Assembly: GCA_963664305.2 (NCBI GenBank)
Contig: CAXXLV010000001.1
Span: forward strand, 512,001 to 576,000
Reading direction: 5' to 3'
DNA from: an uncultured Aliarcobacter sp.
GTDB taxonomy: Bacteria; Campylobacterota; Campylobacteria; Campylobacterales; Arcobacteraceae
Length of the DNA: 64,000 nucleotides
Part shown: positions 1 to 64,000 of the stretch, in pieces
Position numbering within the stretch: position 1 is the stretch's first letter
Layout: each line of letters opens with the position of its first letter
Notes under the pieces: generated by a model
What the model was told of the DNA's origin: nothing
Databases searched by the model: none
What the model saw: the letters and a program-made list of their open reading frames with translations, nothing else
Program-made: the position numbers and the translations under genes

Positions 1-1554
1 GGACATTTTTTCCTAGATAAAGTATCAGCTATTATAAAAGAAGAGATAAAAGCAAATGGTTGTGTACCATTTGAATTTAATACTATTGGAGTTGATGATG
101 GTATTGCAATGGGACATGATGGGATGTTATTTTCTCTTCCTTCAAGAGAATTAATTGCAAACTCTATTGAAACAGTTATGAATGCACATAAACTTGATGC
201 GATGATTGCTATTCCAAACTGTGATAAAATTGTACCAGGTATGATTATGGGAGCTTTAAGAGTTAATGTTCCAACAATTTTTGTTTCAGGTGGACCAATG
301 GAAAAAGGTTACACAAAAGATGGAACTCCAATTGACTTAGCAACTGCATTTGAAGCTGTTGGAAAACATGAAGCTGGACAAATGAGTGATGAAGAGTTAA
401 AAGATATTGAATGTAATGCATGTCCAAGTGGTGGTTCATGTTCAGGGATGTTTACAGCTAACTCTATGAATACACTTATGGAAGCTATGGGAATTGCACT
501 TCCTGGAAATGGAACTATCTTAGCTTTAACTCCTGAAAGAGAAGAGTTATATAGAAAAGCTGCTAGAAGAATTTGTGAAATTGCACTTGATGCACAAGCT
601 AGAGAAAAATACAAATTAAAAAATATTTTAAATGAAAACGCAGTTAAAAATGCATTTGCTGTTGATATGGCAATGGGTGGAAGTTCAAATACAGTTTTAC
701 ATATGTTAGCTATTGCTAAAGAAGCAAATGTAAACTTTAATCTTGAAGATATTAATAAAATTTCTAAAAGAGTTTCTCATATTGCAAAAATTTCTCCATC
801 TTTATCAACTGTTCACATGGAAGATATCAATAAAGCTGGTGGTGTAAATGCAGTTATGAAAGAGATGACAAAAAGAGGTGATGACATTTTATTAGATAAC
901 CTTACAATCTCTGGTGAAACTGTATTAGAAAAAATCAAAGATGCTTATATCAAAGATACAAATATTATTCATACTATTGATAATCCTTATTCACAAGTTG
1001 GTGGATTAGCAATTCTTTATGGTAACTTAGCTGAACAAGGTGCTGTTATTAAAACTGCTGGAATTACTGGAAGTAGAGTTTTCACAGGAAAAGCTGTTTG
1101 TTTTGATGGACAACCTGAAGCTATTAAAGGAATTGTTTCTGGAAAAGTAAAAGCTGGTGATGTTGTTGTTATCAGATATGAAGGTCCAAAAGGTGGTCCT
1201 GGAATGCAAGAAATGCTTGCTCCAACTTCATTAATCATGGGAATGGGACTTGGAGATAAAGTTGCATTAATTACTGATGGAAGATTCTCAGGTGCAACAA
1301 GAGGTGCTTCAATTGGACATGTAAGTCCAGAAGCAGCTGAAGGTGGAATGATTGGATTACTAAAAGATGGTGATGAAATTCATATTGATGTTGACCAATA
1401 TATTTTAAGTGTAAATCTTACATTTGAAGAAATTGCTCAAAGAAGAGATGAATTCGTACCTCTAAAAAAACCTCTTAACTCTTCTTGGTTAGGACAATAT
1501 AGAGCACTAGTAACAAATGCAAGTTCTGGGGCTGTTCTAAAAACTGATTTATAA
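1..1554 (+). CDS. ilvD: Dihydroxy-acid dehydratase (5' end outside window)
   Basis: Frame is open from base 1 (GHFFLDK...[14 protein letters not shown]). Motifs [46 protein letters not shown]. Confidence 0.97.
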
Positions 1555-1584
1555 TTAAAATAGGGATAAATCCCTGTTTTAATT
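1553..1584 (+). terminator. Intrinsic terminator after ilvD
   Basis: Inverted repeat aattaaaatagggat-aa-atccctgttttaatt directly after the stop codon. Confidence 0.7.
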
Positions 1585-1629
1585 AACTTTTGATTAACTG
1601 TTTATTGGAAAATAGTTTACTCTTATACT
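1582..1629 (+). promoter_or_regulatory. Putative htrA promoter: ATTAACT-N4-ATTAACT direct repeat plus a -10 element (TATACT)
   Basis: attaact at 1582-1588 and 1593-1599 (11-bp period); tatact at 1624-1629. Confidence 0.4.
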
Positions 1630-1662
1630 TTAGAATGTCAACATAATAAATCGAAAAAGGAT

Positions 1663-3090
1663 ATGAAAGTGAAGAAAAAACTTTTAATAATTTCTACAAT
1701 ACTTGCGACTCAACTATTTGCAAAAACAATAGATTTTGAGATGATGGATAAAAATCCTGTGAGAGTGGCTCCAAATTCAACAAGTGAAATTTTGTCATTT
1801 AATAGTAGTATTAAAAATTCTGTAAATTCAATTGTTAATATTTCTGCTAAAAGACATGTTGATACAAGCCTTGATACTTTACCTCTTCAAATGTTTAACG
1901 ATCCATTTTTCAAAAGATTTTTTGGTGACCAATTTGGAAATCAGTTAAAACAAAATAGAGTCCAAAGATCTTTAGGTTCTGGTGTTATTGTTTCAAAGGA
2001 TGGTTACATCGTTACAAATAACCATGTTATTGAAAATGCGGAAGAGATAACAGTTACTATTGGTGATGATACAACTGAATATAATGCAAAACTTATTGGT
2101 AAAGATGCAGATAGTGATATTGCTGTTATAAAAATTGAATCAAATATTCCACTTAATCCTATAAAACTTGGTGATTCAAATAGTTTATTAGTTGGTGATG
2201 TTATTTTTGCTATTGGAAACCCATTTGGAATAGGAAGTACTGTAACACAAGGTATTATCTCTGCACTTAATAAAAATAAAGTTGGAATAAATAGATATGA
2301 AAACTATATTCAAACTGATGCTTCTATAAATCCTGGAAATTCAGGTGGTGCATTGGTTGATAGTAGAGGTGCATTAATAGGTATTAACACTGCAATTATC
2401 TCAAAAAGTGGTGGAAACAATGGTATTGGATTTGCAATTCCAGTTGCAATGGTAAAAGATGTAGTTGAAAAACTTGTTGCTGATGGTAAAGTAACTAGAG
2501 GTTATTTAGGTGTTGCTATTGCTGATATGGATAGTGAATTATCAAAAGTTTATAAAAGAAAAGAAGGTGCATTAGTTTTAGATATCTCTTCTGAAACACC
2601 TGCTGCTAAATATGGACTAAAAAGAGGCGACTTAATTTATGCTATCAATGGAAAAGAGATAAAAGATAGAAGCTCTTTACAAAACACAATTGCATCTTTT
2701 AAACCAGATGAAAAAATCAAAATAGATTTAGAAAGAGATGGTAAAGATATGTCATTAAATATTGTTTTAGGTGATAGAACAAGTTTAGTGCAAATTCAAT
2801 CAGATAACAATACTTTCTTAGGTGGTTTAAAACTTAGTCAAATTGATGCTGAAACACAAAAACAATTTAGATTATCAAGTGATTCAACAGGAATTTTAAT
2901 TTCTGATGTTGAACCAAAATCTAAAGCAGAAAAAGCTGGTTTCCAAGCTGGTGATATTATTATTCAAATAGAAGATGTTGAAATTAAAAACTTTACAAAT
3001 ATCGAAACAGCATTAAAAAGATATAATAGTAAATACAAAAGAGTTTATGTAAATAGATATGGACAAACAATAATGTTCGTAATTCAATAA
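1663..3090 (+). CDS. htrA: Periplasmic serine endoprotease HtrA/DegP (Do family, two PDZ domains)
   Basis: Signal peptide; TNNHV, DIAVIK and QTDASINPGNSGG catalytic-triad motifs; PDZ domains. Confidence 0.96.
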   Translation: MKVKKKLLIISTILATQLFAKTIDFEMMDKNPVRVAPNSTSEILSFNSSIKNSVNSIVNISAKRHVDTSLDTLPLQMFNDPFFKRFFGDQFGNQLKQNRVQRSLGSGVIVSKDGYIVTNNHVIENAEEITVTIGDDTTEYNAKLIGKDADSDIAVIKIESNIPLNPIKLGDSNSLLVGDVIFAIGNPFGIGSTVTQGIISALNKNKVGINRYENYIQTDASINPGNSGGALVDSRGALIGINTAIISKSGGNNGIGFAIPVAMVKDVVEKLVADGKVTRGYLGVAIADMDSELSKVYKRKEGALVLDISSETPAAKYGLKRGDLIYAINGKEIKDRSSLQNTIASFKPDEKIKIDLERDGKDMSLNIVLGDRTSLVQIQSDNNTFLGGLKLSQIDAETQKQFRLSSDSTGILISDVEPKSKAEKAGFQAGDIIIQIEDVEIKNFTNIETALKRYNSKYKRVYVNRYGQTIMFVIQ

Positions 3091-3101
3091 AAGGATAAGC
3101 C

Positions 3102-3779
3102 ATAATAAAAGTACTTATGATAGAAGATGATTTAGAATTAGCTCAAATCATCACTGATTATTTAAAATCATTTGATATAGAAGTTGTTAACACTGATAGT
3201 CCATATAATGGACTATCAATGCTTAATGTACATAAAGATTATCAACTTATTATTCTTGATTTAACTCTTCCAGAAATTGATGGATTAGAATTAATTCCAA
3301 AAATCAGAGAAAAATCAGATATACCAATTATCATTAGTTCTGCTCGTGATGATATTTTAGATAAAGTTATGGGATTAGAAAGAGGTGCTGATGATTATCT
3401 TCCAAAACCATATAATCCAAGAGAATTGCAAGCTAGAATAAAAACTATTTTAAAAAGAGTAGAATCAAAAGATGAGCCTAAAAAAGCTGAACAAAACTCT
3501 TTATTTGAAGTAAAAGATAGTGATATGCAAATATTCTTTAAAGGTGTTGCATTAACTCTTACATTAGCTGAATATGATATTTTAAAACTATTAATTCAAA
3601 GAAATCATGGAGTAGTTGCAAGGGAAGATTTTATCTATGCAAGTGACAATATAGAAGATGATTCATCACTTAAAAATATAGATGTTATTATTTCAAGAAT
3701 TAGAACAAAACTATCAAAAATCGATGATAGTCAAACTTATATTAAATCTGTAAGAGGTATTGGATATCAGTTAATATGA
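3102..3779 (+). CDS. cprR: OmpR-family response regulator (CprR/ArsR-like); probable ATA start at 3102
   Basis: Receiver motifs (KVLMIEDD, LDLTLP, GADDYLPKPY) and a winged helix (SVRGIGY). The htrA-RR-HK order matches Campylobacter htrA-cprRS. AAGGA at 3091-3095 precedes an in-frame ATA at 3102. Confidence 0.85.
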   Translation: MIKVLMIEDDLELAQIITDYLKSFDIEVVNTDSPYNGLSMLNVHKDYQLIILDLTLPEIDGLELIPKIREKSDIPIIISSARDDILDKVMGLERGADDYLPKPYNPRELQARIKTILKRVESKDEPKKAEQNSLFEVKDSDMQIFFKGVALTLTLAEYDILKLLIQRNHGVVAREDFIYASDNIEDDSSLKNIDVIISRIRTKLSKIDDSQTYIKSVRGIGYQLI

Positions 3780-4999
3780 TAAAAAATATCTCTATTTCTA
3801 CTTTTGTAAATATCATATTTACATTAGCTTTTATTTCTATTTTTATAACTTTTGCAATGTTTATCAACTATGACAAACAAAAACATGAAGTATCACTTCA
3901 AAATAGATATGAATTAATTGCAGAAAATTTTTTAAGTTCATTCCAAAATCAGCCAACAGTTGAATCACTTATAGCTTTATATAAAAAATTCCAAGTTATG
4001 CCTATTGAAGATAGGGATAAAAAACTAGAAATTATTAAAAATGCTCAAGAACTAACAATTACTCAAAACTATTTAGGAACTTATAGAGTTTATAAATACA
4101 ATGATATTTATTATATTTATGTTCAACAGTATGGTTATAATCTTATGTTAAAAGACTCTGCAAACCATAACTATAGTATGGCTTTTATAATTGTTGGATT
4201 TGCTATATCGTTATTTACCTTTTTATTTTTATATGAAATTTTAAAAAGAAAATTAAGACCTTTAAATACATTAAATAAACAAATTATAGAATTTTCTGCA
4301 GGTAGAAAAGACATAAAACTAAACTATACAAGTAATGATGAAATTGGAACAATTGCTAGAAATTTTAATGAAGCTATAAATATAATAAACAATCAATCTA
4401 AATCAAAAGATTTATTTATGCGAAATATGATGCATGAATTAAAAACTCCTATCACAAAAGCTATGTTTATTGCAGAAACACTTGAAGATGATAAAACAAG
4501 AGAAAATCTACAACGTGCATTTAAAAGAATGGATGATATTATCAAAGAGTTAGCAACTGTTGAAAAACTAACTTCTAAAAATACAATGATTTATAAAGAA
4601 GAGACTAATTTCTTTAATATTTATACAAAAACTTTAGAGCTTATGATGATAAATCCAGAAAATATTACGGCAAAAATTAGAGATTTCAAATTTGATGTTG
4701 ATATTTATATGATGTCAATTGCACTTAAAAACTTGATTGATAATGCGATAAAATTCTCTACAAATAGAAAAGCAATAATCAATGCAAATAAAAAACATAT
4801 TGAAATAATCTCTTTCGGTGAACCCCTGAAAAATGAGTTATCATACTACACTGAAGCATTTTCACAAGAAGAAAAAAGAAGTGATGGTTTTGGATTAGGA
4901 CTTTATATTGTAAAAACAATAGTAAGTTTACATGGATTTAAACTTGAATATAAATATGAAGAAGGGAAAAACTACTTTATCATAAATATGACAAAGTAG
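3776..4999 (+). CDS. cprS: ArsS/CprS-family sensor histidine kinase
   Basis: Two TM segments, HAMP, H-box MMHELKTP, N-box NLIDNAIK, G-box GFGLGL; 4-nt overlap with the regulator. Confidence 0.85.
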   Translation: MIKNISISTFVNIIFTLAFISIFITFAMFINYDKQKHEVSLQNRYELIAENFLSSFQNQPTVESLIALYKKFQVMPIEDRDKKLEIIKNAQELTITQNYLGTYRVYKYNDIYYIYVQQYGYNLMLKDSANHNYSMAFIIVGFAISLFTFLFLYEILKRKLRPLNTLNKQIIEFSAGRKDIKLNYTSNDEIGTIARNFNEAINIINNQSKSKDLFMRNMMHELKTPITKAMFIAETLEDDKTRENLQRAFKRMDDIIKELATVEKLTSKNTMIYKEETNFFNIYTKTLELMMINPENITAKIRDFKFDVDIYMMSIALKNLIDNAIKFSTNRKAIINANKKHIEIISFGEPLKNELSYYTEAFSQEEKRSDGFGLGLYIVKTIVSLHGFKLEYKYEEGKNYFIINMTK

Positions 5000-5006
5000 T
5001 TATTTC

Positions 5007-5432
5007 TTAACTTCTTACATCTTTCATAACTTCAAACCAATTTCTATTAAAATGTTTTTTAATATATTTAGCTCTATGAGGCACTATACAACCCGAACAA
5101 TTTTGGTGAATATAATCTTCACCAATATATTGACTTCCATCACGAGACTTGATATTACAAACTGAAAATAGAGTTTTTCCATCTTCTGTTTTTTCAAATC
5201 CATCCATTTTAAATCTAAAATTTGGACAGGCACATAAATAGCAATTTAAATCTTCCATATCATGACATTTTTTATTATCTTTATAAAGTGGACAAAAATC
5301 TGGTTCATTTTTTACCATATTTTCAAATTTAAAATACTCTATTACCTCATCAACTGATTTATCAGTTAATTTTTTCATTACATTTGCATGAAGATTACCC
5401 TGTTGGATAAACCACTCTTCATAAGTCATCAT
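5007..5432 (-). CDS. Cysteine-rich small-domain (zf-like) protein coupled to cbiB
   Basis: FCPLY...CH...NCYLCACP...C...NCSGCIVPH; ATGA overlap with the cbiB stop. Confidence 0.75.
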   Translation of the reverse strand: MMTYEEWFIQQGNLHANVMKKLTDKSVDEVIEYFKFENMVKNEPDFCPLYKDNKKCHDMEDLNCYLCACPNFRFKMDGFEKTEDGKTLFSVCNIKSRDGSQYIGEDYIHQNCSGCIVPHRAKYIKKHFNRNWFEVMKDVRS

Positions 5433-6316
5433 AAAACTCCTAAAACTAATACAATTATTATAAAAATATCTAAACGGTTTCTAAGAGATAATGCCTTTAA
5501 AACATCTTCTTTTTCTATTATCTCTTTTCCATCTCCAAAATATGGTTTATCTTTCAACTTACCAAAATATGAAGTAGGACCGCCAAGTTTAACATTTATA
5601 GCTAGTGCTAAAGCTGATATTGGAAGCCCAGCATTAAAACTATCATGTTTTTTCCCATATTTTTTAAACTCAAGCAATGCTTTTAAACTAAAAAATAGTA
5701 TCGAGATTAAAATAGCTGTTATTCTTGCTGGAATAAAATTTAAAACATCATCAACTCTTGCACTAAATTTTCCAAATTTTTCATATTTCTCATTTCTATA
5801 ACCAACCATAGAATCAAGAGTATTCACAGCTTTATAAATAAATGCTCCAACTATTCCAAAACATAAAAGATAAAATAAAGGTGCAATTACTCCATCACTA
5901 AGATTTTCTCCATAAGTTTCAATAGCAGCTTTGTTTATATCACTATCACTTAATTCTTTAGTATCACGACTTACAAGCATTGAAATTTTTTCTCTTTTGA
6001 TATTTATGTCATCACTTGAAACTACATCTTTTACACTATCATAAAGTAATTTTGAAGACAAAGTAAAGGAAGCTAAAAATCCTTGAACTAAAATATTATC
6101 AAATAAAGATAATAGATATGAGACTATAAATACAATAAACAAAAGAGAAGAAGTAAGTAATACTCCTCTAAAAATAGAATCTTTATAAAAATATTTTTGA
6201 AACCAAGAGATATAATTTCCCATCAAAATAATAGGATGTTTAAAAAACTTCAATTCTTCAAACTCTCTAAAAACTCTATCTAAAATATATGCTATTAATG
6301 CTACTTCATAATACAT
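5429..6316 (-). CDS. cbiB: Adenosylcobinamide-phosphate synthase CbiB (CobD/CbiB family)
   Basis: HP motif, VSRDT, ENLSDGVIAPLFY, YKAVNTLDSMVGY, DDVLNFIPARIT. Confidence 0.95.
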   Translation of the reverse strand: MYYEVALIAYILDRVFREFEELKFFKHPIILMGNYISWFQKYFYKDSIFRGVLLTSSLLFIVFIVSYLLSLFDNILVQGFLASFTLSSKLLYDSVKDVVSSDDINIKREKISMLVSRDTKELSDSDINKAAIETYGENLSDGVIAPLFYLLCFGIVGAFIYKAVNTLDSMVGYRNEKYEKFGKFSARVDDVLNFIPARITAILISILFFSLKALLEFKKYGKKHDSFNAGLPISALALAINVKLGGPTSYFGKLKDKPYFGDGKEIIEKEDVLKALSLRNRLDIFIIIVLVLGVL

Positions 6317-6411
6317 TGAACTTACAAATCCTACGATTTTAATTTTTTAATAAATGTTATAATTTCTAAATAAAATGGAATAGTATCATAGTTTATTAAA
6401 AGGAGTCAAAA

Positions 6412-7833
6412 ATGAAAGTATTATTAACCGGCTCAACTGGATATATTGGAAGAAGATTAAAACAAAAACTTCTAGAAGATAAAAATATAGAATTAAAACT
6501 CCTTGTTAGAAATAAAAATAGTGTACGTTCAAACTTACAAAATAAAATAGAAATTATTGAAGGTGACACTTTTAATAAAGACTCTTTAAAAGAAGCTCTA
6601 AAAGATGTAGAAACTGCTTATTATTTAATTCACTCTTTAAGTAATGAAAACTATAAAGACCTAGATAAAATCTCTGCTCAAAACTTTTTAGATGTGGCAA
6701 ATGAATGCAATGTTAAAAGAGTTATCTATCTAGGAGGTTTAGGAGTTAAAAATGAAAATACAAGTGAACACTTATTAAGTCGTATTGAAACTGGAGAAAT
6801 TTTAAGTTCAAATAAAAATGTTCAAACTATTTGGCTTCGAGCAGGAGTTATAATTGGTTCAGGAAGTGCTAGTTTTGAAATAATAAGAAATCTAACAGAA
6901 AAACTTCCAGTTATGACAACTCCAAAATGGGTAACTACAAAAGCTCAACCAATAGCAGTAGATGATGTACTTTCATATTTATATAATGCATTATATTTAG
7001 AAAAAAAAGAAAATCTAATAGTAGATATTGGAAGTGAACAACTTAGCTATAAAGAGATGATGCTAAAAACTGCAAAAGTTTTAGGTCTAAAAAGATGGTT
7101 AATCTCTCTTCCATTTATGAGTATAAACCTTTCATCTTATTGGTTAAATCTTTTTACTCCTGTTCCTTTTTCTATTGCAAAAGCACTAATTGAAGGATTA
7201 AAATCAGAAGTTGTAATCCAAAATCAAAATGCTAAAAAATATTTTCCAAATATTGCTCCTATTTCCTATGAAGATGCTGTAAAAAATGCAATAAAAGAGA
7301 TAGAAGAAAATCAAGTAATAAGTAGGTGGAATGACAAAGGTGATGGAGTTTGGGATAAAACAAGTAATAGTGAAATATCAAAAGCAATTTTTATAGATAG
7401 AAAAGAAGAAGATATTTCAAATATAGATGCTTCTAAAGTTTATAAATCATTTATTAGTATTGGTGGGGCTAATGGCTGGTTTGATTTTGACTTTTTGTGG
7501 GAATTAAGAGGAATAATTGATAAACTAATTGGCGGTGTTGGACTAAAACGAGGAAGAAGAAGCCAATGTGATTTAAGAATTAGTGATTGTTTAGATTTTT
7601 GGAAAGTTGTTGATTTAAAAGAAAATGAAAGACTTCTTTTATACGCTCAAATGAAAATTCCAGGAGAAGCTTGGCTTGAGTTTAAAATCAAAGATAATAA
7701 ACTAATCCAATCTGCATATTTTTATCCAAAAGGTGTTTTAGGAAGATTGTATTGGTATGCTTTAATTCCCCTACACTATTTTGTATTTAATAATATGATA
7801 AAAAGTATAATCAAAAAAGCAAAAGGCTTTTAG
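6412..7833 (+). CDS. YbjT-like atypical SDR oxidoreductase with C-terminal DUF2867
   Basis: TGSTGYIG Rossmann motif, YYLIHS, SEHLLSR, GSASFE; C-terminal W-LRG-ID-LIGG and DFWKV, MKIPGEAWLEF. Confidence 0.85.
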   Translation: MKVLLTGSTGYIGRRLKQKLLEDKNIELKLLVRNKNSVRSNLQNKIEIIEGDTFNKDSLKEALKDVETAYYLIHSLSNENYKDLDKISAQNFLDVANECNVKRVIYLGGLGVKNENTSEHLLSRIETGEILSSNKNVQTIWLRAGVIIGSGSASFEIIRNLTEKLPVMTTPKWVTTKAQPIAVDDVLSYLYNALYLEKKENLIVDIGSEQLSYKEMMLKTAKVLGLKRWLISLPFMSINLSSYWLNLFTPVPFSIAKALIEGLKSEVVIQNQNAKKYFPNIAPISYEDAVKNAIKEIEENQVISRWNDKGDGVWDKTSNSEISKAIFIDRKEEDISNIDASKVYKSFISIGGANGWFDFDFLWELRGIIDKLIGGVGLKRGRRSQCDLRISDCLDFWKVVDLKENERLLLYAQMKIPGEAWLEFKIKDNKLIQSAYFYPKGVLGRLYWYALIPLHYFVFNNMIKSIIKKAKGF

Positions 7834-7845
7834 CTTATGCTTTTT
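7814..7845. terminator. Probable bidirectional terminator spanning the overlapping stops of the ybjT-like gene and cbiP
   Basis: aaaaagca-aa-aggct-ttt-agctt-a-tgcttttt hairpin across the convergent stop codons. Confidence 0.45.
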
Positions 7846-9230
7846 ATCAAATAATCAATATCTATCTTTTCTTTTAAACTTCCAATAAAATTATCAACTG
7901 TTTTTTTCTTATATTCTTTAAAATCAAATCCAATATAATCACTTTTTATAGATTTAAAATAGTTTGTTCTAAACTCATCATTGTCAAAAATCTTATGTAC
8001 AAAAGTACCTTTAAAATTTTTCTTTTCAAAAGACAAAGGATATTTTTGACACATTCCATGATGTATCTCAAAACCATCTATTTTTGTGCCAAATAACTCA
8101 TAACTCTTTTTCTCTAAAATTTTCTCTTTTTCAAAAACTATCACATCATCTATTAAAGCAAAACCTTCTTCACTGATAGCTTCTTCATTTTCTAAAGAGT
8201 ATTTATCTTCAAGGGTTTCAAACATCATCTCATATCCACCACAAATGGCACAAATATCTTTTTTGTAGTTTTTAATTTGCTCAAATAATCCAGTTTGTTT
8301 TAACCATAATAAATCTTTGATTACAAGTTTACTTCCTGGAAGTATCACTAAATCAAACTTTTCTAAAGAGATATTTGAACTAACAAATTCTACTAAAACT
8401 TCATCATCAGCAATTAGTGGTTCAAAATCATTATAGTTACTCATATATGGATAAGAAATTACTGCAATATCAAGTTTTTTATTTTTTGGGTTTTGAACAA
8501 AGTTTTTTAAACTAGCACTATCTTCAAATCCAAGATTAAATGGAATATATGGTAATACTCCTAAAACTTTGATTTTAAAATCCTCTTCGATTATTCTAAT
8601 TCCTTCATCAAAAAGTGTTAAATCCCCTCTAAATTTATTTACTATAACGCCTATTACATTCTTTCTAAGTTTTTCAGGCAGTAGATTATAAACTCCCCAA
8701 ATAGAAGCAAAAACTCCACCTTTTTCTATGTCTGCCACAAGTATGATTTTTGTATTGTATTCGTTAGCTATAAAAATATTTGATAAATCTTTATCCATAA
8801 GATTTAACTCTACTGGACTTCCAGCACCTTCTGCAACAACACAATCGTATTTTTCATCTAAATATTCATAACATCTTTTAACGGCAGGTTTTAACAAATC
8901 TAAATCTCTATAATATTCTCTTACATCTTTATTTGTAACTACTTTCCCCTCAACTATAAGTGAAGCAGAACTTCCACGACCAGATTTTAGTAAAACTGGA
9001 TTTAGATGATATGAAGTTTTTACACCTAAAACTTCTGCTTGAAAATATTGAGCAATAGCGATTTCACTTCCATCATCACAAACATGAGAATTATTTGAAA
9101 CATTTTGTGCTTTAAATGGTGTAACATTTATTCCCAAGTCTTGAATAATTTTTGCAATTACAAAAGTTATTGTTGATTTTCCTGCATCACTACTTGTCCC
9201 AAATATTGATATGTTATTAATACTTTTCAT
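7830..9230 (-). CDS. cobQ: Cobyric acid synthase CbiP/CobQ
   Basis: GTSSDAGKS, PFKAQN, NPVLLK, EGAGSPVELNL, NKFRGD, glutaminase ICGGYEM and GFEIH. Confidence 0.96.
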   Translation of the reverse strand: MKSINNISIFGTSSDAGKSTITFVIAKIIQDLGINVTPFKAQNVSNNSHVCDDGSEIAIAQYFQAEVLGVKTSYHLNPVLLKSGRGSSASLIVEGKVVTNKDVREYYRDLDLLKPAVKRCYEYLDEKYDCVVAEGAGSPVELNLMDKDLSNIFIANEYNTKIILVADIEKGGVFASIWGVYNLLPEKLRKNVIGVIVNKFRGDLTLFDEGIRIIEEDFKIKVLGVLPYIPFNLGFEDSASLKNFVQNPKNKKLDIAVISYPYMSNYNDFEPLIADDEVLVEFVSSNISLEKFDLVILPGSKLVIKDLLWLKQTGLFEQIKNYKKDICAICGGYEMMFETLEDKYSLENEEAISEEGFALIDDVIVFEKEKILEKKSYELFGTKIDGFEIHHGMCQKYPLSFEKKNFKGTFVHKIFDNDEFRTNYFKSIKSDYIGFDFKEYKKKTVDNFIGSLKEKIDIDYLIKSIS

Positions 9231-9349
9231 AAATTATTTTTTTCCAATGTCTTATTATATATACAACTGTTTTTGTCTTTTATTAGATATTACTGCTATA
9301 ATATCAAAAGCTAAGTATATGTATTAATTCTTAAAATAAAGAATATAAA

Positions 9350-10726
9350 ATGAAAAAATTTAACAAAAACTTTAGCCTCAAATGTATCTACTTTATTGTA
9401 TTTACATCACTTATTGCTTGGGCATTTTTTGCCTACTATACAATGAATAAACAAATCCACAATCAAGAAATTTATGCAAAAATAATAAATCTTAGTGGAA
9501 AACAAAGAATGCTTTCTCAAAAAACTACACTTATATCAAAAAGATATTTTGAATCAAAAGATGAAAATTTAAAAGTTCATCTAAAAGAATTGATTGATTT
9601 GATGAACAAAGAACATAACTATATTATTAGTCATTTAACTTCAAAAGAGATAGAAAAAATTTATTTATCAGAAGATAGACTTGATAAAAAAGTTAAAGAT
9701 TTTATCTCTTTAGTTGTTCTTTTTTATGAAACAAATAATTCTGATTTATTAAAAGATATTGAGAATAATTCTTTTGAACTCCTACCTCTTTTAGATAAAG
9801 CTGTTTATAGTTTTCAAAAAGAGAGTGATGAAAAAACGGCCCAATTATTACAAAGAGAACGTTTTATTTTAATTGGTACACTTTTAACTATTTTAATAGA
9901 AGCAATTTTTATAGTAATTCCTTCTATAAGAATGTGGGCAAAAAAAGAAAAAGAGTTAAAAGAGTTAAATAGAACACTTAAAATAAAAATTAGAAATGCA
10001 ATAAAAGAAAATGAAGAAAAAGAAAAACTAATTCAACAACAATTCCATTTCATTCAAATGGAAGAGATGATTACAAATGTTTCGCACCAATGGCGACAAC
10101 CATTATCTGTTATTTCAACTATTGCAAGTAGTATAAAAATAGAAAATGAAATGGACAAATTATCAAATGAAGAGTTATCAGAAAAAATTAATATCATTAT
10201 GTCAAAAGTGAACTATCTATCAAATACTATAAATAACTTCAATGAGTTTATAAAAATAGATGATGTTTTGGAAAATATAAATATACAACAAACCATCGAA
10301 GAAACTCTTCAAATTTTAGAATCAAGTATAAAAACAAATAATATTAGTGTTAAAAAAGCTTTCTCCAAAGAGAATATATTTTTAGTTGGGAATAATTCAA
10401 AACTATCACAAGCATTGCTAAATATCTTCAACAATTCAAAAGATTTTCTAATAAATAATTCAATTGAAAATAAAGAAATCTCTATAAAAACATATAGAGA
10501 TAACGCTTATGCATATATTGAAATAGAAGACAATGCAGGTGGTATAAAACAGGAAAATCTAAAAAAAATCTTTGATATATACTTTACAACCAAACACCAA
10601 AGCCAAGGAACTGGACTTGGATTGTATATCACTTATCATATAATCAAGAACTATTTTAAAGGTTCAATAACAGCAAAAAATACAAAACTAGGTGCAAATT
10701 TTATTATTAAATTACCTATGAAATAA
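9350..10726 (+). CDS. Sensor histidine kinase with NarX/PilJ-like periplasmic domain
   Basis: Two TM segments; P-box-like INLSGKQRMLSQK; H-box SHQWRQPL; DNAGGI, FTTK, GTGLGL. Confidence 0.88.
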   Translation: MKKFNKNFSLKCIYFIVFTSLIAWAFFAYYTMNKQIHNQEIYAKIINLSGKQRMLSQKTTLISKRYFESKDENLKVHLKELIDLMNKEHNYIISHLTSKEIEKIYLSEDRLDKKVKDFISLVVLFYETNNSDLLKDIENNSFELLPLLDKAVYSFQKESDEKTAQLLQRERFILIGTLLTILIEAIFIVIPSIRMWAKKEKELKELNRTLKIKIRNAIKENEEKEKLIQQQFHFIQMEEMITNVSHQWRQPLSVISTIASSIKIENEMDKLSNEELSEKINIIMSKVNYLSNTINNFNEFIKIDDVLENINIQQTIEETLQILESSIKTNNISVKKAFSKENIFLVGNNSKLSQALLNIFNNSKDFLINNSIENKEISIKTYRDNAYAYIEIEDNAGGIKQENLKKIFDIYFTTKHQSQGTGLGLYITYHIIKNYFKGSITAKNTKLGANFIIKLPMK

Positions 10727-10732
10727 CAATAT

Positions 10733-11713
10733 CTAACAATATTTTATTCCTTTTTCTGCAATATGTTTTATGGTAATTTCATTAAAATATTTATTCTGCT
10801 TTTTACAAAAATCTTTTATCTTTGTTTCTGAAAAATCAACTATATTTATAAATTCCCCAGTAAAATATTTTTTATCAATATTTTTATTAGCTAATAGAAT
10901 ATGTGCAAATATTCTCAATTCAATTTCTTCAATATATGATTTCTCTGTTGGACAAATTTCTTCCACTAAATATTCAACTACATAATATAAATATAAAAGA
11001 ATATATGGCAATCTACTATATAGATAAGCCCATTGAGTTAGTTTTGAATTATAATCTGAAAAAATAAAGTTTATATTAAATTTATCAGTCCTTATTGCAT
11101 CGTCTCCAGTAAATAAATGCATTGCCTGATTACAAATTCCATCAAAATTATCTTCACATCTTTTGTTATATCTTAAATTTGCAAGATATGAAGATGAAAA
11201 TAAACTAGTTAATCCTAATTTATTAAGTACTATATTTATTCGTTCTTCATGTCCTTCTATCTTAAATTTTTTCATCGTTATACTTGGTCTTAATTCTAAT
11301 GGATTATCTGCCATACTTTTCCCTAAAGCTGTTTCATCAATAATCATAGACTCTAATAAATATAAACTTTCTTGAATTGGTTTTCTAATTAACATATAAG
11401 TAATATTTAATTTACCTTTTTTTGATGAAATAAGTGCTTCATAAATACAATGTAAAATATCACTTAATAATGCAGGTAAAATAACAGTTTTTAATATTTT
11501 ATTTCTATGTTCATACAATTCATTTTCTTGAAGAAATAAAAGAATATCTCCATCATTCTCAAGATTATTTGCAATTTTTTCATCTAAACTAAATTCATAA
11601 TTAAAAATTCCCTGATTTTTACCACTTACTAATGTATTTACTAATAAATCATGTATAAAAAAACATAATTCATGCCCTGCAATAAATTCTTTTGGTAAAA
11701 AATCATTCTTCAT
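10733..11713 (-). CDS. Hypothetical all-helical protein (possibly HEPN/DUF5677-like)
   Basis: 326-aa ORF with GGAG RBS and no enzyme motif; LIRKPIQESLYLLE and later GICNQAMH segments. Confidence 0.7.
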   Translation of the reverse strand: MKNDFLPKEFIAGHELCFFIHDLLVNTLVSGKNQGIFNYEFSLDEKIANNLENDGDILLFLQENELYEHRNKILKTVILPALLSDILHCIYEALISSKKGKLNITYMLIRKPIQESLYLLESMIIDETALGKSMADNPLELRPSITMKKFKIEGHEERINIVLNKLGLTSLFSSSYLANLRYNKRCEDNFDGICNQAMHLFTGDDAIRTDKFNINFIFSDYNSKLTQWAYLYSRLPYILLYLYYVVEYLVEEICPTEKSYIEEIELRIFAHILLANKNIDKKYFTGEFINIVDFSETKIKDFCKKQNKYFNEITIKHIAEKGIKYC

Positions 11714-11734
11714 TTGATTTCTCCATCAAAACTC

Positions 11735-12421
11735 CTAAACATAAATCATTTTTTTAGTCATTCCACCATCAACTACAAAATCACTTCCAGTTATATAACC
11801 TCTATTTTTTAATAAAAATTTTACAGTATCAACTATATCTTCTGGAACACCAACTCGTCCACTTGGATGTTGAGAATTATCACTTTTTGTTGGAATATAC
11901 TCTTCATTTGTATTTATCCAACCAGGAGTTATTGAGTTTACTTTTACTTGAGGACTTAAAGTAATAGCCAATGCATGAGTTAATGCACTAATTCCACCTT
12001 TTGAAGCACTATAAGCTTCTGTTCCTACTTCACTCATCAAAGCTCTTGTTGAAGAGATATTTATGATATGTCCTTCTGATTCTTTTAGGAAATCTGCAAA
12101 CTCTTTTGAAAGAATATATGGAGCTGTAAGATTTGTATTTATTATATTTTCCCACTCTTCAAAAGTCTGTTTTTCTAGTATTTTCATTGAAAATATTGCA
12201 GCATTGTTTATTAAAGCATGAAGAGAATCAATATTTGTTTTTATCTTTTCAATAGTCTTTAAAAGCTGACTTTTATCAGATAAATCACATTTATAAAAAT
12301 CAACTTTTTCCATCTTATTTTCAACAATATCTATATTTATTACATGATATTTTTTTCTCAAATTTTTTGCTATAACTCTTCCAATACCATGTGATGCACC
12401 AGTTATTATGATATTTTTCAT
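11735..12421 (-). CDS. Classical SDR oxidoreductase
   Basis: TGASHGIG, NNAA, NISS, YSASK, NSITPGWI, VDGG. Confidence 0.92.
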   Translation of the reverse strand: MKNIIITGASHGIGRVIAKNLRKKYHVINIDIVENKMEKVDFYKCDLSDKSQLLKTIEKIKTNIDSLHALINNAAIFSMKILEKQTFEEWENIINTNLTAPYILSKEFADFLKESEGHIINISSTRALMSEVGTEAYSASKGGISALTHALAITLSPQVKVNSITPGWINTNEEYIPTKSDNSQHPSGRVGVPEDIVDTVKFLLKNRGYITGSDFVVDGGMTKKMIYV

Positions 12422-12436
12422 TTTATCTCCTAAAAT

Positions 12437-13045
12437 TTATTTATATTCCAATTTATTTACAACTAACTTTTTATTTTTAAATGGGTCAACAATCGCATTT
12501 ATTTCATCTAATTTATATTTTAAAGGAAAGCCTATTTTAGAGTTTGTTGCAGTACTTTCTAATATATAAAATCGTTTATCATTTACATATAAAGCTTTAC
12601 TATTTAATCTTATATTTTCAAAATGAATTATGACAAAAATATGTTCAGGAACTAATACAAAATAAATCTCTTCATAACCTTTTACTTTTAAAAGAGAAAT
12701 CAAAAGATTTGATTTATCATCACAATCCCCAAAATTTTGTTCAACTACTTGTTTTGAACTTCTTGCAATACTTTCGTTTATTTTATAAGGAATTCTTGTA
12801 ACAAAATCAAGCATTGATTGAACTTCACAAAGTTTATCATTTTTGCAATTTTTTGTTAAAAAATTTGCAAGTTTTGTTGTATATTCATCAGTTCTTACTT
12901 GATTTACATAAGTTGAGTCACCAATATCAATAAACTGATTTTTAACTATAAAAAAAGAACTAACAATCAAATAAACAACATAAATTATAAAAATAGCAGA
13001 AATTAAAAAAGAGAAATATTTTAATAATCTGCTATTTATTAACAT
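12437..13045 (-). CDS. Membrane-anchored transglutaminase-like (cysteine protease fold) protein
   Basis: N-terminal TM; GDCDDKS catalytic Cys motif; EHIFV; LEST. Confidence 0.8.
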   Translation of the reverse strand: MLINSRLLKYFSFLISAIFIIYVVYLIVSSFFIVKNQFIDIGDSTYVNQVRTDEYTTKLANFLTKNCKNDKLCEVQSMLDFVTRIPYKINESIARSSKQVVEQNFGDCDDKSNLLISLLKVKGYEEIYFVLVPEHIFVIIHFENIRLNSKALYVNDKRFYILESTATNSKIGFPLKYKLDEINAIVDPFKNKKLVVNKLEYK

Positions 13046-14052
13046 ATTTCATTTAATGCTTTTTGTAAAGTTTCATTTGCAGTTGAACTTTTAACTGCAA
13101 TTCTTACAAATCGTTCATCTAAAAAATCAAAGTTTGAGCAATCTCTAACCATGATTTTAAATGGTTTTAATTTTTCTTGAAACTCTTTTGCATTTAGACT
13201 TTTTAGTTTTACTAAAAGATAATTTGCACTACTTTCAGAAATTTCATCTATCAAACTAGAACTTTTTAAAATATTTTCTAACTCTATTTTATTTTTGATA
13301 TTTATAGCTTTTGAAATAGATTTAAAAAGTTTATCATCTAGTGCAGCTTGTAAATAGTTTGAATCAAACTGTGATAATTTCCACATAGGTTCAAACTCTT
13401 TTAGTTTTTCTATATTTTCTTTTGTAGAAACTATTGTCCCTACTCTAATTCCAGCACTCGAATAAAATTTTGTCATTGATTTTAAAATGTATAATTTATC
13501 ATAAGTTTTTAGATATTTTATAGCACTAGGTTTATCACAAAAATCTAAAAAACTCTCATCAATTAAAATCGTACAAGATTTTTCTATCCAAGTTTTCATC
13601 AACTCTTCTAAATCATAATATCTTCCATCAGGAGTTGAAGGATTTACAAAAATCACAAAACTATTCTCTTTTACTTCTTGATTTATATTTTCAAATCTAT
13701 TTATCAAATTTAATTCATAACCAAAATTTAAAGCAGCCTTTTTATACTCTAAATAAGCAGGTGAATAAATCGTACAAGTTTGTAAAGAAAGATGTTTAAA
13801 TAGAGTAAAAATCGCACTACTTCCACCATTAAATAGTTCTATTTCTAAATTTTCAACTCCATAGTTTGATGAGATTTTATCATATAACTTATCATAAGTT
13901 GGATATGAAGAAATATCTAAAGTGTTAAAATCTACATTTATTTGAGGTTTTACAAAATTTATATTTGAAGATAAATCTATAATCTCATCTACACTGCATC
14001 CCAATTCAAATGCAAATTTTTCTATCTGCCCACCATGTTCAAAAGTTTTCAT
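13039..14052 (-). CDS. cobD: Threonine-phosphate decarboxylase (PLP, class I/II aminotransferase fold)
   Basis: HGG start, DLSSNIN, NPSTPDG, DESFLDF, SMTKFYSSAGIRVG; cob gene context. Confidence 0.88.
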   Translation of the reverse strand: MKTFEHGGQIEKFAFELGCSVDEIIDLSSNINFVKPQINVDFNTLDISSYPTYDKLYDKISSNYGVENLEIELFNGGSSAIFTLFKHLSLQTCTIYSPAYLEYKKAALNFGYELNLINRFENINQEVKENSFVIFVNPSTPDGRYYDLEELMKTWIEKSCTILIDESFLDFCDKPSAIKYLKTYDKLYILKSMTKFYSSAGIRVGTIVSTKENIEKLKEFEPMWKLSQFDSNYLQAALDDKLFKSISKAINIKNKIELENILKSSSLIDEISESSANYLLVKLKSLNAKEFQEKLKPFKIMVRDCSNFDFLDERFVRIAVKSSTANETLQKALNEIC

Positions 14053-14795
14053 AATATTAAAAGTAATCCTATATTTAAAAGTATTAATTCTGTATGTTCA
14101 AGAGTAAATCCCAAACAATCTCCATTTACAAAGCCAAATTTATTGTTTAAAACTTTTAATACAAAATAAAAACTCAAAAGTGATAAAACAAATAAAACTA
14201 AAACATTTGTTCCAATAAAAAGTGCAATTATTACATAAATCAAAGCAAAAAGTTTAAGTTGAAAAATCCCAGAATTTGCAAAAGCCAAAGATAAAAAACT
14301 ATCTTTACTAAATTTAAAATATCCAAGAAGATAAATAAGATTTAATCTTGAAAAAACACAAACAAGTAAAAATAGAACATATTGTTTTTCATATAAAACA
14401 TATGTGATTATTCCAACTTTTAAAAGTACAAATGAAAAAGCATATAAAGCCCCAATTGCCCCAATAGTTGACTCTTTCATAATCATATAGGCATCTTTCC
14501 CACTATATGAAGCAAACCAAGCATCAACCACATCTATAATTGCTTCAGTGTGTATAAATCCATAAAGAGCAAGATAAATAACCGCACATACAAAAGAAGC
14601 ATATAAAGGGTGAAAAAAATCAACTAATATATAATTTAAACCTATTACTATTGAAGCTAAAATCGCTCCCACAAGTGGCAATAAAGCTAAAGTATATTTA
14701 TAAGTTTCATTGTTTATTTCCATATTTTTTATAAAAACAGGAATTATTGAAAAATATGAAAGAGCGAAGAAAAAAGCATTTTTTATTTGTTTCAT
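14049..14795 (-). CDS. cobS: Adenosylcobinamide-GDP ribazoletransferase (cobalamin synthase)
   Basis: Polytopic membrane protein; GFIHTEAIIDVVD, MKESTIGAIG, FGFVNGDCLG. Confidence 0.92.
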   Translation of the reverse strand: MKQIKNAFFFALSYFSIIPVFIKNMEINNETYKYTLALLPLVGAILASIVIGLNYILVDFFHPLYASFVCAVIYLALYGFIHTEAIIDVVDAWFASYSGKDAYMIMKESTIGAIGALYAFSFVLLKVGIITYVLYEKQYVLFLLVCVFSRLNLIYLLGYFKFSKDSFLSLAFANSGIFQLKLFALIYVIIALFIGTNVLVLFVLSLLSFYFVLKVLNNKFGFVNGDCLGFTLEHTELILLNIGLLLIL

Positions 14796-15286
14796 TTTAA
14801 TCTTCTTTCTAAACCAAATTTCACTTCATAAACCTCATCACAAAGTTTTGCTAACTCTTGTCCTATAAGTCCTGAAGAATCTACAAATCTTCGTGATTCT
14901 CTATCAAAAGGAATTACACCACAAGAAACATCATTTAAAATAAAAACTATATTTGCATCAACTTCACAAATCTTTTTTAGTTGAGATTTAAGTTCTTCTT
15001 CACTTTTTTCAAGATTATTAAAAAGCCACATTGAAACACAATCGATTAAATATGTATTGTTTTTTTCTACTATTTTTGTTAAATCTTTTGCTTCTTCAAC
15101 ACTATTAAAATTATCTTCTCTTTCAATTATATGTTTGTTTATTCTATCTTGCATAGACTCATCACCAAAAGAGTTATCATAAGTTGCTATATAATATGGC
15201 TTTTTATCTTTTGATAACTCTAAAGCTTTTTTGATTCCTGCTTTTGTTTTTCCTGATTTTTGTCCACCAAAATAAAATATTTTCAT
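14792..15286 (-). CDS. cobU: Bifunctional adenosylcobinamide kinase / phosphate guanylyltransferase
   Basis: GGQKSGKT, YIAT, RINKH..ER, LIDCVSMWL, NDVSCGVIP, RRFVD..G.IGQ. Confidence 0.93.
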   Translation of the reverse strand: MKIFYFGGQKSGKTKAGIKKALELSKDKKPYYIATYDNSFGDESMQDRINKHIIEREDNFNSVEEAKDLTKIVEKNNTYLIDCVSMWLFNNLEKSEEELKSQLKKICEVDANIVFILNDVSCGVIPFDRESRRFVDSSGLIGQELAKLCDEVYEVKFGLERRLK

Positions 15287-15885
15287 TATAATCCTAAAAA
15301 GTTTTTAATACCTGTAAATACGATTTGAGCTGAAAGTGCTGCTAAAATCAAACCAGTGATTTTTGAAATAACTAAAAGTCCTTGTTTTCCCATCATTCTT
15401 TCAAAAATACTTGAACTATAAAGCATAAAACCTATCACTAAAACAGCACTAATCAAAGCTAAACTTCCCGTTAGCATAGAAGAAGTATCTTCAAAAGTTG
15501 CTCCCATAACAAGTAAAATACCAATTGTTCCAGGTCCTACAATAACAGGAATTGCTAAAGGAACAACAGCTTGTTGAAGCACATCTTTATCTCCAACTTT
15601 TGCACTATCTTTGCTTCCTTTTACCAACTCAATTGCTGTTAAAAATAGTAAAGCTCCAGCTCCTATTCTAAAAGCATCAAGGGTAATTCCAAAAATTGTA
15701 AATATATGTTTTCCAAAAAATAACAATATCATACTTGTAATGATTACTGAAATGGTAACCTTAATAGCCAAAGCCTTTTTCTGTTTAGCACTTGCTTCTT
15801 GAGTTACTGTTAAGAATACTGTTAAAGCAAAAAAAGGTGCCATAATAAAAAACATTTTTAAAAATGTTGAAATAAATAAATCCAT
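15286..15885 (-). CDS. MarC family membrane protein
   Basis: FGITLDAFRIGAG, VVPLAIPVIVGPGTI, KITGLILAA. Confidence 0.92.
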   Translation of the reverse strand: MDLFISTFLKMFFIMAPFFALTVFLTVTQEASAKQKKALAIKVTISVIITSMILLFFGKHIFTIFGITLDAFRIGAGALLFLTAIELVKGSKDSAKVGDKDVLQQAVVPLAIPVIVGPGTIGILLVMGATFEDTSSMLTGSLALISAVLVIGFMLYSSSIFERMMGKQGLLVISKITGLILAALSAQIVFTGIKNFLGL

Positions 15886-15908
15886 TAGAATCCTAAATTA
15901 TATAAAGA

Positions 15909-16532
15909 TTAAAAATATTTTTTAATCTCTTTTGCCCAAAGTTCATAGGCACTTCCATTTAAATGTAAATCATCCGAAGTAAACTCTTTTTTTAAGACTT
16001 TTTGTGGAGCTAAAATTGGATTTAGATTTATAAATGTGATTTGATTTTTACTTGCATATTCTTCTAATCTTTTATTTAACTCTTCAACTTTTGGATTAAA
16101 ATTTTCCATTCTTTTTTCACCAATAAAAAGTGTTGATTGAATATAAACTTTTATATTTTTATCTTTAAAAGTTTTAATTATCTTCATATAATTGTTATAA
16201 ATTTCATCAACTTCTTTTCCTCGCATGATATCATTTACACCAATCATTATAAAAACTTGTTTTATACTTTTATTTATAGAGTCTAATCTTTCTAATACTC
16301 CACTTGTAGTATCACCACTAATCCCTCTATTTTGAACTTTATCATTATTTAGCAATTCATCCCATAAACCTTCGTCAGTTATTGAATCACCTAACATCAT
16401 AGTTTCATATTTATCACTATTTTTTAACATTTCAAATTGGCTCTTTTTATGTTTGTAATATGGGTCATCTTGTATTTGCCAAGCTTGTAACATCATCATA
16501 CTTCCAAAAAACAATATCAAAAACTTTTTCAT
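15909..16532 (-). CDS. Secreted SGNH/GDSL hydrolase
   Basis: Signal peptide; GDSIT, NRGISGD, GVND, DDLHLN blocks. Confidence 0.92.
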   Translation of the reverse strand: MKKFLILFFGSMMMLQAWQIQDDPYYKHKKSQFEMLKNSDKYETMMLGDSITDEGLWDELLNNDKVQNRGISGDTTSGVLERLDSINKSIKQVFIMIGVNDIMRGKEVDEIYNNYMKIIKTFKDKNIKVYIQSTLFIGEKRMENFNPKVEELNKRLEEYASKNQITFINLNPILAPQKVLKKEFTSDDLHLNGSAYELWAKEIKKYF

Positions 16533-16535
16533 TTT

Positions 16536-17600
16536 TTATCCTAAAAAACTCTCTATTTTATTTGTAATTTGCTCTTTTGATAATCCATTAATTGTAGCAT
16601 AACATAAAGCTCCTCCACAACCAACTCCCTCTTTTGCTTCACCTTCATCATAAAGTTTAAGTGCAGGATGATTTGATAAACTAAAATCAAATTCACTAGC
16701 ATATGCATTAATAGGAAAATCCAATTGTTCTAAAATTGCTTTTATATCTGAATTTTCATCTTTACTTATCCATTTCGTAGTACAAAGGGCAAGATTTGAA
16801 GAATCAATCTCTCCCGCCATACTTTTTAAAATTGAATTTACCACAAGTAAAACTGAGGCCATTTGAGTTCCACCAGCAAGAATAACTTTCAAATCATTTA
16901 CTCTACTTCCTAAAATAAATCCAGCATTAAAAATAATCATGTTATCACTAACTTTTGATAATTTTTCAAAAATATCATCATTTTTATCTAGATTATCTAA
17001 AGCTTTTTTTATCGTCTCATTTTTTATATCACTTGGATTATTTTTAAATGAACTTGAGAAATATCCATCACATTCATAACCAAGTGCTTTTGCAGTCGAA
17101 TTTGCTGTTGTAGTTCCTGCAGGAATTGTCTCAGCAATTATCACATAATCATCTTTTGTTTCAAAATTTTGTCCAAATTCCAATCCTTTTTGGAATATTT
17201 CCATGGCTGGTATTTTGGCATTAGTTGTTATTGATTCACTTGGTTTTATATCAAAATTATGAATTTTAAAATAATCAATTTGAGGAATTACTTCTAATCC
17301 TAAATTTAAAATTTCTATATTTGAATATGGATTTAATTCATGAATTGCTCTAGTTATTAATGCAGGTGTGGGAACACCTTTTGGTGTTTGTGCAATATCA
17401 GGAAGTGAACGTACTTCTTTTGTACATAAAAATTCAGCATCAAGAGTTGGAGTAAGATAAAGTTTTCCAGGAATTCCAGCTTGTGAGATATTTGGTATTT
17501 CACATGTTTTCGTTACGCTACAGCTAAGTAAAAAAGTTGCTTTTTTGCCTCTTAAGAACTCTAAAAAATCTACTTTTCCTAAAATTGTTTCAAAATTCAT
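16536..17600 (-). CDS. cobT: Nicotinate-mononucleotide:base phosphoribosyltransferase, archaeal/cyanobacterial (TIGR00303) CobT type
   Basis: ISQAG, TPTLDAE, PTPALIT, ETIPAGTTTA, LAGGTQM, KEGVGCGG. Confidence 0.85.
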   Translation of the reverse strand: MNFETILGKVDFLEFLRGKKATFLLSCSVTKTCEIPNISQAGIPGKLYLTPTLDAEFLCTKEVRSLPDIAQTPKGVPTPALITRAIHELNPYSNIEILNLGLEVIPQIDYFKIHNFDIKPSESITTNAKIPAMEIFQKGLEFGQNFETKDDYVIIAETIPAGTTTANSTAKALGYECDGYFSSSFKNNPSDIKNETIKKALDNLDKNDDIFEKLSKVSDNMIIFNAGFILGSRVNDLKVILAGGTQMASVLLVVNSILKSMAGEIDSSNLALCTTKWISKDENSDIKAILEQLDFPINAYASEFDFSLSNHPALKLYDEGEAKEGVGCGGALCYATINGLSKEQITNKIESFLG

Positions 17601-17735
17601 TTGAAGCCTTTTTGTATAATTTTTGAGAAGTATAACAAATATTAGATAAATGCTTATTTTTTTTAATATCTCCTTATATTTCTTTTGTAACTAAATTATT
17701 ATATAATTCTTTTATAATTCCAATAAGGAGGATTT

Positions 17736-19142
17736 ATGTCAAATCAAATGTTAAAAATGATTGCACCACTTGCAGTCTTAGTTATTTTTTGGTTCATTCC
17801 AGCACCAGAAGGTTTATCTGCCAATGCGTGGCATTTCTTAGCAGTATTTTTTGCTGTTGTTGTAGGACTTATTATTGAGCCTGTTCCTGCTGCTCTTGTA
17901 GGTTTTACAGGTATCTCTTTTGTAGCTCTAATAGGATTAGTTGGAAATCCTAAAGAAAGTATTACATGGGCACTATCTGGTTTCTCAAATAGTGTTATTT
18001 GGTTAATCTTTGCTGCATTTATGTTTGCACGTGGTTATGAAAAAACTGGACTTGGAAGAAGAGTTTCTTTAATCATGGTTAGATTTATGGGGAAAAGCTC
18101 ATTAGGTCTTGGATATGCAGTTGCATTCTCTGATTTAATTTTAGCACCATTTATGCCATCAAACACTGCAAGAAGCGGTGGTTCAGTTTATCCTGTTGCT
18201 ATTAATATTCCGCATATTTTTGATTCATATCCAGATAAAGATCCAAGAAAATTAGGTTCTTATATTTCATGGGTAGCAATCGCAACTACTTGTGTAACAA
18301 GTTCTATGTTCCTAACTGCACTTGCACCAAATCTATTAGCTGTAGATTTAATTGGAAAAAGTACAGGTCACGTTATTAGTTGGGGAGAGTGGGCAGGAGT
18401 TATGTTACCTTTAATGATTCCATTATTTTTACTTACTCCTTGGTTAACTTATGTTGTTTATCCACCAACACAAAAAAAATCTCCTGAAGCTCCAGCTTGG
18501 GCAGCAGAAGAGTTAAAAAAACTTGGACCTGTTACATTTAAAGAATATCTAATGGCATCTCTTGCAACTATTGCTTTAGTTTTATGGATTTTTGGAAAAG
18601 AGTTTGGAGTTGATTCTACTACGGTTGCAATCTCTATTGTTGCAATTATGGTTTTAGCAAATGTTATTACTTGGGATGACTTACTTTCAAATAAAGCAGC
18701 ATTCAATGTTCTTATTTGGTTCTCAACTTTAGTTGCAATGGCAGCGGGGCTTAAAAAAGTAGGTATTTTAGATTGGATTGGAGCTAATACTCAAACTATG
18801 TTAGCAGGAATGAATCCAACAACTCTAATCATTGCATTAGTAATATTATTCTTTTTATTACACTATTTCTTTGCAAGTGTTACTGCTCACGTTACAGCTT
18901 TAATCCCTGTATTCATGACAATTGCAGCTTCACTTTTACCACCAGAACAAATAATTCCATTTACAGTTATCTTAGCTGGAAGTTTAGGGGTTATGGGAAT
19001 TATCACTCCATATGGAACTGGTCCTTCTCCTATTTGGTATGGTGCAGGATATATTTCACAAGCAAAATGGTGGCTTTTAGGTGCTCTATTTGGAGGACTT
19101 TATCTAGCAGTTATTGTTGTTGGTGCATTTATATTCATCTAA
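17736..19142 (+). CDS. DASS family anion transporter (CitT/TtdT-like)
   Basis: PSNTARSGG, SMFLTALAPN, HYFFASVTAH, TPYGTGPSPIWYG. Confidence 0.92.
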   Translation: MSNQMLKMIAPLAVLVIFWFIPAPEGLSANAWHFLAVFFAVVVGLIIEPVPAALVGFTGISFVALIGLVGNPKESITWALSGFSNSVIWLIFAAFMFARGYEKTGLGRRVSLIMVRFMGKSSLGLGYAVAFSDLILAPFMPSNTARSGGSVYPVAINIPHIFDSYPDKDPRKLGSYISWVAIATTCVTSSMFLTALAPNLLAVDLIGKSTGHVISWGEWAGVMLPLMIPLFLLTPWLTYVVYPPTQKKSPEAPAWAAEELKKLGPVTFKEYLMASLATIALVLWIFGKEFGVDSTTVAISIVAIMVLANVITWDDLLSNKAAFNVLIWFSTLVAMAAGLKKVGILDWIGANTQTMLAGMNPTTLIIALVILFFLLHYFFASVTAHVTALIPVFMTIAASLLPPEQIIPFTVILAGSLGVMGIITPYGTGPSPIWYGAGYISQAKWWLLGALFGGLYLAVIVVGAFIFI

Positions 19143-19173
19143 TATTTAAAAGAGAGTTTCTCTCTTTTAAATA
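19143..19173. terminator. Bidirectional terminator between DASS and TSUP genes
   Basis: tatttaaaagagag-ttt-ctctcttttaaata perfect stem between convergent genes. Confidence 0.8.
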
Positions 19174-19913
19174 ATTGTTTGATAAGTTAAAAAACAAGCT
19201 ATCAAAAATAAAATACCTTTTACAACTTTTCTATAACTTTCTTGAGGGATTTTATCTTTAATTTTTAATCCAATAAACATTGCAACAACTACTACAATTA
19301 AACTACTAAATGATGTTATTAATAACTCTTCACTAAATGAACCATGAATTGCAAAAAGAACTATTTGAATAACTTTTCCAAATAAAAAACATAAATTTGT
19401 AGATTGAATTATCTCTTTTTTTGTATGTTTTGATTCAAGTGAATAAATGATTAAAATAGAAGCCATAACATTTGTTAAACCTCCAATAATTCCAGCAACT
19501 AATCCAAATACAATCATAGATAAAGTTTTCTTTTCTCTTACCCATTTAATTTCAATTCTAAATTTTTGAATAAATAAATACAAAAATATTGAAAGTGCTA
19601 ATAATAGTTTGAATATTTCTGAACTACTAAAAATAAGTATTTGTGTTCCTATTGCACTTCCTATCATTCCTAAAATTGCAATTGGATAAAACCTTTTTAC
19701 AGCTTGTAAAAAGTTTCCTTCACTATAAATAGAAATAAGATTTATCAGCAATGTAGGAATAGCAATATACAAAATAGCAGTTTTTACATCTGTTACAATA
19801 GCTAAAAGTGGCGTAGCAATCATAGGAAAACCAAAACCAACTGTACCATGAACTAAAGATGAGATAAAAATAATTGCAGAAAAGATGATTAAAAAATCAG
19901 TGTTTAAATCCAT
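19167..19913 (-). CDS. TauE/SafE (TSUP) family permease
   Basis: About 8 TM segments; HGTVGFGFPMIATP repeated as GIIGGLTN. Confidence 0.88.
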   Translation of the reverse strand: MDLNTDFLIIFSAIIFISSLVHGTVGFGFPMIATPLLAIVTDVKTAILYIAIPTLLINLISIYSEGNFLQAVKRFYPIAILGMIGSAIGTQILIFSSSEIFKLLLALSIFLYLFIQKFRIEIKWVREKKTLSMIVFGLVAGIIGGLTNVMASILIIYSLESKHTKKEIIQSTNLCFLFGKVIQIVLFAIHGSFSEELLITSFSSLIVVVVAMFIGLKIKDKIPQESYRKVVKGILFLIACFLTYQTII

Positions 19914-19965
19914 AATAAATCCTAAAAAAATTTATTATAGAGCAATTTTATTAAAGGTAAAGAAG

Positions 19966-19993
19966 TTAAAAGAGAGATTTATCTCTCTTTTAA
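19966..19993 (-). terminator. Terminator after dsbD, near-identical to the 19143-19173 hairpin
   Basis: ttaaaagagagat-tt-atctctcttttaa. Confidence 0.75.
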
Positions 19994-21738
19994 AAGTTTT
20001 TATTGATTATTTCTAAAAATTCTTTTGGATTTTTATATCCAACTATTTTTGATGCTTTTATTTCATTTTTGTTTTTATCCCAAAAAATTATTCCAGGAGG
20101 TCCTACTATTCCAAACATTTTTTGTAAAGCTTTATCATCATCATTATTAGCTGTTACATCAGCTTGTAAAAGGGTAAAACCTTGAAGTTTTTTGATAACC
20201 TCTTCATCTTTAAATGTTATCTCTTCAAATTCCTTACAAGCTACACACCAAGTAGCCCAAAAATCTAGCATCACTGGTTTATCTGATTCTTTTATTGCAA
20301 GTTCTAATTCTTGAATATTTTTTATTTTTTTAAACACTAATTTTTGAGTTGATATTTGCGTAACACCTGATGTGAATTTTTCCAATGGATTTAAAGGATT
20401 TGTTGCTCCACTTATTGCACCAATAAATAAAATTACTCCTAAAATAAAAATCACAACTGTAGCTAATTGAGCAATTATATGTTGATAGATTTTTAAATAA
20501 ATCGCACTTCCAAGAAGTAATAATGCCCATAAATACATAATTACTGTTGCATCTAAAACTCTATCAAGAAGCCAAATTGCAACTGCTAACATTACAATTC
20601 CAAATATTCTTGTTATGCTTTCCATCCAACCACCTGGTTTTGGCATAAATTTCCCAGCTCCAAGTCCAATTAAAAGTAAAGGTACACCCATTCCTAAACT
20701 CATAACAAAAAGAGCCAATCCTCCTAAAAGTGCATCACCTGTTTGCCCGATATACACTAAAGCACCTGCAAGTGGTGGAGCAACACAAGGTCCAACTATA
20801 AGTGCTGATAGGAATCCCATTATTGCAATTCCTATTACTCCTTGTTTTTCTTTTCCATCTGTAGTTTTATTAAGTTTAGTTTGTAAAGATTGTGGAAGTT
20901 TTATTTCAAAATATCCAAACATTGAAAAAGCAAGAGCCACAAAAATTAATGCAAAAACAACTAAAACATAAGGATTTTGAAGTGCTACTTGTAAATTTGC
21001 ACCAAAAACTCCTGCAATTACACCAGCAATTGTATATGCAATACTCATTGATAAAACATAAACTAATGAAAGAAAAAATCCCTTACTTGCAGTCATTTTT
21101 TCTTTTTGTGATGCACCAACAATTATTGAAGATAAAATAGGAATCATAGGGAAAACACAAGGTGTTAAAGCTAAAAGTAATCCAAATCCAAAAAATGTAA
21201 CTAACACTAAAAATAAATTTTTTTCTTTTAAACTATTTGCAATACTATCTGTTTCACTAATATTTATATTGGTTTCTATTTTTTGTTCAGACTCTTTTTT
21301 TGTTTCTACTTTTGTAGCAACATTTTCAAAAGTTAATTTATATTTTTCACTAATTGGTGCATAACAAAGCCCAAGTTTTGAACAACCTTGAAATTGTAAT
21401 TCAATTTCATATTCATTTGAATCAATTTTTGATTTTAATAAAGTAAAAGGAATAGTTAAATCTAAATGATTAAAATGTACAATAAATTCATCATAAGATA
21501 CAGGTTCAGGAATATTAGCTTCTTCTGTAATATCTATCTTTTGAGGTTTTGATATAAATACTTTTATCTTTTCATCATATAAATATATATCTTTACCCAA
21601 CTCTAATTTTATGTTTAAATTATCTTGATTTTTTGTAAAAGTTGTTTTAAATGCCTCTTCTGGTTCTAAAACTTTTGGATTTAAATCCAAAGAAAATGAA
21701 TATACAAAAACAAGTAAAAATAGCAGAATTTTTTTCAT
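19990..21738 (-). CDS. dsbD: Thiol:disulfide interchange protein DsbD
   Basis: Alpha domain FQGCSKLGLCYAP, TM domain TPCVFPMIPI and GPCVAPP, thioredoxin domain WCVACK. Confidence 0.96.
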   Translation of the reverse strand: MKKILLFLLVFVYSFSLDLNPKVLEPEEAFKTTFTKNQDNLNIKLELGKDIYLYDEKIKVFISKPQKIDITEEANIPEPVSYDEFIVHFNHLDLTIPFTLLKSKIDSNEYEIELQFQGCSKLGLCYAPISEKYKLTFENVATKVETKKESEQKIETNINISETDSIANSLKEKNLFLVLVTFFGFGLLLALTPCVFPMIPILSSIIVGASQKEKMTASKGFFLSLVYVLSMSIAYTIAGVIAGVFGANLQVALQNPYVLVVFALIFVALAFSMFGYFEIKLPQSLQTKLNKTTDGKEKQGVIGIAIMGFLSALIVGPCVAPPLAGALVYIGQTGDALLGGLALFVMSLGMGVPLLLIGLGAGKFMPKPGGWMESITRIFGIVMLAVAIWLLDRVLDATVIMYLWALLLLGSAIYLKIYQHIIAQLATVVIFILGVILFIGAISGATNPLNPLEKFTSGVTQISTQKLVFKKIKNIQELELAIKESDKPVMLDFWATWCVACKEFEEITFKDEEVIKKLQGFTLLQADVTANNDDDKALQKMFGIVGPPGIIFWDKNKNEIKASKIVGYKNPKEFLEIINKNF

Positions 21739-21748
21739 TGATTATCTT

Positions 21749-22111
21749 TTATTTAAAATTTTCTTGAGAAGTATAAAGTAACTCTTCTTTAGTTAAGATT
21801 CCAACATACTCTTTTATAGGTTTACCATCTTTAAAATAAAGAAGTGTAGGAAGTTTTGAAACTCCATATTTTTTAGCTAAAACATATTGTTCATCTATAT
21901 CAACTTTATAAATTTCAACATTATCAGGTTTAATAACATCAAAATCTTCCAAATTATTTGCTAATATTTTGCATGGTGGACACCATGAAGCGTAAAAATC
22001 AACTATTACATTTTTACCTTTAATTTTTGAATCAAAATTATCTATATTTAGATTTTCATATGCAAAAACAGAAATTACACTAAACAGTAGTGTAAAAATT
22101 ACCTTATTCAT
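21749..22111 (-). CDS. Exported thioredoxin-like protein (CPPC)
   Basis: Signal peptide; DFYASWCPPCK; LPTLL cis-Pro loop. Confidence 0.9.
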   Translation of the reverse strand: MNKVIFTLLFSVISVFAYENLNIDNFDSKIKGKNVIVDFYASWCPPCKILANNLEDFDVIKPDNVEIYKVDIDEQYVLAKKYGVSKLPTLLYFKDGKPIKEYVGILTKEELLYTSQENFK

Positions 22112-22254
22112 TATTTACCTTTTAAATTTTTTTAATTATATTTAATCTTTGTAAAGAGTTTGTTTATACAAATTTATAATTTTAAATTTATTTATATATA
22201 TAAGAATTTATTATATATTTTATGTTAATATCACATTTTACAAAGGATATTTTT

Positions 22255-22632
22255 ATGAATAAATTAGTTGATTTACAACCTAAAATAGTCGAAAAAATGA
22301 TAAATGATAATATAGTGATGATTGATGTAAGAAGACCAGATGAGTGGGCTAGAACTGGTGTCGTAAAAAATGCTCATTTAATTACTTTTTTTGATGAATT
22401 TGGTGATTACGATATAGAAAAATGGATGGGTGAATTTGAGAAATTAGTAACATCAAAAGACCAAACTTTTATTTTAATTTGTGCACATGCAAATAGAACT
22501 AGAAATATAGGAAATTTTTTAATAGAACAAGGTTATAAAAATTGTGCACATTTATTTGGAGGAATGGCTTTATGGCAGCAGGAACAAAGAGAAACTGTTC
22601 CTTATAAACTTTTTTCAAAATTAGGAGTTTAA
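22255..22632 (+). CDS. Single-domain rhodanese
   Basis: IDVRRPDEW..TG, active-site loop ICAHANRT, HLFGGM..W. AAGGA RBS favours the ATG at 22255. Confidence 0.88.
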   Translation: MNKLVDLQPKIVEKMINDNIVMIDVRRPDEWARTGVVKNAHLITFFDEFGDYDIEKWMGEFEKLVTSKDQTFILICAHANRTRNIGNFLIEQGYKNCAHLFGGMALWQQEQRETVPYKLFSKLGV

Positions 22633-22642
22633 AAAACTCCTA
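22622..22642. terminator. Probable bidirectional terminator between rhodanese and rimK
   Basis: taggagttt-aaa-aaactccta. Confidence 0.6.
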
Positions 22643-23572
22643 TGCCCCAATATTATCTTTTTTGATTTTTCTTTTTTGAGGGTTAATTGCACATCTTGGT
22701 TTTACACTTTTTTCAATATAATCCATAATTTTTGCAGCAATATTTATATTTGTAGATTTTTCAATTCCTTCTAAACCTGGACTTGAATTTACTTCCATTA
22801 CAAGTGGTCCTCTACTTGATGGTATCATATCAACTCCACAAACTCCAAGCCCCATAGCTTTAGCTGCTGCAATTGCTGTTGCTTTTTCTTTTCTATTTAA
22901 TTTATAAGCTGTTGCACTTCCACCTTGATGTAAGTTTGACCTAAAATCTCCCTCTGCACCTTGTCTTTTCATTGCTCCAACTACTTCATTATTCACAACA
23001 AATGCTCTAATATCAGCTCCACCTGCTTCTTCAATATACTCTTGAACAAGTAAATTTACATCCATTCCATAAAAGGCATCAAGAACTGATTTTGCAGCTT
23101 TTTCACTATCTACTAAAACTACTCCAACACCTTGAGTTCCCTCTAAAATTTTTAAAACTAAAGGTGCTCCACCACTTAAAGCTATTACATCTTTTGCATT
23201 TGATTTATTTGAAGCAAAAACTGTTCTTGGCATATCAACACCATTTCTTGATAACACTTGCAAACTTCTTAATTTATCTCTACTTCTTGTAAGAGCTAAA
23301 TTTCCTGTTGTACTAAATACATCTAACATCTCAAAGTGTCGCACCATTGCTGTACCATAAAATGTTCTGCTTGCGCCAATTCTAGGAATAATTGCATCAG
23401 GAGGAGGTAAAACTTTACCTTCATAATTTACAACTAATTCACCTTTCATAATTTCAATAGTACATTTTAGATAGTCAATTACTTTTACTTCCCAGCCTTT
23501 GTTATTTGCCTCTTCAACTAATCTTTTTGTTGAATACAAATCTTTATTTCTTGATAATATATAAATCCTCAT
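22640..23572 (-). CDS. rimK: RimK family ATP-grasp alpha-L-glutamate ligase
   Basis: LYSTKRL, IPRIGAS, RSRDKLRSLQ, GTQGVGV, FRSNLHQGG, EVNSSPGLEGIE. Confidence 0.95.
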   Translation of the reverse strand: MRIYILSRNKDLYSTKRLVEEANNKGWEVKVIDYLKCTIEIMKGELVVNYEGKVLPPPDAIIPRIGASRTFYGTAMVRHFEMLDVFSTTGNLALTRSRDKLRSLQVLSRNGVDMPRTVFASNKSNAKDVIALSGGAPLVLKILEGTQGVGVVLVDSEKAAKSVLDAFYGMDVNLLVQEYIEEAGGADIRAFVVNNEVVGAMKRQGAEGDFRSNLHQGGSATAYKLNRKEKATAIAAAKAMGLGVCGVDMIPSSRGPLVMEVNSSPGLEGIEKSTNINIAAKIMDYIEKSVKPRCAINPQKRKIKKDNIGA

Positions 23573-23584
23573 AGGAACCTTCTT

Positions 23585-24010
23585 TTATATAACTTTTGTT
23601 AGATATTCTTTTGAAACATCAACTAGGAATCTATTAACTAAAAATTTTCTACCAATTAACATTGGATATTTCATATCTGACCTATCTGTTAATGATATAT
23701 CTGTTTTATATTTTTTTCCAAAAAAAGAGACTGTTACTTGAATAGTTGCTCTTAATTGAACTGTTCCATTTGAACTTTTTACTTTTTTTAATTTGTAAAG
23801 TGGCATTACTAATTTTTTTCCATGATAGGCAGGATGAACTTCATCTAATAATTTAAAAGTTACAAGTTTATTTTCATTGTCAATAATAATATCATCGCAA
23901 TGTAGTGAGTTTGAGTCAGCTCCAGTATCAATTTTAGCATCTAAACCAAATAGTTCTAAATCTAAAATATCAACTATTTCTCTTTTTCCTATAATCTTTT
24001 TTTGTGACAT
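23585..24010 (-). CDS. RimK-associated retropepsin-like protease (Zn_protease family)
   Basis: AKIDTGADSNSLH, SSNG, LTDRSDMKYPMLIGR. Confidence 0.9.
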   Translation of the reverse strand: MSQKKIIGKREIVDILDLELFGLDAKIDTGADSNSLHCDDIIIDNENKLVTFKLLDEVHPAYHGKKLVMPLYKLKKVKSSNGTVQLRATIQVTVSFFGKKYKTDISLTDRSDMKYPMLIGRKFLVNRFLVDVSKEYLTKVI

Positions 24011-24068
24011 AATTTACCTCTTAAAAAGCTAATTATATCACAAAACTATTCCAGAAAAATTACAAAAT

Positions 24069-24293
24069 TTACTTTTTAGCTTCTAAAGCCTTTTGTAAAA
24101 TAGAAATAACTTCTTCTAAGTTTTCATAAGGGATGTGAGATTTCCATTGGATATCTTGTCCATTTAATGAAATACCGATACTTACGATATCTGGAGTATC
24201 TTTTCCATAAGGTTCAGTTACATTTGAGATAGAAATTTTTCCTTTTTTAGTACCAGAAAGTGCTATTGTTCCTAATTCAGTAATTGTAGACAT
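24069..24293 (-). CDS. Small hypothetical protein
   Basis: 74-aa ORF with AAGGA RBS and protein-like composition. Confidence 0.75.
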   Translation of the reverse strand: MSTITELGTIALSGTKKGKISISNVTEPYGKDTPDIVSIGISLNGQDIQWKSHIPYENLEEVISILQKALEAKK

Positions 24294-24351
24294 GTTAATC
24301 CTTTATTATTTTAATTCTATTGTACAAAAATAAACCTTTGTTTAATTAAAA

Positions 24352-26397
24352 TTACTCAATTTTTAACGAAGGTTCACCCAAATAAAAACCTTGGAATTCA
24401 TCAATACCTAAATCTAAAAGATTTTCATATACTTCTTTTGAATGTACAAATTCTGCAACAACTTTTATATTTAGAGCTTTTGAAAAGTCAACAATTGATT
24501 TTACCATTTCATAAGAGTTTTTGTCATTATTAATATTTTTTATTAAAGAACCATCAATTTTTATATAGTTTGGTCTTATTTTTAAAATATGTGCAAAGTT
24601 TGAATATCCTGTTCCAAAATCATCAATTGCTATTTTTATACCTTGTTTTCTATACTTTAAAATAAAATCTTCTAATAAAGTATAATCACTAATATAATCA
24701 CTCTCTAAAATTTCAAATACTACTCTTTGTTTATTTTCACTCTCTAATTTGTCAATATTTTTATCCAATGAAATGATAAAATCACTATCTAAAATATCTT
24801 TAAAACTTAAGTTAAATGTTATTTGTCTCGTAGTTTTAGATAAATCTGTAAATGCTTTTGAAATAATTTGATTTGACAATTGTAAATATTGTTTTGTTTT
24901 AACTGAAATATCTAAGAATAAATAAGGGCTTAAATAAACTGTTTCACCTTTTTCATTTACATCTTTTATTCTCATTAGAGTTTCATATTTTATAATTTCA
25001 TTATTTCTATTAAATATTGGTTGATAAAAAGGTACAACATTATCTTCTTCAATTGCTGTTTTAATCTTTTCTCGCCAATACATAGATTTTTTAATTATCT
25101 CTTTTGTATCTATCTCATTGTTATAAACAAAAAATTTCATATTTGCTTTTTTTGCTTTTTTAAGAGCAATTGTTGCTGCTTTTATTGGTTCATCTTGAGC
25201 AATTGATATACCTAAAGTGATATTAATGAAAACATCAATATCTAACTCTTCTATTCTAATTGGTCTGTTTTTAAATATTGTACAAAGTTCACTAATAAAC
25301 TCATCATACTTTGTAAAACCCATCATTTTTTTATCAGCTAAACAAAATACATTTCCATAAATTCTATATGGAGTTACACTATATTTAGTTGCAAATTCAT
25401 TTAATATTTTTGCAACTTCAATTAATACTAAATTTCCTGTAGAAAAACCATATAATTCATTTATATCACCAAAAGCATCAACATCAATCAAAGCAATAGA
25501 TACAAAGTCACTATCTTTTATGTCATCTTCTAAAGCTGTTCTATTTTTTAAGTTTGTTAAGTCATCAAAATATAATCTATCTTGAATCTCTTTTGTTTTA
25601 ACTTGAACTTGTTCTTCAAAGTTTTTTCTATTATTTTCAACTTGGTCAAGTAGTGTATTAAATTGTGTTGCTAAGAAACCTATTTCATCTTTTGATTTTA
25701 TTCCATTATCAAACTCTGGAGTAACATTTGCTTTTTGAACTTCTTCAAACATTTTATTAATTGGAGCAATTACTTTTACACTGATTATAATTGCAATAAT
25801 TGCTAAAACACCAAATAAAACCATTGAAATACTAAGTATTAAAGAGTTTGTTCCTTCTATAAAACTTGAAAAATCCTCTTTATAAATACTTGAAACTATA
25901 TACCAATCTAATTTTGGATTATATTCAACCCAAGACAATTTTTCATAAGCATAATTATATGGGTCATAAATTCTATTCCAATCATATTCAAAAACTTTTC
26001 TTTCACTATATGCTTTTTTTAATTCAGTAAATAGATTTCTTTTTTCCATTTCTGGAATTTCAATATTATTAAACTCTTTTGATGAAAACTCACCACTTGG
26101 GTCAAATATAATTTTTCCATTGCTATCAAAAATAAACGCATATCCAGATTTTCCTAAAGTTATTCCAGATAATAATAACTGAACCTCTTTGGCAAAATTT
26201 TCTTTGTCATTTATATTTCTAGATTTTTCATTTATTACTGAAACTATTCTATCAAATTGAATTTTTGAATTATTTATTTCTGTATTTGTTAAGAAGTTAT
26301 TTATTTTTGGAGACAAAAAGAAAACAACAAAAAACAGATAAGACAAAAGCCCTAAGATAAACAACCAAGCAATTTTCAGAAAAATTCTAGTATTCAT
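24352..26397 (-). CDS. Cache-HAMP-GGDEF(degenerate)-EAL protein, probable c-di-GMP phosphodiesterase
   Basis: Two TM segments, Cache-like GYAFIFD, HAMP DEIGFLA; GGDEF site replaced by YGNVF; ETLMR and DDFGTGYSN intact. Confidence 0.88.
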   Translation of the reverse strand: MNTRIFLKIAWLFILGLLSYLFFVVFFLSPKINNFLTNTEINNSKIQFDRIVSVINEKSRNINDKENFAKEVQLLLSGITLGKSGYAFIFDSNGKIIFDPSGEFSSKEFNNIEIPEMEKRNLFTELKKAYSERKVFEYDWNRIYDPYNYAYEKLSWVEYNPKLDWYIVSSIYKEDFSSFIEGTNSLILSISMVLFGVLAIIAIIISVKVIAPINKMFEEVQKANVTPEFDNGIKSKDEIGFLATQFNTLLDQVENNRKNFEEQVQVKTKEIQDRLYFDDLTNLKNRTALEDDIKDSDFVSIALIDVDAFGDINELYGFSTGNLVLIEVAKILNEFATKYSVTPYRIYGNVFCLADKKMMGFTKYDEFISELCTIFKNRPIRIEELDIDVFINITLGISIAQDEPIKAATIALKKAKKANMKFFVYNNEIDTKEIIKKSMYWREKIKTAIEEDNVVPFYQPIFNRNNEIIKYETLMRIKDVNEKGETVYLSPYLFLDISVKTKQYLQLSNQIISKAFTDLSKTTRQITFNLSFKDILDSDFIISLDKNIDKLESENKQRVVFEILESDYISDYTLLEDFILKYRKQGIKIAIDDFGTGYSNFAHILKIRPNYIKIDGSLIKNINNDKNSYEMVKSIVDFSKALNIKVVAEFVHSKEVYENLLDLGIDEFQGFYLGEPSLKIE

Positions 26398-26414
26398 AAC
26401 TCTCTTCTTTTATT

Positions 26415-27218
26415 TTATATTTTTGCTATTTTTTGACCAAATTTAACATTTTGATTTAATAGATTGTCAATCTCTACAGAATCTTTTTCCCAAATAATAA
26501 CAACAGTTGAACCCATTTTAAAGTAACCTAAACATTCACCTTTTGTTATTTCAATATTCTCATATGTATAAACTTTTATCTCTTTTGTATCTGTATTTGT
26601 TTCAACTCTGTTTTCAAATTCAAATACCATTTGTCCAACATTTAAAGCTCCAACAAAAACCATATAAAAAAGTTTTCCATTGTTTTCACACTCTAAAATT
26701 ACTCTTTCATTTTGTACAAAAAGTTCAAACTCTTTGTTTAGATATTTTAAATTTACAGGGTAAAGTTTTCCTGGAACATGAATTAATTTTTTTAATTTAA
26801 AATTACATGGTGCATGATATCTATGATAATCTTTTGGAGATAAATAAAAATTCATAAATGAACCATCTTTTAATCTCTCAAAATTATCTGTACAGTAAAA
26901 AGTTAATAACTCTTCAACACTATACTCCATACCTTTTATTTGTAATGCAATATCATCTCTTAAAGTTCCACATTCTGTGATTAAACTATCTGTTGGAGAA
27001 ATAATCGTATTTATATCTTTATCAATTTCTCTTTTGATTATTAATTCTCTTGTAAATAAATCATTTAAAGATTTATAATATCTTGCATTTTTAAATTCAC
27101 TCATGTTAAGTCCCATCAGTTTTACATAACTTGCATTTATAATTTTTTGAATAAATGTTGGGAATTCATTTTTAGCGAACTTTCCAAAATATTGAGAAAT
27201 TAGATTTGTAATGTGCAT
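26415..27218 (-). CDS. psd: Phosphatidylserine decarboxylase proenzyme
   Basis: LNDLFTR, YLSPKDYHRYHAP, NERV, VGALNVG, FKMGSTV cleavage motif. Confidence 0.96.
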   Translation of the reverse strand: MHITNLISQYFGKFAKNEFPTFIQKIINASYVKLMGLNMSEFKNARYYKSLNDLFTRELIIKREIDKDINTIISPTDSLITECGTLRDDIALQIKGMEYSVEELLTFYCTDNFERLKDGSFMNFYLSPKDYHRYHAPCNFKLKKLIHVPGKLYPVNLKYLNKEFELFVQNERVILECENNGKLFYMVFVGALNVGQMVFEFENRVETNTDTKEIKVYTYENIEITKGECLGYFKMGSTVVIIWEKDSVEIDNLLNQNVKFGQKIAKI

Positions 27219-27341
27219 TATTTTCCTTTTAGTTAATCAGTTAAGATATTATTTTATCCTTTTTTTCTTCTTAAATTGCTTTAATAGAAATTTGGATAGT
27301 CTTCCACTTTAATTTTAACAATTTTTATAAGGATATTTTTA

Positions 27342-27584
27342 ATGTACAAAATAGTTGTAGCAAACCAATGTGGATGCTTCAAAAATTCAAATTTACAAAA
27401 TAATTTAACTTTTGAATCAAAAGATGAAGCATTAACAAAAGCAATAGAAATGAGAAATATTATGAATAATGAATTCTGTAAAAAACACTCTTTTGAACTT
27501 CAAGAGATGTTTAACAACTTTGTTATTTCATTTTATAAAGAAGAGGTAAAACCTGATTGCTGTGGAAATGGTTGTTGCATGTAA
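27342..27584 (+). CDS. Small Cys-rich hypothetical protein
   Basis: AAGGA RBS; QCGCF, FCKKH, C-terminal CCGNGCC. Confidence 0.8.
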   Translation: MYKIVVANQCGCFKNSNLQNNLTFESKDEALTKAIEMRNIMNNEFCKKHSFELQEMFNNFVISFYKEEVKPDCCGNGCCM

Positions 27585-27594
27585 GCAACAACTA
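27569..27594. terminator. Bidirectional terminator between the Cys-rich ORF and mltA
   Basis: tggttgttgc-atgtaa-gcaacaacta followed by a T run. Confidence 0.65.
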
Positions 27595-28710
27595 TTTTTT
27601 AGGAACTAAAATATACATTTTCCCTTTTTCTTTCATTCTTCCAGCATATTCAAAAGCCTGAGGTCCAAATCCCCAGAAAAAATCAGCTCTAATTTCACCT
27701 TTTATAGCACCACCAACATCAGCAGCAACCATCAATTGATTTATTGGATTTTTTGTAATTGGATTTTTTGTATTTAAAAATATTGGCATTCCAAGAGGAA
27801 TATAACTCCTATCAACTGCTAAATTTCTTTTTGCTGTTAATACACTACCAAGACTTCCTTTTGCTCCATTTTCAGAAACTTTAAAAAATATATAACTCGG
27901 ATTTATATTCAAAACTTCATCAATCTTTGATGGATTTTTTATAAAGAACTCTTTCATTCCTTGAACTGATAAATCATTTTTAGTTAAATAGCCTTTTTCA
28001 AGCATATAATTACCAATTCCTATATATGGCCAACCGTTTTGTTCTGCGTAACCGACATTAATCAATTTTCCATTATCCAATCGAATTTTTCCTGAACCTT
28101 GAATATGGAGAAAAAATAAATCATATTTATCATCAACGTATGCAATTACTTCTAAATTTGGGTTTTTAGGATTTTCTTCTATCTCTTTTCTTGTATCGTA
28201 AGGAACTATTTTATTGCCAACAATTTTTCCTCTTGATTTGTAATTTTTAACATTTTCATCATCAGATAAAATCAAATTTTTTGGGATTTTATAAACAGGA
28301 TATTTATATTTTTTTGTTTTTTTCAAACTTCCATATAAAAGTGGCTCATAATAACCAGTGATAATTCCTTCATCACTTGATTTACTATCATAAAGTTTGT
28401 ATGGTTGAAAGTTTGTTATAAAAAATTTTCTTCCATCTTTTTCAGATTCAGCTTTTTGACAAACTGTTTCAAATAACTCATATCTTTTTGATTTTTTACA
28501 ATCTTTTTTAAATACTTCTAAAGCATAATCTAAATCGTCTTCAAAAAATCCCTCAATATCTATAAAAGATGCGAGTTCCATTCTATTTATTTGTTCTTTT
28601 TGTTCTACGGTTGTCTCTTTTTTAATTTCACTTTTTTCAATTAGCTCTTTTTTTGTTGAACATGCTGTTACAAAAAATAAAACAAAAAGAATAAATACTA
28701 AGTTTTTCAT
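27592..28710 (-). CDS. mltA: Membrane-bound lytic murein transglycosylase A (lipoprotein)
   Basis: Lipobox VTAC; TGYYEP, FFLHIQGSG, NPSYIFF, AVD, DVGGAIKG, DFFWG. Confidence 0.95.
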   Translation of the reverse strand: MKNLVFILFVLFFVTACSTKKELIEKSEIKKETTVEQKEQINRMELASFIDIEGFFEDDLDYALEVFKKDCKKSKRYELFETVCQKAESEKDGRKFFITNFQPYKLYDSKSSDEGIITGYYEPLLYGSLKKTKKYKYPVYKIPKNLILSDDENVKNYKSRGKIVGNKIVPYDTRKEIEENPKNPNLEVIAYVDDKYDLFFLHIQGSGKIRLDNGKLINVGYAEQNGWPYIGIGNYMLEKGYLTKNDLSVQGMKEFFIKNPSKIDEVLNINPSYIFFKVSENGAKGSLGSVLTAKRNLAVDRSYIPLGMPIFLNTKNPITKNPINQLMVAADVGGAIKGEIRADFFWGFGPQAFEYAGRMKEKGKMYILVPKK

Positions 28711-29009
28711 TAATTACAATAAGATGAAGAATTTATGGGATGAACTTCTTTTAAACCACAATTTGAGCAAGTAAATTCTATCTCTTTTACTCCTGAACAA
28801 CCATGGTCTTTTAAAACTCTACTGCTAATTATTTCATGGGTAAAAGTTGTATTACTGTTTTTGTCAAAAAAAGTTTTTGTTTTTTGTTTACAAGTTGGGC
28901 ATTCACCACTAAGAAGTAAACTTAATCTATTTTTTTTAGTATTAAAATATAAAAGGACAGAAAATATTGAAATAAGAAAAGCTATAAGTAAGAAAATTAT
29001 AGTTTGCAT
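28710..29009 (-). CDS. Membrane-anchored Zn-ribbon-like small protein
   Basis: N-terminal TM; CPTC, HGC, CSNC; lies between dnaK and mltA. Confidence 0.75.
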   Translation of the reverse strand: MQTIIFLLIAFLISIFSVLLYFNTKKNRLSLLLSGECPTCKQKTKTFFDKNSNTTFTHEIISSRVLKDHGCSGVKEIEFTCSNCGLKEVHPINSSSYCN

Positions 29010-29019
29010 GAAGTAGAGA

Positions 29020-30906
29020 TTACTCTACTTCAGCATCGATAACATCATCGTCATCTTTTTTTGCTTTTTGATTTGGTTGAGCACCAGCTTGGTCTCCACC
29101 CTCTTTTTTATACATAGCTTCTGCTAATTTGTGAGATTTTTCAGTTAAAGTTTTTAATTTTTCTTCAATTTGCTCTTTTGTAGCATTTTCATCTTTTAAA
29201 GTCTCTTCTAAATCAGCTGCTGCATCAATAATTGCTTTTTTCTCATCTTCAGAAATTGCATTTTCATTCTCTTCTAAAGTTTTTCTAGTTGAATGTAATA
29301 ATGCATCTGCTTGATTTCTTACTTCAATTACAGCTTTTTTCTTAGCATCTGCTTCTTTGTTTGCTTCTGCTTCTTGAACCATTTTTTCAATTTCTGCATC
29401 ACTTAATCCAGATGAACCAGAGATTGTAATTTTATTTTCTTTTCCAGTTCCTTTATCTTTAGCAGAAACATTTAAAACACCATTTGCATCAATATCAAAT
29501 GTTACTTCAATTTGAGGAACACCTCTTGGAGCTGCTGGAATATCTGATAATTCAAACATACCTAAAGATTTGTTATCTTTAGCAAATTCTCTTTCACCTT
29601 GGCATACGTGAATAGAAACAGCTGGTTGGTTATCATCAGCAGTTGAGAAAACTTGAGATTTTTTAACTGGAATTGTTGTACCTTTTTCAATTAATTTAGT
29701 CATAACTCCACCTAAAGTTTCAATTCCTAAAGATAATGGAGTAACGTCTAATAATAATACGTCTTTAACATCACCTTTTAAAACTCCAGCTTGCACAGCA
29801 GCTCCCGCAGCAACTACTTCATCAGGATTTACACCTTTATTTAAATCTTTTCCAAAGAAATCTCTTACAACTTTATTAGCTTTTGGTAATCTTGTAGATC
29901 CTCCAACCATGATAATTTCTTGAATTTCATCTTTACTTAATCCAGCATCTTTTAATGCAATTTTAATATGGTCTAAAGTCTCATTGATTAAATGCTCAGT
30001 CATAGACTCAAATTTTGCTCTAGTTAAAGATTTAACTAAGTGGATTGGTCCTGCACTTCCCATAGAGATAAATGGTAAGTTAATTTCTGTTGATTCTGCT
30101 GAACTTAACTCTTTTTTAGCATTTTCAGCTGCATCTTTTAGTCTTTGTAATGCCATTTTGTCATTTTTAATATCAAAACCATTTTCATCTTTGAACTCTT
30201 TTGCTAACCAATCAATAATAGCGTTATCGAAGTCATCTCCACCTAAGAATGCATTTCCATCAGTTGAAAGTACTTCAAATGTTCCATCACCAATTTCTAA
30301 AACAGTAACGTCAAAAGTTCCTCCACCTAAATCGTAAACTAGAACTTTTTCTTCACCTTTTTTATCTAAACCATATGCTAATGAAGCAGCTGTTGGCTCA
30401 TTGATAATTCTTAATACATTTAATCCAGCGATTGTTCCAGCTTCTTGAGTAGCTTTTCTTTGTGCATCATTGAAATATGCAGGAACTGTAATAACTGCAT
30501 CAGTTACAGTTTGTCCTAAATATTCTTCTGCATCTGCTTTTAATTTTGATAAAATTTTTGCTGAAATTTCTTGAGGAGTATAAGTTTTTCCTGCAATTTC
30601 AACTGCTGCTGCACCATTTCTATCAACGATTTTATATCCTACTTTAGATTGAGCAGCTTTTGCATTTGGCTCATCCATCATAAGACCCATAATTCTTTTA
30701 ATAGAATAAATAGTTTTTTCTGGATTTGTGATTGCTTGTCTTTTTGCTGGATCTCCAACTAAAACTTCACCTTTATCTGTAAATGCAACGATTGAAGGAG
30801 TTGTATTTTTCCCCTCTTTATTTGGGATAATTTTTGCTTCCCCATTTTCATAAACTGCTATACAAGAGTTTGTTGTTCCTAAATCTATTCCTATTACTTT
30901 ACTCAT
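29020..30906 (-). CDS. dnaK: Chaperone DnaK
   Basis: [48 protein letters not shown] at 30906 follows AAGGA. Confidence 0.99.
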
Positions 30907-30993
30907 TTTCTTATCCTTTATCAAAGTTTTGTTTTTTAATTTAATTTATAATTCTTCAAATCTATCTAGTTTTATGACATCACGGTCAATTTG

Positions 30994-31554
30994 TTAGTTA
31001 GCGATACTAACCATAGAAGGTCTTAACAACCTATCTTTTAATTTATAACCTTTTTGTAACTCTTGAACAATTTGTCCAGATTCGTGATTTTCACTATCTA
31101 CTTGCATAACTGCATTGTGAAAGTTTGGATCAAATTCTCCATCAGTTTCAATTTTTGTGATATTATGTTTTTCAAAAGTAGTATTGAAATTTTTAATAGT
31201 AAGTTCAATTCCTTCTTTTAACTTTTTCAATAATTCACTAGCATCAATATCTGCATTTGCTGAACTTAAAGCCATTTCAAGTGTATCGATTGGAGTTAAT
31301 AAATCTTTAGCAAATTTTTCACTTGCGTAATCAATTGCTTGATATTTTTCTCTCTCTAATCTTTTTTTAATATTCTCAAAATCCGCATGAACTCTTAAAT
31401 ATTTTTCTTCACTTTGTTTTAACTCTTCTTCAAGTCTTGCAACTTTTTCTTCTAAACTCTCTTCTTTTGAAACTGTTTCTTCTGTTGTTTCAGTTGTTGT
31501 CTCTTCTTGAGCTGTTTCTTGTTCTACTAATTCTTCTTTTATTTCTTCACTCAC
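30994..31554 (-). CDS. grpE: Nucleotide exchange factor GrpE
   Basis: ADFENIKKR, FDPNFHNAV, QKGYKLKDRLLRPSMV. Confidence 0.98.
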   Translation of the reverse strand: MSEEIKEELVEQETAQEETTTETTEETVSKEESLEEKVARLEEELKQSEEKYLRVHADFENIKKRLEREKYQAIDYASEKFAKDLLTPIDTLEMALSSANADIDASELLKKLKEGIELTIKNFNTTFEKHNITKIETDGEFDPNFHNAVMQVDSENHESGQIVQELQKGYKLKDRLLRPSMVSIAN

Positions 31555-31563
31555 TGTTATCTC

Positions 31564-32355
31564 CTAAAAAGTTGTAATTTTTTCATAAAAAAATTCATAA
31601 TCTTTTGGTAATTCACCAACAACTAACATTTTTACATCTTCGTTGTTTATTTTACAATAATTACAAATACCTATATAATTATTTGGTAATAATTTTTCAA
31701 AATATAAACCTTCTTTTAAATCATCTAAAATATAACCTTTTAGAAATCTATTTATAGTATATTCATCAAAATTGTAATTTAATGCTAATGTTAAAAACTC
31801 TTTATAATTAAAAATCTGAAAATCAGAATTTTGTAAACTCTGATTTATAGATTCATAAACTTCATATGCACCTACATCTTTTGAAATTTTTATGATATCT
31901 TTTAAATCCAAATCTATCATATCTTTTAAAAATCTATATAACGCATCTGAATATTTAACATTTATTGCAAATGAAGAAAACTCTAATATCATATATCTAT
32001 TTTCAACATTCAAAATACTTCTTAATTTATCAGCTTTCTCTTTTTTTATAAAAACAGACAGTCCAATATTTGAGGCAAAATATTCTAAAGCTCTTAAATT
32101 TATACCCTTTAGCTTAAAACTTAGCTTTGATTGCCAATATTGTTTTAAAGCTTCAGTTGTTGGTGTTCTTCCACTACTAATATGTTCTTGTGCAAGATAG
32201 CCCTCTTCACCTAACTTTTTAAAGTAACCTCTAATAGTCGCTGGTGAATAAGTAATATCATACATAGATTTTAATTGTGTTGAACCAATCGGCTCTAAAT
32301 GTTCTATGTAAGCTTTAATAATAGATTGTAATAAAAACTCTTTTTTATCAATCAT
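31564..32355 (-). CDS. hrcA: Heat-inducible transcription repressor HrcA
   Basis: IIKAYI...EPIGS, SPATIR, QEHISSGRTPT; first gene of the grpE-dnaK operon. Confidence 0.93.
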   Translation of the reverse strand: MIDKKEFLLQSIIKAYIEHLEPIGSTQLKSMYDITYSPATIRGYFKKLGEEGYLAQEHISSGRTPTTEALKQYWQSKLSFKLKGINLRALEYFASNIGLSVFIKKEKADKLRSILNVENRYMILEFSSFAINVKYSDALYRFLKDMIDLDLKDIIKISKDVGAYEVYESINQSLQNSDFQIFNYKEFLTLALNYNFDEYTINRFLKGYILDDLKEGLYFEKLLPNNYIGICNYCKINNEDVKMLVVGELPKDYEFFYEKITTF

Positions 32356-32377
32356 AAAAACAACCACTTTTAAATTT

Positions 32378-32404
32378 TTAGCACTCTATATCTTAAACTG
32401 CTAA
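32378..32404. promoter_or_regulatory. CIRCE operator (HrcA site)
   Basis: TTAGCACTC-tatatctta-AACTGCTAA versus consensus TTAGCACTC-N9-GAGTGCTAA. Confidence 0.9.
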
Positions 32405-32407
32405 AGA

Positions 32408-32437
32408 ATTATAACCTATTGAGTCTTTTTTTGTCAA
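32408..32437 (-). promoter_or_regulatory. Sigma70 promoter of hrcA-grpE-dnaK
   Basis: Minus strand TTGACA (32437-32432), 18-nt spacer, TATAAT (32413-32408). Confidence 0.85.
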
Positions 32438-32438
32438 G
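32418..32438. promoter_or_regulatory. HAIR-like operator (HspR site)
   Basis: aTTGAGT-N7-tgTCAAG versus consensus CTTGAGT-N7-ACTCAAG; overlaps the -35 element. Confidence 0.65.
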
Positions 32439-32639
32439 TATTTTTTATAAATTATTGTAAATTTATATAAAAAAATATTTTTATTAAACCATTTAGATAA
32501 TTTTTAAATATTTAAATTAAAAAATTTGCAATTTTTATGTAATTTATATATAATTTATACATTATTTGTAAATCAATAGTTATATTTTGTTGATATAATC
32601 ATTTACTTACAAAATAAAATAAATTAAGGAGACTAAATT

Positions 32640-33599
32640 ATGAAATTTAATGGTAAAAAAATAGCAGCAGCAACTTTAATTGGAATGTTATCTATTCCAG
32701 CTTTTTCTGCAGAGTTCGTAACTATTGGAACAGGTGGAGTAACAGGAACTTATTATCCAACTGGTGGTGCTATTTGTAGATTAGTAAACCAATACAAAAA
32801 AGAGACAAAACTTAGATGTTCTGTTGAATCAACTGGTGGTTCAGTTTATAATGTAAATACTATTAAAAATGGTGAATTAGATTTTGGTATTGTTCAATCT
32901 GATATTGTTTATCAAGCAAGTAAAGGTGAAGGTGCTTTTGAAGGTGCTGCTATTCCAAAACTAAAATCTGTTATGGCAATCTACCCTGAATTACTTACTT
33001 TAGTTACAAGAAAAGATGCGAACATCAACTCTTTAATGGATGTAAAAGGGAAAAGAATTAACCTTGGAAATCCAGGAAGTGGAAATGAAGCAACTGCTTT
33101 AGCACTTTTTGAAGAGAGTGGAATTCAAAAAACTGATTTAAAATTTGCAGGTGCATTAAAAGCTTCTGAAATGCCAGATGCATTAAGAGATAACAAAATT
33201 GATGGATATTTTTATATGGTTGGACATCCAACTGCAAATATCAAAGATGCATCAAACTCAGTTGATGTAAAAATTACTCCAATTGAAGGTGCAAATGTTG
33301 ATTCTTTAATCAAAAAATATCCATATTTTGCAAAATCAAATGTTCCTGGTGGAATGTATAAAGGAAATGATGCTGACACTCCAACATTTGGTGTAAAAGC
33401 TGTATTAGTTACAAGTGATGATGTAAGTTCAAATGCAGTTTATGCGGTTGTTAAAGCTATTTTAGAAAACTTTGATGAATTCAAACAATTACACCCAGCT
33501 TATGCAAATATCACAAAAGAATCTTTATTAGATGGACTATCTGCTCCTTTACATGAAGGTGCTAAAAAATATTACCAAGAAATTGGTTTAATTAAATAA
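32640..33599 (+). CDS. TAXI family TRAP transporter solute-binding protein
   Basis: Signal peptide; TIGTGGVTGTYYPTGG, STGGSVYN, NLGNPGSG, PLHEGAKKYY. Confidence 0.95.
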   Translation: MKFNGKKIAAATLIGMLSIPAFSAEFVTIGTGGVTGTYYPTGGAICRLVNQYKKETKLRCSVESTGGSVYNVNTIKNGELDFGIVQSDIVYQASKGEGAFEGAAIPKLKSVMAIYPELLTLVTRKDANINSLMDVKGKRINLGNPGSGNEATALALFEESGIQKTDLKFAGALKASEMPDALRDNKIDGYFYMVGHPTANIKDASNSVDVKITPIEGANVDSLIKKYPYFAKSNVPGGMYKGNDADTPTFGVKAVLVTSDDVSSNAVYAVVKAILENFDEFKQLHPAYANITKESLLDGLSAPLHEGAKKYYQEIGLIK

Positions 33600-33603
33600 T
33601 TTT

Positions 33604-33673
33604 ACTAAGGAGTAAAACTCCTTAGTGCATCTTTTTATACTTCATTTAAAATTATTTGGATGAAGTATGAGAA
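33604..33673 (+). other. Tandem intergenic stem-loops between TAXI binding protein and permease
   Basis: actaaggagt-aaa-actccttagt (33604-33626) and an ~19-bp stem with G-U pairs (33632-33673). Confidence 0.65.
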
Positions 33674-33708
33674 CAACTATTTTATAACTACAAAAGGATA
33701 AAAAACCT

Positions 33709-35811
33709 ATGGCGATTTACGAAGAAAAACCCCATAAAATTTCCCAACTAGAAGTCGAAGAAGCTAATGAAACAGAAGCTAGACTAAATGAAATGGAAGG
33801 GCAAAGAGTATTTGGAAGAGAACATTATGAATTTTGGATAATTTCTATTATTGCTCTTGCTTGGTCACTATTTCAACTTTATATTGTAATAGAACCAACA
33901 AACTCAACTATTTCAAGATCTGTTCACTTATCATTTGCAATGGTACTTGCATTTTTAATTTATCCAATGATTAAAAAACCTTATTTTTTATTAAAAATTA
34001 GATGGTTTGGATATATGTTTGCAACGATTGGATTGGTAACTGCTGCTTATATTGCATTTTTTTACGAAGAGTTATCTTTAAGACCAGGTGATTACACAAC
34101 TTTAGATATTGTTATGGCAATTATTGCTGTACTTATTTTACTTGAAGCTGGAAGAAGAGTTCTAGGACTTGCTCTTAGTGTTATTGCGATTTTCTTTTTA
34201 GCTTACGATTTACTTGGACCTTATATGCCTGAGCTTATTGTTCATAAAGGTGCTAGTTTAAATAAACTTGCAGGTCACATGTATTTAACAACAGAAGGTA
34301 TTTTTGGTGTACCTCTTGGAGTATCTGCTGGATTTGTATTTTTATTTGTACTTTTTGGTTCTTTATTAGATAAAGCTGGAGCTGGAGAATATTTTATTAA
34401 TTTAGCTTTTTCAATGCTTGGAAAATATAGAGGAGGTCCAGCTAAAGCTGCTATTGTTGCTTCTGGATTTACAGGAATTATGAGTGGAAGTTCTATAGCA
34501 AATACTGTAACAACAGGAACATTTACTATTCCTCTTATGAAAAGAACAGGTTTTAGACCAGAACAAGCAGGAGCTGTAGAGGTTGCAGGTTCAACTATTG
34601 GACAATTAATGCCACCTATTATGGGAGCTGCTGCATTTATTATGGCTGAATTTTTGGGTATGGCATATACAGATGTTGTTATTAGTGCATTTATTCCTGC
34701 TTTTGTTTCTTATTTTGCTTTATTTTACATAGTTCATCTTGAAGCTTTAAAATTAGGATTAAAAGGTCTAAAAAAAGAGGATTTACCTGAAAAATTAAAA
34801 ACATTTTTACAAGGTATTCACTATTTAATTCCTATTTTCTTCCTATTATATACATTAGTTGTATTAAGAGAAAGTGCTGCAAGTGCTGCATTTAATGCAA
34901 TTATGCTTTTAATGATTCTTATGATTGTTCAACATCCATTTAGAGCTTTTGTTTCAAAACAAAAAATTACTAGAGATATTTGGCTTTCAGGTTTTGTTGA
35001 TATTTTAGCGGGAATGATTAGTGGTGCTAAAAACATGATTCCAATTGCAATTGCAACTGCATTAGCTGGAATTGTTGTTGGTTCAATTACACTTACAGGA
35101 TTAGGACAAGTTTTACTTGATGTTGTTGAAACTTTAGCAGATGGAAATATTTTTGCAATTTTATTACTTGCAGCATTAATTTCACTTATTTTAGGAATGG
35201 GTCTTCCAACAACAGCAAACTATATTGTTATGGCTTCATTAACTGCACCTGTTATTTTAACACTTGCTGCTGATAATGGATTCTTAATTCCTGCAATTGC
35301 AGCGCATCTATTTGTATTCTATTTTGGTATTTTAGCAGATGTTACACCACCTGTTGGACTTGCAGCTTATGCAGCAGCTGGTATTGCAAAAGCAGACCCT
35401 ATAAAAACTGGAATTATTGGATTTATGTATAATATTAGAACAGCAATTTTACCATTTATGTTCTTCTTCAATCCGGAATTATTATTGATTTCAGGTGTTG
35501 ATCCACTAAATCCAAGTGATCCTCATGGTTGGATTTGGATTACAAATCCAGTAGAAATTGCAGTTATTTTTACAACAGCATTTATTGGTATGATATCTTT
35601 CTCTTGTGCTATGATTGGTTACTTTGTAACTAAAACAACTATTGTTGAAAGATTATTGTTCTTAGTTCCTGTACCATTTATGTTCTTACCAAAAGTAATA
35701 GAGGCAAACTTACCTTTTGTTACAAACCATTATGTTTCATATCTAATTGGGATAGCGATACTTGTAGGATTATATTTTATTCAAAAATTGAGAGTAAAAG
35801 TAGAAGCTTAA
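33709..35811 (+). CDS. TRAP transporter fused permease (TAXI 4TM/12TM type)
   Basis: EGIFGVPLG, RGGPAKAA, SGSSIANTVTTG, GQLMPPIMGAAAF, LGMGLPTTANY, TPPVGLAA. Confidence 0.95.
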   Translation: MAIYEEKPHKISQLEVEEANETEARLNEMEGQRVFGREHYEFWIISIIALAWSLFQLYIVIEPTNSTISRSVHLSFAMVLAFLIYPMIKKPYFLLKIRWFGYMFATIGLVTAAYIAFFYEELSLRPGDYTTLDIVMAIIAVLILLEAGRRVLGLALSVIAIFFLAYDLLGPYMPELIVHKGASLNKLAGHMYLTTEGIFGVPLGVSAGFVFLFVLFGSLLDKAGAGEYFINLAFSMLGKYRGGPAKAAIVASGFTGIMSGSSIANTVTTGTFTIPLMKRTGFRPEQAGAVEVAGSTIGQLMPPIMGAAAFIMAEFLGMAYTDVVISAFIPAFVSYFALFYIVHLEALKLGLKGLKKEDLPEKLKTFLQGIHYLIPIFFLLYTLVVLRESAASAAFNAIMLLMILMIVQHPFRAFVSKQKITRDIWLSGFVDILAGMISGAKNMIPIAIATALAGIVVGSITLTGLGQVLLDVVETLADGNIFAILLLAALISLILGMGLPTTANYIVMASLTAPVILTLAADNGFLIPAIAAHLFVFYFGILADVTPPVGLAAYAAAGIAKADPIKTGIIGFMYNIRTAILPFMFFFNPELLLISGVDPLNPSDPHGWIWITNPVEIAVIFTTAFIGMISFSCAMIGYFVTKTTIVERLLFLVPVPFMFLPKVIEANLPFVTNHYVSYLIGIAILVGLYFIQKLRVKVEA

Positions 35812-35816
35812 TTATA

Positions 35817-35848
35817 AAAAATAAAAGAGAAATTTCTCTTTTATTTTT
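35817..35848. terminator. Bidirectional terminator
   Basis: Perfect palindrome aaaaataaaagagaa|tttctcttttattttt-type stem between convergent genes. Confidence 0.7.
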
Positions 35849-36566
35849 CTAATGTTTTTTCAATTATATATCCAAAACCTTTATGAGAAATTATAAAATC
35901 ATCATCTTTTATTTTATCTTTTAATCTTTTCATTACTGTTCTAAAAGAAGAATCATTTATTGTTACATCATTCCAAATCAATTCTTTAAATTTATCAACA
36001 GAAATTAATACACCAAGATTTTCTATAAGTATTTCTAGAACTTCTGACTCTTTTTTAGATAATTTTACAATTATTCCATTGTTATATAATTTGTTTGATT
36101 CTAAATCGAAAGTATAACTATTATTTAGTTTTAAAAGTTTATTTGCTTTTTTTTCTACTTTTGGTTGTTTATCTAAAAGAACTTCTTGTTTTGCTTTTTG
36201 AAGCATTTCCATCATATTATCAATATTTAAAGGTTTTACAAAATATCCACTAACTCTTAGATTAATTAGTTTTAATAAATCTTCTTCATTTTTATGAGCA
36301 CTTACAATTATAAATCTTTGATTTGGAATAAGTTTTAATATCTCATCAATCATTTGCATACCATTTACATTTGGCATGTTTAAATCTGTAATTATCAAAT
36401 CAAAATTCTCTTCATTGTCAAAACTTTTTTGAATAATCTCTAGTGCATCTGCGCCATCACAAGCAACCACTACTTCATCGAAAATCGTATTTAAATAAAA
36501 AGCTAATGTCTTTCTTGCTAATTCTTCATCTTCAACTAATAAAACTTTTGTTTTAAAATTTTGCAT
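35841..36566 (-). CDS. Response regulator with OmpR-type winged helix
   Basis: LLVEDE, ITDLNMP, FVKP, KGFGY. Confidence 0.92.
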   Translation of the reverse strand: MQNFKTKVLLVEDEELARKTLAFYLNTIFDEVVVACDGADALEIIQKSFDNEENFDLIITDLNMPNVNGMQMIDEILKLIPNQRFIIVSAHKNEEDLLKLINLRVSGYFVKPLNIDNMMEMLQKAKQEVLLDKQPKVEKKANKLLKLNNSYTFDLESNKLYNNGIIVKLSKKESEVLEILIENLGVLISVDKFKELIWNDVTINDSSFRTVMKRLKDKIKDDDFIISHKGFGYIIEKTLEK

Positions 36567-36616
36567 TTTTTCTCTTTTAAATATTAATTTAATTATAAAT
36601 TATATCTAAAATGATT

Positions 36617-39142
36617 TTAAGCATTTAATTTTATTAAGAACTCTACTCCATCATCTTTATTTATTGCTTCGATTTTACCTCTCATATTCTTTTCTATAAT
36701 AACTTTTGTCATATAAAGTCCTATTCCAGTTCCCTGATTTTCAAACTTTGTAGTAAAATATGGTTCAAAAATCCTTTCAATGATATCTTCATTTATATTT
36801 CCACAATTATTAAAAATTGAAATAAATATATTTTCATTTTCCTTATAAATCTTTATTTCTATTTTTGCTTTAAATTTTGTAGTTTTATCTTTTATGATTT
36901 TTGCATCAATGGCATTATTTAAGATATTAACTATTACTTGTTCAAACTCATTTTCATAGTTTTCTATTTCAATATTTATTGCATCTATAACTAATTCTAT
37001 AGAATTTTTTTCTAAAGAAGATTTCACTATTTTTGAACTTTGAACAATAGAATCTTTTATATTAAATACTTTTTTCTCTTTTGATGGTTTATAAAAATTT
37101 CTAAAATCATCAATTGTTTGAGACATAAAATCTATTTGTAATTTTGCATTTTTTATTGTTTCATTTAATTCATCTTTTGAAATCAATCCATAAGAATCAC
37201 GTATATAATAAATTAAAAGATTTATATTATTAAGTGGTTGTCTCCATTGGTGAGCGATATTCCCAAGCATTTCACCCATAGAAGCCAATTTATTTTGTTG
37301 TACTAATAACCTATCTTTTTCAAGATTTTTTTCAAGTTCATTTTGAACTTTTAGTTTTAATTCCTCTTCATTCATTTTAAGTTTTGTTACATCATTTAAA
37401 TAACCATAAAAACCTATAACATTTGAGTAATCATCTTTTATTAAAATAGCTCTTGTATAAACCCATTTTATATTATTGTTTTTGTCTAAAACTCTATAAA
37501 TATAGTTAAAAGAATCACTATCCTCTTCAACTGCTTTTCTAATAACATCTTTTAATGGTTTAACATCATCTTTAAAAACAAAATCAAAAAAGTTGTTTTT
37601 ATTTTCAAAATCATTTACTTCATAACCATAACCATTAATACTTTTTGAAACAAACTTTACAGTTAAATTTTCATCATTTTCCCATCTAAAAACAACAATT
37701 CTTCCATATTCAGTTAATAATTCAACATCTCTTAACTCTTTAGTTAATTTAATTCTTTCATCAATATTCATTGACATCATTAAAATTCTATTTGAATTAA
37801 ACTCTTTTCCTCGCACTAAAATCCACTTAAAGTTATTCCATTTATCTTTTAATCTATATTCACAAATAAAGTGTTCACTTTGTTTATTTATATGCTTTTC
37901 AAATTCATTTAGAACTCTTTGTTTGTCATCTTCATGAATTAAATTTAACCACTCATCAAAAGTTTGAATATCATTTCTTTTATATCCAAACATTTCAAGC
38001 CATTTATTTGAAAAGAAAATTTTTTTTGTTTCTAAATCCATGTCCCATAATCCATCATTTGATGCAATAATGGCAAGTTCATATCTCTCTTTCCATTTTT
38101 TAAACAAAAAATTCTTTCTTTCTAATCTTTTGTTATATCTATTAAAAATCGTATTGATGAATTTCCCAAAAATATTAAAAGAGGTAATAAGTAATAAAGC
38201 AATAAAAGTAACCAAAAGATAAAAACCAATTAATTTAGTTTCATACTCTTCTTCTATTTTTCTTTTATCTTGATTATTCTCATTTGATTTTATAAATATT
38301 TTATATTGATATTTAGGAAATGTGTATGAAAAATCAGAAGAACTCTCTTCTTTAAATTTTTCTATATTATCAATATGTTCAATTTTTCCACTCATTTTAT
38401 AGTTAAAAACACTATTATCATGTACATCATAAAAGTAAAAATGTGAATTATTCAAAGTTTTACTTTTTGCAACTATTGAATCAAGAATTGCTTTTTTTGT
38501 AAGAACTTTCATATCATCAATCTTTGAATATGCACCAATATATATATTTAAAAAATCTATATATTTTATGTAACTTAATTGAATATTTCTTTTTTGATTA
38601 TCAATACTATACATAAGATTATTATCACCAATATATTCAATATTTCTTAACATATAATATTTGAATTTTGCTGTTCTATTTTCTGAGTTTGTTAGTTCAG
38701 TTAGACTATTTAAAAGTTTTTCACCATGTAATAATTTATAATTTATATTATCAAATAATAAAAAATTTATATTCTTTTCTTTTTCAATCTCTTTTAAATA
38801 TGGCTCTAAAAAACCCATATTAAAAGATTTTCCATCTTTTAAATTTGCTTTTATAAACCCTATAATTTCATAAATCGAGTTACTCAAATCATTTTCAATA
38901 TCATCAAAACTCACACTTGTGTTGTATTTAATACTTGAAATATAAGTTTTTAAAACATCATTTTTGTAAAAATTTTCATTTTGAATAAGTATGTTTATTC
39001 TATTCTTTTTTTCATATTCTAAAAATAAAAAAATAGAGATAAATGAGATAACAGAAAGAAACAAAACAAATATTAAAGGGGTATAAATTATCTTATTTTT
39101 TATATCTAAAAGTGTATAAAACTTCTTTTTTTTAAAAAACAT
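36617..39142 (-). CDS. Membrane sensor histidine kinase with two PAS domains
   Basis: Two TM segments; PAS (SNDGLWD, IHEDD); H-box NIAHQWRQPL; FEPYFTTK, GTGIGL. Confidence 0.92.
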   Translation of the reverse strand: MFFKKKKFYTLLDIKNKIIYTPLIFVLFLSVISFISIFLFLEYEKKNRINILIQNENFYKNDVLKTYISSIKYNTSVSFDDIENDLSNSIYEIIGFIKANLKDGKSFNMGFLEPYLKEIEKEKNINFLLFDNINYKLLHGEKLLNSLTELTNSENRTAKFKYYMLRNIEYIGDNNLMYSIDNQKRNIQLSYIKYIDFLNIYIGAYSKIDDMKVLTKKAILDSIVAKSKTLNNSHFYFYDVHDNSVFNYKMSGKIEHIDNIEKFKEESSSDFSYTFPKYQYKIFIKSNENNQDKRKIEEEYETKLIGFYLLVTFIALLLITSFNIFGKFINTIFNRYNKRLERKNFLFKKWKERYELAIIASNDGLWDMDLETKKIFFSNKWLEMFGYKRNDIQTFDEWLNLIHEDDKQRVLNEFEKHINKQSEHFICEYRLKDKWNNFKWILVRGKEFNSNRILMMSMNIDERIKLTKELRDVELLTEYGRIVVFRWENDENLTVKFVSKSINGYGYEVNDFENKNNFFDFVFKDDVKPLKDVIRKAVEEDSDSFNYIYRVLDKNNNIKWVYTRAILIKDDYSNVIGFYGYLNDVTKLKMNEEELKLKVQNELEKNLEKDRLLVQQNKLASMGEMLGNIAHQWRQPLNNINLLIYYIRDSYGLISKDELNETIKNAKLQIDFMSQTIDDFRNFYKPSKEKKVFNIKDSIVQSSKIVKSSLEKNSIELVIDAINIEIENYENEFEQVIVNILNNAIDAKIIKDKTTKFKAKIEIKIYKENENIFISIFNNCGNINEDIIERIFEPYFTTKFENQGTGIGLYMTKVIIEKNMRGKIEAINKDDGVEFLIKLNA

Positions 39143-39150
39143 TTTTACCC

Positions 39151-39873
39151 TTAATATTTTATTTTTGCCAAATACAATCCATTTGCTTTAATTGGTGTTC
39201 TAAATATATTTTTTTCGCATCTTAACTGTTTTTTTAAATCTTCAATAGTTAATTTTTTATCATTAATTGCTAATAAAAATCCAACCATTAATCTAATTTG
39301 AGAACGTAAATAAGAGTTTGCAACAAATTTAAAAACATAAATATCTTTATGTTTATAAAAAGCCGTTTCAAATATTTCTCTTATTGTAACATCTTTATCA
39401 CTTCCTGTTTTATGAAAATATTTAAAATCATAAACACCTATAAACTCTTTTATTGCTTCTTTTAAAAGTTCTTCATCTACAGTTTTTACAAAAGTAATAA
39501 ATTTATCATTAAAAGGTGTTGTTGGTTTTGTTGTGATTAAATATCTATAAACTCTCTTTTTTGCATGAAATCTTGAATGAAAATCATCATTTACTTTTAT
39601 GATATGTCTAATTTGTATAGAACTAGGTAATCTTTTGTTTAAAATCTCTTGTAGTTTAAAAAAATCTGTCCAAAAATCTGGAATTATGCAGTTAAAAACT
39701 TGTCCTGTCGCATGAACTTCTTTATCAGTTCTACCACTTAAAACTATTGAAGTTTGTATATTTAAAGTTTTAAAAGCTTTAAGTAATTCATCTTCTATTG
39801 TATTTTTATTTGGTTGCTTCTGACTTCCTAAATAAAGGCTTCCATCATAAGCAACAGTAAATTTCAAATTCAT
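39151..39873 (-). CDS. truA: tRNA pseudouridine(38-40) synthase
   Basis: AYDGS, SGRTDKEVHATGQ, FHSRF, YLRSQIRLMVG, GLYL. Confidence 0.96.
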   Translation of the reverse strand: MNLKFTVAYDGSLYLGSQKQPNKNTIEDELLKAFKTLNIQTSIVLSGRTDKEVHATGQVFNCIIPDFWTDFFKLQEILNKRLPSSIQIRHIIKVNDDFHSRFHAKKRVYRYLITTKPTTPFNDKFITFVKTVDEELLKEAIKEFIGVYDFKYFHKTGSDKDVTIREIFETAFYKHKDIYVFKFVANSYLRSQIRLMVGFLLAINDKKLTIEDLKKQLRCEKNIFRTPIKANGLYLAKIKY

Positions 39874-39878
39874 AAAGT

Positions 39879-40895
39879 CTAATACTCTTTTTTAATCGTT
39901 TTTGAATATAAAATATATGTACCAATAATCCAAATAATTGGGATTATATATAATGCATGTAAAAGAATTTTATCTCCTATTGCTTTTATTAAAACATAAT
40001 AAGAAACAACAGCAACCAAAGAGTATAAAACTGCTCTATTTTTTTCGTATCTTGGATTAAAATATCCAAAAGTAATCACTAAAAATAAAGAAACTAAAGG
40101 AAAAACTGAAGTTAAGATATAAAATGTTAAATCATCAATATCAATATTCTTTTTGATATTATTTTTCCAATATTCATAGGTATTTGTAAAAATTCCTATT
40201 TTACTATCGGCGATTGAATCATTTATATACATTGATTCATAATCGATTTGATTAAACTCTTTTTCATCAATAATAAAAGCTTTCCCATTTAATAATTTGA
40301 AACTAAGACTTCCGTTGTCATTGTTTAAAATCGCTGTATCACTAACTATAAATTGGTCGTTTTTTTTATCAGTTTTAAATAGTTTTACATCTTCATAAAC
40401 TTTATCGTTTTTTCCACTAATATAAATAAGCCAATCTCCAAATTTTTGTCCAAATTCACTGGCTTTTATATTGAAGTTTGCCTCTTTTGTTTTTACATCT
40501 AAAAACTGTTTTGTTAAAAATTTAGTTTTTGGAATTAATCCAACTGAGATAATTAAAAGTAAAATTGATAAAAGAAGAGTTATTGGTAAAAAAACTTTTA
40601 GAATTTTTACAGGATTTAGTCCAAATGATGTAATAACTGTTAATTCATACTCACTTGCAAGTTTTGCTAAAGTAATAACCAATGAGATAAAAAAAGATAT
40701 TGGCATAGTATAAAATATAATTTGAGGAATTACATAAGCATATAGTTTAAATAATTCAAAAAAATCCATTGTAATTACAGATGTTAAAGAAGCGATTTTT
40801 ACTAAAAAAACGATTGAAGTAATAAAAAATAGTCCTAAAAATATAGGGAAAAATGTAACTGCTAATTGAGAATATAAGTATTGGTTTAATTTCAA
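39879..40895 (-). CDS. LptF/LptG family LPS export permease
   Basis: 3+3 TM layout; LASEYELTVITSFG motif. Confidence 0.88.
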   Translation of the reverse strand: MKLNQYLYSQLAVTFFPIFLGLFFITSIVFLVKIASLTSVITMDFFELFKLYAYVIPQIIFYTMPISFFISLVITLAKLASEYELTVITSFGLNPVKILKVFLPITLLLSILLLIISVGLIPKTKFLTKQFLDVKTKEANFNIKASEFGQKFGDWLIYISGKNDKVYEDVKLFKTDKKNDQFIVSDTAILNNDNGSLSFKLLNGKAFIIDEKEFNQIDYESMYINDSIADSKIGIFTNTYEYWKNNIKKNIDIDDLTFYILTSVFPLVSLFLVITFGYFNPRYEKNRAVLYSLVAVVSYYVLIKAIGDKILLHALYIIPIIWIIGTYILYSKTIKKEY

Positions 40896-41665
40896 TAAAA
40901 GACCTTTATAAATGTTTCTAATTTAAAAAAATATTCAGTTAAAAAACCTAAAACTAAATAAGGAATAAATGGAGTTTGAATATCTTTTTTTACTAAATTT
41001 GAATAGATTGAAGGTATTATAGCAAAAAAAGCCCCTAAAAATATAGCTAATACTCCACCTGTTAATCCTAAAATCACTCCAATCATTGCAATAATAGGAA
41101 TATCCCCCTCACCTAAAGCCACTTGAGTTTTTAAACTTTCATCTTTTAAAAGTTTTGATTTTATATTTTGAATATAAAATGTAACTATAAAATTTAGTAA
41201 AACAACTGCTCCACTAAATAAAAAAGCATTTTTCAACGATTCCGTAAAAGACAAATCTGTAACAAAAAAAGATAAAACAAATGCAAGTAAAAGTAAATAA
41301 TCAGGAACTGCTTTATATTTAAAATCTATAAAAGATAATACTATTAGCACATATACCAATAAACTCATTAAAAGAAATTCTTTTGAAAGACCTAATTTTA
41401 AAAATATTAAAAGAGTTAAAACTGCACTAATTAACTCCACAGTAAAATATAAACTTGAAATTTTAGCTTTACAATAAGCACAATGTTTTTTTAAAAAAAG
41501 ATATGAAATAAGTGGAATATTGTGATACCAAAAAATTATGTGATTACAAGAGGGACATCTACTTCTATTTTTAGTAAATATTGTTTCATTAGTCGGAAGT
41601 TTTAATATTAAAACACTCAGAAATGAGCCAATACAAGCACCAAAAATAAAACTAAATACCTCCAA
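40892..41665 (-). CDS. pilD: Type IV prepilin peptidase (A24); probable TTG start at 41665
   Basis: GSFLSV, RSRCPSC, NIPLISY, CAYC, IDF, GEGD, PFIPYL. Confidence 0.9.
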   Translation of the reverse strand: MEVFSFIFGACIGSFLSVLILKLPTNETIFTKNRSRCPSCNHIIFWYHNIPLISYLFLKKHCAYCKAKISSLYFTVELISAVLTLLIFLKLGLSKEFLLMSLLVYVLIVLSFIDFKYKAVPDYLLLLAFVLSFFVTDLSFTESLKNAFLFSGAVVLLNFIVTFYIQNIKSKLLKDESLKTQVALGEGDIPIIAMIGVILGLTGGVLAIFLGAFFAIIPSIYSNLVKKDIQTPFIPYLVLGFLTEYFFKLETFIKVFY

Positions 41666-42338
41666 ATCTTCTCTCTCTTTTTGTAAAATCACTTAAAATA
41701 TCATCAAGTTCATTTACACTAAAGTCTGGCCAATATGTTTGCGTAAAAAACATTTCTGCATAAGCATTTTGCCACAATAAATAATTAGAAAGTCTAACTT
41801 CTCCACTTGTACGAATTAGAATATCAACATCACCAAAACCTGCTGTATCAAGACAAGATTCAATATTCTCTTCTGTTACTTCTAAATTTTGTTCATTTAA
41901 TTTTTTAACAGCTCTTACTATTTCATCTTTAGAGCCATAATTAAGTGCTAAAACTTGAGTTAAACCTGTACACGAAGAAGTTTTAGTTTCTGTATCTTTT
42001 ATAGTTTTTTGTAAACTTTTTGAAAATTTACTTAAATCTCCAATAGCTTTAAATCTAATATTGTTTTCAACATAAACAGTTAACTCTTTTTTTAAATATC
42101 TATCTAATAATTTCATTAAAAATTCAACTTCAAGCTTTGGCCTTTGCCAGTTTTCTGTTGAAAATGCATATAAAGTGAGATACTTTACTCCTATTTCTGA
42201 ACAATATTGAGTAATTTCCCGAACTGTTTTAGCACCTTCTTCATGACCAGCAGTTCGATTAAGACCTCTATCTTTTGCCCATCTTCCATTTCCATCCATA
42301 ATAATTGCTATATGTGAAGGAATATTTATATCACTCAT
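41652..42338 (-). CDS. uppS: Undecaprenyl diphosphate synthase
   Basis: HIAIIMDGNGRWA, YAFSTENW, RTSGEVRLSNYLLWQ, RRFGG. Confidence 0.98.
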   Translation of the reverse strand: MSDINIPSHIAIIMDGNGRWAKDRGLNRTAGHEEGAKTVREITQYCSEIGVKYLTLYAFSTENWQRPKLEVEFLMKLLDRYLKKELTVYVENNIRFKAIGDLSKFSKSLQKTIKDTETKTSSCTGLTQVLALNYGSKDEIVRAVKKLNEQNLEVTEENIESCLDTAGFGDVDILIRTSGEVRLSNYLLWQNAYAEMFFTQTYWPDFSVNELDDILSDFTKRERRFGGI

Positions 42339-43602
42339 ATTGACTAAACTCTCTTTGTAAATTCTCTAAAATTTCTAAAGAGATATCTAATTTTGAACCT
42401 TTAAATTCATAAGAATTATTTTTTAAAATTAATTCAATATTATTATTATCACTTCCAAAACTATTTTCATCATTTAAAATATTTAAACATACAGCATCAA
42501 GATTTTTATTTTCAAGCATTCTTGTAGCACTATTTAATGCAGTAGTCTCATCCATTTCTGCTTTGAAACCAATAGATACAATTCCTTCTTTATCAAGTGA
42601 TTTTAAAATATCCATGTTTTGTTTTAACTCTAAATTCCAGTGTGTTCCAATCAACTCTTTTTTTAGTTTCCCTTCTTGTGGGTATGAGGGTAAATAATCA
42701 CTAACCGCTGCAACCATAAATAAAAATGGTCGTTTTAATATCAATGTTGGAGTTGAATTATCCATTAAAGTTGGTTTTGTAAGAATTCCTTTTTTAGCAA
42801 CTCTAATTGAGTCAACTAAATATTCATACATTTCATCTGAACCTTGAACTTTTATTAAATGTATTCCTTTTGGTAAACTCTCATAACCTCTAGTACTTAC
42901 TAAACAAATATCTGCACCTTTATAATAAAGTGCTGTTGCTAAACTAGTTGCCATTTTTCCAGATGAAAAATTTGAAATATATCTAACATCATCAATCTTT
43001 TCAACTGTTCCACCACCACTTAATACAACTTTTCTATTTACCCAATAACTATCTTTTAAAAGTTCTCTACAAGTTGCATCAAAAATATCATTTGGTTCTG
43101 CCATTGCACCATCACCAACATCTTTACAAACTAACTCTTTTGTTTGTGATGAGATAATTTCATAATTACAAAGTTTAAGCATTTTAAGGCTTGCTTGAGT
43201 AATAGGATTTTTTAACATATTTGTATTTGCTGCTGGTGCTATTAGTTTAATTCTTGGATATGCAAGTGCGGTTTGTAATAATAAATTATTCCCTAAACCA
43301 TTTGCTAAAGCATTTATTGTATTAGCGCTCGCTGGTGCTATTACAAAAATATCAGACCATTTTCCAATATCTATGTGATTATAATCTTGAGTTTTATCCC
43401 AATTTTCACTACTTTCATCTAAAACTCTATTTTGTGAAATTGCTTCAAATGTAATTGGATTTATAAATTTTCTAGCACCTTCAGTCATAATAACTCGCAC
43501 CTTGGCACCAGCTTTTACATAAAGTCTAATAAGTTCTAAAGTTTTATAAATAGCAATTGAACCAGTAACTCCAACTAATATTTTTTTGTTTTTTAAAAGC
43601 AT
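42331..43602 (-). CDS. coaBC: Phosphopantothenoylcysteine decarboxylase/ligase
   Basis: GVTGSIAIYK, APASANT, DDVRYISNFSSGKM, AAVSDY, GFKAE. Confidence 0.97.
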   Translation of the reverse strand: MLLKNKKILVGVTGSIAIYKTLELIRLYVKAGAKVRVIMTEGARKFINPITFEAISQNRVLDESSENWDKTQDYNHIDIGKWSDIFVIAPASANTINALANGLGNNLLLQTALAYPRIKLIAPAANTNMLKNPITQASLKMLKLCNYEIISSQTKELVCKDVGDGAMAEPNDIFDATCRELLKDSYWVNRKVVLSGGGTVEKIDDVRYISNFSSGKMATSLATALYYKGADICLVSTRGYESLPKGIHLIKVQGSDEMYEYLVDSIRVAKKGILTKPTLMDNSTPTLILKRPFLFMVAAVSDYLPSYPQEGKLKKELIGTHWNLELKQNMDILKSLDKEGIVSIGFKAEMDETTALNSATRMLENKNLDAVCLNILNDENSFGSDNNNIELILKNNSYEFKGSKLDISLEILENLQREFSQYE

Positions 43603-43604
43603 TT

Positions 43605-44903
43605 TTACTTCTTTTTATTTGAAAAATGCTTATAAAAATAACCATCAATTGTTTTTGCTTTTGCACGTGTAAGATATAACTCACCTTTTTTAACGTCACC
43701 AGTTACCGTTGAACCAGCACCAATTAACACATCATCTTCTATATTAACAGGAGCTACAAACTGTGTATCACTTCCAACAAAAACATTTTTCCCTATGATT
43801 GTTTGATGTTTATTCACACCATCATAATTACAAGTAATTGTTCCACATCCAATATTTGTTCCCTCATCTATTGAACAATCTCCAAGATATGATAAATGCC
43901 CAGCTTTTACACCATTTAAAATTGCTTTTTTTGTCTCTACAAAGTTTCCTATATGAGTATTTGTTAGTTCACTTCCTGGTCTTACTCTTCCCATTGGTCC
44001 AACATCACTATCTTTTACAATTGAGTCTTCAACAACAGAATTTGTTTTGATATGAGAGTTTATAATTTTAGCATTTCCAAGTAAACTTACACCATTTTCT
44101 ATGATACTTTCACCTTCAATTTCAACACCCTCTTCTATATAAATAGTATCAGGTAATCTCATAATAACACCAGCTTTTAAGAACTCTTTTTTAATTCTAT
44201 TTTGATGAATAACTTCAGCATCAGCTAATTCTACTTTTGAATTAACTCCTTTAAAATTTTCTTCATTTACAACAAGAGGTTTTAAAACTAATCCTTGATT
44301 TATTGCCATTTCCACTAAATCTGTGATGTAGTACTCTTTTTGTGCATTGTTATTGTCTAATTTTGGAAGATTCTCAAGTAAAAATTTTGTTTCAAATTGA
44401 TAAATCCCTGCATTTGCAGTTGTAATTGCTAACTCTTCAGGAGTTGCATCTTTTTGTTCAACTATTTTTTTAACATTACCATTTTCAATAATTACTCTTC
44501 CATAACCATCTGCACTTTTCAGTTCTAAAACAGACATCACAATCGTTGCATCAATTTCAAATTTTTCCAACTCACTTGCTTGAATTAAAGGCATATCACC
44601 ATTTAAAACTAATACTTTTTCATATTTTGGAACTATTCCCATAACAGCCCCACCAGTTCCTGGGAAATTTAAGTGGTCTTGAATTACAAAATTTATATTT
44701 GAAAAATATTTTTCTATTTCAGCTTTTACACGTTCAAATTGGTGAAATAAAACCACTGTAATATCATCACTTAATTTTAAAGCCTCTTTTATTGAATAAT
44801 ATAACATTGGTTTACCTGAAATCTTATGTAATACCTTTGGAGTATCTGATTTCATTCTAGTTCCTGCACCTGCTGCAAGTATAATTATTGATTTATTAAA
44901 CAT
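43605..44903 (-). CDS. glmU: Bifunctional GlmU
   Basis: [17 protein letters not shown], hexapeptide repeats, HLSYLGD, TCNYDG. Confidence 0.98.
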
Positions 44904-44913
44904 TCTTTTCCTT

Positions 44914-46848
44914 CTAAATTAATACTTCATTTACTTCTTTTTTTAAATTCTCAACTACCTCTTCTAAGGCATTTTTCATCTTACTGTCATTTACATTTGC
45001 ACTTAATAATTTATCCAAATTTTTTTCTCTATCTTTGAAAAATTGTGCAACTTTTCTATTCTTTGGATTTCTATTATACATTAAAACTCCAGAAGCAACT
45101 AAGGCAATTACCAATCTTGCATGCCCAAAAATTGCTGCATAATTTAATAAAGTAAATCCTGAATTATCAGGTTGATTCATATCTGCACCAGCAGAGATAA
45201 GCCATCTTGCTATTTTATAATTCCCATGCCATTGCGTATGATGAAGAGCTGTTCTTCCATGAATATCTTTTATTGTTAAATCAGCTTTTTTTGTCAAAAG
45301 TTTTTCTACAACAACTAAATCATCAGCAATTACAGCTTTATGAATTACAGTTCTTCCGTCATTATCTTGAATATCTATATTTACTCTATACTTTAAAAAA
45401 TTAACCAATCTTTCAATAAATGATTCTCTTTCTCTTTTCTCTTTTAGTTTTATTCCCTCTTCTACCATATACATCAAAGGAGTAGAGCCATTTTTATCTG
45501 TAATATTCAGATTTACACCATAATTAATAATTGTTCTTAATGTTTCAAAATCATTATATAAAACAACATCAAATAAAATATTTTTTCCATCTAATCTTTG
45601 AGTCTCAATATTTGGTCGATAAGTTAATATTTTTTTTAGTAAAACATCATACTTTTCATCTTCTTTTATCAATTGTGTCAATATTGGATTTGATTTTTTA
45701 AATCCTTTATTAATTGCAATTATCTCAACTATATCATCAACTACACTTCTTTCATCCAAATCTCTTGCATCAAGATTTGCACCTTTAGAGACTAAAAAAT
45801 CTATCATTTTATAGTTTGAATATCCTTTTAGAATCTCTTTATAAACTATATTTTTATTATTCTCATCACTAAAATTGACATTCGCACCACAATTTACTAA
45901 AAATTCTGCATTAGAGAAATTTTTATTTTCTATTTCTCTTTGTAATGTAGTTTTACCATCTTCATGAATCTTATCTATTTCTAAACCATTATCAATAAAT
46001 AAAAGTGCTAATGGTAAATAATCTTTATCCAAAGTTATAAGTTTATATTTCCCTTCTAACTCTTTTTGCTCATTTTTTTGTAAATCAACAATATATAAAA
46101 GTTCATCTATTATATTTTTATTAAAATTATCAACAAGATTTATATTTATATTTTTTTTGATTAAAAGCTCAATTAAAGGAATTGCTTTTGAACCTTGTAA
46201 AATTGCATTAAAAAGAACATTTTGTCCATTTCTATCTAAAAAGTTTACATTTGCACCATTTAAAATAAGCGTTAATGCAATATTTATATCTTCTTTTAGA
46301 ACTGCTCTAAAAAGTGCTGTTTGTGAATTTTCATCTAAAGTATTTAAAGTATCTAAATTATTAACTATATCTTTTAAAATAGTTAAATTTTCACCTTCAA
46401 CAGCATCAAATAAAACAGTTTTTCCATAACCATCTTTTATATTAAAATCAGGATTATATGTTATTAATATTTGGAACATTTTAAGATTTGCAAGTAAAGC
46501 CATATCTTGTAAAATAGTTCGTCCTGAACTATTTTTTCTATTTATATCAAAACCATTTTCAAGAAAAAACCTAACCATAATTCCATCAGTTCTTTCACAA
46601 GCATCATCTAAAACAGTTTTTCCATAATTATCTTCTATATAAAAATTAGCACCGTTTTTTAATAAGATTCTAATTGCGTCTAATTTCTTTTTTGCAGATA
46701 AAGAAAAAAGGATTGTTCTTCCTTTTTCATCTTTTTTGTTTAAATCAATACCTCTATTTATATATCTTTGGATTTTATTTACATCTAAATTTTCAGAGAA
46801 TAACTCTTTATAAAAAAGGTCTTCATTTACCTTAAAAAGATTAAACAC
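44914..46848 (-). CDS. Ankyrin-repeat protein
   Basis: Many D..G.T.L..A repeats across the whole length (e.g. [17 protein letters not shown]). Confidence 0.92.
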
Positions 46849-46907
46849 TAAAACATTCCTTTATATATTATACTTTTGTTAAACTATACATTTTAGCTAA
46901 TTTTTGA

Positions 46908-48479
46908 TTAAATTGTTTTTCGCCTTCTTGGTTTGAAATCTTTTTTTCTTTCTGTTTCTTTTTTTTCTCCAAAAGGTTTTCTTTTTCTAAAAGTTCTTTC
47001 AGAATTATCTTCTTCTACTAAATTACCTTTTAAAGACTTTTCAATAAAACTATTAAATGAATTTCTTAAAATATATGCCTTATCATGGTCTGGAAAAAGT
47101 TCTGGAAGTTTATATGAAAGCCAAAGATACAAAGATATTTTTTTAACTTCATCTTCAACTAAAAGCAAATCTTTTTGAGTTATCGCTTTTTTAGGAAGTG
47201 TAATAGAAGGTTTATAGTGACAAACTCTTTTTTTAATTACACTTGCAATATATGCCTCATAAGCTTGTAAAATAATTGTTGATTTTGTAGTAATTGGAGC
47301 TTGGGCAAGAAGATATTTATCCTCAAGTTTTAAATTATATCTTGTATCAACTATTTTTGCAGCTTCAAGCATTGATGAAATATTTGCGGCTCTAAATGGT
47401 CCAGAAAAATACATATTGTCTGCAAAAAATTTTAATACTTTTGTTAAAGAATTAGTTTTTATATGACTTGCTAACGCTTCTAATTGATTGTTATTTATTT
47501 TTACTTTAAATGGCGGTTTTATGGTTCTTATTGGAGATTCAAATTCTTGAGCTATATAAGCTAAAACATCTCTTCTAGTTGCACCTAAATAACCAGCTTC
47601 AAAATGCCCATATCTTCCTGCTCGTCCTGCTATTTGAACTATTTCATTAACTGTTATTTTTCTTCTACTCTTTCCATCAAACTTTTCATCTGTTGTAAAT
47701 AAAATAGTTTTAATTGGAAGATTTAAACCCATTGCAATTGCATCTGTTGCAATTAGAATTTGTGTTTTTTTCTCTCTAAATCTTTTTGCTTCATCTCGTC
47801 TTACTTCAGGAGACAAATTTCCATAAATAACAGAAACCGAATACTTCTTTTGAAGTTTTTGTTTTAATTTTAAAACATCACTTCTTGAAAAGGCAATCAA
47901 TGCTGTTCCATCTTCAAGTTTTTCTAAAGGAGTCCATTTTGGTAAAACTTTTAACTCATTTTTTCTTTGATGTTTTATAATTTCTAATTCTTCACCCAAA
48001 TAAGTTGCTATTCTTTTGATAGCATCAAGGGCATTGACACTTCCTGTCATAATGATTTTTTTAGCAGGACATCCAATAATGGCATTTACCCAAGCCCAAC
48101 CTCTATCAACATCTTCAAGCATTTGAACTTCATCAATAACAGCAACATCAACATCTAAATCAAAATCTAACATTTCAATAGTTGAACAAACATGTGCTGC
48201 TTCTTCATCTAACATTTGTTCTTCACCAGTAATAAGTGATGCTTTTATTTTTGATTCTTTTAAATCTTCATAACCTTCTAATGCCAAAAGTCGTAAAGGT
48301 GCCAAATAAAGTCCAGAATTTGCATCTTTTAATTTTTGCATTGCATTATATGTTTTCCCACTATTAGTAGGTCCCACATAAAACTCCAGTTTTCGATTTA
48401 GACTTCTTGCTAATGGATATAAAGTTTTTAAATCACAGTTTAATAAGGTTTGTAGTTGTTCTTGCCAATTTTCTTTCAT
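46908..48479 (-). CDS. SUV3-like superfamily 2 helicase
   Basis: GPTNSGKT, APLRLLA, DEVQ...RGWAW, ATDAIAMGLN, QIAGRAGR; SUV3_C-like YLWLSY..PELF. Confidence 0.92.
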   Translation of the reverse strand: MKENWQEQLQTLLNCDLKTLYPLARSLNRKLEFYVGPTNSGKTYNAMQKLKDANSGLYLAPLRLLALEGYEDLKESKIKASLITGEEQMLDEEAAHVCSTIEMLDFDLDVDVAVIDEVQMLEDVDRGWAWVNAIIGCPAKKIIMTGSVNALDAIKRIATYLGEELEIIKHQRKNELKVLPKWTPLEKLEDGTALIAFSRSDVLKLKQKLQKKYSVSVIYGNLSPEVRRDEAKRFREKKTQILIATDAIAMGLNLPIKTILFTTDEKFDGKSRRKITVNEIVQIAGRAGRYGHFEAGYLGATRRDVLAYIAQEFESPIRTIKPPFKVKINNNQLEALASHIKTNSLTKVLKFFADNMYFSGPFRAANISSMLEAAKIVDTRYNLKLEDKYLLAQAPITTKSTIILQAYEAYIASVIKKRVCHYKPSITLPKKAITQKDLLLVEDEVKKISLYLWLSYKLPELFPDHDKAYILRNSFNSFIEKSLKGNLVEEDNSERTFRKRKPFGEKKETERKKDFKPRRRKTI

Positions 48480-48534
48480 AGGCGTATTATATACAATAGA
48501 ATATAATACAAGTTTAAATAAATGAAGGACTTTA

Positions 48535-49656
48535 ATGAATTGTAAATATTTTGGTATTTGTGCATCTTGTACACTTTTTGATAAAACTTATGAAGAACAA
48601 TTAAACTACAAAATAGAAAGAGAGAAAAATAGATTTTCAAACTTTACAACAATGGATTTTGATATCATAAAAAGTAGTGAGAAAAACTTTAGAAATCGCG
48701 CAGAATTTAGGATTTGGTGGGATAAAGATGAAAATGGAAATGAAATTTTATCTTATGCGATGAATGATTTAAAAAAAAATATCTTAAAAATCGATTCATG
48801 TGAAATAGTTAGTTCTCATATTCAAGAAATTATGCCAAAACTGATATTTGAACTAGAAAAAGATTTAATTCTTTCTTATAAACTTTTTGCAGTTGAATTT
48901 TTAGGAAGTACTACAAAAGATTTACTTATAACTTTAATTTATCACAAAAAATTAGATGAAGAATGGAACAAAAAAGCAAAAGAGATTGAGTTAGCACTAA
49001 ATATCAAAATCATGGGAAGAAGTAGAAAACAAAAAATAGTTCTTAGTTCTGAGTCAATAAATGAAACATTACATATAAATAACAAAAATTTCAAATTTGC
49101 CTACCAAGAAGGTGGTTTTACTCAACCAAATACAAATGTAAATATTCAAATGATTGAATGGGTTTTAAATAATATTAAAAATTCATCAAAAGATTTATGT
49201 GAACTTTATTGTGGTGGAGGTAATTTTACTATTCCACTATCTACAAAATTTAACAAAGTTTTAGCAACTGAAATTTCAAAAACTTCTATAAAATCTGCTT
49301 TAAAAAATTGTGAACTAAATAATATAGAAACTATTAGCTTTATTAGAATGAGTGCAGAAGAGTTTGTACAAGCATTAAATGAAGTAAGACCATTTAATAG
49401 ATTGAAAGATATAAATTTAAAAGATTATAACTTTGATACTATTTTTATGGATCCACCACGTTCAGGTTTAGATGATACAACAAGAGGATTAGCAAAAGAT
49501 TTTGAAAATATAATATATATTTCTTGTAATCCTGAAACTTTACATAGGGATTTAGAAGAGTTAACAAAAACCCATGAACTCGTAAAATTCGCACTATTTG
49601 ATCAATTTGCATTTACAAATCATATTGAAAGTGGAGTAATTCTGAAAAAAAAATAA
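48535..49656 (+). CDS. trmA: tRNA (uracil-54-C5)-methyltransferase
   Basis: RNRAEF, FTQPN, ELYCGGGNF, DPPRSG, YISCNP, FDQF..T.HIE. Confidence 0.96.
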   Translation: MNCKYFGICASCTLFDKTYEEQLNYKIEREKNRFSNFTTMDFDIIKSSEKNFRNRAEFRIWWDKDENGNEILSYAMNDLKKNILKIDSCEIVSSHIQEIMPKLIFELEKDLILSYKLFAVEFLGSTTKDLLITLIYHKKLDEEWNKKAKEIELALNIKIMGRSRKQKIVLSSESINETLHINNKNFKFAYQEGGFTQPNTNVNIQMIEWVLNNIKNSSKDLCELYCGGGNFTIPLSTKFNKVLATEISKTSIKSALKNCELNNIETISFIRMSAEEFVQALNEVRPFNRLKDINLKDYNFDTIFMDPPRSGLDDTTRGLAKDFENIIYISCNPETLHRDLEELTKTHELVKFALFDQFAFTNHIESGVILKKK

Positions 49657-49671
49657 CTATTTTAATCTAAT

Positions 49672-49694
49672 TTTAAGAAATGCAGTGTCATAAT
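49672..49694 (+). promoter_or_regulatory. Putative sigma70-type promoter of flagellin 1 (TG-n-CATAAT)
   Basis: tttaag...TGtCATAAT (49686-49694), identical in copy 2; no sigma28 or sigma54 motif seen. Confidence 0.55.
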
Positions 49695-49700
49695 TTCATT

Positions 49701-49828
49701 ATAAAAATTAGGGATCAATGGATTCCGAAGAGATGAAAAGCTTTCTTCTCTATGCTTGGTGGTACAAGAATGTTTGAAGTTGTGATTTAATTTTATTAGT
49801 CACAATATGTAATTAAAAAGGATTTATT
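49701..49828 (+). ncRNA. Candidate structured 5' leader of flagellin 1 (four hairpins)
   Basis: P1 49711-49726, P2 49729-49751, P3 49755-49768, P4 49780-49805; structure conserved in the paralogous leader. Confidence 0.55.
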
Positions 49829-50707
49829 ATGAGAATTAATACAAACGTTTCATCTTTAACAGCTCAAGAAGCTGCATCAAACACATCAAAAAGAATTACT
49901 GGTTCATTAGAAAAGCTTTCTACTGGTTTAAGAATTAACAAAGCTTCTGATGATGCTTCTGGTCTTGCTATTGCTGATAAATTAAGAACTCAAGCTACAT
50001 CAATTAATCAAGGTATTGCAAATGGTAACTCTGCAGTTTCTTTATTACAAATTGCTGATAAATCAATGGCTGAGCAATCAAACATTCTTGATACAGTTAA
50101 AGCTAAATTAATTCAAGCTAATACAGATACAACTTCTGATGATGGTAAATTATCTATTGCAAAAGATATTAATAAACTTTTAGATCAGTTAAATAATATT
50201 GCGAAACAAACAAACTATAATGGTACAACTCTATTACAAAAAAATAGAAACTCTGCTGTTTCTCAAACTGGTTTATCATTCCAAGTTGGGGAAAACAGAT
50301 CTGATACTATTAAAACAGCAAGTATTAACTCTAATACAACTGGTTTAAAATTAACTACGTTAAAATCAGGTGTTAGTGCAGCTGCTGCTCTTACAGCTGG
50401 AGCAATTGATACAAAATTTGGTAAAACAATTATTTCTGCTGCACAAAAATTAGTTGATGATGCAATTTCTAAACTAAATGGATATAGAGGGGACATGGGT
50501 TCTACTCAAAATCAAGTTGAATCTGCTGTTAGAAACTTAATGACTCAATCTACAAACGTAAGTGCTGCTGAGTCAATTATTAGAGATGTTGATTATGCAC
50601 AAGAGTCTGCAAACTTTAATAAACAAAACATTATTTCTCAAGCTGGTTCATATGCAATCAGTCAAGCAAATTCTGTTCAACAAAACGTATTAAGATTATT
50701 ACAATAA
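49829..50707 (+). CDS. flaA: Flagellin 1 (292 aa)
   Basis: MRINTN, LSTGLRINKASDDASG, IRDVDYAQE, QNVLRLLQ. The flaA name is by position only. Confidence 0.97.
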   Translation: MRINTNVSSLTAQEAASNTSKRITGSLEKLSTGLRINKASDDASGLAIADKLRTQATSINQGIANGNSAVSLLQIADKSMAEQSNILDTVKAKLIQANTDTTSDDGKLSIAKDINKLLDQLNNIAKQTNYNGTTLLQKNRNSAVSQTGLSFQVGENRSDTIKTASINSNTTGLKLTTLKSGVSAAAALTAGAIDTKFGKTIISAAQKLVDDAISKLNGYRGDMGSTQNQVESAVRNLMTQSTNVSAAESIIRDVDYAQESANFNKQNIISQAGSYAISQANSVQQNVLRLLQ

Positions 50708-50717
50708 TCTTCTTCTT

Positions 50718-50748
50718 AAAAAGAGTGAGTTTTTCTCACTCTTTTTTT
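50718..50748 (+). terminator. Intrinsic terminator after flagellin 1
   Basis: aaaaagagtgag-ttttt-ctcactcttttttt. Confidence 0.9.
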
Positions 50749-50809
50749 ATATTACTCTTTCTAAACAATATTAATCTTACAAAATTTAGACTATAAACAA
50801 AAGTTTTAA

Positions 50810-50943
50810 CAAAAGATTTTGAAAATATAATATATATTTCTTGTAATCCTGAAACTTTACATAGGGATTTAGAAGAGTTAACAAAAACCCATGAACTCGT
50901 AAAATTCGCACTATTTGATCAATTTGCATTTACAAATCATATT
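50810..50943 (+). pseudogene. Duplicated 3' fragment of trmA
   Basis: 134 bp identical to 49493-49626 (KDFENIIYISCNPETLHRDL...FTNHI); no start codon, and diverges immediately afterwards. Confidence 0.92.
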
Positions 50944-50984
50944 AAAGTAGAGTTATTAAAAAAAAACTACATAATTAATCTAAT

Positions 50985-51007
50985 TTTAAGAAATGCAGTG
51001 TCATAAT
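50985..51007 (+). promoter_or_regulatory. Putative sigma70-type promoter of flagellin 2
   Basis: tttaagaaatgcagTGtCATAAT, same as copy 1. Confidence 0.55.
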
Positions 51008-51013
51008 TTCATT

Positions 51014-51144
51014 ATAAAGATTAGGGGTCAATAGATTCCGAAGAGATGAAAAGCTTTCTTCTCTATGCTTGGTGATACAAGAATGTTTAAGGCTGTAATT
51101 TAAATTCTTAGATTACAATGTGTCATAATTAAAAAGGATTTATT
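51014..51144 (+). ncRNA. Candidate structured 5' leader of flagellin 2
   Basis: P1 51024-51039, P2 51042-51064, P3 51068-51081, P4 51094-51117. Confidence 0.55.
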
Positions 51145-52023
51145 ATGAGAATCAATACAAACGTTTCATCTTTAACAGCTCAAGAAGCTGCATCAAACAC
51201 AACTAAAAAAATTACTGGTTCATTAGAAAAACTTTCTACTGGTTTAAGAATTAACAAAGCTTCGGATGATGCTTCTGGTCTTGCTATTGCTGATAAATTA
51301 AGAACTCAAGCTACATCAATTAATCAAGGTATTGCAAATGGTAACTCTGCAGTTTCTTTATTACAAATTGCTGATAAATCAATGGCTGAGCAATCAAACA
51401 TTCTTGATACAATTAAAGCTAAATTAATTCAAGCTAATACAGATACAACTTCTGATGATGGTAAATTATCTATTGCAAAAGATGTTAATAAACTTTTAGA
51501 TCAGTTAAATAATATTGCGAAACAAACAAACTATAATGGTACAACTCTATTACAAAAAAATAGAAACTCTGCTGTTTCTCAAACTGGTTTATCATTCCAA
51601 GTTGGGGAAAACAGAGCAGACACTATTAAAACAGCAAGTATTAACTCTAATACAACTGGTTTAAAATTAACTACACTTAAAAAAGGTGTTAGTGCGGCTG
51701 CTAAAACTACAGCTGGAGCAATTGATACTAACTTTGGTAAAACAATTATTTCTGCTGCACAAAAATTAGTTGATGATGCAATTTCTAAACTAAATGGATA
51801 TAGAGGGGACATGGGTTCTACTCAAAACCAAGTTGAATCTGCTGTTAGAAACTTAATGACTCAAGCTACAAACGTAAGTGCTGCTGAGTCAATTATTAGA
51901 GATGTTGATTATGCACAAGAGTCTGCAAACTTTAATAAACAAAACATTATTTCTCAAGCTGGTTCATATGCAATCAGTCAAGCAAATTCTGTTCAACAAA
52001 ACGTATTAAGATTATTACAATAA
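51145..52023 (+). CDS. flaB: Flagellin 2 (292 aa; 10 substitutions versus flagellin 1)
   Basis: Same flagellin N- and C-terminal motifs. The flaB name is by position only. Confidence 0.97.
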   Translation: MRINTNVSSLTAQEAASNTTKKITGSLEKLSTGLRINKASDDASGLAIADKLRTQATSINQGIANGNSAVSLLQIADKSMAEQSNILDTIKAKLIQANTDTTSDDGKLSIAKDVNKLLDQLNNIAKQTNYNGTTLLQKNRNSAVSQTGLSFQVGENRADTIKTASINSNTTGLKLTTLKKGVSAAAKTTAGAIDTNFGKTIISAAQKLVDDAISKLNGYRGDMGSTQNQVESAVRNLMTQATNVSAAESIIRDVDYAQESANFNKQNIISQAGSYAISQANSVQQNVLRLLQ

Positions 52024-52034
52024 TCTTTCTTCTT

Positions 52035-52065
52035 AAAAAGAGTGAGTTTTTCTCACTCTTTTTTT
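52035..52065. terminator. Bidirectional terminator between flagellin 2 and maf
   Basis: Same hairpin as 50718-50748, with A and T tracts on both sides. Confidence 0.9.
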
Positions 52066-54097
52066 ATATTACTCTTTCTAAGCAAATAATATAATCATTA
52101 GTAATATTTTTCATTTGTTCTATAAAAATTTCTTTTATCTTTTTTACTTTCTTTTTCTCATTTTTAACTTTTAAATCATTGAAATGATATGATAAATATG
52201 GAACAACCATTTGAAAATAATTTGCTAATATTTGGTAAAAAATTGGGCATCTATTTTCTGAAACTTTTTTTGCAAATACGAATATTTCATCAAAGAACTC
52301 ATCATAATTTTCAAAATCTTTATTTTTAATACTATTTAAAATATCTTTTGCTTCGCCATTTAAAAATAATATTTCTCTTCTAAATTCTTTTTTAGACTCT
52401 AGTGATAATTCTGTAAATGAAGTTTCTTCTAGTAAATTAGTAAATTTTATATCTTTTGATTTAAAACTATTAAAATTTTTTATTTCTATCTCTTCTACTT
52501 TTTGAGGAATTGCTCCTTCAAAAAATGCACCATGAGTTGAAAGATTATAAATTATTGTATCTTCACTCTTCTTTGAAATTTTTCCTTCAGCACTTTTAAT
52601 TGAACTATAAAAAATTGGAGTTGTAAAAACTTCTTCTTCAAAATTACCTTTTACTTTTAATAAACTCTCATCAATTATAAAAGTATCTCTTTTTTGTTCT
52701 TTATTTAAATCTATAACCTGAATAAGAGAGTTTGAAGCTTTAGCATGAGATTCACCTGTTTTTTGATTTAAAGCTAAATCAAGTCCTATTAAATATAACT
52801 GCTTAGGATTAAAATTTAATAAAATTGCTAAAGTTATTTCACCAATACTAAAGCCATCAAAAACATTGTTATCCATTTGAAAAGGTGTAAATATTTCAAA
52901 TAAAAATAAATTTTCTTGATTAAATTTTTTTAATACATTTTGATTTGTCATTACAGAAGCTAATATGATAGTTCCCTTACTAATTTTTGATACACTTTCA
53001 TCATCAAATTGTAATTTTTCTAAAATATCACTTTCATCAACAGTTGTTATTACATCAATTTTTATATCATGGGCTAATAATTTTTTATATGCTGCTCCAA
53101 TTGTCACAATAAAAAATTTATCCTGATTTTCTTTGATCCAGTTAATATTTTCATCTAAAGATGGACCCGCTGCAAGATATAAAATTGGTATTTCATTAAA
53201 AATATTTGATTTTTCTTTTATTTTATTTAAATGAATTATTTTATAATCACTATTAAGAACTTTTGATGTTCTATTTGCATGAATATATAACATTCTTACA
53301 TAATCATATGATGTAGGTCTAACAGAATTTAACATACTTAATATGTTATCAATGTATTGATCTATATTTATTCCAGTTGATGAAAATTTAATTAAATAAT
53401 TTTCAATATTGTTTACACTAATAAATTTAGAAATTTTATTTTCTTCATCTACAATATTATCCATTATTGAAAAAATTGCTCCCTTATTTGCAAGGATTGT
53501 ATAATCTACAACAAATAAAGATAATCTAAATATTTCAAGATTTCTTTCAAGAACTAAATACATTTCAGCATCAACTTTTTCCGCAATTCGTGGTATATGT
53601 CGTCCCAATAAAGTTCCTAAAAAAACAAATTTCTTAATTTTTTTTAGTTTCTTTTTCTTATTCTCTAAAAAATCATTTAACGTACTTGAATATTGCCACA
53701 TATTATTATTTGTCATTGATACTGAATCACTTATTTTTTCATGATTAAATCTATTTTCCATATCAACTTCAGAAGAATCTTTTAAAAGAAAGTATTCAGA
53801 AAGACTAAAAATTGCATTGTTTTCATCAAATTGAACTTTTCTTACCATATTATCATTTATTTTTTTAGGATTTTTACCATATAAATATTTATCATTTACA
53901 ATATCATATATATCAAAATCTCCACTTTCCATTATAAAATCTAATACATATTTCTCTTTATAAGTACCATTTACTATCATTTTTGATAGCTCATCTACTT
54001 TTTGATAAAGTTCATTATCATATTCACTCAAGAATACAAGATTTGCTAGAAAAGTGGTTGTTAATGCATTTTGTAGTTGTTTTTCTGCTTCTGTCAT
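52064..54097 (-). CDS. maf: Motility-associated factor (Maf) flagellin glycosyltransferase family
   Basis: MAF/DUF115 motifs LAAGPSLDENI.WIKENQ and YLIGLDLA...G.SH; adjacent to the flagellins. Confidence 0.9.
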   Translation of the reverse strand: MTEAEKQLQNALTTTFLANLVFLSEYDNELYQKVDELSKMIVNGTYKEKYVLDFIMESGDFDIYDIVNDKYLYGKNPKKINDNMVRKVQFDENNAIFSLSEYFLLKDSSEVDMENRFNHEKISDSVSMTNNNMWQYSSTLNDFLENKKKKLKKIKKFVFLGTLLGRHIPRIAEKVDAEMYLVLERNLEIFRLSLFVVDYTILANKGAIFSIMDNIVDEENKISKFISVNNIENYLIKFSSTGINIDQYIDNILSMLNSVRPTSYDYVRMLYIHANRTSKVLNSDYKIIHLNKIKEKSNIFNEIPILYLAAGPSLDENINWIKENQDKFFIVTIGAAYKKLLAHDIKIDVITTVDESDILEKLQFDDESVSKISKGTIILASVMTNQNVLKKFNQENLFLFEIFTPFQMDNNVFDGFSIGEITLAILLNFNPKQLYLIGLDLALNQKTGESHAKASNSLIQVIDLNKEQKRDTFIIDESLLKVKGNFEEEVFTTPIFYSSIKSAEGKISKKSEDTIIYNLSTHGAFFEGAIPQKVEEIEIKNFNSFKSKDIKFTNLLEETSFTELSLESKKEFRREILFLNGEAKDILNSIKNKDFENYDEFFDEIFVFAKKVSENRCPIFYQILANYFQMVVPYLSYHFNDLKVKNEKKKVKKIKEIFIEQMKNITNDYIICLERVI

Positions 54098-54108
54098 AAT
54101 TTTTCCTT

Positions 54109-54633
54109 TTATTCAACTATTATATTTTTTATGAAATTAATATCTTTACATTTATATTCAAATTTAGAAATATTTTTAATATCCAATATACTATTATCAA
54201 TCATTATTGTATTTCTTATTTTTGCATTTTTAGCACATTGAATATCTGTTAATTTATCGCCAATCAACCAAGAATTTGGTAAATCTAAATTATAACTTTT
54301 TAAAATATTTTCTATCATTCCCGTTTCTGGTTTTCTACACTTACAATTTTCTGTAGGATGATGAGGACAAAATTCAACTTGAGAAATAAAAATATTCTCT
54401 TTTTCTAATTCATTTATCATCCAATTATTTAATTTTAAAAAATCTTCTTCTGCATAATAACCTCTACCAATACCAGATTGATTAGTAATTATGAATAACA
54501 AATAATCTAAATCTTGAAGATATTTTAAAATATCAAATATTTTTGGAACAAATTCAAAATCACTGATTTTATAAACATAATTTTTATCTATGTTTATCAC
54601 ACCATCTCTGTCTAAAAAAATAGCTTTTTTCAT
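54109..54633 (-). CDS. gmhB: D,D-heptose 1,7-bisphosphate phosphatase family HAD enzyme
   Basis: FLDRDGVIN, TNQSGIGRG, CPH...CKCRKP, IGDKLTD. Confidence 0.93.
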   Translation of the reverse strand: MKKAIFLDRDGVINIDKNYVYKISDFEFVPKIFDILKYLQDLDYLLFIITNQSGIGRGYYAEEDFLKLNNWMINELEKENIFISQVEFCPHHPTENCKCRKPETGMIENILKSYNLDLPNSWLIGDKLTDIQCAKNAKIRNTIMIDNSILDIKNISKFEYKCKDINFIKNIIVE

Positions 54634-55337
54634 TTTATTAAATCTAAAATATCTATTTGTGCTTCAGCAAAAGAGTTTATAGTACCAATATCTTTATGAT
54701 AAGTACTATTAAGATAAGTGTTTATTTTACCAAGTAATTTTGGGATTACATCTAAAGAAAAATCAATATTAATTTTATTTAGAGTTTCAAGAAATTCAAA
54801 AATTTCATAATTACAGATATAAACAGCTCCATTTGCTAAATTAGATGGAGGATTTGAAACTTTTTCATAAAATTCTTGAACTATATTATTTTCATCCAGT
54901 TTTACTATTCCACAAGATTGAGGGACATCTGTTCTAAATAACATCATTGTAAGGAGATATTTTTCATTTTTTTTATGAGATTCGATAAATTCTTTGAAAT
55001 TGCAAAAAGATAAATTATCAGCATGAATAAGTAAAAAAGGTTCATCTTTATCAAAAAGATTTTTATTATGAAGTAATGTACCGCCTGTGTTTAACAGCTC
55101 TTTTTCATAAACTAATTTTATTTTATCTCTATAAATACTATTTTTTACAAATTCTTCAACTTTTTCACTAAAATAATGAGTATTTACAATAAATTCTGAT
55201 ACTCCAGCTTTTGATAAATTTTCTAGCCAATATTGAAGTAATGGCTTTCCATTTATTGGTACTAAACATTTAGGTATATTGTTAGTTATTGGTCTTAGTC
55301 TTGTTCCTAATCCAGCACATAATAATAAAGCTTTCAT
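54630..55337 (-). CDS. Sugar-1-phosphate nucleotidyltransferase (HddC/mannose-1-P guanylyltransferase-like)
   Basis: LCAGLGTRLRPIT..PKCL, NTGG, EKV, DIGT. Confidence 0.9.
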   Translation of the reverse strand: MKALLLCAGLGTRLRPITNNIPKCLVPINGKPLLQYWLENLSKAGVSEFIVNTHYFSEKVEEFVKNSIYRDKIKLVYEKELLNTGGTLLHNKNLFDKDEPFLLIHADNLSFCNFKEFIESHKKNEKYLLTMMLFRTDVPQSCGIVKLDENNIVQEFYEKVSNPPSNLANGAVYICNYEIFEFLETLNKINIDFSLDVIPKLLGKINTYLNSTYHKDIGTINSFAEAQIDILDLIK

Positions 55338-56762
55338 TTAAAATTGAATCTCTTTTATTAATTCATCTTTTTTTATTGGTATATTTCCAACTCGACTTAC
55401 TTGTATAGCAGCAGCAATTGAACCTAAATATGCACTTTCCCAAATATTTGCTCCAACAACTTTTGCCATTGCAGAACAAGTTAATAAGGAATCACCTGCA
55501 CCACTTACATCTTTAGCATTAGTGTTTAAAGCTTGTATATTATCAGTTAATAATTCATTTTCATTTGAATTATAAATCATTATTCCTTCATTACCTAAAG
55601 TGGTAAAAACATGTTTTGAGTTTGATTTTTTGTGAAGTTTTTCAGATAATACAACTAGACCCGATTCAAAATCATTTATTGATAATCTAATTTCTCGCTC
55701 CGTTGGAGTTACTATATCCATATCTTTAAATTTTGATATATCACCAATTTGAGATGAACTTTGTGAATCAGCAACCATAACTATTGATTTCTTTTTTGCA
55801 TATAATGTTATATTTTCAATAATATTTTTGGTTAAAACTCCATAAGAAAAATCAGAAAAAATTATCAAATCATAATCTTCTAAATCATCAACAAAATTTT
55901 CTAATATTTTTTCTTCTAAATCTTTTGAGATATTATGTTGTTTCAAATGATTTACTCTAAGTAAAGTTTTATTCTGAGCTCTAAATCTTTGTTTTAAAGT
56001 TGTTGGTCTTGTACTATCTTTTAATAAATATGTATTAATTCCTAAAGATGTTAAATAATCATGTGTAAATTCATAATTTTCATCATTTCCTAAAACCGAC
56101 ATATAAGAAACATTTGAACCTAATGTTTTAGCATGTGAAGCAACAATAGCTGCTCCTCCTATAAATTTCTTATTTGAAATTGGAGTTACAACTATTGTGG
56201 GGTCTTCTTGACTCATACCAACAGCATCACAAGTGATATATTCATCAATTATAGTATCTCCAATAACTAAAATATTCAAATCAGAAAATTTATTTATAAA
56301 ATCAATTAATTTTGTTTTATCAATTTTATGTCTTTTTATAAAATTGTTATCATGAGATAAATTTAAAAAACTAATTTCAAAATCTTTTTGAAGTAAATTT
56401 AAAGAAGAAAAACCTATTTCTCCTGATGAAAATAGAATTTTTCCACCATAGGTTTTCATAATCTCTTCTTCAGGATTATATCTATTTTCAAACTCCTTAC
56501 CTTTTATAAGGATATCAGGTTTTTTTCTTTTTATATATTCTAAAACATCTTCATTTAATAAAAAAACTTCATCTACATAGCTCGTTGATTTTATGGATTC
56601 TAATCTAATATCTTCTTCTAATAAATTTGAGTTATTTGCTAATCTATCTGAATTTACACCAACAATTAAATAATCACTACTCTCTTTTGCAAATTTTAGT
56701 AATCTTAAATGTCCTGGATGAAAAATATTAAAATTTCCATAAACAAATGCTACTTTTTTCAA
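55338..56762 (-). CDS. HldE-like bifunctional protein: N-terminal HxGH nucleotidyltransferase plus C-terminal PfkB sugar kinase
   Basis: GNFNIFHPGH, VGVNSD, KGKE; then IGDTIIDEY, SQEDP, GGAAIVA, TTLKQR, SDFSYG, DVSGAGDS. Confidence 0.9.
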   Translation of the reverse strand: MKKVAFVYGNFNIFHPGHLRLLKFAKESSDYLIVGVNSDRLANNSNLLEEDIRLESIKSTSYVDEVFLLNEDVLEYIKRKKPDILIKGKEFENRYNPEEEIMKTYGGKILFSSGEIGFSSLNLLQKDFEISFLNLSHDNNFIKRHKIDKTKLIDFINKFSDLNILVIGDTIIDEYITCDAVGMSQEDPTIVVTPISNKKFIGGAAIVASHAKTLGSNVSYMSVLGNDENYEFTHDYLTSLGINTYLLKDSTRPTTLKQRFRAQNKTLLRVNHLKQHNISKDLEEKILENFVDDLEDYDLIIFSDFSYGVLTKNIIENITLYAKKKSIVMVADSQSSSQIGDISKFKDMDIVTPTEREIRLSINDFESGLVVLSEKLHKKSNSKHVFTTLGNEGIMIYNSNENELLTDNIQALNTNAKDVSGAGDSLLTCSAMAKVVGANIWESAYLGSIAAAIQVSRVGNIPIKKDELIKEIQF

Positions 56763-56773
56763 AATCTTACTCT

Positions 56774-57892
56774 CTATACAAAATTAATATGATTAGGTGG
56801 TGTACCCTTTGGCTCTTCCAGTTTTATATCACCTTTTTTATAGCCATCCAAAAATTCATTTACTTTATGTTGTAAACATAATGAACCACACATTGTTTGA
56901 GCATCAAAATTAGGAGAAGCCAAATGATTCATTACTTCCCAATATCTATCACTATTTACAATATCTTTAAATCTTTGTTGAGTTATATTTCCTATATGAA
57001 ATCTACTATATCTTTCATTAAATAACATACCACATGGTGCAACTAAACCTGAACCAGAAATTTGTATTTGAAATGGTGGACCATAACATCTTTGATAACT
57101 TCTTTTTCCTTCAGTATTTATTTTTGACCATTTAACACTTACTTGATATTCTTCATCACTATAAGATTCTGCTTCTTCTAAAATATGTGTTAATTCTGCA
57201 TATTTAGAATAATCAACACCTAATTTTCCATCTTCACTATCACTTGTATGTTTTACAACTAAATAATCAGGTCTAATTTCTTTTCCAAGTTTAGCTAAAG
57301 GTATAACTTGGTCTGCATCTTCTGGCATTAAAACCATTTGCATACCTATTGTTACATTTAGATTATTTTTTTTCTTAATTTCAACCATATCTTTTATATT
57401 TTGAATTACTTGATGGAAATGTTTTTCTTTTACTCCCATAATTTGTGCATATCTTTCTGGTTCTCCAGCTGATATATTAATTCTTATATAAGTCAAATAC
57501 GGTAAAACTCTTTCTAAAGCTTCATATTTTAGATTAAATCCATGAGTTGCAGATGCCATTGATATACCCAATTGAGCACCTCTAATAATTGTATGTTCAT
57601 AAATTGGTGATAAAGTACTCTCACCATCACTTACAAGGGAAATAGCTTTTACTCCCATCTCTTTACAATCTTCTAAAAATGCATCTATGTGCTCTTTTGT
57701 TATATCAAATCGGTCATTTTCTTGAAGTCTTGCATAACAGAAGTGGCATCCATAATTACAAGCTCTTGTTAGTGCCATATCAATAGTTAGAGGAGCTATT
57801 CTTTCTCCTCTTTCCCACTGCTTGATTCTTTCTTGATGCCAATAAATTTTAGTAGCATCTAATATATATTTATTTTCTTTTTTTGTTTTCAT
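56774..57892 (-). CDS. Radical SAM protein with SPASM/twitch domain
   Basis: CNYGCHFC; C-terminal RCYGP...SGLVAPC...IGNI...CGSLC. Confidence 0.92.
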   Translation of the reverse strand: MKTKKENKYILDATKIYWHQERIKQWERGERIAPLTIDMALTRACNYGCHFCYARLQENDRFDITKEHIDAFLEDCKEMGVKAISLVSDGESTLSPIYEHTIIRGAQLGISMASATHGFNLKYEALERVLPYLTYIRINISAGEPERYAQIMGVKEKHFHQVIQNIKDMVEIKKKNNLNVTIGMQMVLMPEDADQVIPLAKLGKEIRPDYLVVKHTSDSEDGKLGVDYSKYAELTHILEEAESYSDEEYQVSVKWSKINTEGKRSYQRCYGPPFQIQISGSGLVAPCGMLFNERYSRFHIGNITQQRFKDIVNSDRYWEVMNHLASPNFDAQTMCGSLCLQHKVNEFLDGYKKGDIKLEEPKGTPPNHINFV

Positions 57893-58163
57893 CTACTCTA
57901 TCTTTCAAAAGAACAATTACAGGGAAATTCCCTAATTTTTCTCTTATATAATTTTCATATTTAACTAAAAAATCATACACATCTTTTTTATCTACAGAAA
58001 GATTAACTTCTATAGCTTGATTTTTTACACTATTAACATCTAATTTATCTTTAAAAATATCACTATATGAATTTACTATTTCAAATTGTTCATCATAAGA
58101 AAGTTTTTTCCAGGCAATTAATTCTGGAGATTCATATCTTTTATAATTATTTACATCTAACAT
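57870..58163 (-). CDS. Small hypothetical protein within the operon (start uncertain, 58163-58184)
   Basis: ORF overlaps both neighbours and fills the gap exactly. Confidence 0.7.
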   Translation of the reverse strand: MLDVNNYKRYESPELIAWKKLSYDEQFEIVNSYSDIFKDKLDVNSVKNQAIEVNLSVDKKDVYDFLVKYENYIREKLGNFPVIVLLKDRVDENKKRK

Positions 58164-58638
58164 ATACAGGCCCTTCATAATCAAACATTTTTTTTATATC
58201 ATCTTTTAAAGTCTCTTCTGTTGGTGATAATATCAAAAAATTTTTAAATATACTAATCATTTCAAAATCATCATTATCTAAACAATGACTTCTCCCTAAT
58301 TTCTCAAAATAGTTATTTACGCCAACACCAATCAACTTTATATTCATTTTATGTTCATTCAAATCATATCTAATTTGTTCATAAGCTCTCATCACTAAAA
58401 AAGGTATTTGAGAATAAACTATGGGTTTTAGACCTGTTAGATACATTCCAGCACTCATACTAATCATAGCTTGTTCACAAATTCCCACATTAAAAGATCT
58501 ATCACTATGATTATTGAAAAATTTATCTAAAACTGCAAATCCCATGTCTCCAACCAAAAGAGTCATTTTTTCATCATTTTTAAAATATTCATATACTTCT
58601 TTCATAACTTCTTGTTTAGAAACATAATTATTCATCAT
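58147..58638 (-). CDS. Transketolase pyrimidine-binding subunit (lacks the C-terminal domain)
   Basis: LVGDMGF, NVGICEQAM, RAYEQIR, LGRSH, GPVYVR followed by a stop at 163 aa. Confidence 0.88.
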   Translation of the reverse strand: MMNNYVSKQEVMKEVYEYFKNDEKMTLLVGDMGFAVLDKFFNNHSDRSFNVGICEQAMISMSAGMYLTGLKPIVYSQIPFLVMRAYEQIRYDLNEHKMNIKLIGVGVNNYFEKLGRSHCLDNDDFEMISIFKNFLILSPTEETLKDDIKKMFDYEGPVYVRCK

Positions 58639-59419
58639 CTTCCTTTAATACAAATCCATCTTCACTAGGGCATCTGTAATGGTATTTGATAGAGTTTTCC
58701 ATAAAGTCTATACCTTTACCTTTAATGGTATCACAAAACATTATAGAAAAACTTTCATTTTTGGCTTTAAAAAATTTGTCAAAACTTTCTCTTAATTGCA
58801 AAACATTATGTCCATCTAATCTAGAAAAACTACATGGGTAAGCTTTTAAAACATTTGCTAATTGATTATTATCTAAACCAACATCTTCAACTCTGTCCAT
58901 AGCTTGCAATTTATTTCCATCAATGATAATCAATAAATTATCTAACTTAAATCTACTAGCAAGTTGAAGAGCCTCAAAATTACTTCCTTCTTGCATTTCA
59001 CCATCACCAACTATACAAACAACTTTATTCTTCTTTTTTTGCATTTTAAAAGATTGTGCCATTCCTACAGCAATTGGTAATCCATGTCCTAAAGAACCAG
59101 TAGATGCTTCTAACATATATTTAGGATTATAAGTTAAACACCCTTTTAAAGAGGAGTTCTTATAAAAACTCTCTATTTCAAAATCAGGAATAATTCCTAA
59201 TTCATTTAATATAACATAATACGAATAGGCACCATGTCCTTTACTAAAAATTAGTCTATCTCTTGTTTCATCAAAAACATTGTTTTTGTCAAAAACTAGA
59301 TATTCATTAAAAAGTATAACTAAAATTTCCAAGCAAGATAAAGAGGGTGCTAAATGCCCTGCTCCAGTATCACATGAAAGTTTTATAGTTTTATGTTTAA
59401 TATCTTCTATATCTAACAT
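58628..59419 (-). CDS. Transketolase N-terminal (ThDP-binding) subunit
   Basis: GHLAPSLS, RDRLIFSKGHG, TGSLGHGL, GDGEMQEGSNFE, DGHN, TIKGKG. Confidence 0.93.
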   Translation of the reverse strand: MLDIEDIKHKTIKLSCDTGAGHLAPSLSCLEILVILFNEYLVFDKNNVFDETRDRLIFSKGHGAYSYYVILNELGIIPDFEIESFYKNSSLKGCLTYNPKYMLEASTGSLGHGLPIAVGMAQSFKMQKKKNKVVCIVGDGEMQEGSNFEALQLASRFKLDNLLIIIDGNKLQAMDRVEDVGLDNNQLANVLKAYPCSFSRLDGHNVLQLRESFDKFFKAKNESFSIMFCDTIKGKGIDFMENSIKYHYRCPSEDGFVLKEDDE

Positions 59420-59420
59420 T

Positions 59421-60404
59421 TTATTTACCTAAATATTTAAACCAATCTTTTGTTGCGGCTTGAATTGATGTTTCATTCCAGATTGGAGCTTCTCTCCACA
59501 TTTCAATATTTTCTAGCATGATTTTTACGCCATCTTCAAAAGAAACTTTTGGATACCAATTTAATAACTCTTTTATTTTAGTAATATCCGCAAATGTACA
59601 ATCAGGCTCACCTGGTCTTTTTGGGATATATACCTTTTCTCCACCTAAAAGTTCAACTAAATAATTTATACTATAAGTATTATCACTTCCAACATTAAAA
59701 ATTTCATTACTAATATTAGATTTTGCAGCAGTATAACATGCATCCACAACATCCGTAACAAAAGTAAAATCTCTTGTTTGTTCTCCATCACCAACAATTG
59801 TTAATGGCTTATTATTTAATAATTGAGCTAAAAATACTCCAAAAACTGCTCCATATGTTCCACTTGTTCGGTGTCTTAATCCATATACATTAAAAAATCT
59901 CATTGAAACTACAGGTATTTTATAAATTTGTCCCCAATGTAAAACATACTCTTCTCCAATTCTTTTTGTATGAGCATATGGATATTCAGGTTTTATTGGT
60001 GAGTTTTCTGGAGTTGGATAAACTTCAGGTATACCATAACATGAGCTTGAAGCTGCATAAACAAATTTTTTCAAGTTTTTCGATTTTTTACTAGCTTCTA
60101 AAATATTAATTGTTCCATCTACATTTGATTTATGATATAACAAAGGATTATTTATTGAAGGTACAATATCAGCCATTGCTGCAAAATGAAAAACATAATC
60201 AACATCTTCAAAATATTCATCAAAATTAATATTATAATCACTTATATCTGCATGAATAAACTTAACTTTTGAATTAGTATTTATATTTTCAATTCTTCCA
60301 TTAGCTAAATTATCTATAATTGTTACTTCAAAATTCTCTTTTATAAGTAAATCTACCATGTGAGAACCGATAAACCCAGCTCCTCCAGTAACGACAGCTT
60401 TCAT
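59421..60404 (-). CDS. NAD-dependent nucleotide-sugar epimerase/dehydratase (extended SDR)
   Basis: TGGAGFIGSH, AASSSCYG, YAHTK, RFFNVYG, GDGEQTRDF. Confidence 0.93.
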   Translation of the reverse strand: MKAVVTGGAGFIGSHMVDLLIKENFEVTIIDNLANGRIENINTNSKVKFIHADISDYNINFDEYFEDVDYVFHFAAMADIVPSINNPLLYHKSNVDGTINILEASKKSKNLKKFVYAASSSCYGIPEVYPTPENSPIKPEYPYAHTKRIGEEYVLHWGQIYKIPVVSMRFFNVYGLRHRTSGTYGAVFGVFLAQLLNNKPLTIVGDGEQTRDFTFVTDVVDACYTAAKSNISNEIFNVGSDNTYSINYLVELLGGEKVYIPKRPGEPDCTFADITKIKELLNWYPKVSFEDGVKIMLENIEMWREAPIWNETSIQAATKDWFKYLGK

Positions 60405-60413
60405 ATATTTCCT

Positions 60414-61508
60414 TTAAATAAAATTATCATGTAAATTAGGATTTTTTAGTCGCCAAAGATATCTATTTACCTCATCCATTCTACAATTTACTCTACAATC
60501 TTTAATATCTAACTCATTCTTTACAAAATTTAAAGATTTTCTTCTTTTTTCACTTTCCCAAATTTCTTTAAAAGTGCTCTGATTTATATTTCCATAACAA
60601 AATTTTTCATCACTTAAATGAGCGCTGCATCCATAAACATCTCCATTTGCAGAAATGTAACCCCAAAAAAATGGTGTTGAATAACATTTCTCATAAGGTT
60701 GTTTTTTTTCTATGTATTTTTTCATTGTATTAATTCTAAATACAACGTTAAATTTTCCATCTGAAATTTTGTCAAGATCATCTTTTATATCTAACATTTT
60801 ACTATAGTCAATATTCTCATATTTTGTTGTTTCACTATATAAATGTTGAGAATATGGTTTTATTACCAGATAATCAACCCCTATTTCTTTACATTTTTTT
60901 GCTAGAACTACAGCTTCATCTTTATTTTCTGGTAAAAGTAACATTTGTACACCTAAAGTACAATTTAATTTATTTTCTTTTCTATATTCATTTGCATAAA
61001 TTAAATTTTCCATTACTCTTTCAAAATCTTTTTCACTTGTTCTATGAATTTCTGAATAAGTTTTTGCTGTTCCGGCATTTAAACTTACCTTTATCCAAGA
61101 ACAATTTTCCATACATTTTTCTATATTCTTTTTATTTAGAGGAACAAAATTTGTTGTTAAAGAAGTATCTATTCCCACTTTACTACAGTGTTCAACAATA
61201 ATATCTAGATTCTTAAATAATAAAGGCTCACCCTCACCTGCAAACATTACACTTTTTACGCCATTTTGGGCCATATTTGTTAGTGTGTTTTTTAATACTT
61301 CATAATCAAGTGATTTTTTATCATATCCCATATAATCTAAACCACAAAAAGTACATCTATGGTTACAACCACCATAAGGTGATATTTCAACATATATTGG
61401 ATAAATTGATTTTTGCTTTTCCCAATCATCTTTTGATTCCAACCACTTAGAAACTCTAGTTGGATGCAAAATAAGTTTATGGGAATCTATTGAATATTCA
61501 TCAGTCAT
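60414..61508 (-). CDS. Radical SAM protein with SPASM/twitch domain
   Basis: CNHRCTFC, AGEGEPL; C-terminal KCYSTP...GDVYGC...YGNI...CRVNC. Confidence 0.92.
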   Translation of the reverse strand: MTDEYSIDSHKLILHPTRVSKWLESKDDWEKQKSIYPIYVEISPYGGCNHRCTFCGLDYMGYDKKSLDYEVLKNTLTNMAQNGVKSVMFAGEGEPLLFKNLDIIVEHCSKVGIDTSLTTNFVPLNKKNIEKCMENCSWIKVSLNAGTAKTYSEIHRTSEKDFERVMENLIYANEYRKENKLNCTLGVQMLLLPENKDEAVVLAKKCKEIGVDYLVIKPYSQHLYSETTKYENIDYSKMLDIKDDLDKISDGKFNVVFRINTMKKYIEKKQPYEKCYSTPFFWGYISANGDVYGCSAHLSDEKFCYGNINQSTFKEIWESEKRRKSLNFVKNELDIKDCRVNCRMDEVNRYLWRLKNPNLHDNFI

Positions 61509-62952
61509 TTTTTTTACTCTCTACTATATTTAATATTTTTTCTACAAATGTTTTATATGTAAAATTTTTAATAAAAGATTCAAATTTTTCACTATTACAT
61601 TCATTAAATACATTTAATAATTCCTCTTTTGATTTATAATAAATCAAAACATCTTCATAATAAGGAGGATTATCCTTTTCTCGACAATCATATAAAATCG
61701 GTTGACAACCACAAGAAATAGCTTCTAAAACTCTTTGTTGTATTATATAATCTGCATGAGGAGCTAAAGTATATTTAGCACTTGAATAAACATCAACTAA
61801 AGCTTGTCCATAAGATAATTCACCTTTATAATAAGCTTTTGTTTGTGGGTATTCTTCCCATCCCCAACCATAAACTTCAATTTCAAATTTTTTTGATAAT
61901 TCACTTTCACATAACCAAATAACACTAAAATCTCTAACGATATATGGAATTACTTTTTGAACTAAGACATCTTTTGAAATAGTATATCTTTCTAATATTG
62001 AATCGATATAAGAATTATTAAACTTCAAACCTTTTTCAAGATGTTCTTTTAATTCATCTATTAAACTTTTTTCTAAATTATATGGTTTTACAATATTTGC
62101 ATAAGATGAACCGATAAATACAATTTTATTCTCTCTTTTAATATCTTTATTTACTTTAAAAATATTATCATTTATTGCAAAATTTTGTCTTTCATATGGT
62201 ATTTCTTTTCTCTCAAAACATTTATCAAAAAAATATGTCAATGAAAAAAAGTATTCTCTTTCTTTCTTTTGATATTTTTCTTCACTCATTATAAAAGGCA
62301 TTGGATCTTGAAACCATGTGATATTAAAAACTTTGTCATTACAAAAAGGAAATACATTATTTATATTTATTACAATATGTGGATTAAAATTATGATATTC
62401 AACAAGTACTGGTAAAAAATCTTGCATAGATTCAAAATCTGTCTCTTCAATAAATAATTTAACTTCATACTTATCATTTTCTTTTAAAACATCATGAATT
62501 GCTTTAGATACATATTGCATAACTGTAGTATATTTAGTAGTTGGGATGAAAATTCTAAGTTTTTCATCATTAAAATCTGGCTCTAGATTTTTATTTTCTA
62601 CTTTATATAATTGTATTAAATTATTTCTATCATTCTTAGCTATTTTTAATATTTCAACCAATTGATCAGTTAATAGTTTAGCTTCCATTGGATTATCAAA
62701 ATCATCATTATAAACAACAACTTTTGATGGTATTCTATATTTAGTAGTATAAAAAAAGTTATAAAAATTTTCTAAAGGAACATATTTACAATTTTCAGGT
62801 AAATTTTCTATTTCTTCATCTGCATTATAATAACATATTTGCTTGCCAAAAATTGTAGGATGACCTATATTAACAAGCTTATTTTGTTTGGCTTCTTCAA
62901 TCGCATCTGATGCATCAAAGAAATAACTATCATTTCCAAATTGATTTTGCAT
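61501..62952 (-). CDS. CgeB/YkvP-like GT-B glycosyltransferase
   Basis: WFQDP, IVFIGS, VYGWGW, YKGEL, YSSAK, QRVLEAISCG. Confidence 0.75.
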   Translation of the reverse strand: MQNQFGNDSYFFDASDAIEEAKQNKLVNIGHPTIFGKQICYYNADEEIENLPENCKYVPLENFYNFFYTTKYRIPSKVVVYNDDFDNPMEAKLLTDQLVEILKIAKNDRNNLIQLYKVENKNLEPDFNDEKLRIFIPTTKYTTVMQYVSKAIHDVLKENDKYEVKLFIEETDFESMQDFLPVLVEYHNFNPHIVININNVFPFCNDKVFNITWFQDPMPFIMSEEKYQKKEREYFFSLTYFFDKCFERKEIPYERQNFAINDNIFKVNKDIKRENKIVFIGSSYANIVKPYNLEKSLIDELKEHLEKGLKFNNSYIDSILERYTISKDVLVQKVIPYIVRDFSVIWLCESELSKKFEIEVYGWGWEEYPQTKAYYKGELSYGQALVDVYSSAKYTLAPHADYIIQQRVLEAISCGCQPILYDCREKDNPPYYEDVLIYYKSKEELLNVFNECNSEKFESFIKNFTYKTFVEKILNIVESKKND

Positions 62953-62953
62953 G

Positions 62954-63526
62954 TTATCCTTTCATTTTAAAATAGCTAAAAATTAAATGATTTATTATAC
63001 TATGAGCATCTTCAACTAAACCATATTCACCATTTTGTGTCTCAAAATGTAATTTTATATCAGATAATTCTTTTAATTTTCCACCATCAAATCCTGTTAA
63101 ACCTATAATTTTACAATTTTGTTCTTTTGCATATTCAACAGCTTTTATAATATTTGCAGAATTGCCACTACAAGAAATTGCAATAATTATATCTTTTGGA
63201 TTCAATATATTTTTTAATTGCATATAAAAAACATTTTCAAATCCTATATCATTTGAAATTGCATATCCAATAGCAGAATTATCAGATAAAGAAATAACCT
63301 TTAAATTTTTAATCTCTCTAATTTTTAATCCTATTGCTAAATCATTTGCCATATGAGATGCAGTTGCTGAACTCCCACCATTACCAATAATATAAATTGT
63401 AGAATCATTTTCTGCATTTAAAAGGATTTTATAAAAATCATCTAAACTCTCTAAATCCATTTTATTAAGTAATTCATTTAATCTAAAAATATAATCTTTT
63501 GCAAAATTTTTAAATTCCATAATCAA
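62954..63526 (-). CDS. gmhA: SIS-domain phosphosugar isomerase (GmhA-like)
   Basis: IGNGGSSATASH, SNDIGF, ISCSGNS.NI, LTGFDGG, EDAH. Confidence 0.9.
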   Translation of the reverse strand: MIMEFKNFAKDYIFRLNELLNKMDLESLDDFYKILLNAENDSTIYIIGNGGSSATASHMANDLAIGLKIREIKNLKVISLSDNSAIGYAISNDIGFENVFYMQLKNILNPKDIIIAISCSGNSANIIKAVEYAKEQNCKIIGLTGFDGGKLKELSDIKLHFETQNGEYGLVEDAHSIINHLIFSYFKMKG

Positions 63527-63530
63527 ATCC

Positions 63531-64000
63531 TTATAAAGCTAAGTAACACTTAGCTAATTTAAAATCTATCTCTTCATCAATATCTATAGAACTTTTTCTA
63601 TCCATTAAAAAAGCAAAAATATTACTTTTCAAAAAAAAACCTTCATTTTCTAAAAACTTATCTGTTCTACAAATATAAATAGCACCATTAATTCTATAAT
63701 ATTTTTCTAAATCTTGACTTCGTTTATTTAAAACATCATCTCTTAAAAATTTATTCATATTTCCATCTTCTGGTAAAGTATTACTCCAAAGAGGACTATG
63801 TTCCATTTCACATACGCTTACAACTGCATCTGCATTTTTACTTTCAAGTAATTCTATGGCTGCATCTATATGCTTTTCATTACGTAAAGGACTTGTAGCT
63901 TGAAGCAAAACAATATAATCATATTTTTTCATATTATCTATTGTATGCTTAATTGTATCAAAAGTACTAGATGTATCTTCTGCTAATTCATCTGGTCTTT
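63531..64000 (-). CDS. Acylneuraminate cytidylyltransferase (NeuA/PseF/LegF family); 5' end outside window
   Basis: RPDELAEDTS upstream in frame, LLQATSPLR, RSQDL, NGAIY, SIDID...DF. Confidence 0.93.
   Translation of the reverse strand, partial: RPDELAEDTSSTFDTIKHTIDNMKKYDYIVLLQATSPLRNEKHIDAAIELLESKNADAVVSVCEMEHSPLWSNTLPEDGNMNKFLRDDVLNKRSQDLEKYYRINGAIYICRTDKFLENEGFFLKSNIFAFLMDRKSSIDIDEEIDFKLAKCYLAL

Follow-up and report, generated by a model that had tools for sequence, protein, structure and literature searches.

Which sugars does the long minus-strand operon converging on the two flagellin genes of an uncultured Aliarcobacter sp. make, and is its sugar-tailoring part special to this locus? 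The window, that is the whole stretch analysed (64,000 nt; contig CAXXLV010000001.1, positions 512,001 to 576,000), contains both flagellin genes and the features listed below. The thirteen genes that the initial annotation had assigned to the operon are all real minus-strand open reading frames (ORFs), each at the place and with the family matches given for it (ORF list, Pfam and NCBIfam). The operon probably makes two sugars, namely a legionaminic-type sugar, which resembles sialic acid, and a second, candidate sugar of seven-carbon derivation.

49829..50707, plus strand: flagellin FlaA, 292 aa (Flagellin_N 123 bits, Flagellin_C 92.8 bits)
51145..52023, plus strand: flagellin FlaB, tandem copy, 292 aa (Flagellin_N, Flagellin_C)
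52035..52063, no strand: hairpin lying between the stop codons of the convergent genes flaB and maf (terminator scan)
52064..54097, minus strand: Maf-type glycosyltransferase (flagellin nonulosonate), 677 aa, at the operon's downstream end (Pfam)
54109..54633, minus strand: GmhB-type sugar bisphosphate 7-phosphatase, 174 aa (TIGR00213 162.8 bits, above the cut-off of 149.6)
54630..55337, minus strand: sugar-1-phosphate nucleotidyltransferase, ManC/HddC/RmlA-like, 235 aa (NTP_transferase 126.7 bits)
55338..56762, minus strand: fusion of a nucleotidyltransferase (residues 7-94) and a PfkB sugar kinase (163-461) (Pfam)
56774..57892, minus strand: radical SAM enzyme 2, 372 aa (Radical_SAM 59.5 bits, SPASM 32.4 bits)
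57870..58163, minus strand: small ORF, 97 aa, ATG at 58163 (iterated search)
58147..58638, minus strand: thiamine-enzyme pyrimidine-binding subunit, 163 aa (Transket_pyr only, 41.2 bits)
58628..59419, minus strand: thiamine-enzyme diphosphate-binding subunit, 263 aa (Transketolase_N 80.4 bits, DXP_synthase_N 69.3 bits)
59421..60404, minus strand: extended SDR, GalE/UXS-like, 327 aa (Epimerase 196.8 bits)
60414..61508, minus strand: radical SAM enzyme 1, 364 aa (Radical_SAM 73.9 bits, SPASM 40.4 bits)
61501..62952, minus strand: GT-B glycosyltransferase, CgeB-like, 483 aa (PF13524 34.2 bits, residues 353-452)
62954..63526, minus strand: SIS-domain sugar-phosphate isomerase, 190 aa (SIS_2 68.3 bits)
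63531..64000, minus strand: CMP-nonulosonate synthetase, LegF/PtmB-like, 3' part (PseF model 84.9 bits, fragment)

Operon organisation

The packed minus-strand layout described earlier holds, with adjacent genes inside the window overlapping by up to 23 nt or standing at most 11 nt apart and with the operon ending 40 nt from flaB. Its extent had been drawn too short: the operon runs on for 6.3 kb past the window, where it completes a legionaminic-type nonulosonate pathway and stops before recA. Seven genes are found there, namely the rest of the CMP-synthetase gene, a gene for a PtmE-like protein (CBS plus nucleotidyltransferase), NeuC/LegG, NeuB/LegI, NeuD/LegH, the LegC equivalog and a PseB/FnlA-like dehydratase. 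To the explanation as a whole we give about even chances: that the window holds the downstream two-thirds of one 19-gene, ~18-kb operon decorating the two adjacent flagellins, and that its block 2 represents a sugar-tailoring cassette, widespread but as yet uncharacterised, making the candidate sugar.

The hairpin between flaB and maf (12-bp stem with four G-C pairs, with an A run on one side and a T run on the other) is, from its sequence, likely a two-way terminator for both genes; an identical terminator-like hairpin lies by the FlaA gene (50718-50746), and the scan, which reports a consensus match only, found 2 sites against 0.6 expected. RNA-library contigs from three studies contain pieces of the cassette at 95-99% identity, including a 1436-nt contig covering 56525-57959, and include both flagellins at very high depth; such contigs may contain DNA and carry neither strand nor transcript structure.

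Flagellins and the nonulosonate pathway

Both flagellins, together with a single Maf and the nonulosonate pathway, make this locus the flagellin-glycosylation island that had been proposed, and relatives have the same neighbourhood. FlaA is of the short type, without the large central domain, shares 96.6% identity with FlaB and has a Ser/Thr-rich stretch at residues 151-180. Maf matches MptE-like (105 bits; cut-off 34.6) and Maf_flag10_N (46.9 bits; cut-off 23.5) in Pfam, and a copy with 79% identity occupies the same position in two related genomes (G023 and G027). The whole CMP-nonulosonate synthetase ORF (239 aa) scores 180.4 bits with the PseF model, under its cut-off of 205.7; upstream of the window, the LegC equivalog (571.7 bits), NeuB (523 bits), NeuC (503.7 bits) and NeuD (167.8 bits) all exceed their cut-offs. 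By homology to known families, block 1, which is mostly beyond the window, would make a CMP-activated legionaminic-acid-type nonulosonate, and the single Maf would transfer it onto serines or threonines of flagellin.

Sugar activation genes

The NDP-heptose logic recognised in the initial annotation finds support in a SIS isomerase nearest to GmhA, a kinase best matched by HldE domain I, and a GmhB that lies inside the cassette in this genome only. In brief, the best solved relatives of the SIS isomerase are phosphoheptose isomerases (GmhA, 2e-22), and with 108.9 bits for the gmhA model (cut-off 209.45) it is outside the GmhA equivalog; an Asp is present in all four aligned cassette copies where the three canonical copies have Glu. 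The kinase fusion, with CTP_transf_like at 61.6 bits and PfkB at 93.2 bits (Pfam) and visible HxGH and GAGD motifs, reaches 215.6 bits with rfaE domain I (cut-off 345) and 69.9 bits with domain II (cut-off 181.5). The 235-aa nucleotidyltransferase, which comes after the kinase fusion in all 15 transketolase-type loci, scores 98.6 bits for HddC (cut-off 300). The SDR scores 130.7 bits for HldD (cut-off 274.6), its best solved relatives being UDP-hexose 4-epimerases (4zrm, 4e-54); it is of the epimerase or 4-oxidase type and, judged by motif, no 4,6-dehydratase. All four proteins fall below the GmhA, HldE, HddC and HldD cut-offs, and sedoheptulose 7-phosphate is not necessarily the sugar with which the pathway begins.

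Housekeeping heptose genes bear on this question. The five cassette-bearing relatives checked all have gmhB and gmhA above cut-off elsewhere in the genome (in G023 as one gmhA-hldE-hldD-gmhB block), and relatives with a canonical gmhA (226-239 bits) still keep the cassette SIS copy. Since the cassette retains its own divergent isomerase and kinase where canonical ones exist, these are not redundant copies. In the present genome no GmhB-like gene was found besides that of the cassette, which shares ~53% identity with the relatives' housekeeping gmhB, and among the cassettes of the family no other carries GmhB. No gmhA, hldE, hldD or GT9 gene exceeded its cut-off in this genome outside the 8 kb at C1:80001-88000, where a small heptose operon could sit. 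The lack of canonical heptose genes, with GmhB inside the cassette here alone, supports a sugar 1,7-bisphosphate intermediate.

Thiamine enzyme, radical SAM enzymes and partner domain

The diphosphate-binding subunit is of the transketolase/DXS N-terminal type, with a visible GDG...N thiamine motif; among solved relatives it is closest to 6yak, the N-terminal chain of a split transketolase (5e-39). Its counterpart is indeed a transketolase pyrimidine subunit, as annotated, with the correction that it has no Transketolase_C domain in Pfam. Its reading frame closes with a natural TAA stop and shows no frameshift, and copies in 17 loci align over 155-163 residues at 31-90% identity.

Radical SAM 2 carries a CNYGCHFC motif and a C-terminal auxiliary-cluster domain with one four-cysteine site (C269, C287, C335 and C339, all invariant in the alignment), and is conserved at 66-72% identity over more than ten phyla. 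Radical SAM 1 is its full-length paralogue (29% identity over 363 residues), and its best solved sequence relative is DesII (9e-7). The small ORF overlaps the stop of the upstream gene by 17 nt and the radical SAM 2 start by 23 nt and has no match in Pfam or NCBIfam. In 58 of the 74 related loci having an ORF directly upstream of the radical SAM gene, it matches the last ~100 residues of that ORF. What had been listed as a small ORF is thus present, and sequence comparison identifies it more precisely as a stand-alone version of the conserved C-terminal domain, of ~100 residues, of a radical-SAM partner protein. Residues W18, E70, D91, N93 and R96 are invariant; its profile retrieved 930 cluster representatives among 1.84 billion (491 at E <= 1e-10), and its structural model (pLDDT 83) gave no significant fold match.

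Proposed pathway

For block 2 we infer the substrates, step order, product and acceptor as follows. The SIS isomerase would convert a ketose 7-phosphate, either sedoheptulose 7-phosphate or a closely similar compound, to the aldose; the PfkB domain would phosphorylate this at C1 and GmhB would take off the distal phosphate, after which the NDP-sugar would be formed by the nucleotidyltransferase domain of the HldE-like fusion, by the separate 235-aa enzyme or by both. Why there should be two nucleotidyltransferase functions the model does not say. The SDR may then make a keto group or invert a centre, the minimal two-subunit thiamine enzyme may add a two-carbon unit, and the two paralogous radical SAM enzymes, radical SAM 2 with the small partner domain, could perform radical tailoring (deoxygenation, epimerisation or oxidation). 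Finally, the CgeB-like glycosyltransferase would place the product on flagellin or on flagellin-bound nonulosonate; the product may, as proposed in the initial annotation, differ from the flagellin glycans described so far. This enzyme, of the Pfam family Glyco_trans_1_2, has no solved relative by sequence; 28 of its 30 Atlas matches are clusters with the same Pfam family.

Distribution of the cassette

The ten-gene cassette (SIS isomerase to GmhB) is neither confined to this genome nor special to this locus but a widespread module, tightly coupled and conserved in gene content and order. The transketolase-type order is kept in 10 genomes of the family and in 15-16 of the 80 loci of a wider collection, which shows that the arrangement is not due to chance; the diphosphate-binding subunit occurs in 9 of the 401 sampled genomes of the phylum. 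Radical SAM 1 is present in 15/15 transketolase-type loci versus 2/65 others, the glycosyltransferase in 11/15 of the former, and SDR orthologues (55-61% identity) occur together with radical SAM 2 in 25/65 of the non-transketolase loci.

The transketolase-type version recurrently adjoins nonulosonate, Maf or flagellin genes, both in Campylobacterota and in Pseudoalteromonas, and gmhB is distributed in a complementary manner, in the cassette here and elsewhere in the genome in relatives. Within 20 kb of it, nonulosonate genes are found in 8/10 family genomes and flagellin plus Maf in 5/10, two of the ten having contigs too short to tell. Among the 80 loci, a nonulosonate gene lies within 10 kb in 12/15 transketolase-type loci versus 7/65 others, and all Maf-like (7/7) and flagellin-like (5/5) matches fall in transketolase-type loci, including those of two Pseudoalteromonas species. 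Outside Campylobacterota and Pseudoalteromonas, Maf and flagellin are missing from the neighbourhood of most loci, so the cassette in itself is not tied to flagellin.

Comparison with known systems

The cluster might have matched an already characterised pathway; literature searches yielded no description of the cassette and no matching described pathway, and the enzymes at its core, found in many bacterial phyla, are unstudied. The kinase fusion belongs to the HldE-like family as first annotated, with the reverse of the HldE domain order (nucleotidyltransferase first, kinase second), an order that recurs in the distant loci L059, L075, L053 and L017. DesII is a nucleotide-sugar radical enzyme. 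It is the best fold match of the radical SAM 2 model (E 7e-14, TM about 0.6), suggesting a fold most like that of a nucleotide-sugar enzyme, although the peptide-acting SkfB and SuiB, which come next, and PqqE match almost as well. On the lincomycin analogy, the thiamine enzyme might extend the carbon chain before activation; no transaldolase is present. The core does not always come with thiamine chemistry, as no thiamine enzyme occurs among the ORFs scanned at the Nisaea locus (L053). In two of three distant loci an E1 alpha/beta pair replaces the transketolase-type enzyme (Pfam scan), a sign that both versions need thiamine-dependent two-carbon chemistry; enzymes of the E1 alpha/beta type are known to attach a two-carbon branch to a keto-sugar after its activation.

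Organization of the flagellin glycosylation island

The genome of the uncultured Aliarcobacter sp. (G000; 2.78 Mb, two contigs), whose nearest named relatives are Aliarcobacter and other Arcobacteraceae, encodes a tandem duplication of a flagellin gene (96.6% identical proteins), on which an unbroken row of minus-strand genes converges. In the window (C1:512001-576000), which has a G+C content of about 26%, the region runs from trmA to the window end and contains, in order:

48535-49656, trmA, left boundary of the region
49829-50707 (+), first flagellin gene (flaA), 292 aa
51145-52023 (+), second flagellin gene (flaB), 292 aa
(-), Maf
(-), GmhB
(-), 235-aa sugar-1-phosphate nucleotidyltransferase
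(-), 474-aa fusion of a cytidylyltransferase-like and a PfkB domain
56774-57892 (-), radical SAM/SPASM protein 2, 372 aa
57870-58163 (-), small ORF
(-), Transket_pyr subunit
(-), Transketolase_N subunit
(-), GalE/UXS-like SDR
60414-61508 (-), radical SAM/SPASM protein 1, 364 aa
(-), Glyco_trans_1_2 glycosyltransferase
(-), SIS isomerase
(-), 3' part of the CMP-nonulosonate synthetase

Every gene that the initial annotation had named in this row was confirmed with Pfam and NCBIfam. The single operon that it described is present as listed in the window, but extends seven genes further beyond the window, after which recA and eno follow on the opposite strand. Neighbouring operon genes overlap by up to 23 nt or are separated by at most 11 nt.

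Operon genes beyond the window, with model scores and cut-offs in bits
Rest of the CMP-nonulosonate synthetase; PseF model 180.4, below the cut-off of 205.7
CBS and nucleotidyltransferase protein of the PtmE kind
NeuC/LegG; TIGR03568 503.7, cut-off 235.9
NeuB/LegI; TIGR03569 523, cut-off 399.65
NeuD/LegH; TIGR03570 167.8, cut-off 160.8
LegC-family aminotransferase; TIGR04181 571.7, cut-off 420
PseB/FnlA-like dehydratase, 396 aa; FnlA 91.6 and PseB 77.8, both below cut-off

The 396-aa dehydratase had no match to the LegB model in NCBIfam, and its gene is preceded by promoter-like hexamers, which are a consensus match only. Read from the sequence, the listed row is the distal two-thirds of a 19-gene unit of about 18 kb, predicted to comprise a legionaminic-type pathway, ten genes from the SIS isomerase to GmhB (hereafter the cassette) and Maf. 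The Maf protein has both the N-terminal and the MptE-like domains (PF20157, 46.9 bits, cut-off 23.5; PF01973, 105 bits, cut-off 34.6); its gene adjoins flaB, and the Leg-type genes are in the same operon. A 12-bp hairpin, with a run of A before it and a run of T after it, is located exactly between the stop codons of flaB and maf (40 nt from the flaB end to maf), and an identical 29-nt hairpin is found 3' of flaA, so that each flagellin gene has the same hairpin (49829-52063). No flippase, polymerase or lipid-carrier transferase was found among the operon genes (Pfam, NCBIfam), and no phase-variation tracts were seen, all G/C runs in the island being shorter than 7 and all A/T runs shorter than 10.

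A third flagellin paralogue (45% identical) is encoded on contig C2 (406476-407297). The remainder of the window consists of housekeeping genes, e.g. cobalamin genes, dnaK-grpE-hrcA, glmU and uppS. The late cobalamin genes cbiB, cobQ, cobD and cobT-like (5429-17600) are interleaved with ORFs that have no strong NCBIfam match. A 644-aa ankyrin-repeat protein (44914-46848, minus strand) resembles NCBIfam models for Legionella secreted proteins of the Ank type at sub-threshold level, with repeat-driven scores that lie far under the cut-offs.

Heptose-type activation genes

The initial annotation had recognized the logic of NDP-heptose synthesis in the cassette. The enzyme classes do match and GmhB passes a curated cut-off, but the SIS protein, the kinase fusion, the nucleotidyltransferase and the SDR all score below their equivalogs. 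Indeed, (i) the SIS protein reaches 108.9 bits against TIGR00441 (gmhA; cut-off 209.45), versus 226-239 bits for canonical gmhA in relatives, (ii) the fusion reaches 164.6 of 521 bits for NF008454, 215.6 of 345 for domain I and 69.9 of 181.5 for domain II, (iii) the 235-aa nucleotidyltransferase reaches 98.6 of 300 bits for NF049965 (HddC), (iv) the SDR reaches 130.7 of 274.6 bits for TIGR02197 (HldD), and (v) GmhB, the only gene of the activation set to pass a curated cut-off, reaches 162.8 bits for TIGR00213 (cut-off 149.6) and falls just under that of NF006506 (177.2 versus 178). Both domains of the fusion that had been called HldE-like are present and its kinase domain matches HldE domain I best, but their order is reversed (nucleotidyltransferase at residues 7-94, kinase at 163-461), as it also is in distant versions of the cassette.

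Among solved structures, those closest to the SIS protein are GmhA enzymes. In the alignment, all four cassette copies have Asp in a column where all three canonical GmhA sequences have Glu, and a His column is invariant in both groups; these columns presumably are the catalytic Glu and His positions of GmhA, after the E. coli enzyme. An assignment of the SIS protein to the Leg pathway as PtmF, which performs the GlcN-6-P step in Campylobacter, was rejected as the main reading: GmhA enzymes are its best solved relatives, and a SIS protein is encoded near radical SAM 2 at 21 of 65 loci of other types, most of which lack nonulosonate genes.

In the genome of G000, searched throughout outside C1:80001-88000 (8 kb), no gmhA, hldE, hldD or GT9 heptosyltransferase scored over cut-off, and the only notable sub-threshold gmhA and hldE matches were the cassette genes themselves; its LOS is probably heptose-free, as far as gene content can tell. 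Among ten cassette-bearing genomes of the family, only G000 has GmhB inside the cassette, and in all five of the relatives without a cassette GmhB that were checked, gmhB and gmhA score over cut-off elsewhere in the genome; one of them (G023) has a housekeeping block gmhA-hldE-hldD-gmhB. Such a complementary placement of gmhB is expected if a phosphatase of the GmhB type is required by the cassette, whose pathway would then include a sugar 1,7-bisphosphate intermediate, and a host without LOS heptose would need its own copy for the cassette. A relocated housekeeping gmhB is not supported, since identity between the cassette gene and the housekeeping gmhB of relatives is only about 53%. The relatives also retain the divergent cassette SIS (99-114 bits) and kinase alongside the canonical ones, so these genes are not simply redundant. 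The second nucleotidyltransferase has no explanation in the model proposed below and is its weakest point.

A minimal two-chain thiamine enzyme

The thiamine enzyme of the cassette is a minimal pair of 263 and 163 aa, with the Transketolase_N and Transket_pyr domains on two chains. Among solved structures, the 263-aa subunit is closest to a split transketolase, of which it matches the N-terminal chain (6yak, 5e-39). This subunit matches Transketolase_N with 80.4 bits, a DXP-synthase N-terminal model almost as well, and E1_dh weakly (27.3 bits, residues 107-165, cut-off 22); no beta-type C-terminal domain of E1 alpha/beta enzymes is present here according to Pfam. Against the transketolase equivalog NF004559 (488 bits) the two subunits score 182.1 and 47.8 bits. 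The 163-aa subunit ends at a clean TAA stop past the end of its domain, and Pfam found Transketolase_C in neither chain nor in the small ORF; the subunit thus stops after the pyrimidine domain, which leaves a thiamine enzyme without the transketolase C-terminal domain. The possibility that a frameshift had broken a transketolase C-terminal subunit into the 163-aa protein and the small ORF was rejected on account of the clean stop, the lack of a Transketolase_C match and the membership of the small ORF in another conserved family. Separate full transketolase-like matches are found elsewhere in the genome of G000, and no transaldolase family was matched among the 19 operon genes (Pfam, NCBIfam).

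The thiamine subunit was detected in nine of 401 sampled genomes of the phylum, with none in the two largest families (0 of 118 and 0 of 158 genomes). Another genome of the family (G181) has two copies of the minimal thiamine subunit, each adjoining a radical SAM paralogue (C1:1017085-1018949 and C1:1101839-1103739), and may carry two cassettes.

Radical SAM enzymes and the partner domain

The two radical SAM proteins are full-length paralogues (29% identical). Both score over cut-off for PF04055 and PF13186, which places them in the superfamily; neither reaches any functional equivalog model of NCBIfam (best 73 bits versus 380). By sequence, the best solved relatives are SkfB for radical SAM 2 (2.6e-6) and DesII for radical SAM 1 (9e-7). 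The structure model of radical SAM 2 (pLDDT 76, pTM 0.81) matches DesII best (E 7e-14, TM 0.59-0.64), then SkfB, SuiB, PqqE, anSME and BlsE. Its invariant cysteines are C45, C49 and C52 of the SAM cluster (CX3CX2C motif) and C269, C287, C335 and C339, and these four additional cysteines fit one auxiliary cluster.

Relatives of radical SAM 2 were found on 503 stretches in a one-genome-per-species collection. The best 120 relatives from a database search are 67-91% identical, carry no other names than "radical SAM protein" or "MoaA/NifB/PqqE/SkfB family", and come from Pseudoalteromonas, Alteromonas, Sulfurospirillum, Sulfuricurvum, SAR324, Planctomycetota, Oligoflexia, Rhodospirillaceae, Chloroflexota and Thiotrichaceae. 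An identity of about 70% is kept from Campylobacterota to Planctomycetota, Chloroflexota and Elusimicrobiota. Closer to G000, orthologues with at least 60% identity are present in 10 of 184 genomes of the family, among them two of 43 other genomes of the genus.

The small ORF encodes 97 aa from an ATG at 58163 and overlaps both of its neighbours. It has no match in Pfam or NCBIfam, and four longer partners likewise belong to no Pfam family. At 74 of 80 loci an ORF ends where the radical SAM 2 orthologue begins, and an iterated profile built from the small ORF matched 58 of these 74, always in their last 100 residues or so. Most of these partners are 200-490 aa in full length; the short form (92-104 aa) is found only in Aliarcobacter, Malaciobacter, Sulfurimonas and the related Arcobacteraceae/Campylobacterales clade. 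In 51 sequences W18, E70, D91, N93 and R96 are invariant, and the domain ends in KDxNxxRR. Searched against 1.84 billion cluster representatives, the profile matched 930 proteins (491 at E <= 1e-10), with the domain at or near the C-terminus among the matches listed. The AlphaFold model of the partner (pLDDT 83) has the order helix-helix-strand-strand-helix-strand, with low confidence for residues 91-97. Foldseek found nothing in the PDB at E <= 0.001; the top rows, which would suggest a DciA or NifU/Nfu C-terminal fold, are weak (E 0.02-0.25) and were not taken as evidence. From the adjacency and overlapping reading frames of their genes, we infer that radical SAM 2 and its partner bind physically.

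Distribution and variants of the cassette

All operon proteins were used as tblastn queries against the best 80 of the 503 loci, each taken with its 10-kb flanks. Fifteen of them carry the transketolase-type cassette, and a sixteenth, from P. luteoviolacea (L019), is just under the 55% cut for the small subunit. The fifteen are from Aliarcobacter, Malaciobacter, Sulfurimonas, Sulfuricurvum, other Campylobacterales and Pseudoalteromonas rubra.

Cassette genes at the 15 transketolase-type loci
Radical SAM 1: 15
Kinase fusion: 15
235-aa nucleotidyltransferase: 15
SIS: 14
483-aa glycosyltransferase: 11
SDR, at least 55% identity: 11

Genes near radical SAM 2 at the 65 other loci, many of them on short contigs
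DegT-type aminotransferase: 38
Reversed kinase fusion: 37
SDR orthologue: 25
SIS protein: 21

Two of the three other loci scanned with Pfam (Nitrospinaceae and SAR116; L059 and L075) encode an E1 alpha/beta pair with two DegT proteins and a second SDR; at the Nisaea locus no thiamine enzyme was found among the ORFs scanned.

At four loci, from Sulfurimonas and one Arcobacteraceae genome (L015, L016, L028 and L029), a distant SDR (23-31% identity) replaces the GalE-like SDR and the SIS gene is inverted. In L015, L016 and L029 the distant SDR is flanked by the thiamine subunit and the small partner ORF; in L028 the only SDR-like match is about 9.5 kb upstream. The cassette is modular. In Pseudoalteromonas rubra a class I methyltransferase and a FemAB-like acetyltransferase-fold protein follow the cassette (L017:13224-15000), which suggests a further decoration of the same product in that organism.

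Association with flagellin and nonulosonate genes

In ten genomes of the family, 20-40 kb around the cassette were inspected, with two contigs too short to judge. Nonulosonate genes are encoded within 20 kb of the cassette in eight of the ten and flagellin together with Maf in five, and one further genome (G077) has Maf only. Two genomes (G023 and G027) have exactly the operon of G000 minus GmhB. The linkage to Maf, flagellin or nonulosonate genes is looser in G154, G130, G114 and G077 and at the Sulfuricurvum and Pseudoalteromonas loci. In the wider comparison, a nonulosonate gene is encoded within 10 kb at 12 of the 15 transketolase-type loci versus seven of the 65 others, one of these seven being the borderline L019; with a looser threshold, all seven Maf-like and all five flagellin-like matches among the 80 loci fell in transketolase-type loci, both Pseudoalteromonas species included. 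As far as gene neighbourhoods indicate, it is the transketolase-type variant, and not the core as such, that accompanies islands of flagellin and nonulosonate genes, and it does so in two phyla; this recurrent setting supports flagellin as the destination of the product.

Contigs from RNA libraries of three studies (one of compost, two of wastewater) contain flagellins at very high depth and scattered parts of the cassette at 95-99% identity, including one contig of 1436 nt across radical SAM 2 and both of its junctions. RNA libraries may contain DNA and these contigs have neither strand nor transcript ends, so that differences in depth and uncovered bins cannot be interpreted; they hint only weakly at transcription of related cassettes in the environment.

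Proposed pathway and alternative interpretations

We propose, and give an even chance to, a pathway in which the ten genes make a nucleotide-activated, heptose-derived sugar. In brief, the activation genes of the cassette would convert a heptose-derived sugar into a nucleotide sugar, a two-carbon addition and radical chemistry would remodel the activated sugar, the CgeB-like glycosyltransferase would transfer it onto flagellin or onto flagellin-bound legionaminic acid, and Maf would install the nonulosonate on Ser or Thr residues of flagellin. The order of activation and carbon transfer could also be the reverse, as in the lincomycin-like reading of the initial annotation: a transketolase-like enzyme would first form an octulose or nonulose phosphate, which would then be activated as an NDP-octose or NDP-nonose and tailored by the SDR and the radical SAM enzymes. 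This would agree with the usual preference of transketolase and DXS-type enzymes for sugar phosphates, with the split transketolase as best solved relative, and with the divergent SIS and kinase kept beside canonical GmhA and HldE, as expected for a larger substrate, and with the Asp that the four aligned cassette SIS copies have in place of the Glu of the three canonical GmhA. However, Transketolase_C is missing, both subunits are far below the equivalog cut-offs (182 versus 488 bits), the operon has no transaldolase, and two distant loci combine the same core (radical SAM 2, partner, SDR, kinase fusion and SIS) with an E1 alpha/beta pair. Enzymes of the E1 alpha/beta type decarboxylate 2-oxo acids, and AviB1/AviB2 and Pau11/Pau12, which are of this type, branch NDP-keto-sugars after activation. 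The E1-type enzymes of distant cassettes therefore favour branching of an activated keto-sugar, and we regard chain extension before activation as unlikely. The acceptor could likewise differ from the proposed one, the adjacency to flagellin reflecting a shared glycan island and the sugar being destined for LOS, capsule or a different glycoprotein. Cassettes beyond Campylobacterota and Pseudoalteromonas have no Maf or flagellin within 10 kb, some loci encode a GT2 enzyme typical of lipid-linked assembly (L059), and the cassette has its own GT-B glycosyltransferase, for which Maf is not needed. Against this, a single operon of G000 encloses the cassette, with the nonulosonate genes on one side of it and maf on the other; most junctions are too tight for a separate promoter, and the operon has no genes for a flippase, a polymerase or a lipid-carrier transferase; the same placement recurs in G023 and G027, and the looser linkage described for four further genomes and the Sulfuricurvum and Pseudoalteromonas loci points the same way. 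Another surface glycan as acceptor thus seems to us a rather poor prospect.

The adjacency of cassette and nonulosonate genes at 12 of the 15 transketolase-type loci, with the CMP-nonulosonate synthetase gene directly upstream of SIS both here and in Pseudoalteromonas rubra, could also mean that no separate sugar is made and that the cassette supplies or remodels a substituent of the nonulosonate, e.g. of the glycolyl, glyceroyl or hydroxyalkyl type, from a thiamine-bound two-carbon unit; split transketolases of quinocarcin-type pathways do deliver glycolaldehyde units. Such a role would leave nothing for the SIS protein, the sugar kinase, GmhB, the two nucleotidyltransferases and the dedicated glycosyltransferase to do, and E1-type cassettes mostly lack nearby nonulosonate genes (seven of 65, one of them borderline transketolase-type), which makes it quite improbable. 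Finally, radical SAM 2 and its partner could be a protein- or peptide-modifying pair (RiPP-like or cofactor-forming) in which nucleotide sugars are not involved and the KDxNxxRR tail is a substrate or docking element. For SPASM enzymes, peptides are the usual substrates, and the best fold matches include SkfB, SuiB, PqqE and anSME; the partner gene always lies immediately upstream, and its product terminates in an invariant motif, the last seven residues of which (91-97) are modelled with low confidence. Yet the top fold match is DesII, the partner is a folded domain of 100 residues (pLDDT 83) and no short precursor peptide, and at the loci examined the pair is always encoded amid sugar-nucleotide genes. 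Moreover, the four conserved cysteines outside the SAM motif fit one auxiliary cluster, as in BtrN-like sugar and cyclitol enzymes, and not the two of typical peptide maturases; we consider a peptide-modifying pair very improbable.

A more specific form of the proposed pathway is put forward tentatively, with the chances somewhat against it: the product would be an undescribed heptose-derived sugar, extended by two carbons to a nine-carbon skeleton, linear or branched, made with two radical SAM enzymes, one of them two-component, and carried on flagellin with or on top of legionaminic acid. If this is true, hundreds of species from more than ten phyla would have the same core chemistry concealed in their surface glycans, and radical SAM 2 with its 100-residue partner would represent a novel type of two-component radical enzyme. 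Flagellin glycans influence how bacteria move, how the immune system recognizes them and how phages attach; to our knowledge, the described flagellin glycans of Campylobacterota are nonulosonates with small substituents. The strong constraint on radical SAM 2, a protein with no known function, marks a real gap in sugar biochemistry. The locus of G000 is a clean experimental entry, since the operon is compact, flagellin, the likely acceptor, is abundant and easily purified, and no other heptose pathway that could blur the results was seen in the genome outside C1:80001-88000. Once the product is identified, a function could be assigned to a large radical SAM family and to the unnamed partner family (930 cluster representatives), and the minimal transketolase form would be explained.

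Comparison with known systems

The two NDP-heptose routes lead to ADP-L-glycero-beta-D-manno-heptose (GmhA, HldE, GmhB and HldD) and to GDP-D-glycero-alpha-D-manno-heptose (GmhA, HddA, GmhB and HddC). The cassette shares with them the isomerase, anomeric kinase, 7-phosphatase, nucleotidyltransferase and SDR classes. It differs in the reversed order of the fusion, in a second nucleotidyltransferase, in four enzymes that score below the equivalogs, in the addition of a thiamine enzyme, two radical SAM enzymes and a GT-B transferase, and in the lack of a GT9 heptosyltransferase; furthermore, in relatives the cassette copies coexist with a canonical gmhA-hldE-hldD-gmhB block. In the lincomycin pathway, GDP-octose is made by LmbR (transaldolase), LmbN (isomerase), LmbP (kinase), LmbK (phosphatase) and LmbO (guanylyltransferase). 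The cassette likewise combines the logic of isomerase, kinase, phosphatase and nucleotidyltransferase with a carbon-transfer enzyme, but this enzyme is thiamine-dependent, there is no transaldolase, and the setting is protein glycosylation and not an antibiotic.

Thiamine-dependent two-carbon branching of NDP-keto-sugars is performed by YerE (yersiniose), AviB1/AviB2 (avilamycin) and Pau11/Pau12 (paulomycin). As in these systems, a stand-alone two-subunit thiamine enzyme is encoded in a nucleotide-sugar operon beside an SDR able to make a keto-sugar, and the thiamine enzymes found in distant cassettes are indeed of the E1 alpha/beta type, like AviB1/AviB2. In G000, unlike in these systems, the enzyme is a minimal pair of the transketolase/DXS type without a C-terminal domain, it is accompanied by two radical SAM enzymes, and its substrate is likely heptose-derived and not a 6-deoxyhexose. 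The split-chain transketolase (6yak) also has the diphosphate- and pyrimidine-binding domains on two polypeptides, but here the second subunit ends after the pyrimidine domain and the equivalog scores are far lower. Like DesII, BlsE and BtrN, the radical SAM enzymes of the cassette are encoded in a nucleotide-sugar context. DesII (TDP-4-amino-4,6-dideoxy-D-glucose deaminase; PDB 8hzv/8hzy) is, however, only 14-16% identical to them, with 35-50 bits for the DesII equivalog (cut-off 450), and unlike DesII they have a four-cysteine C-terminal domain and, for radical SAM 2, an obligately adjacent partner domain.

Maf-dependent flagellin nonulosonate islands have been described in Campylobacter jejuni/coli, Helicobacter, Aeromonas caviae, Shewanella and Clostridium botulinum (PMC4065374, PMC9298399, PMC11339370, bioRxiv 10.1101/2023.12.03.569772). 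The island of G000 similarly has flagellins beside Maf and Leg-type genes (LegC, NeuB, NeuC and NeuD equivalogs, a PtmE-like protein and a CMP-synthetase), but it has ten extra genes between the CMP-synthetase and maf, a single Maf and short flagellins (292 aa), and no homopolymer tracts of the phase-variable Campylobacter type were found in it. A full-text literature search, whose coverage did not extend to subscription journals, found no description of a cassette with a thiamine enzyme, radical SAM enzymes and the partner; in a paper on a Geobacillus flagellin island (PMC5109656) the words transketolase, radical, heptose and thiamine do not occur. In summary, the flagellins, Maf and the Leg-type pathway form a known frame. 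For a thiamine enzyme combined with radical SAM enzymes and the partner domain, no described counterpart was found in the literature searched; the parts belong to familiar enzyme classes, and the core is very widespread and strongly constrained.
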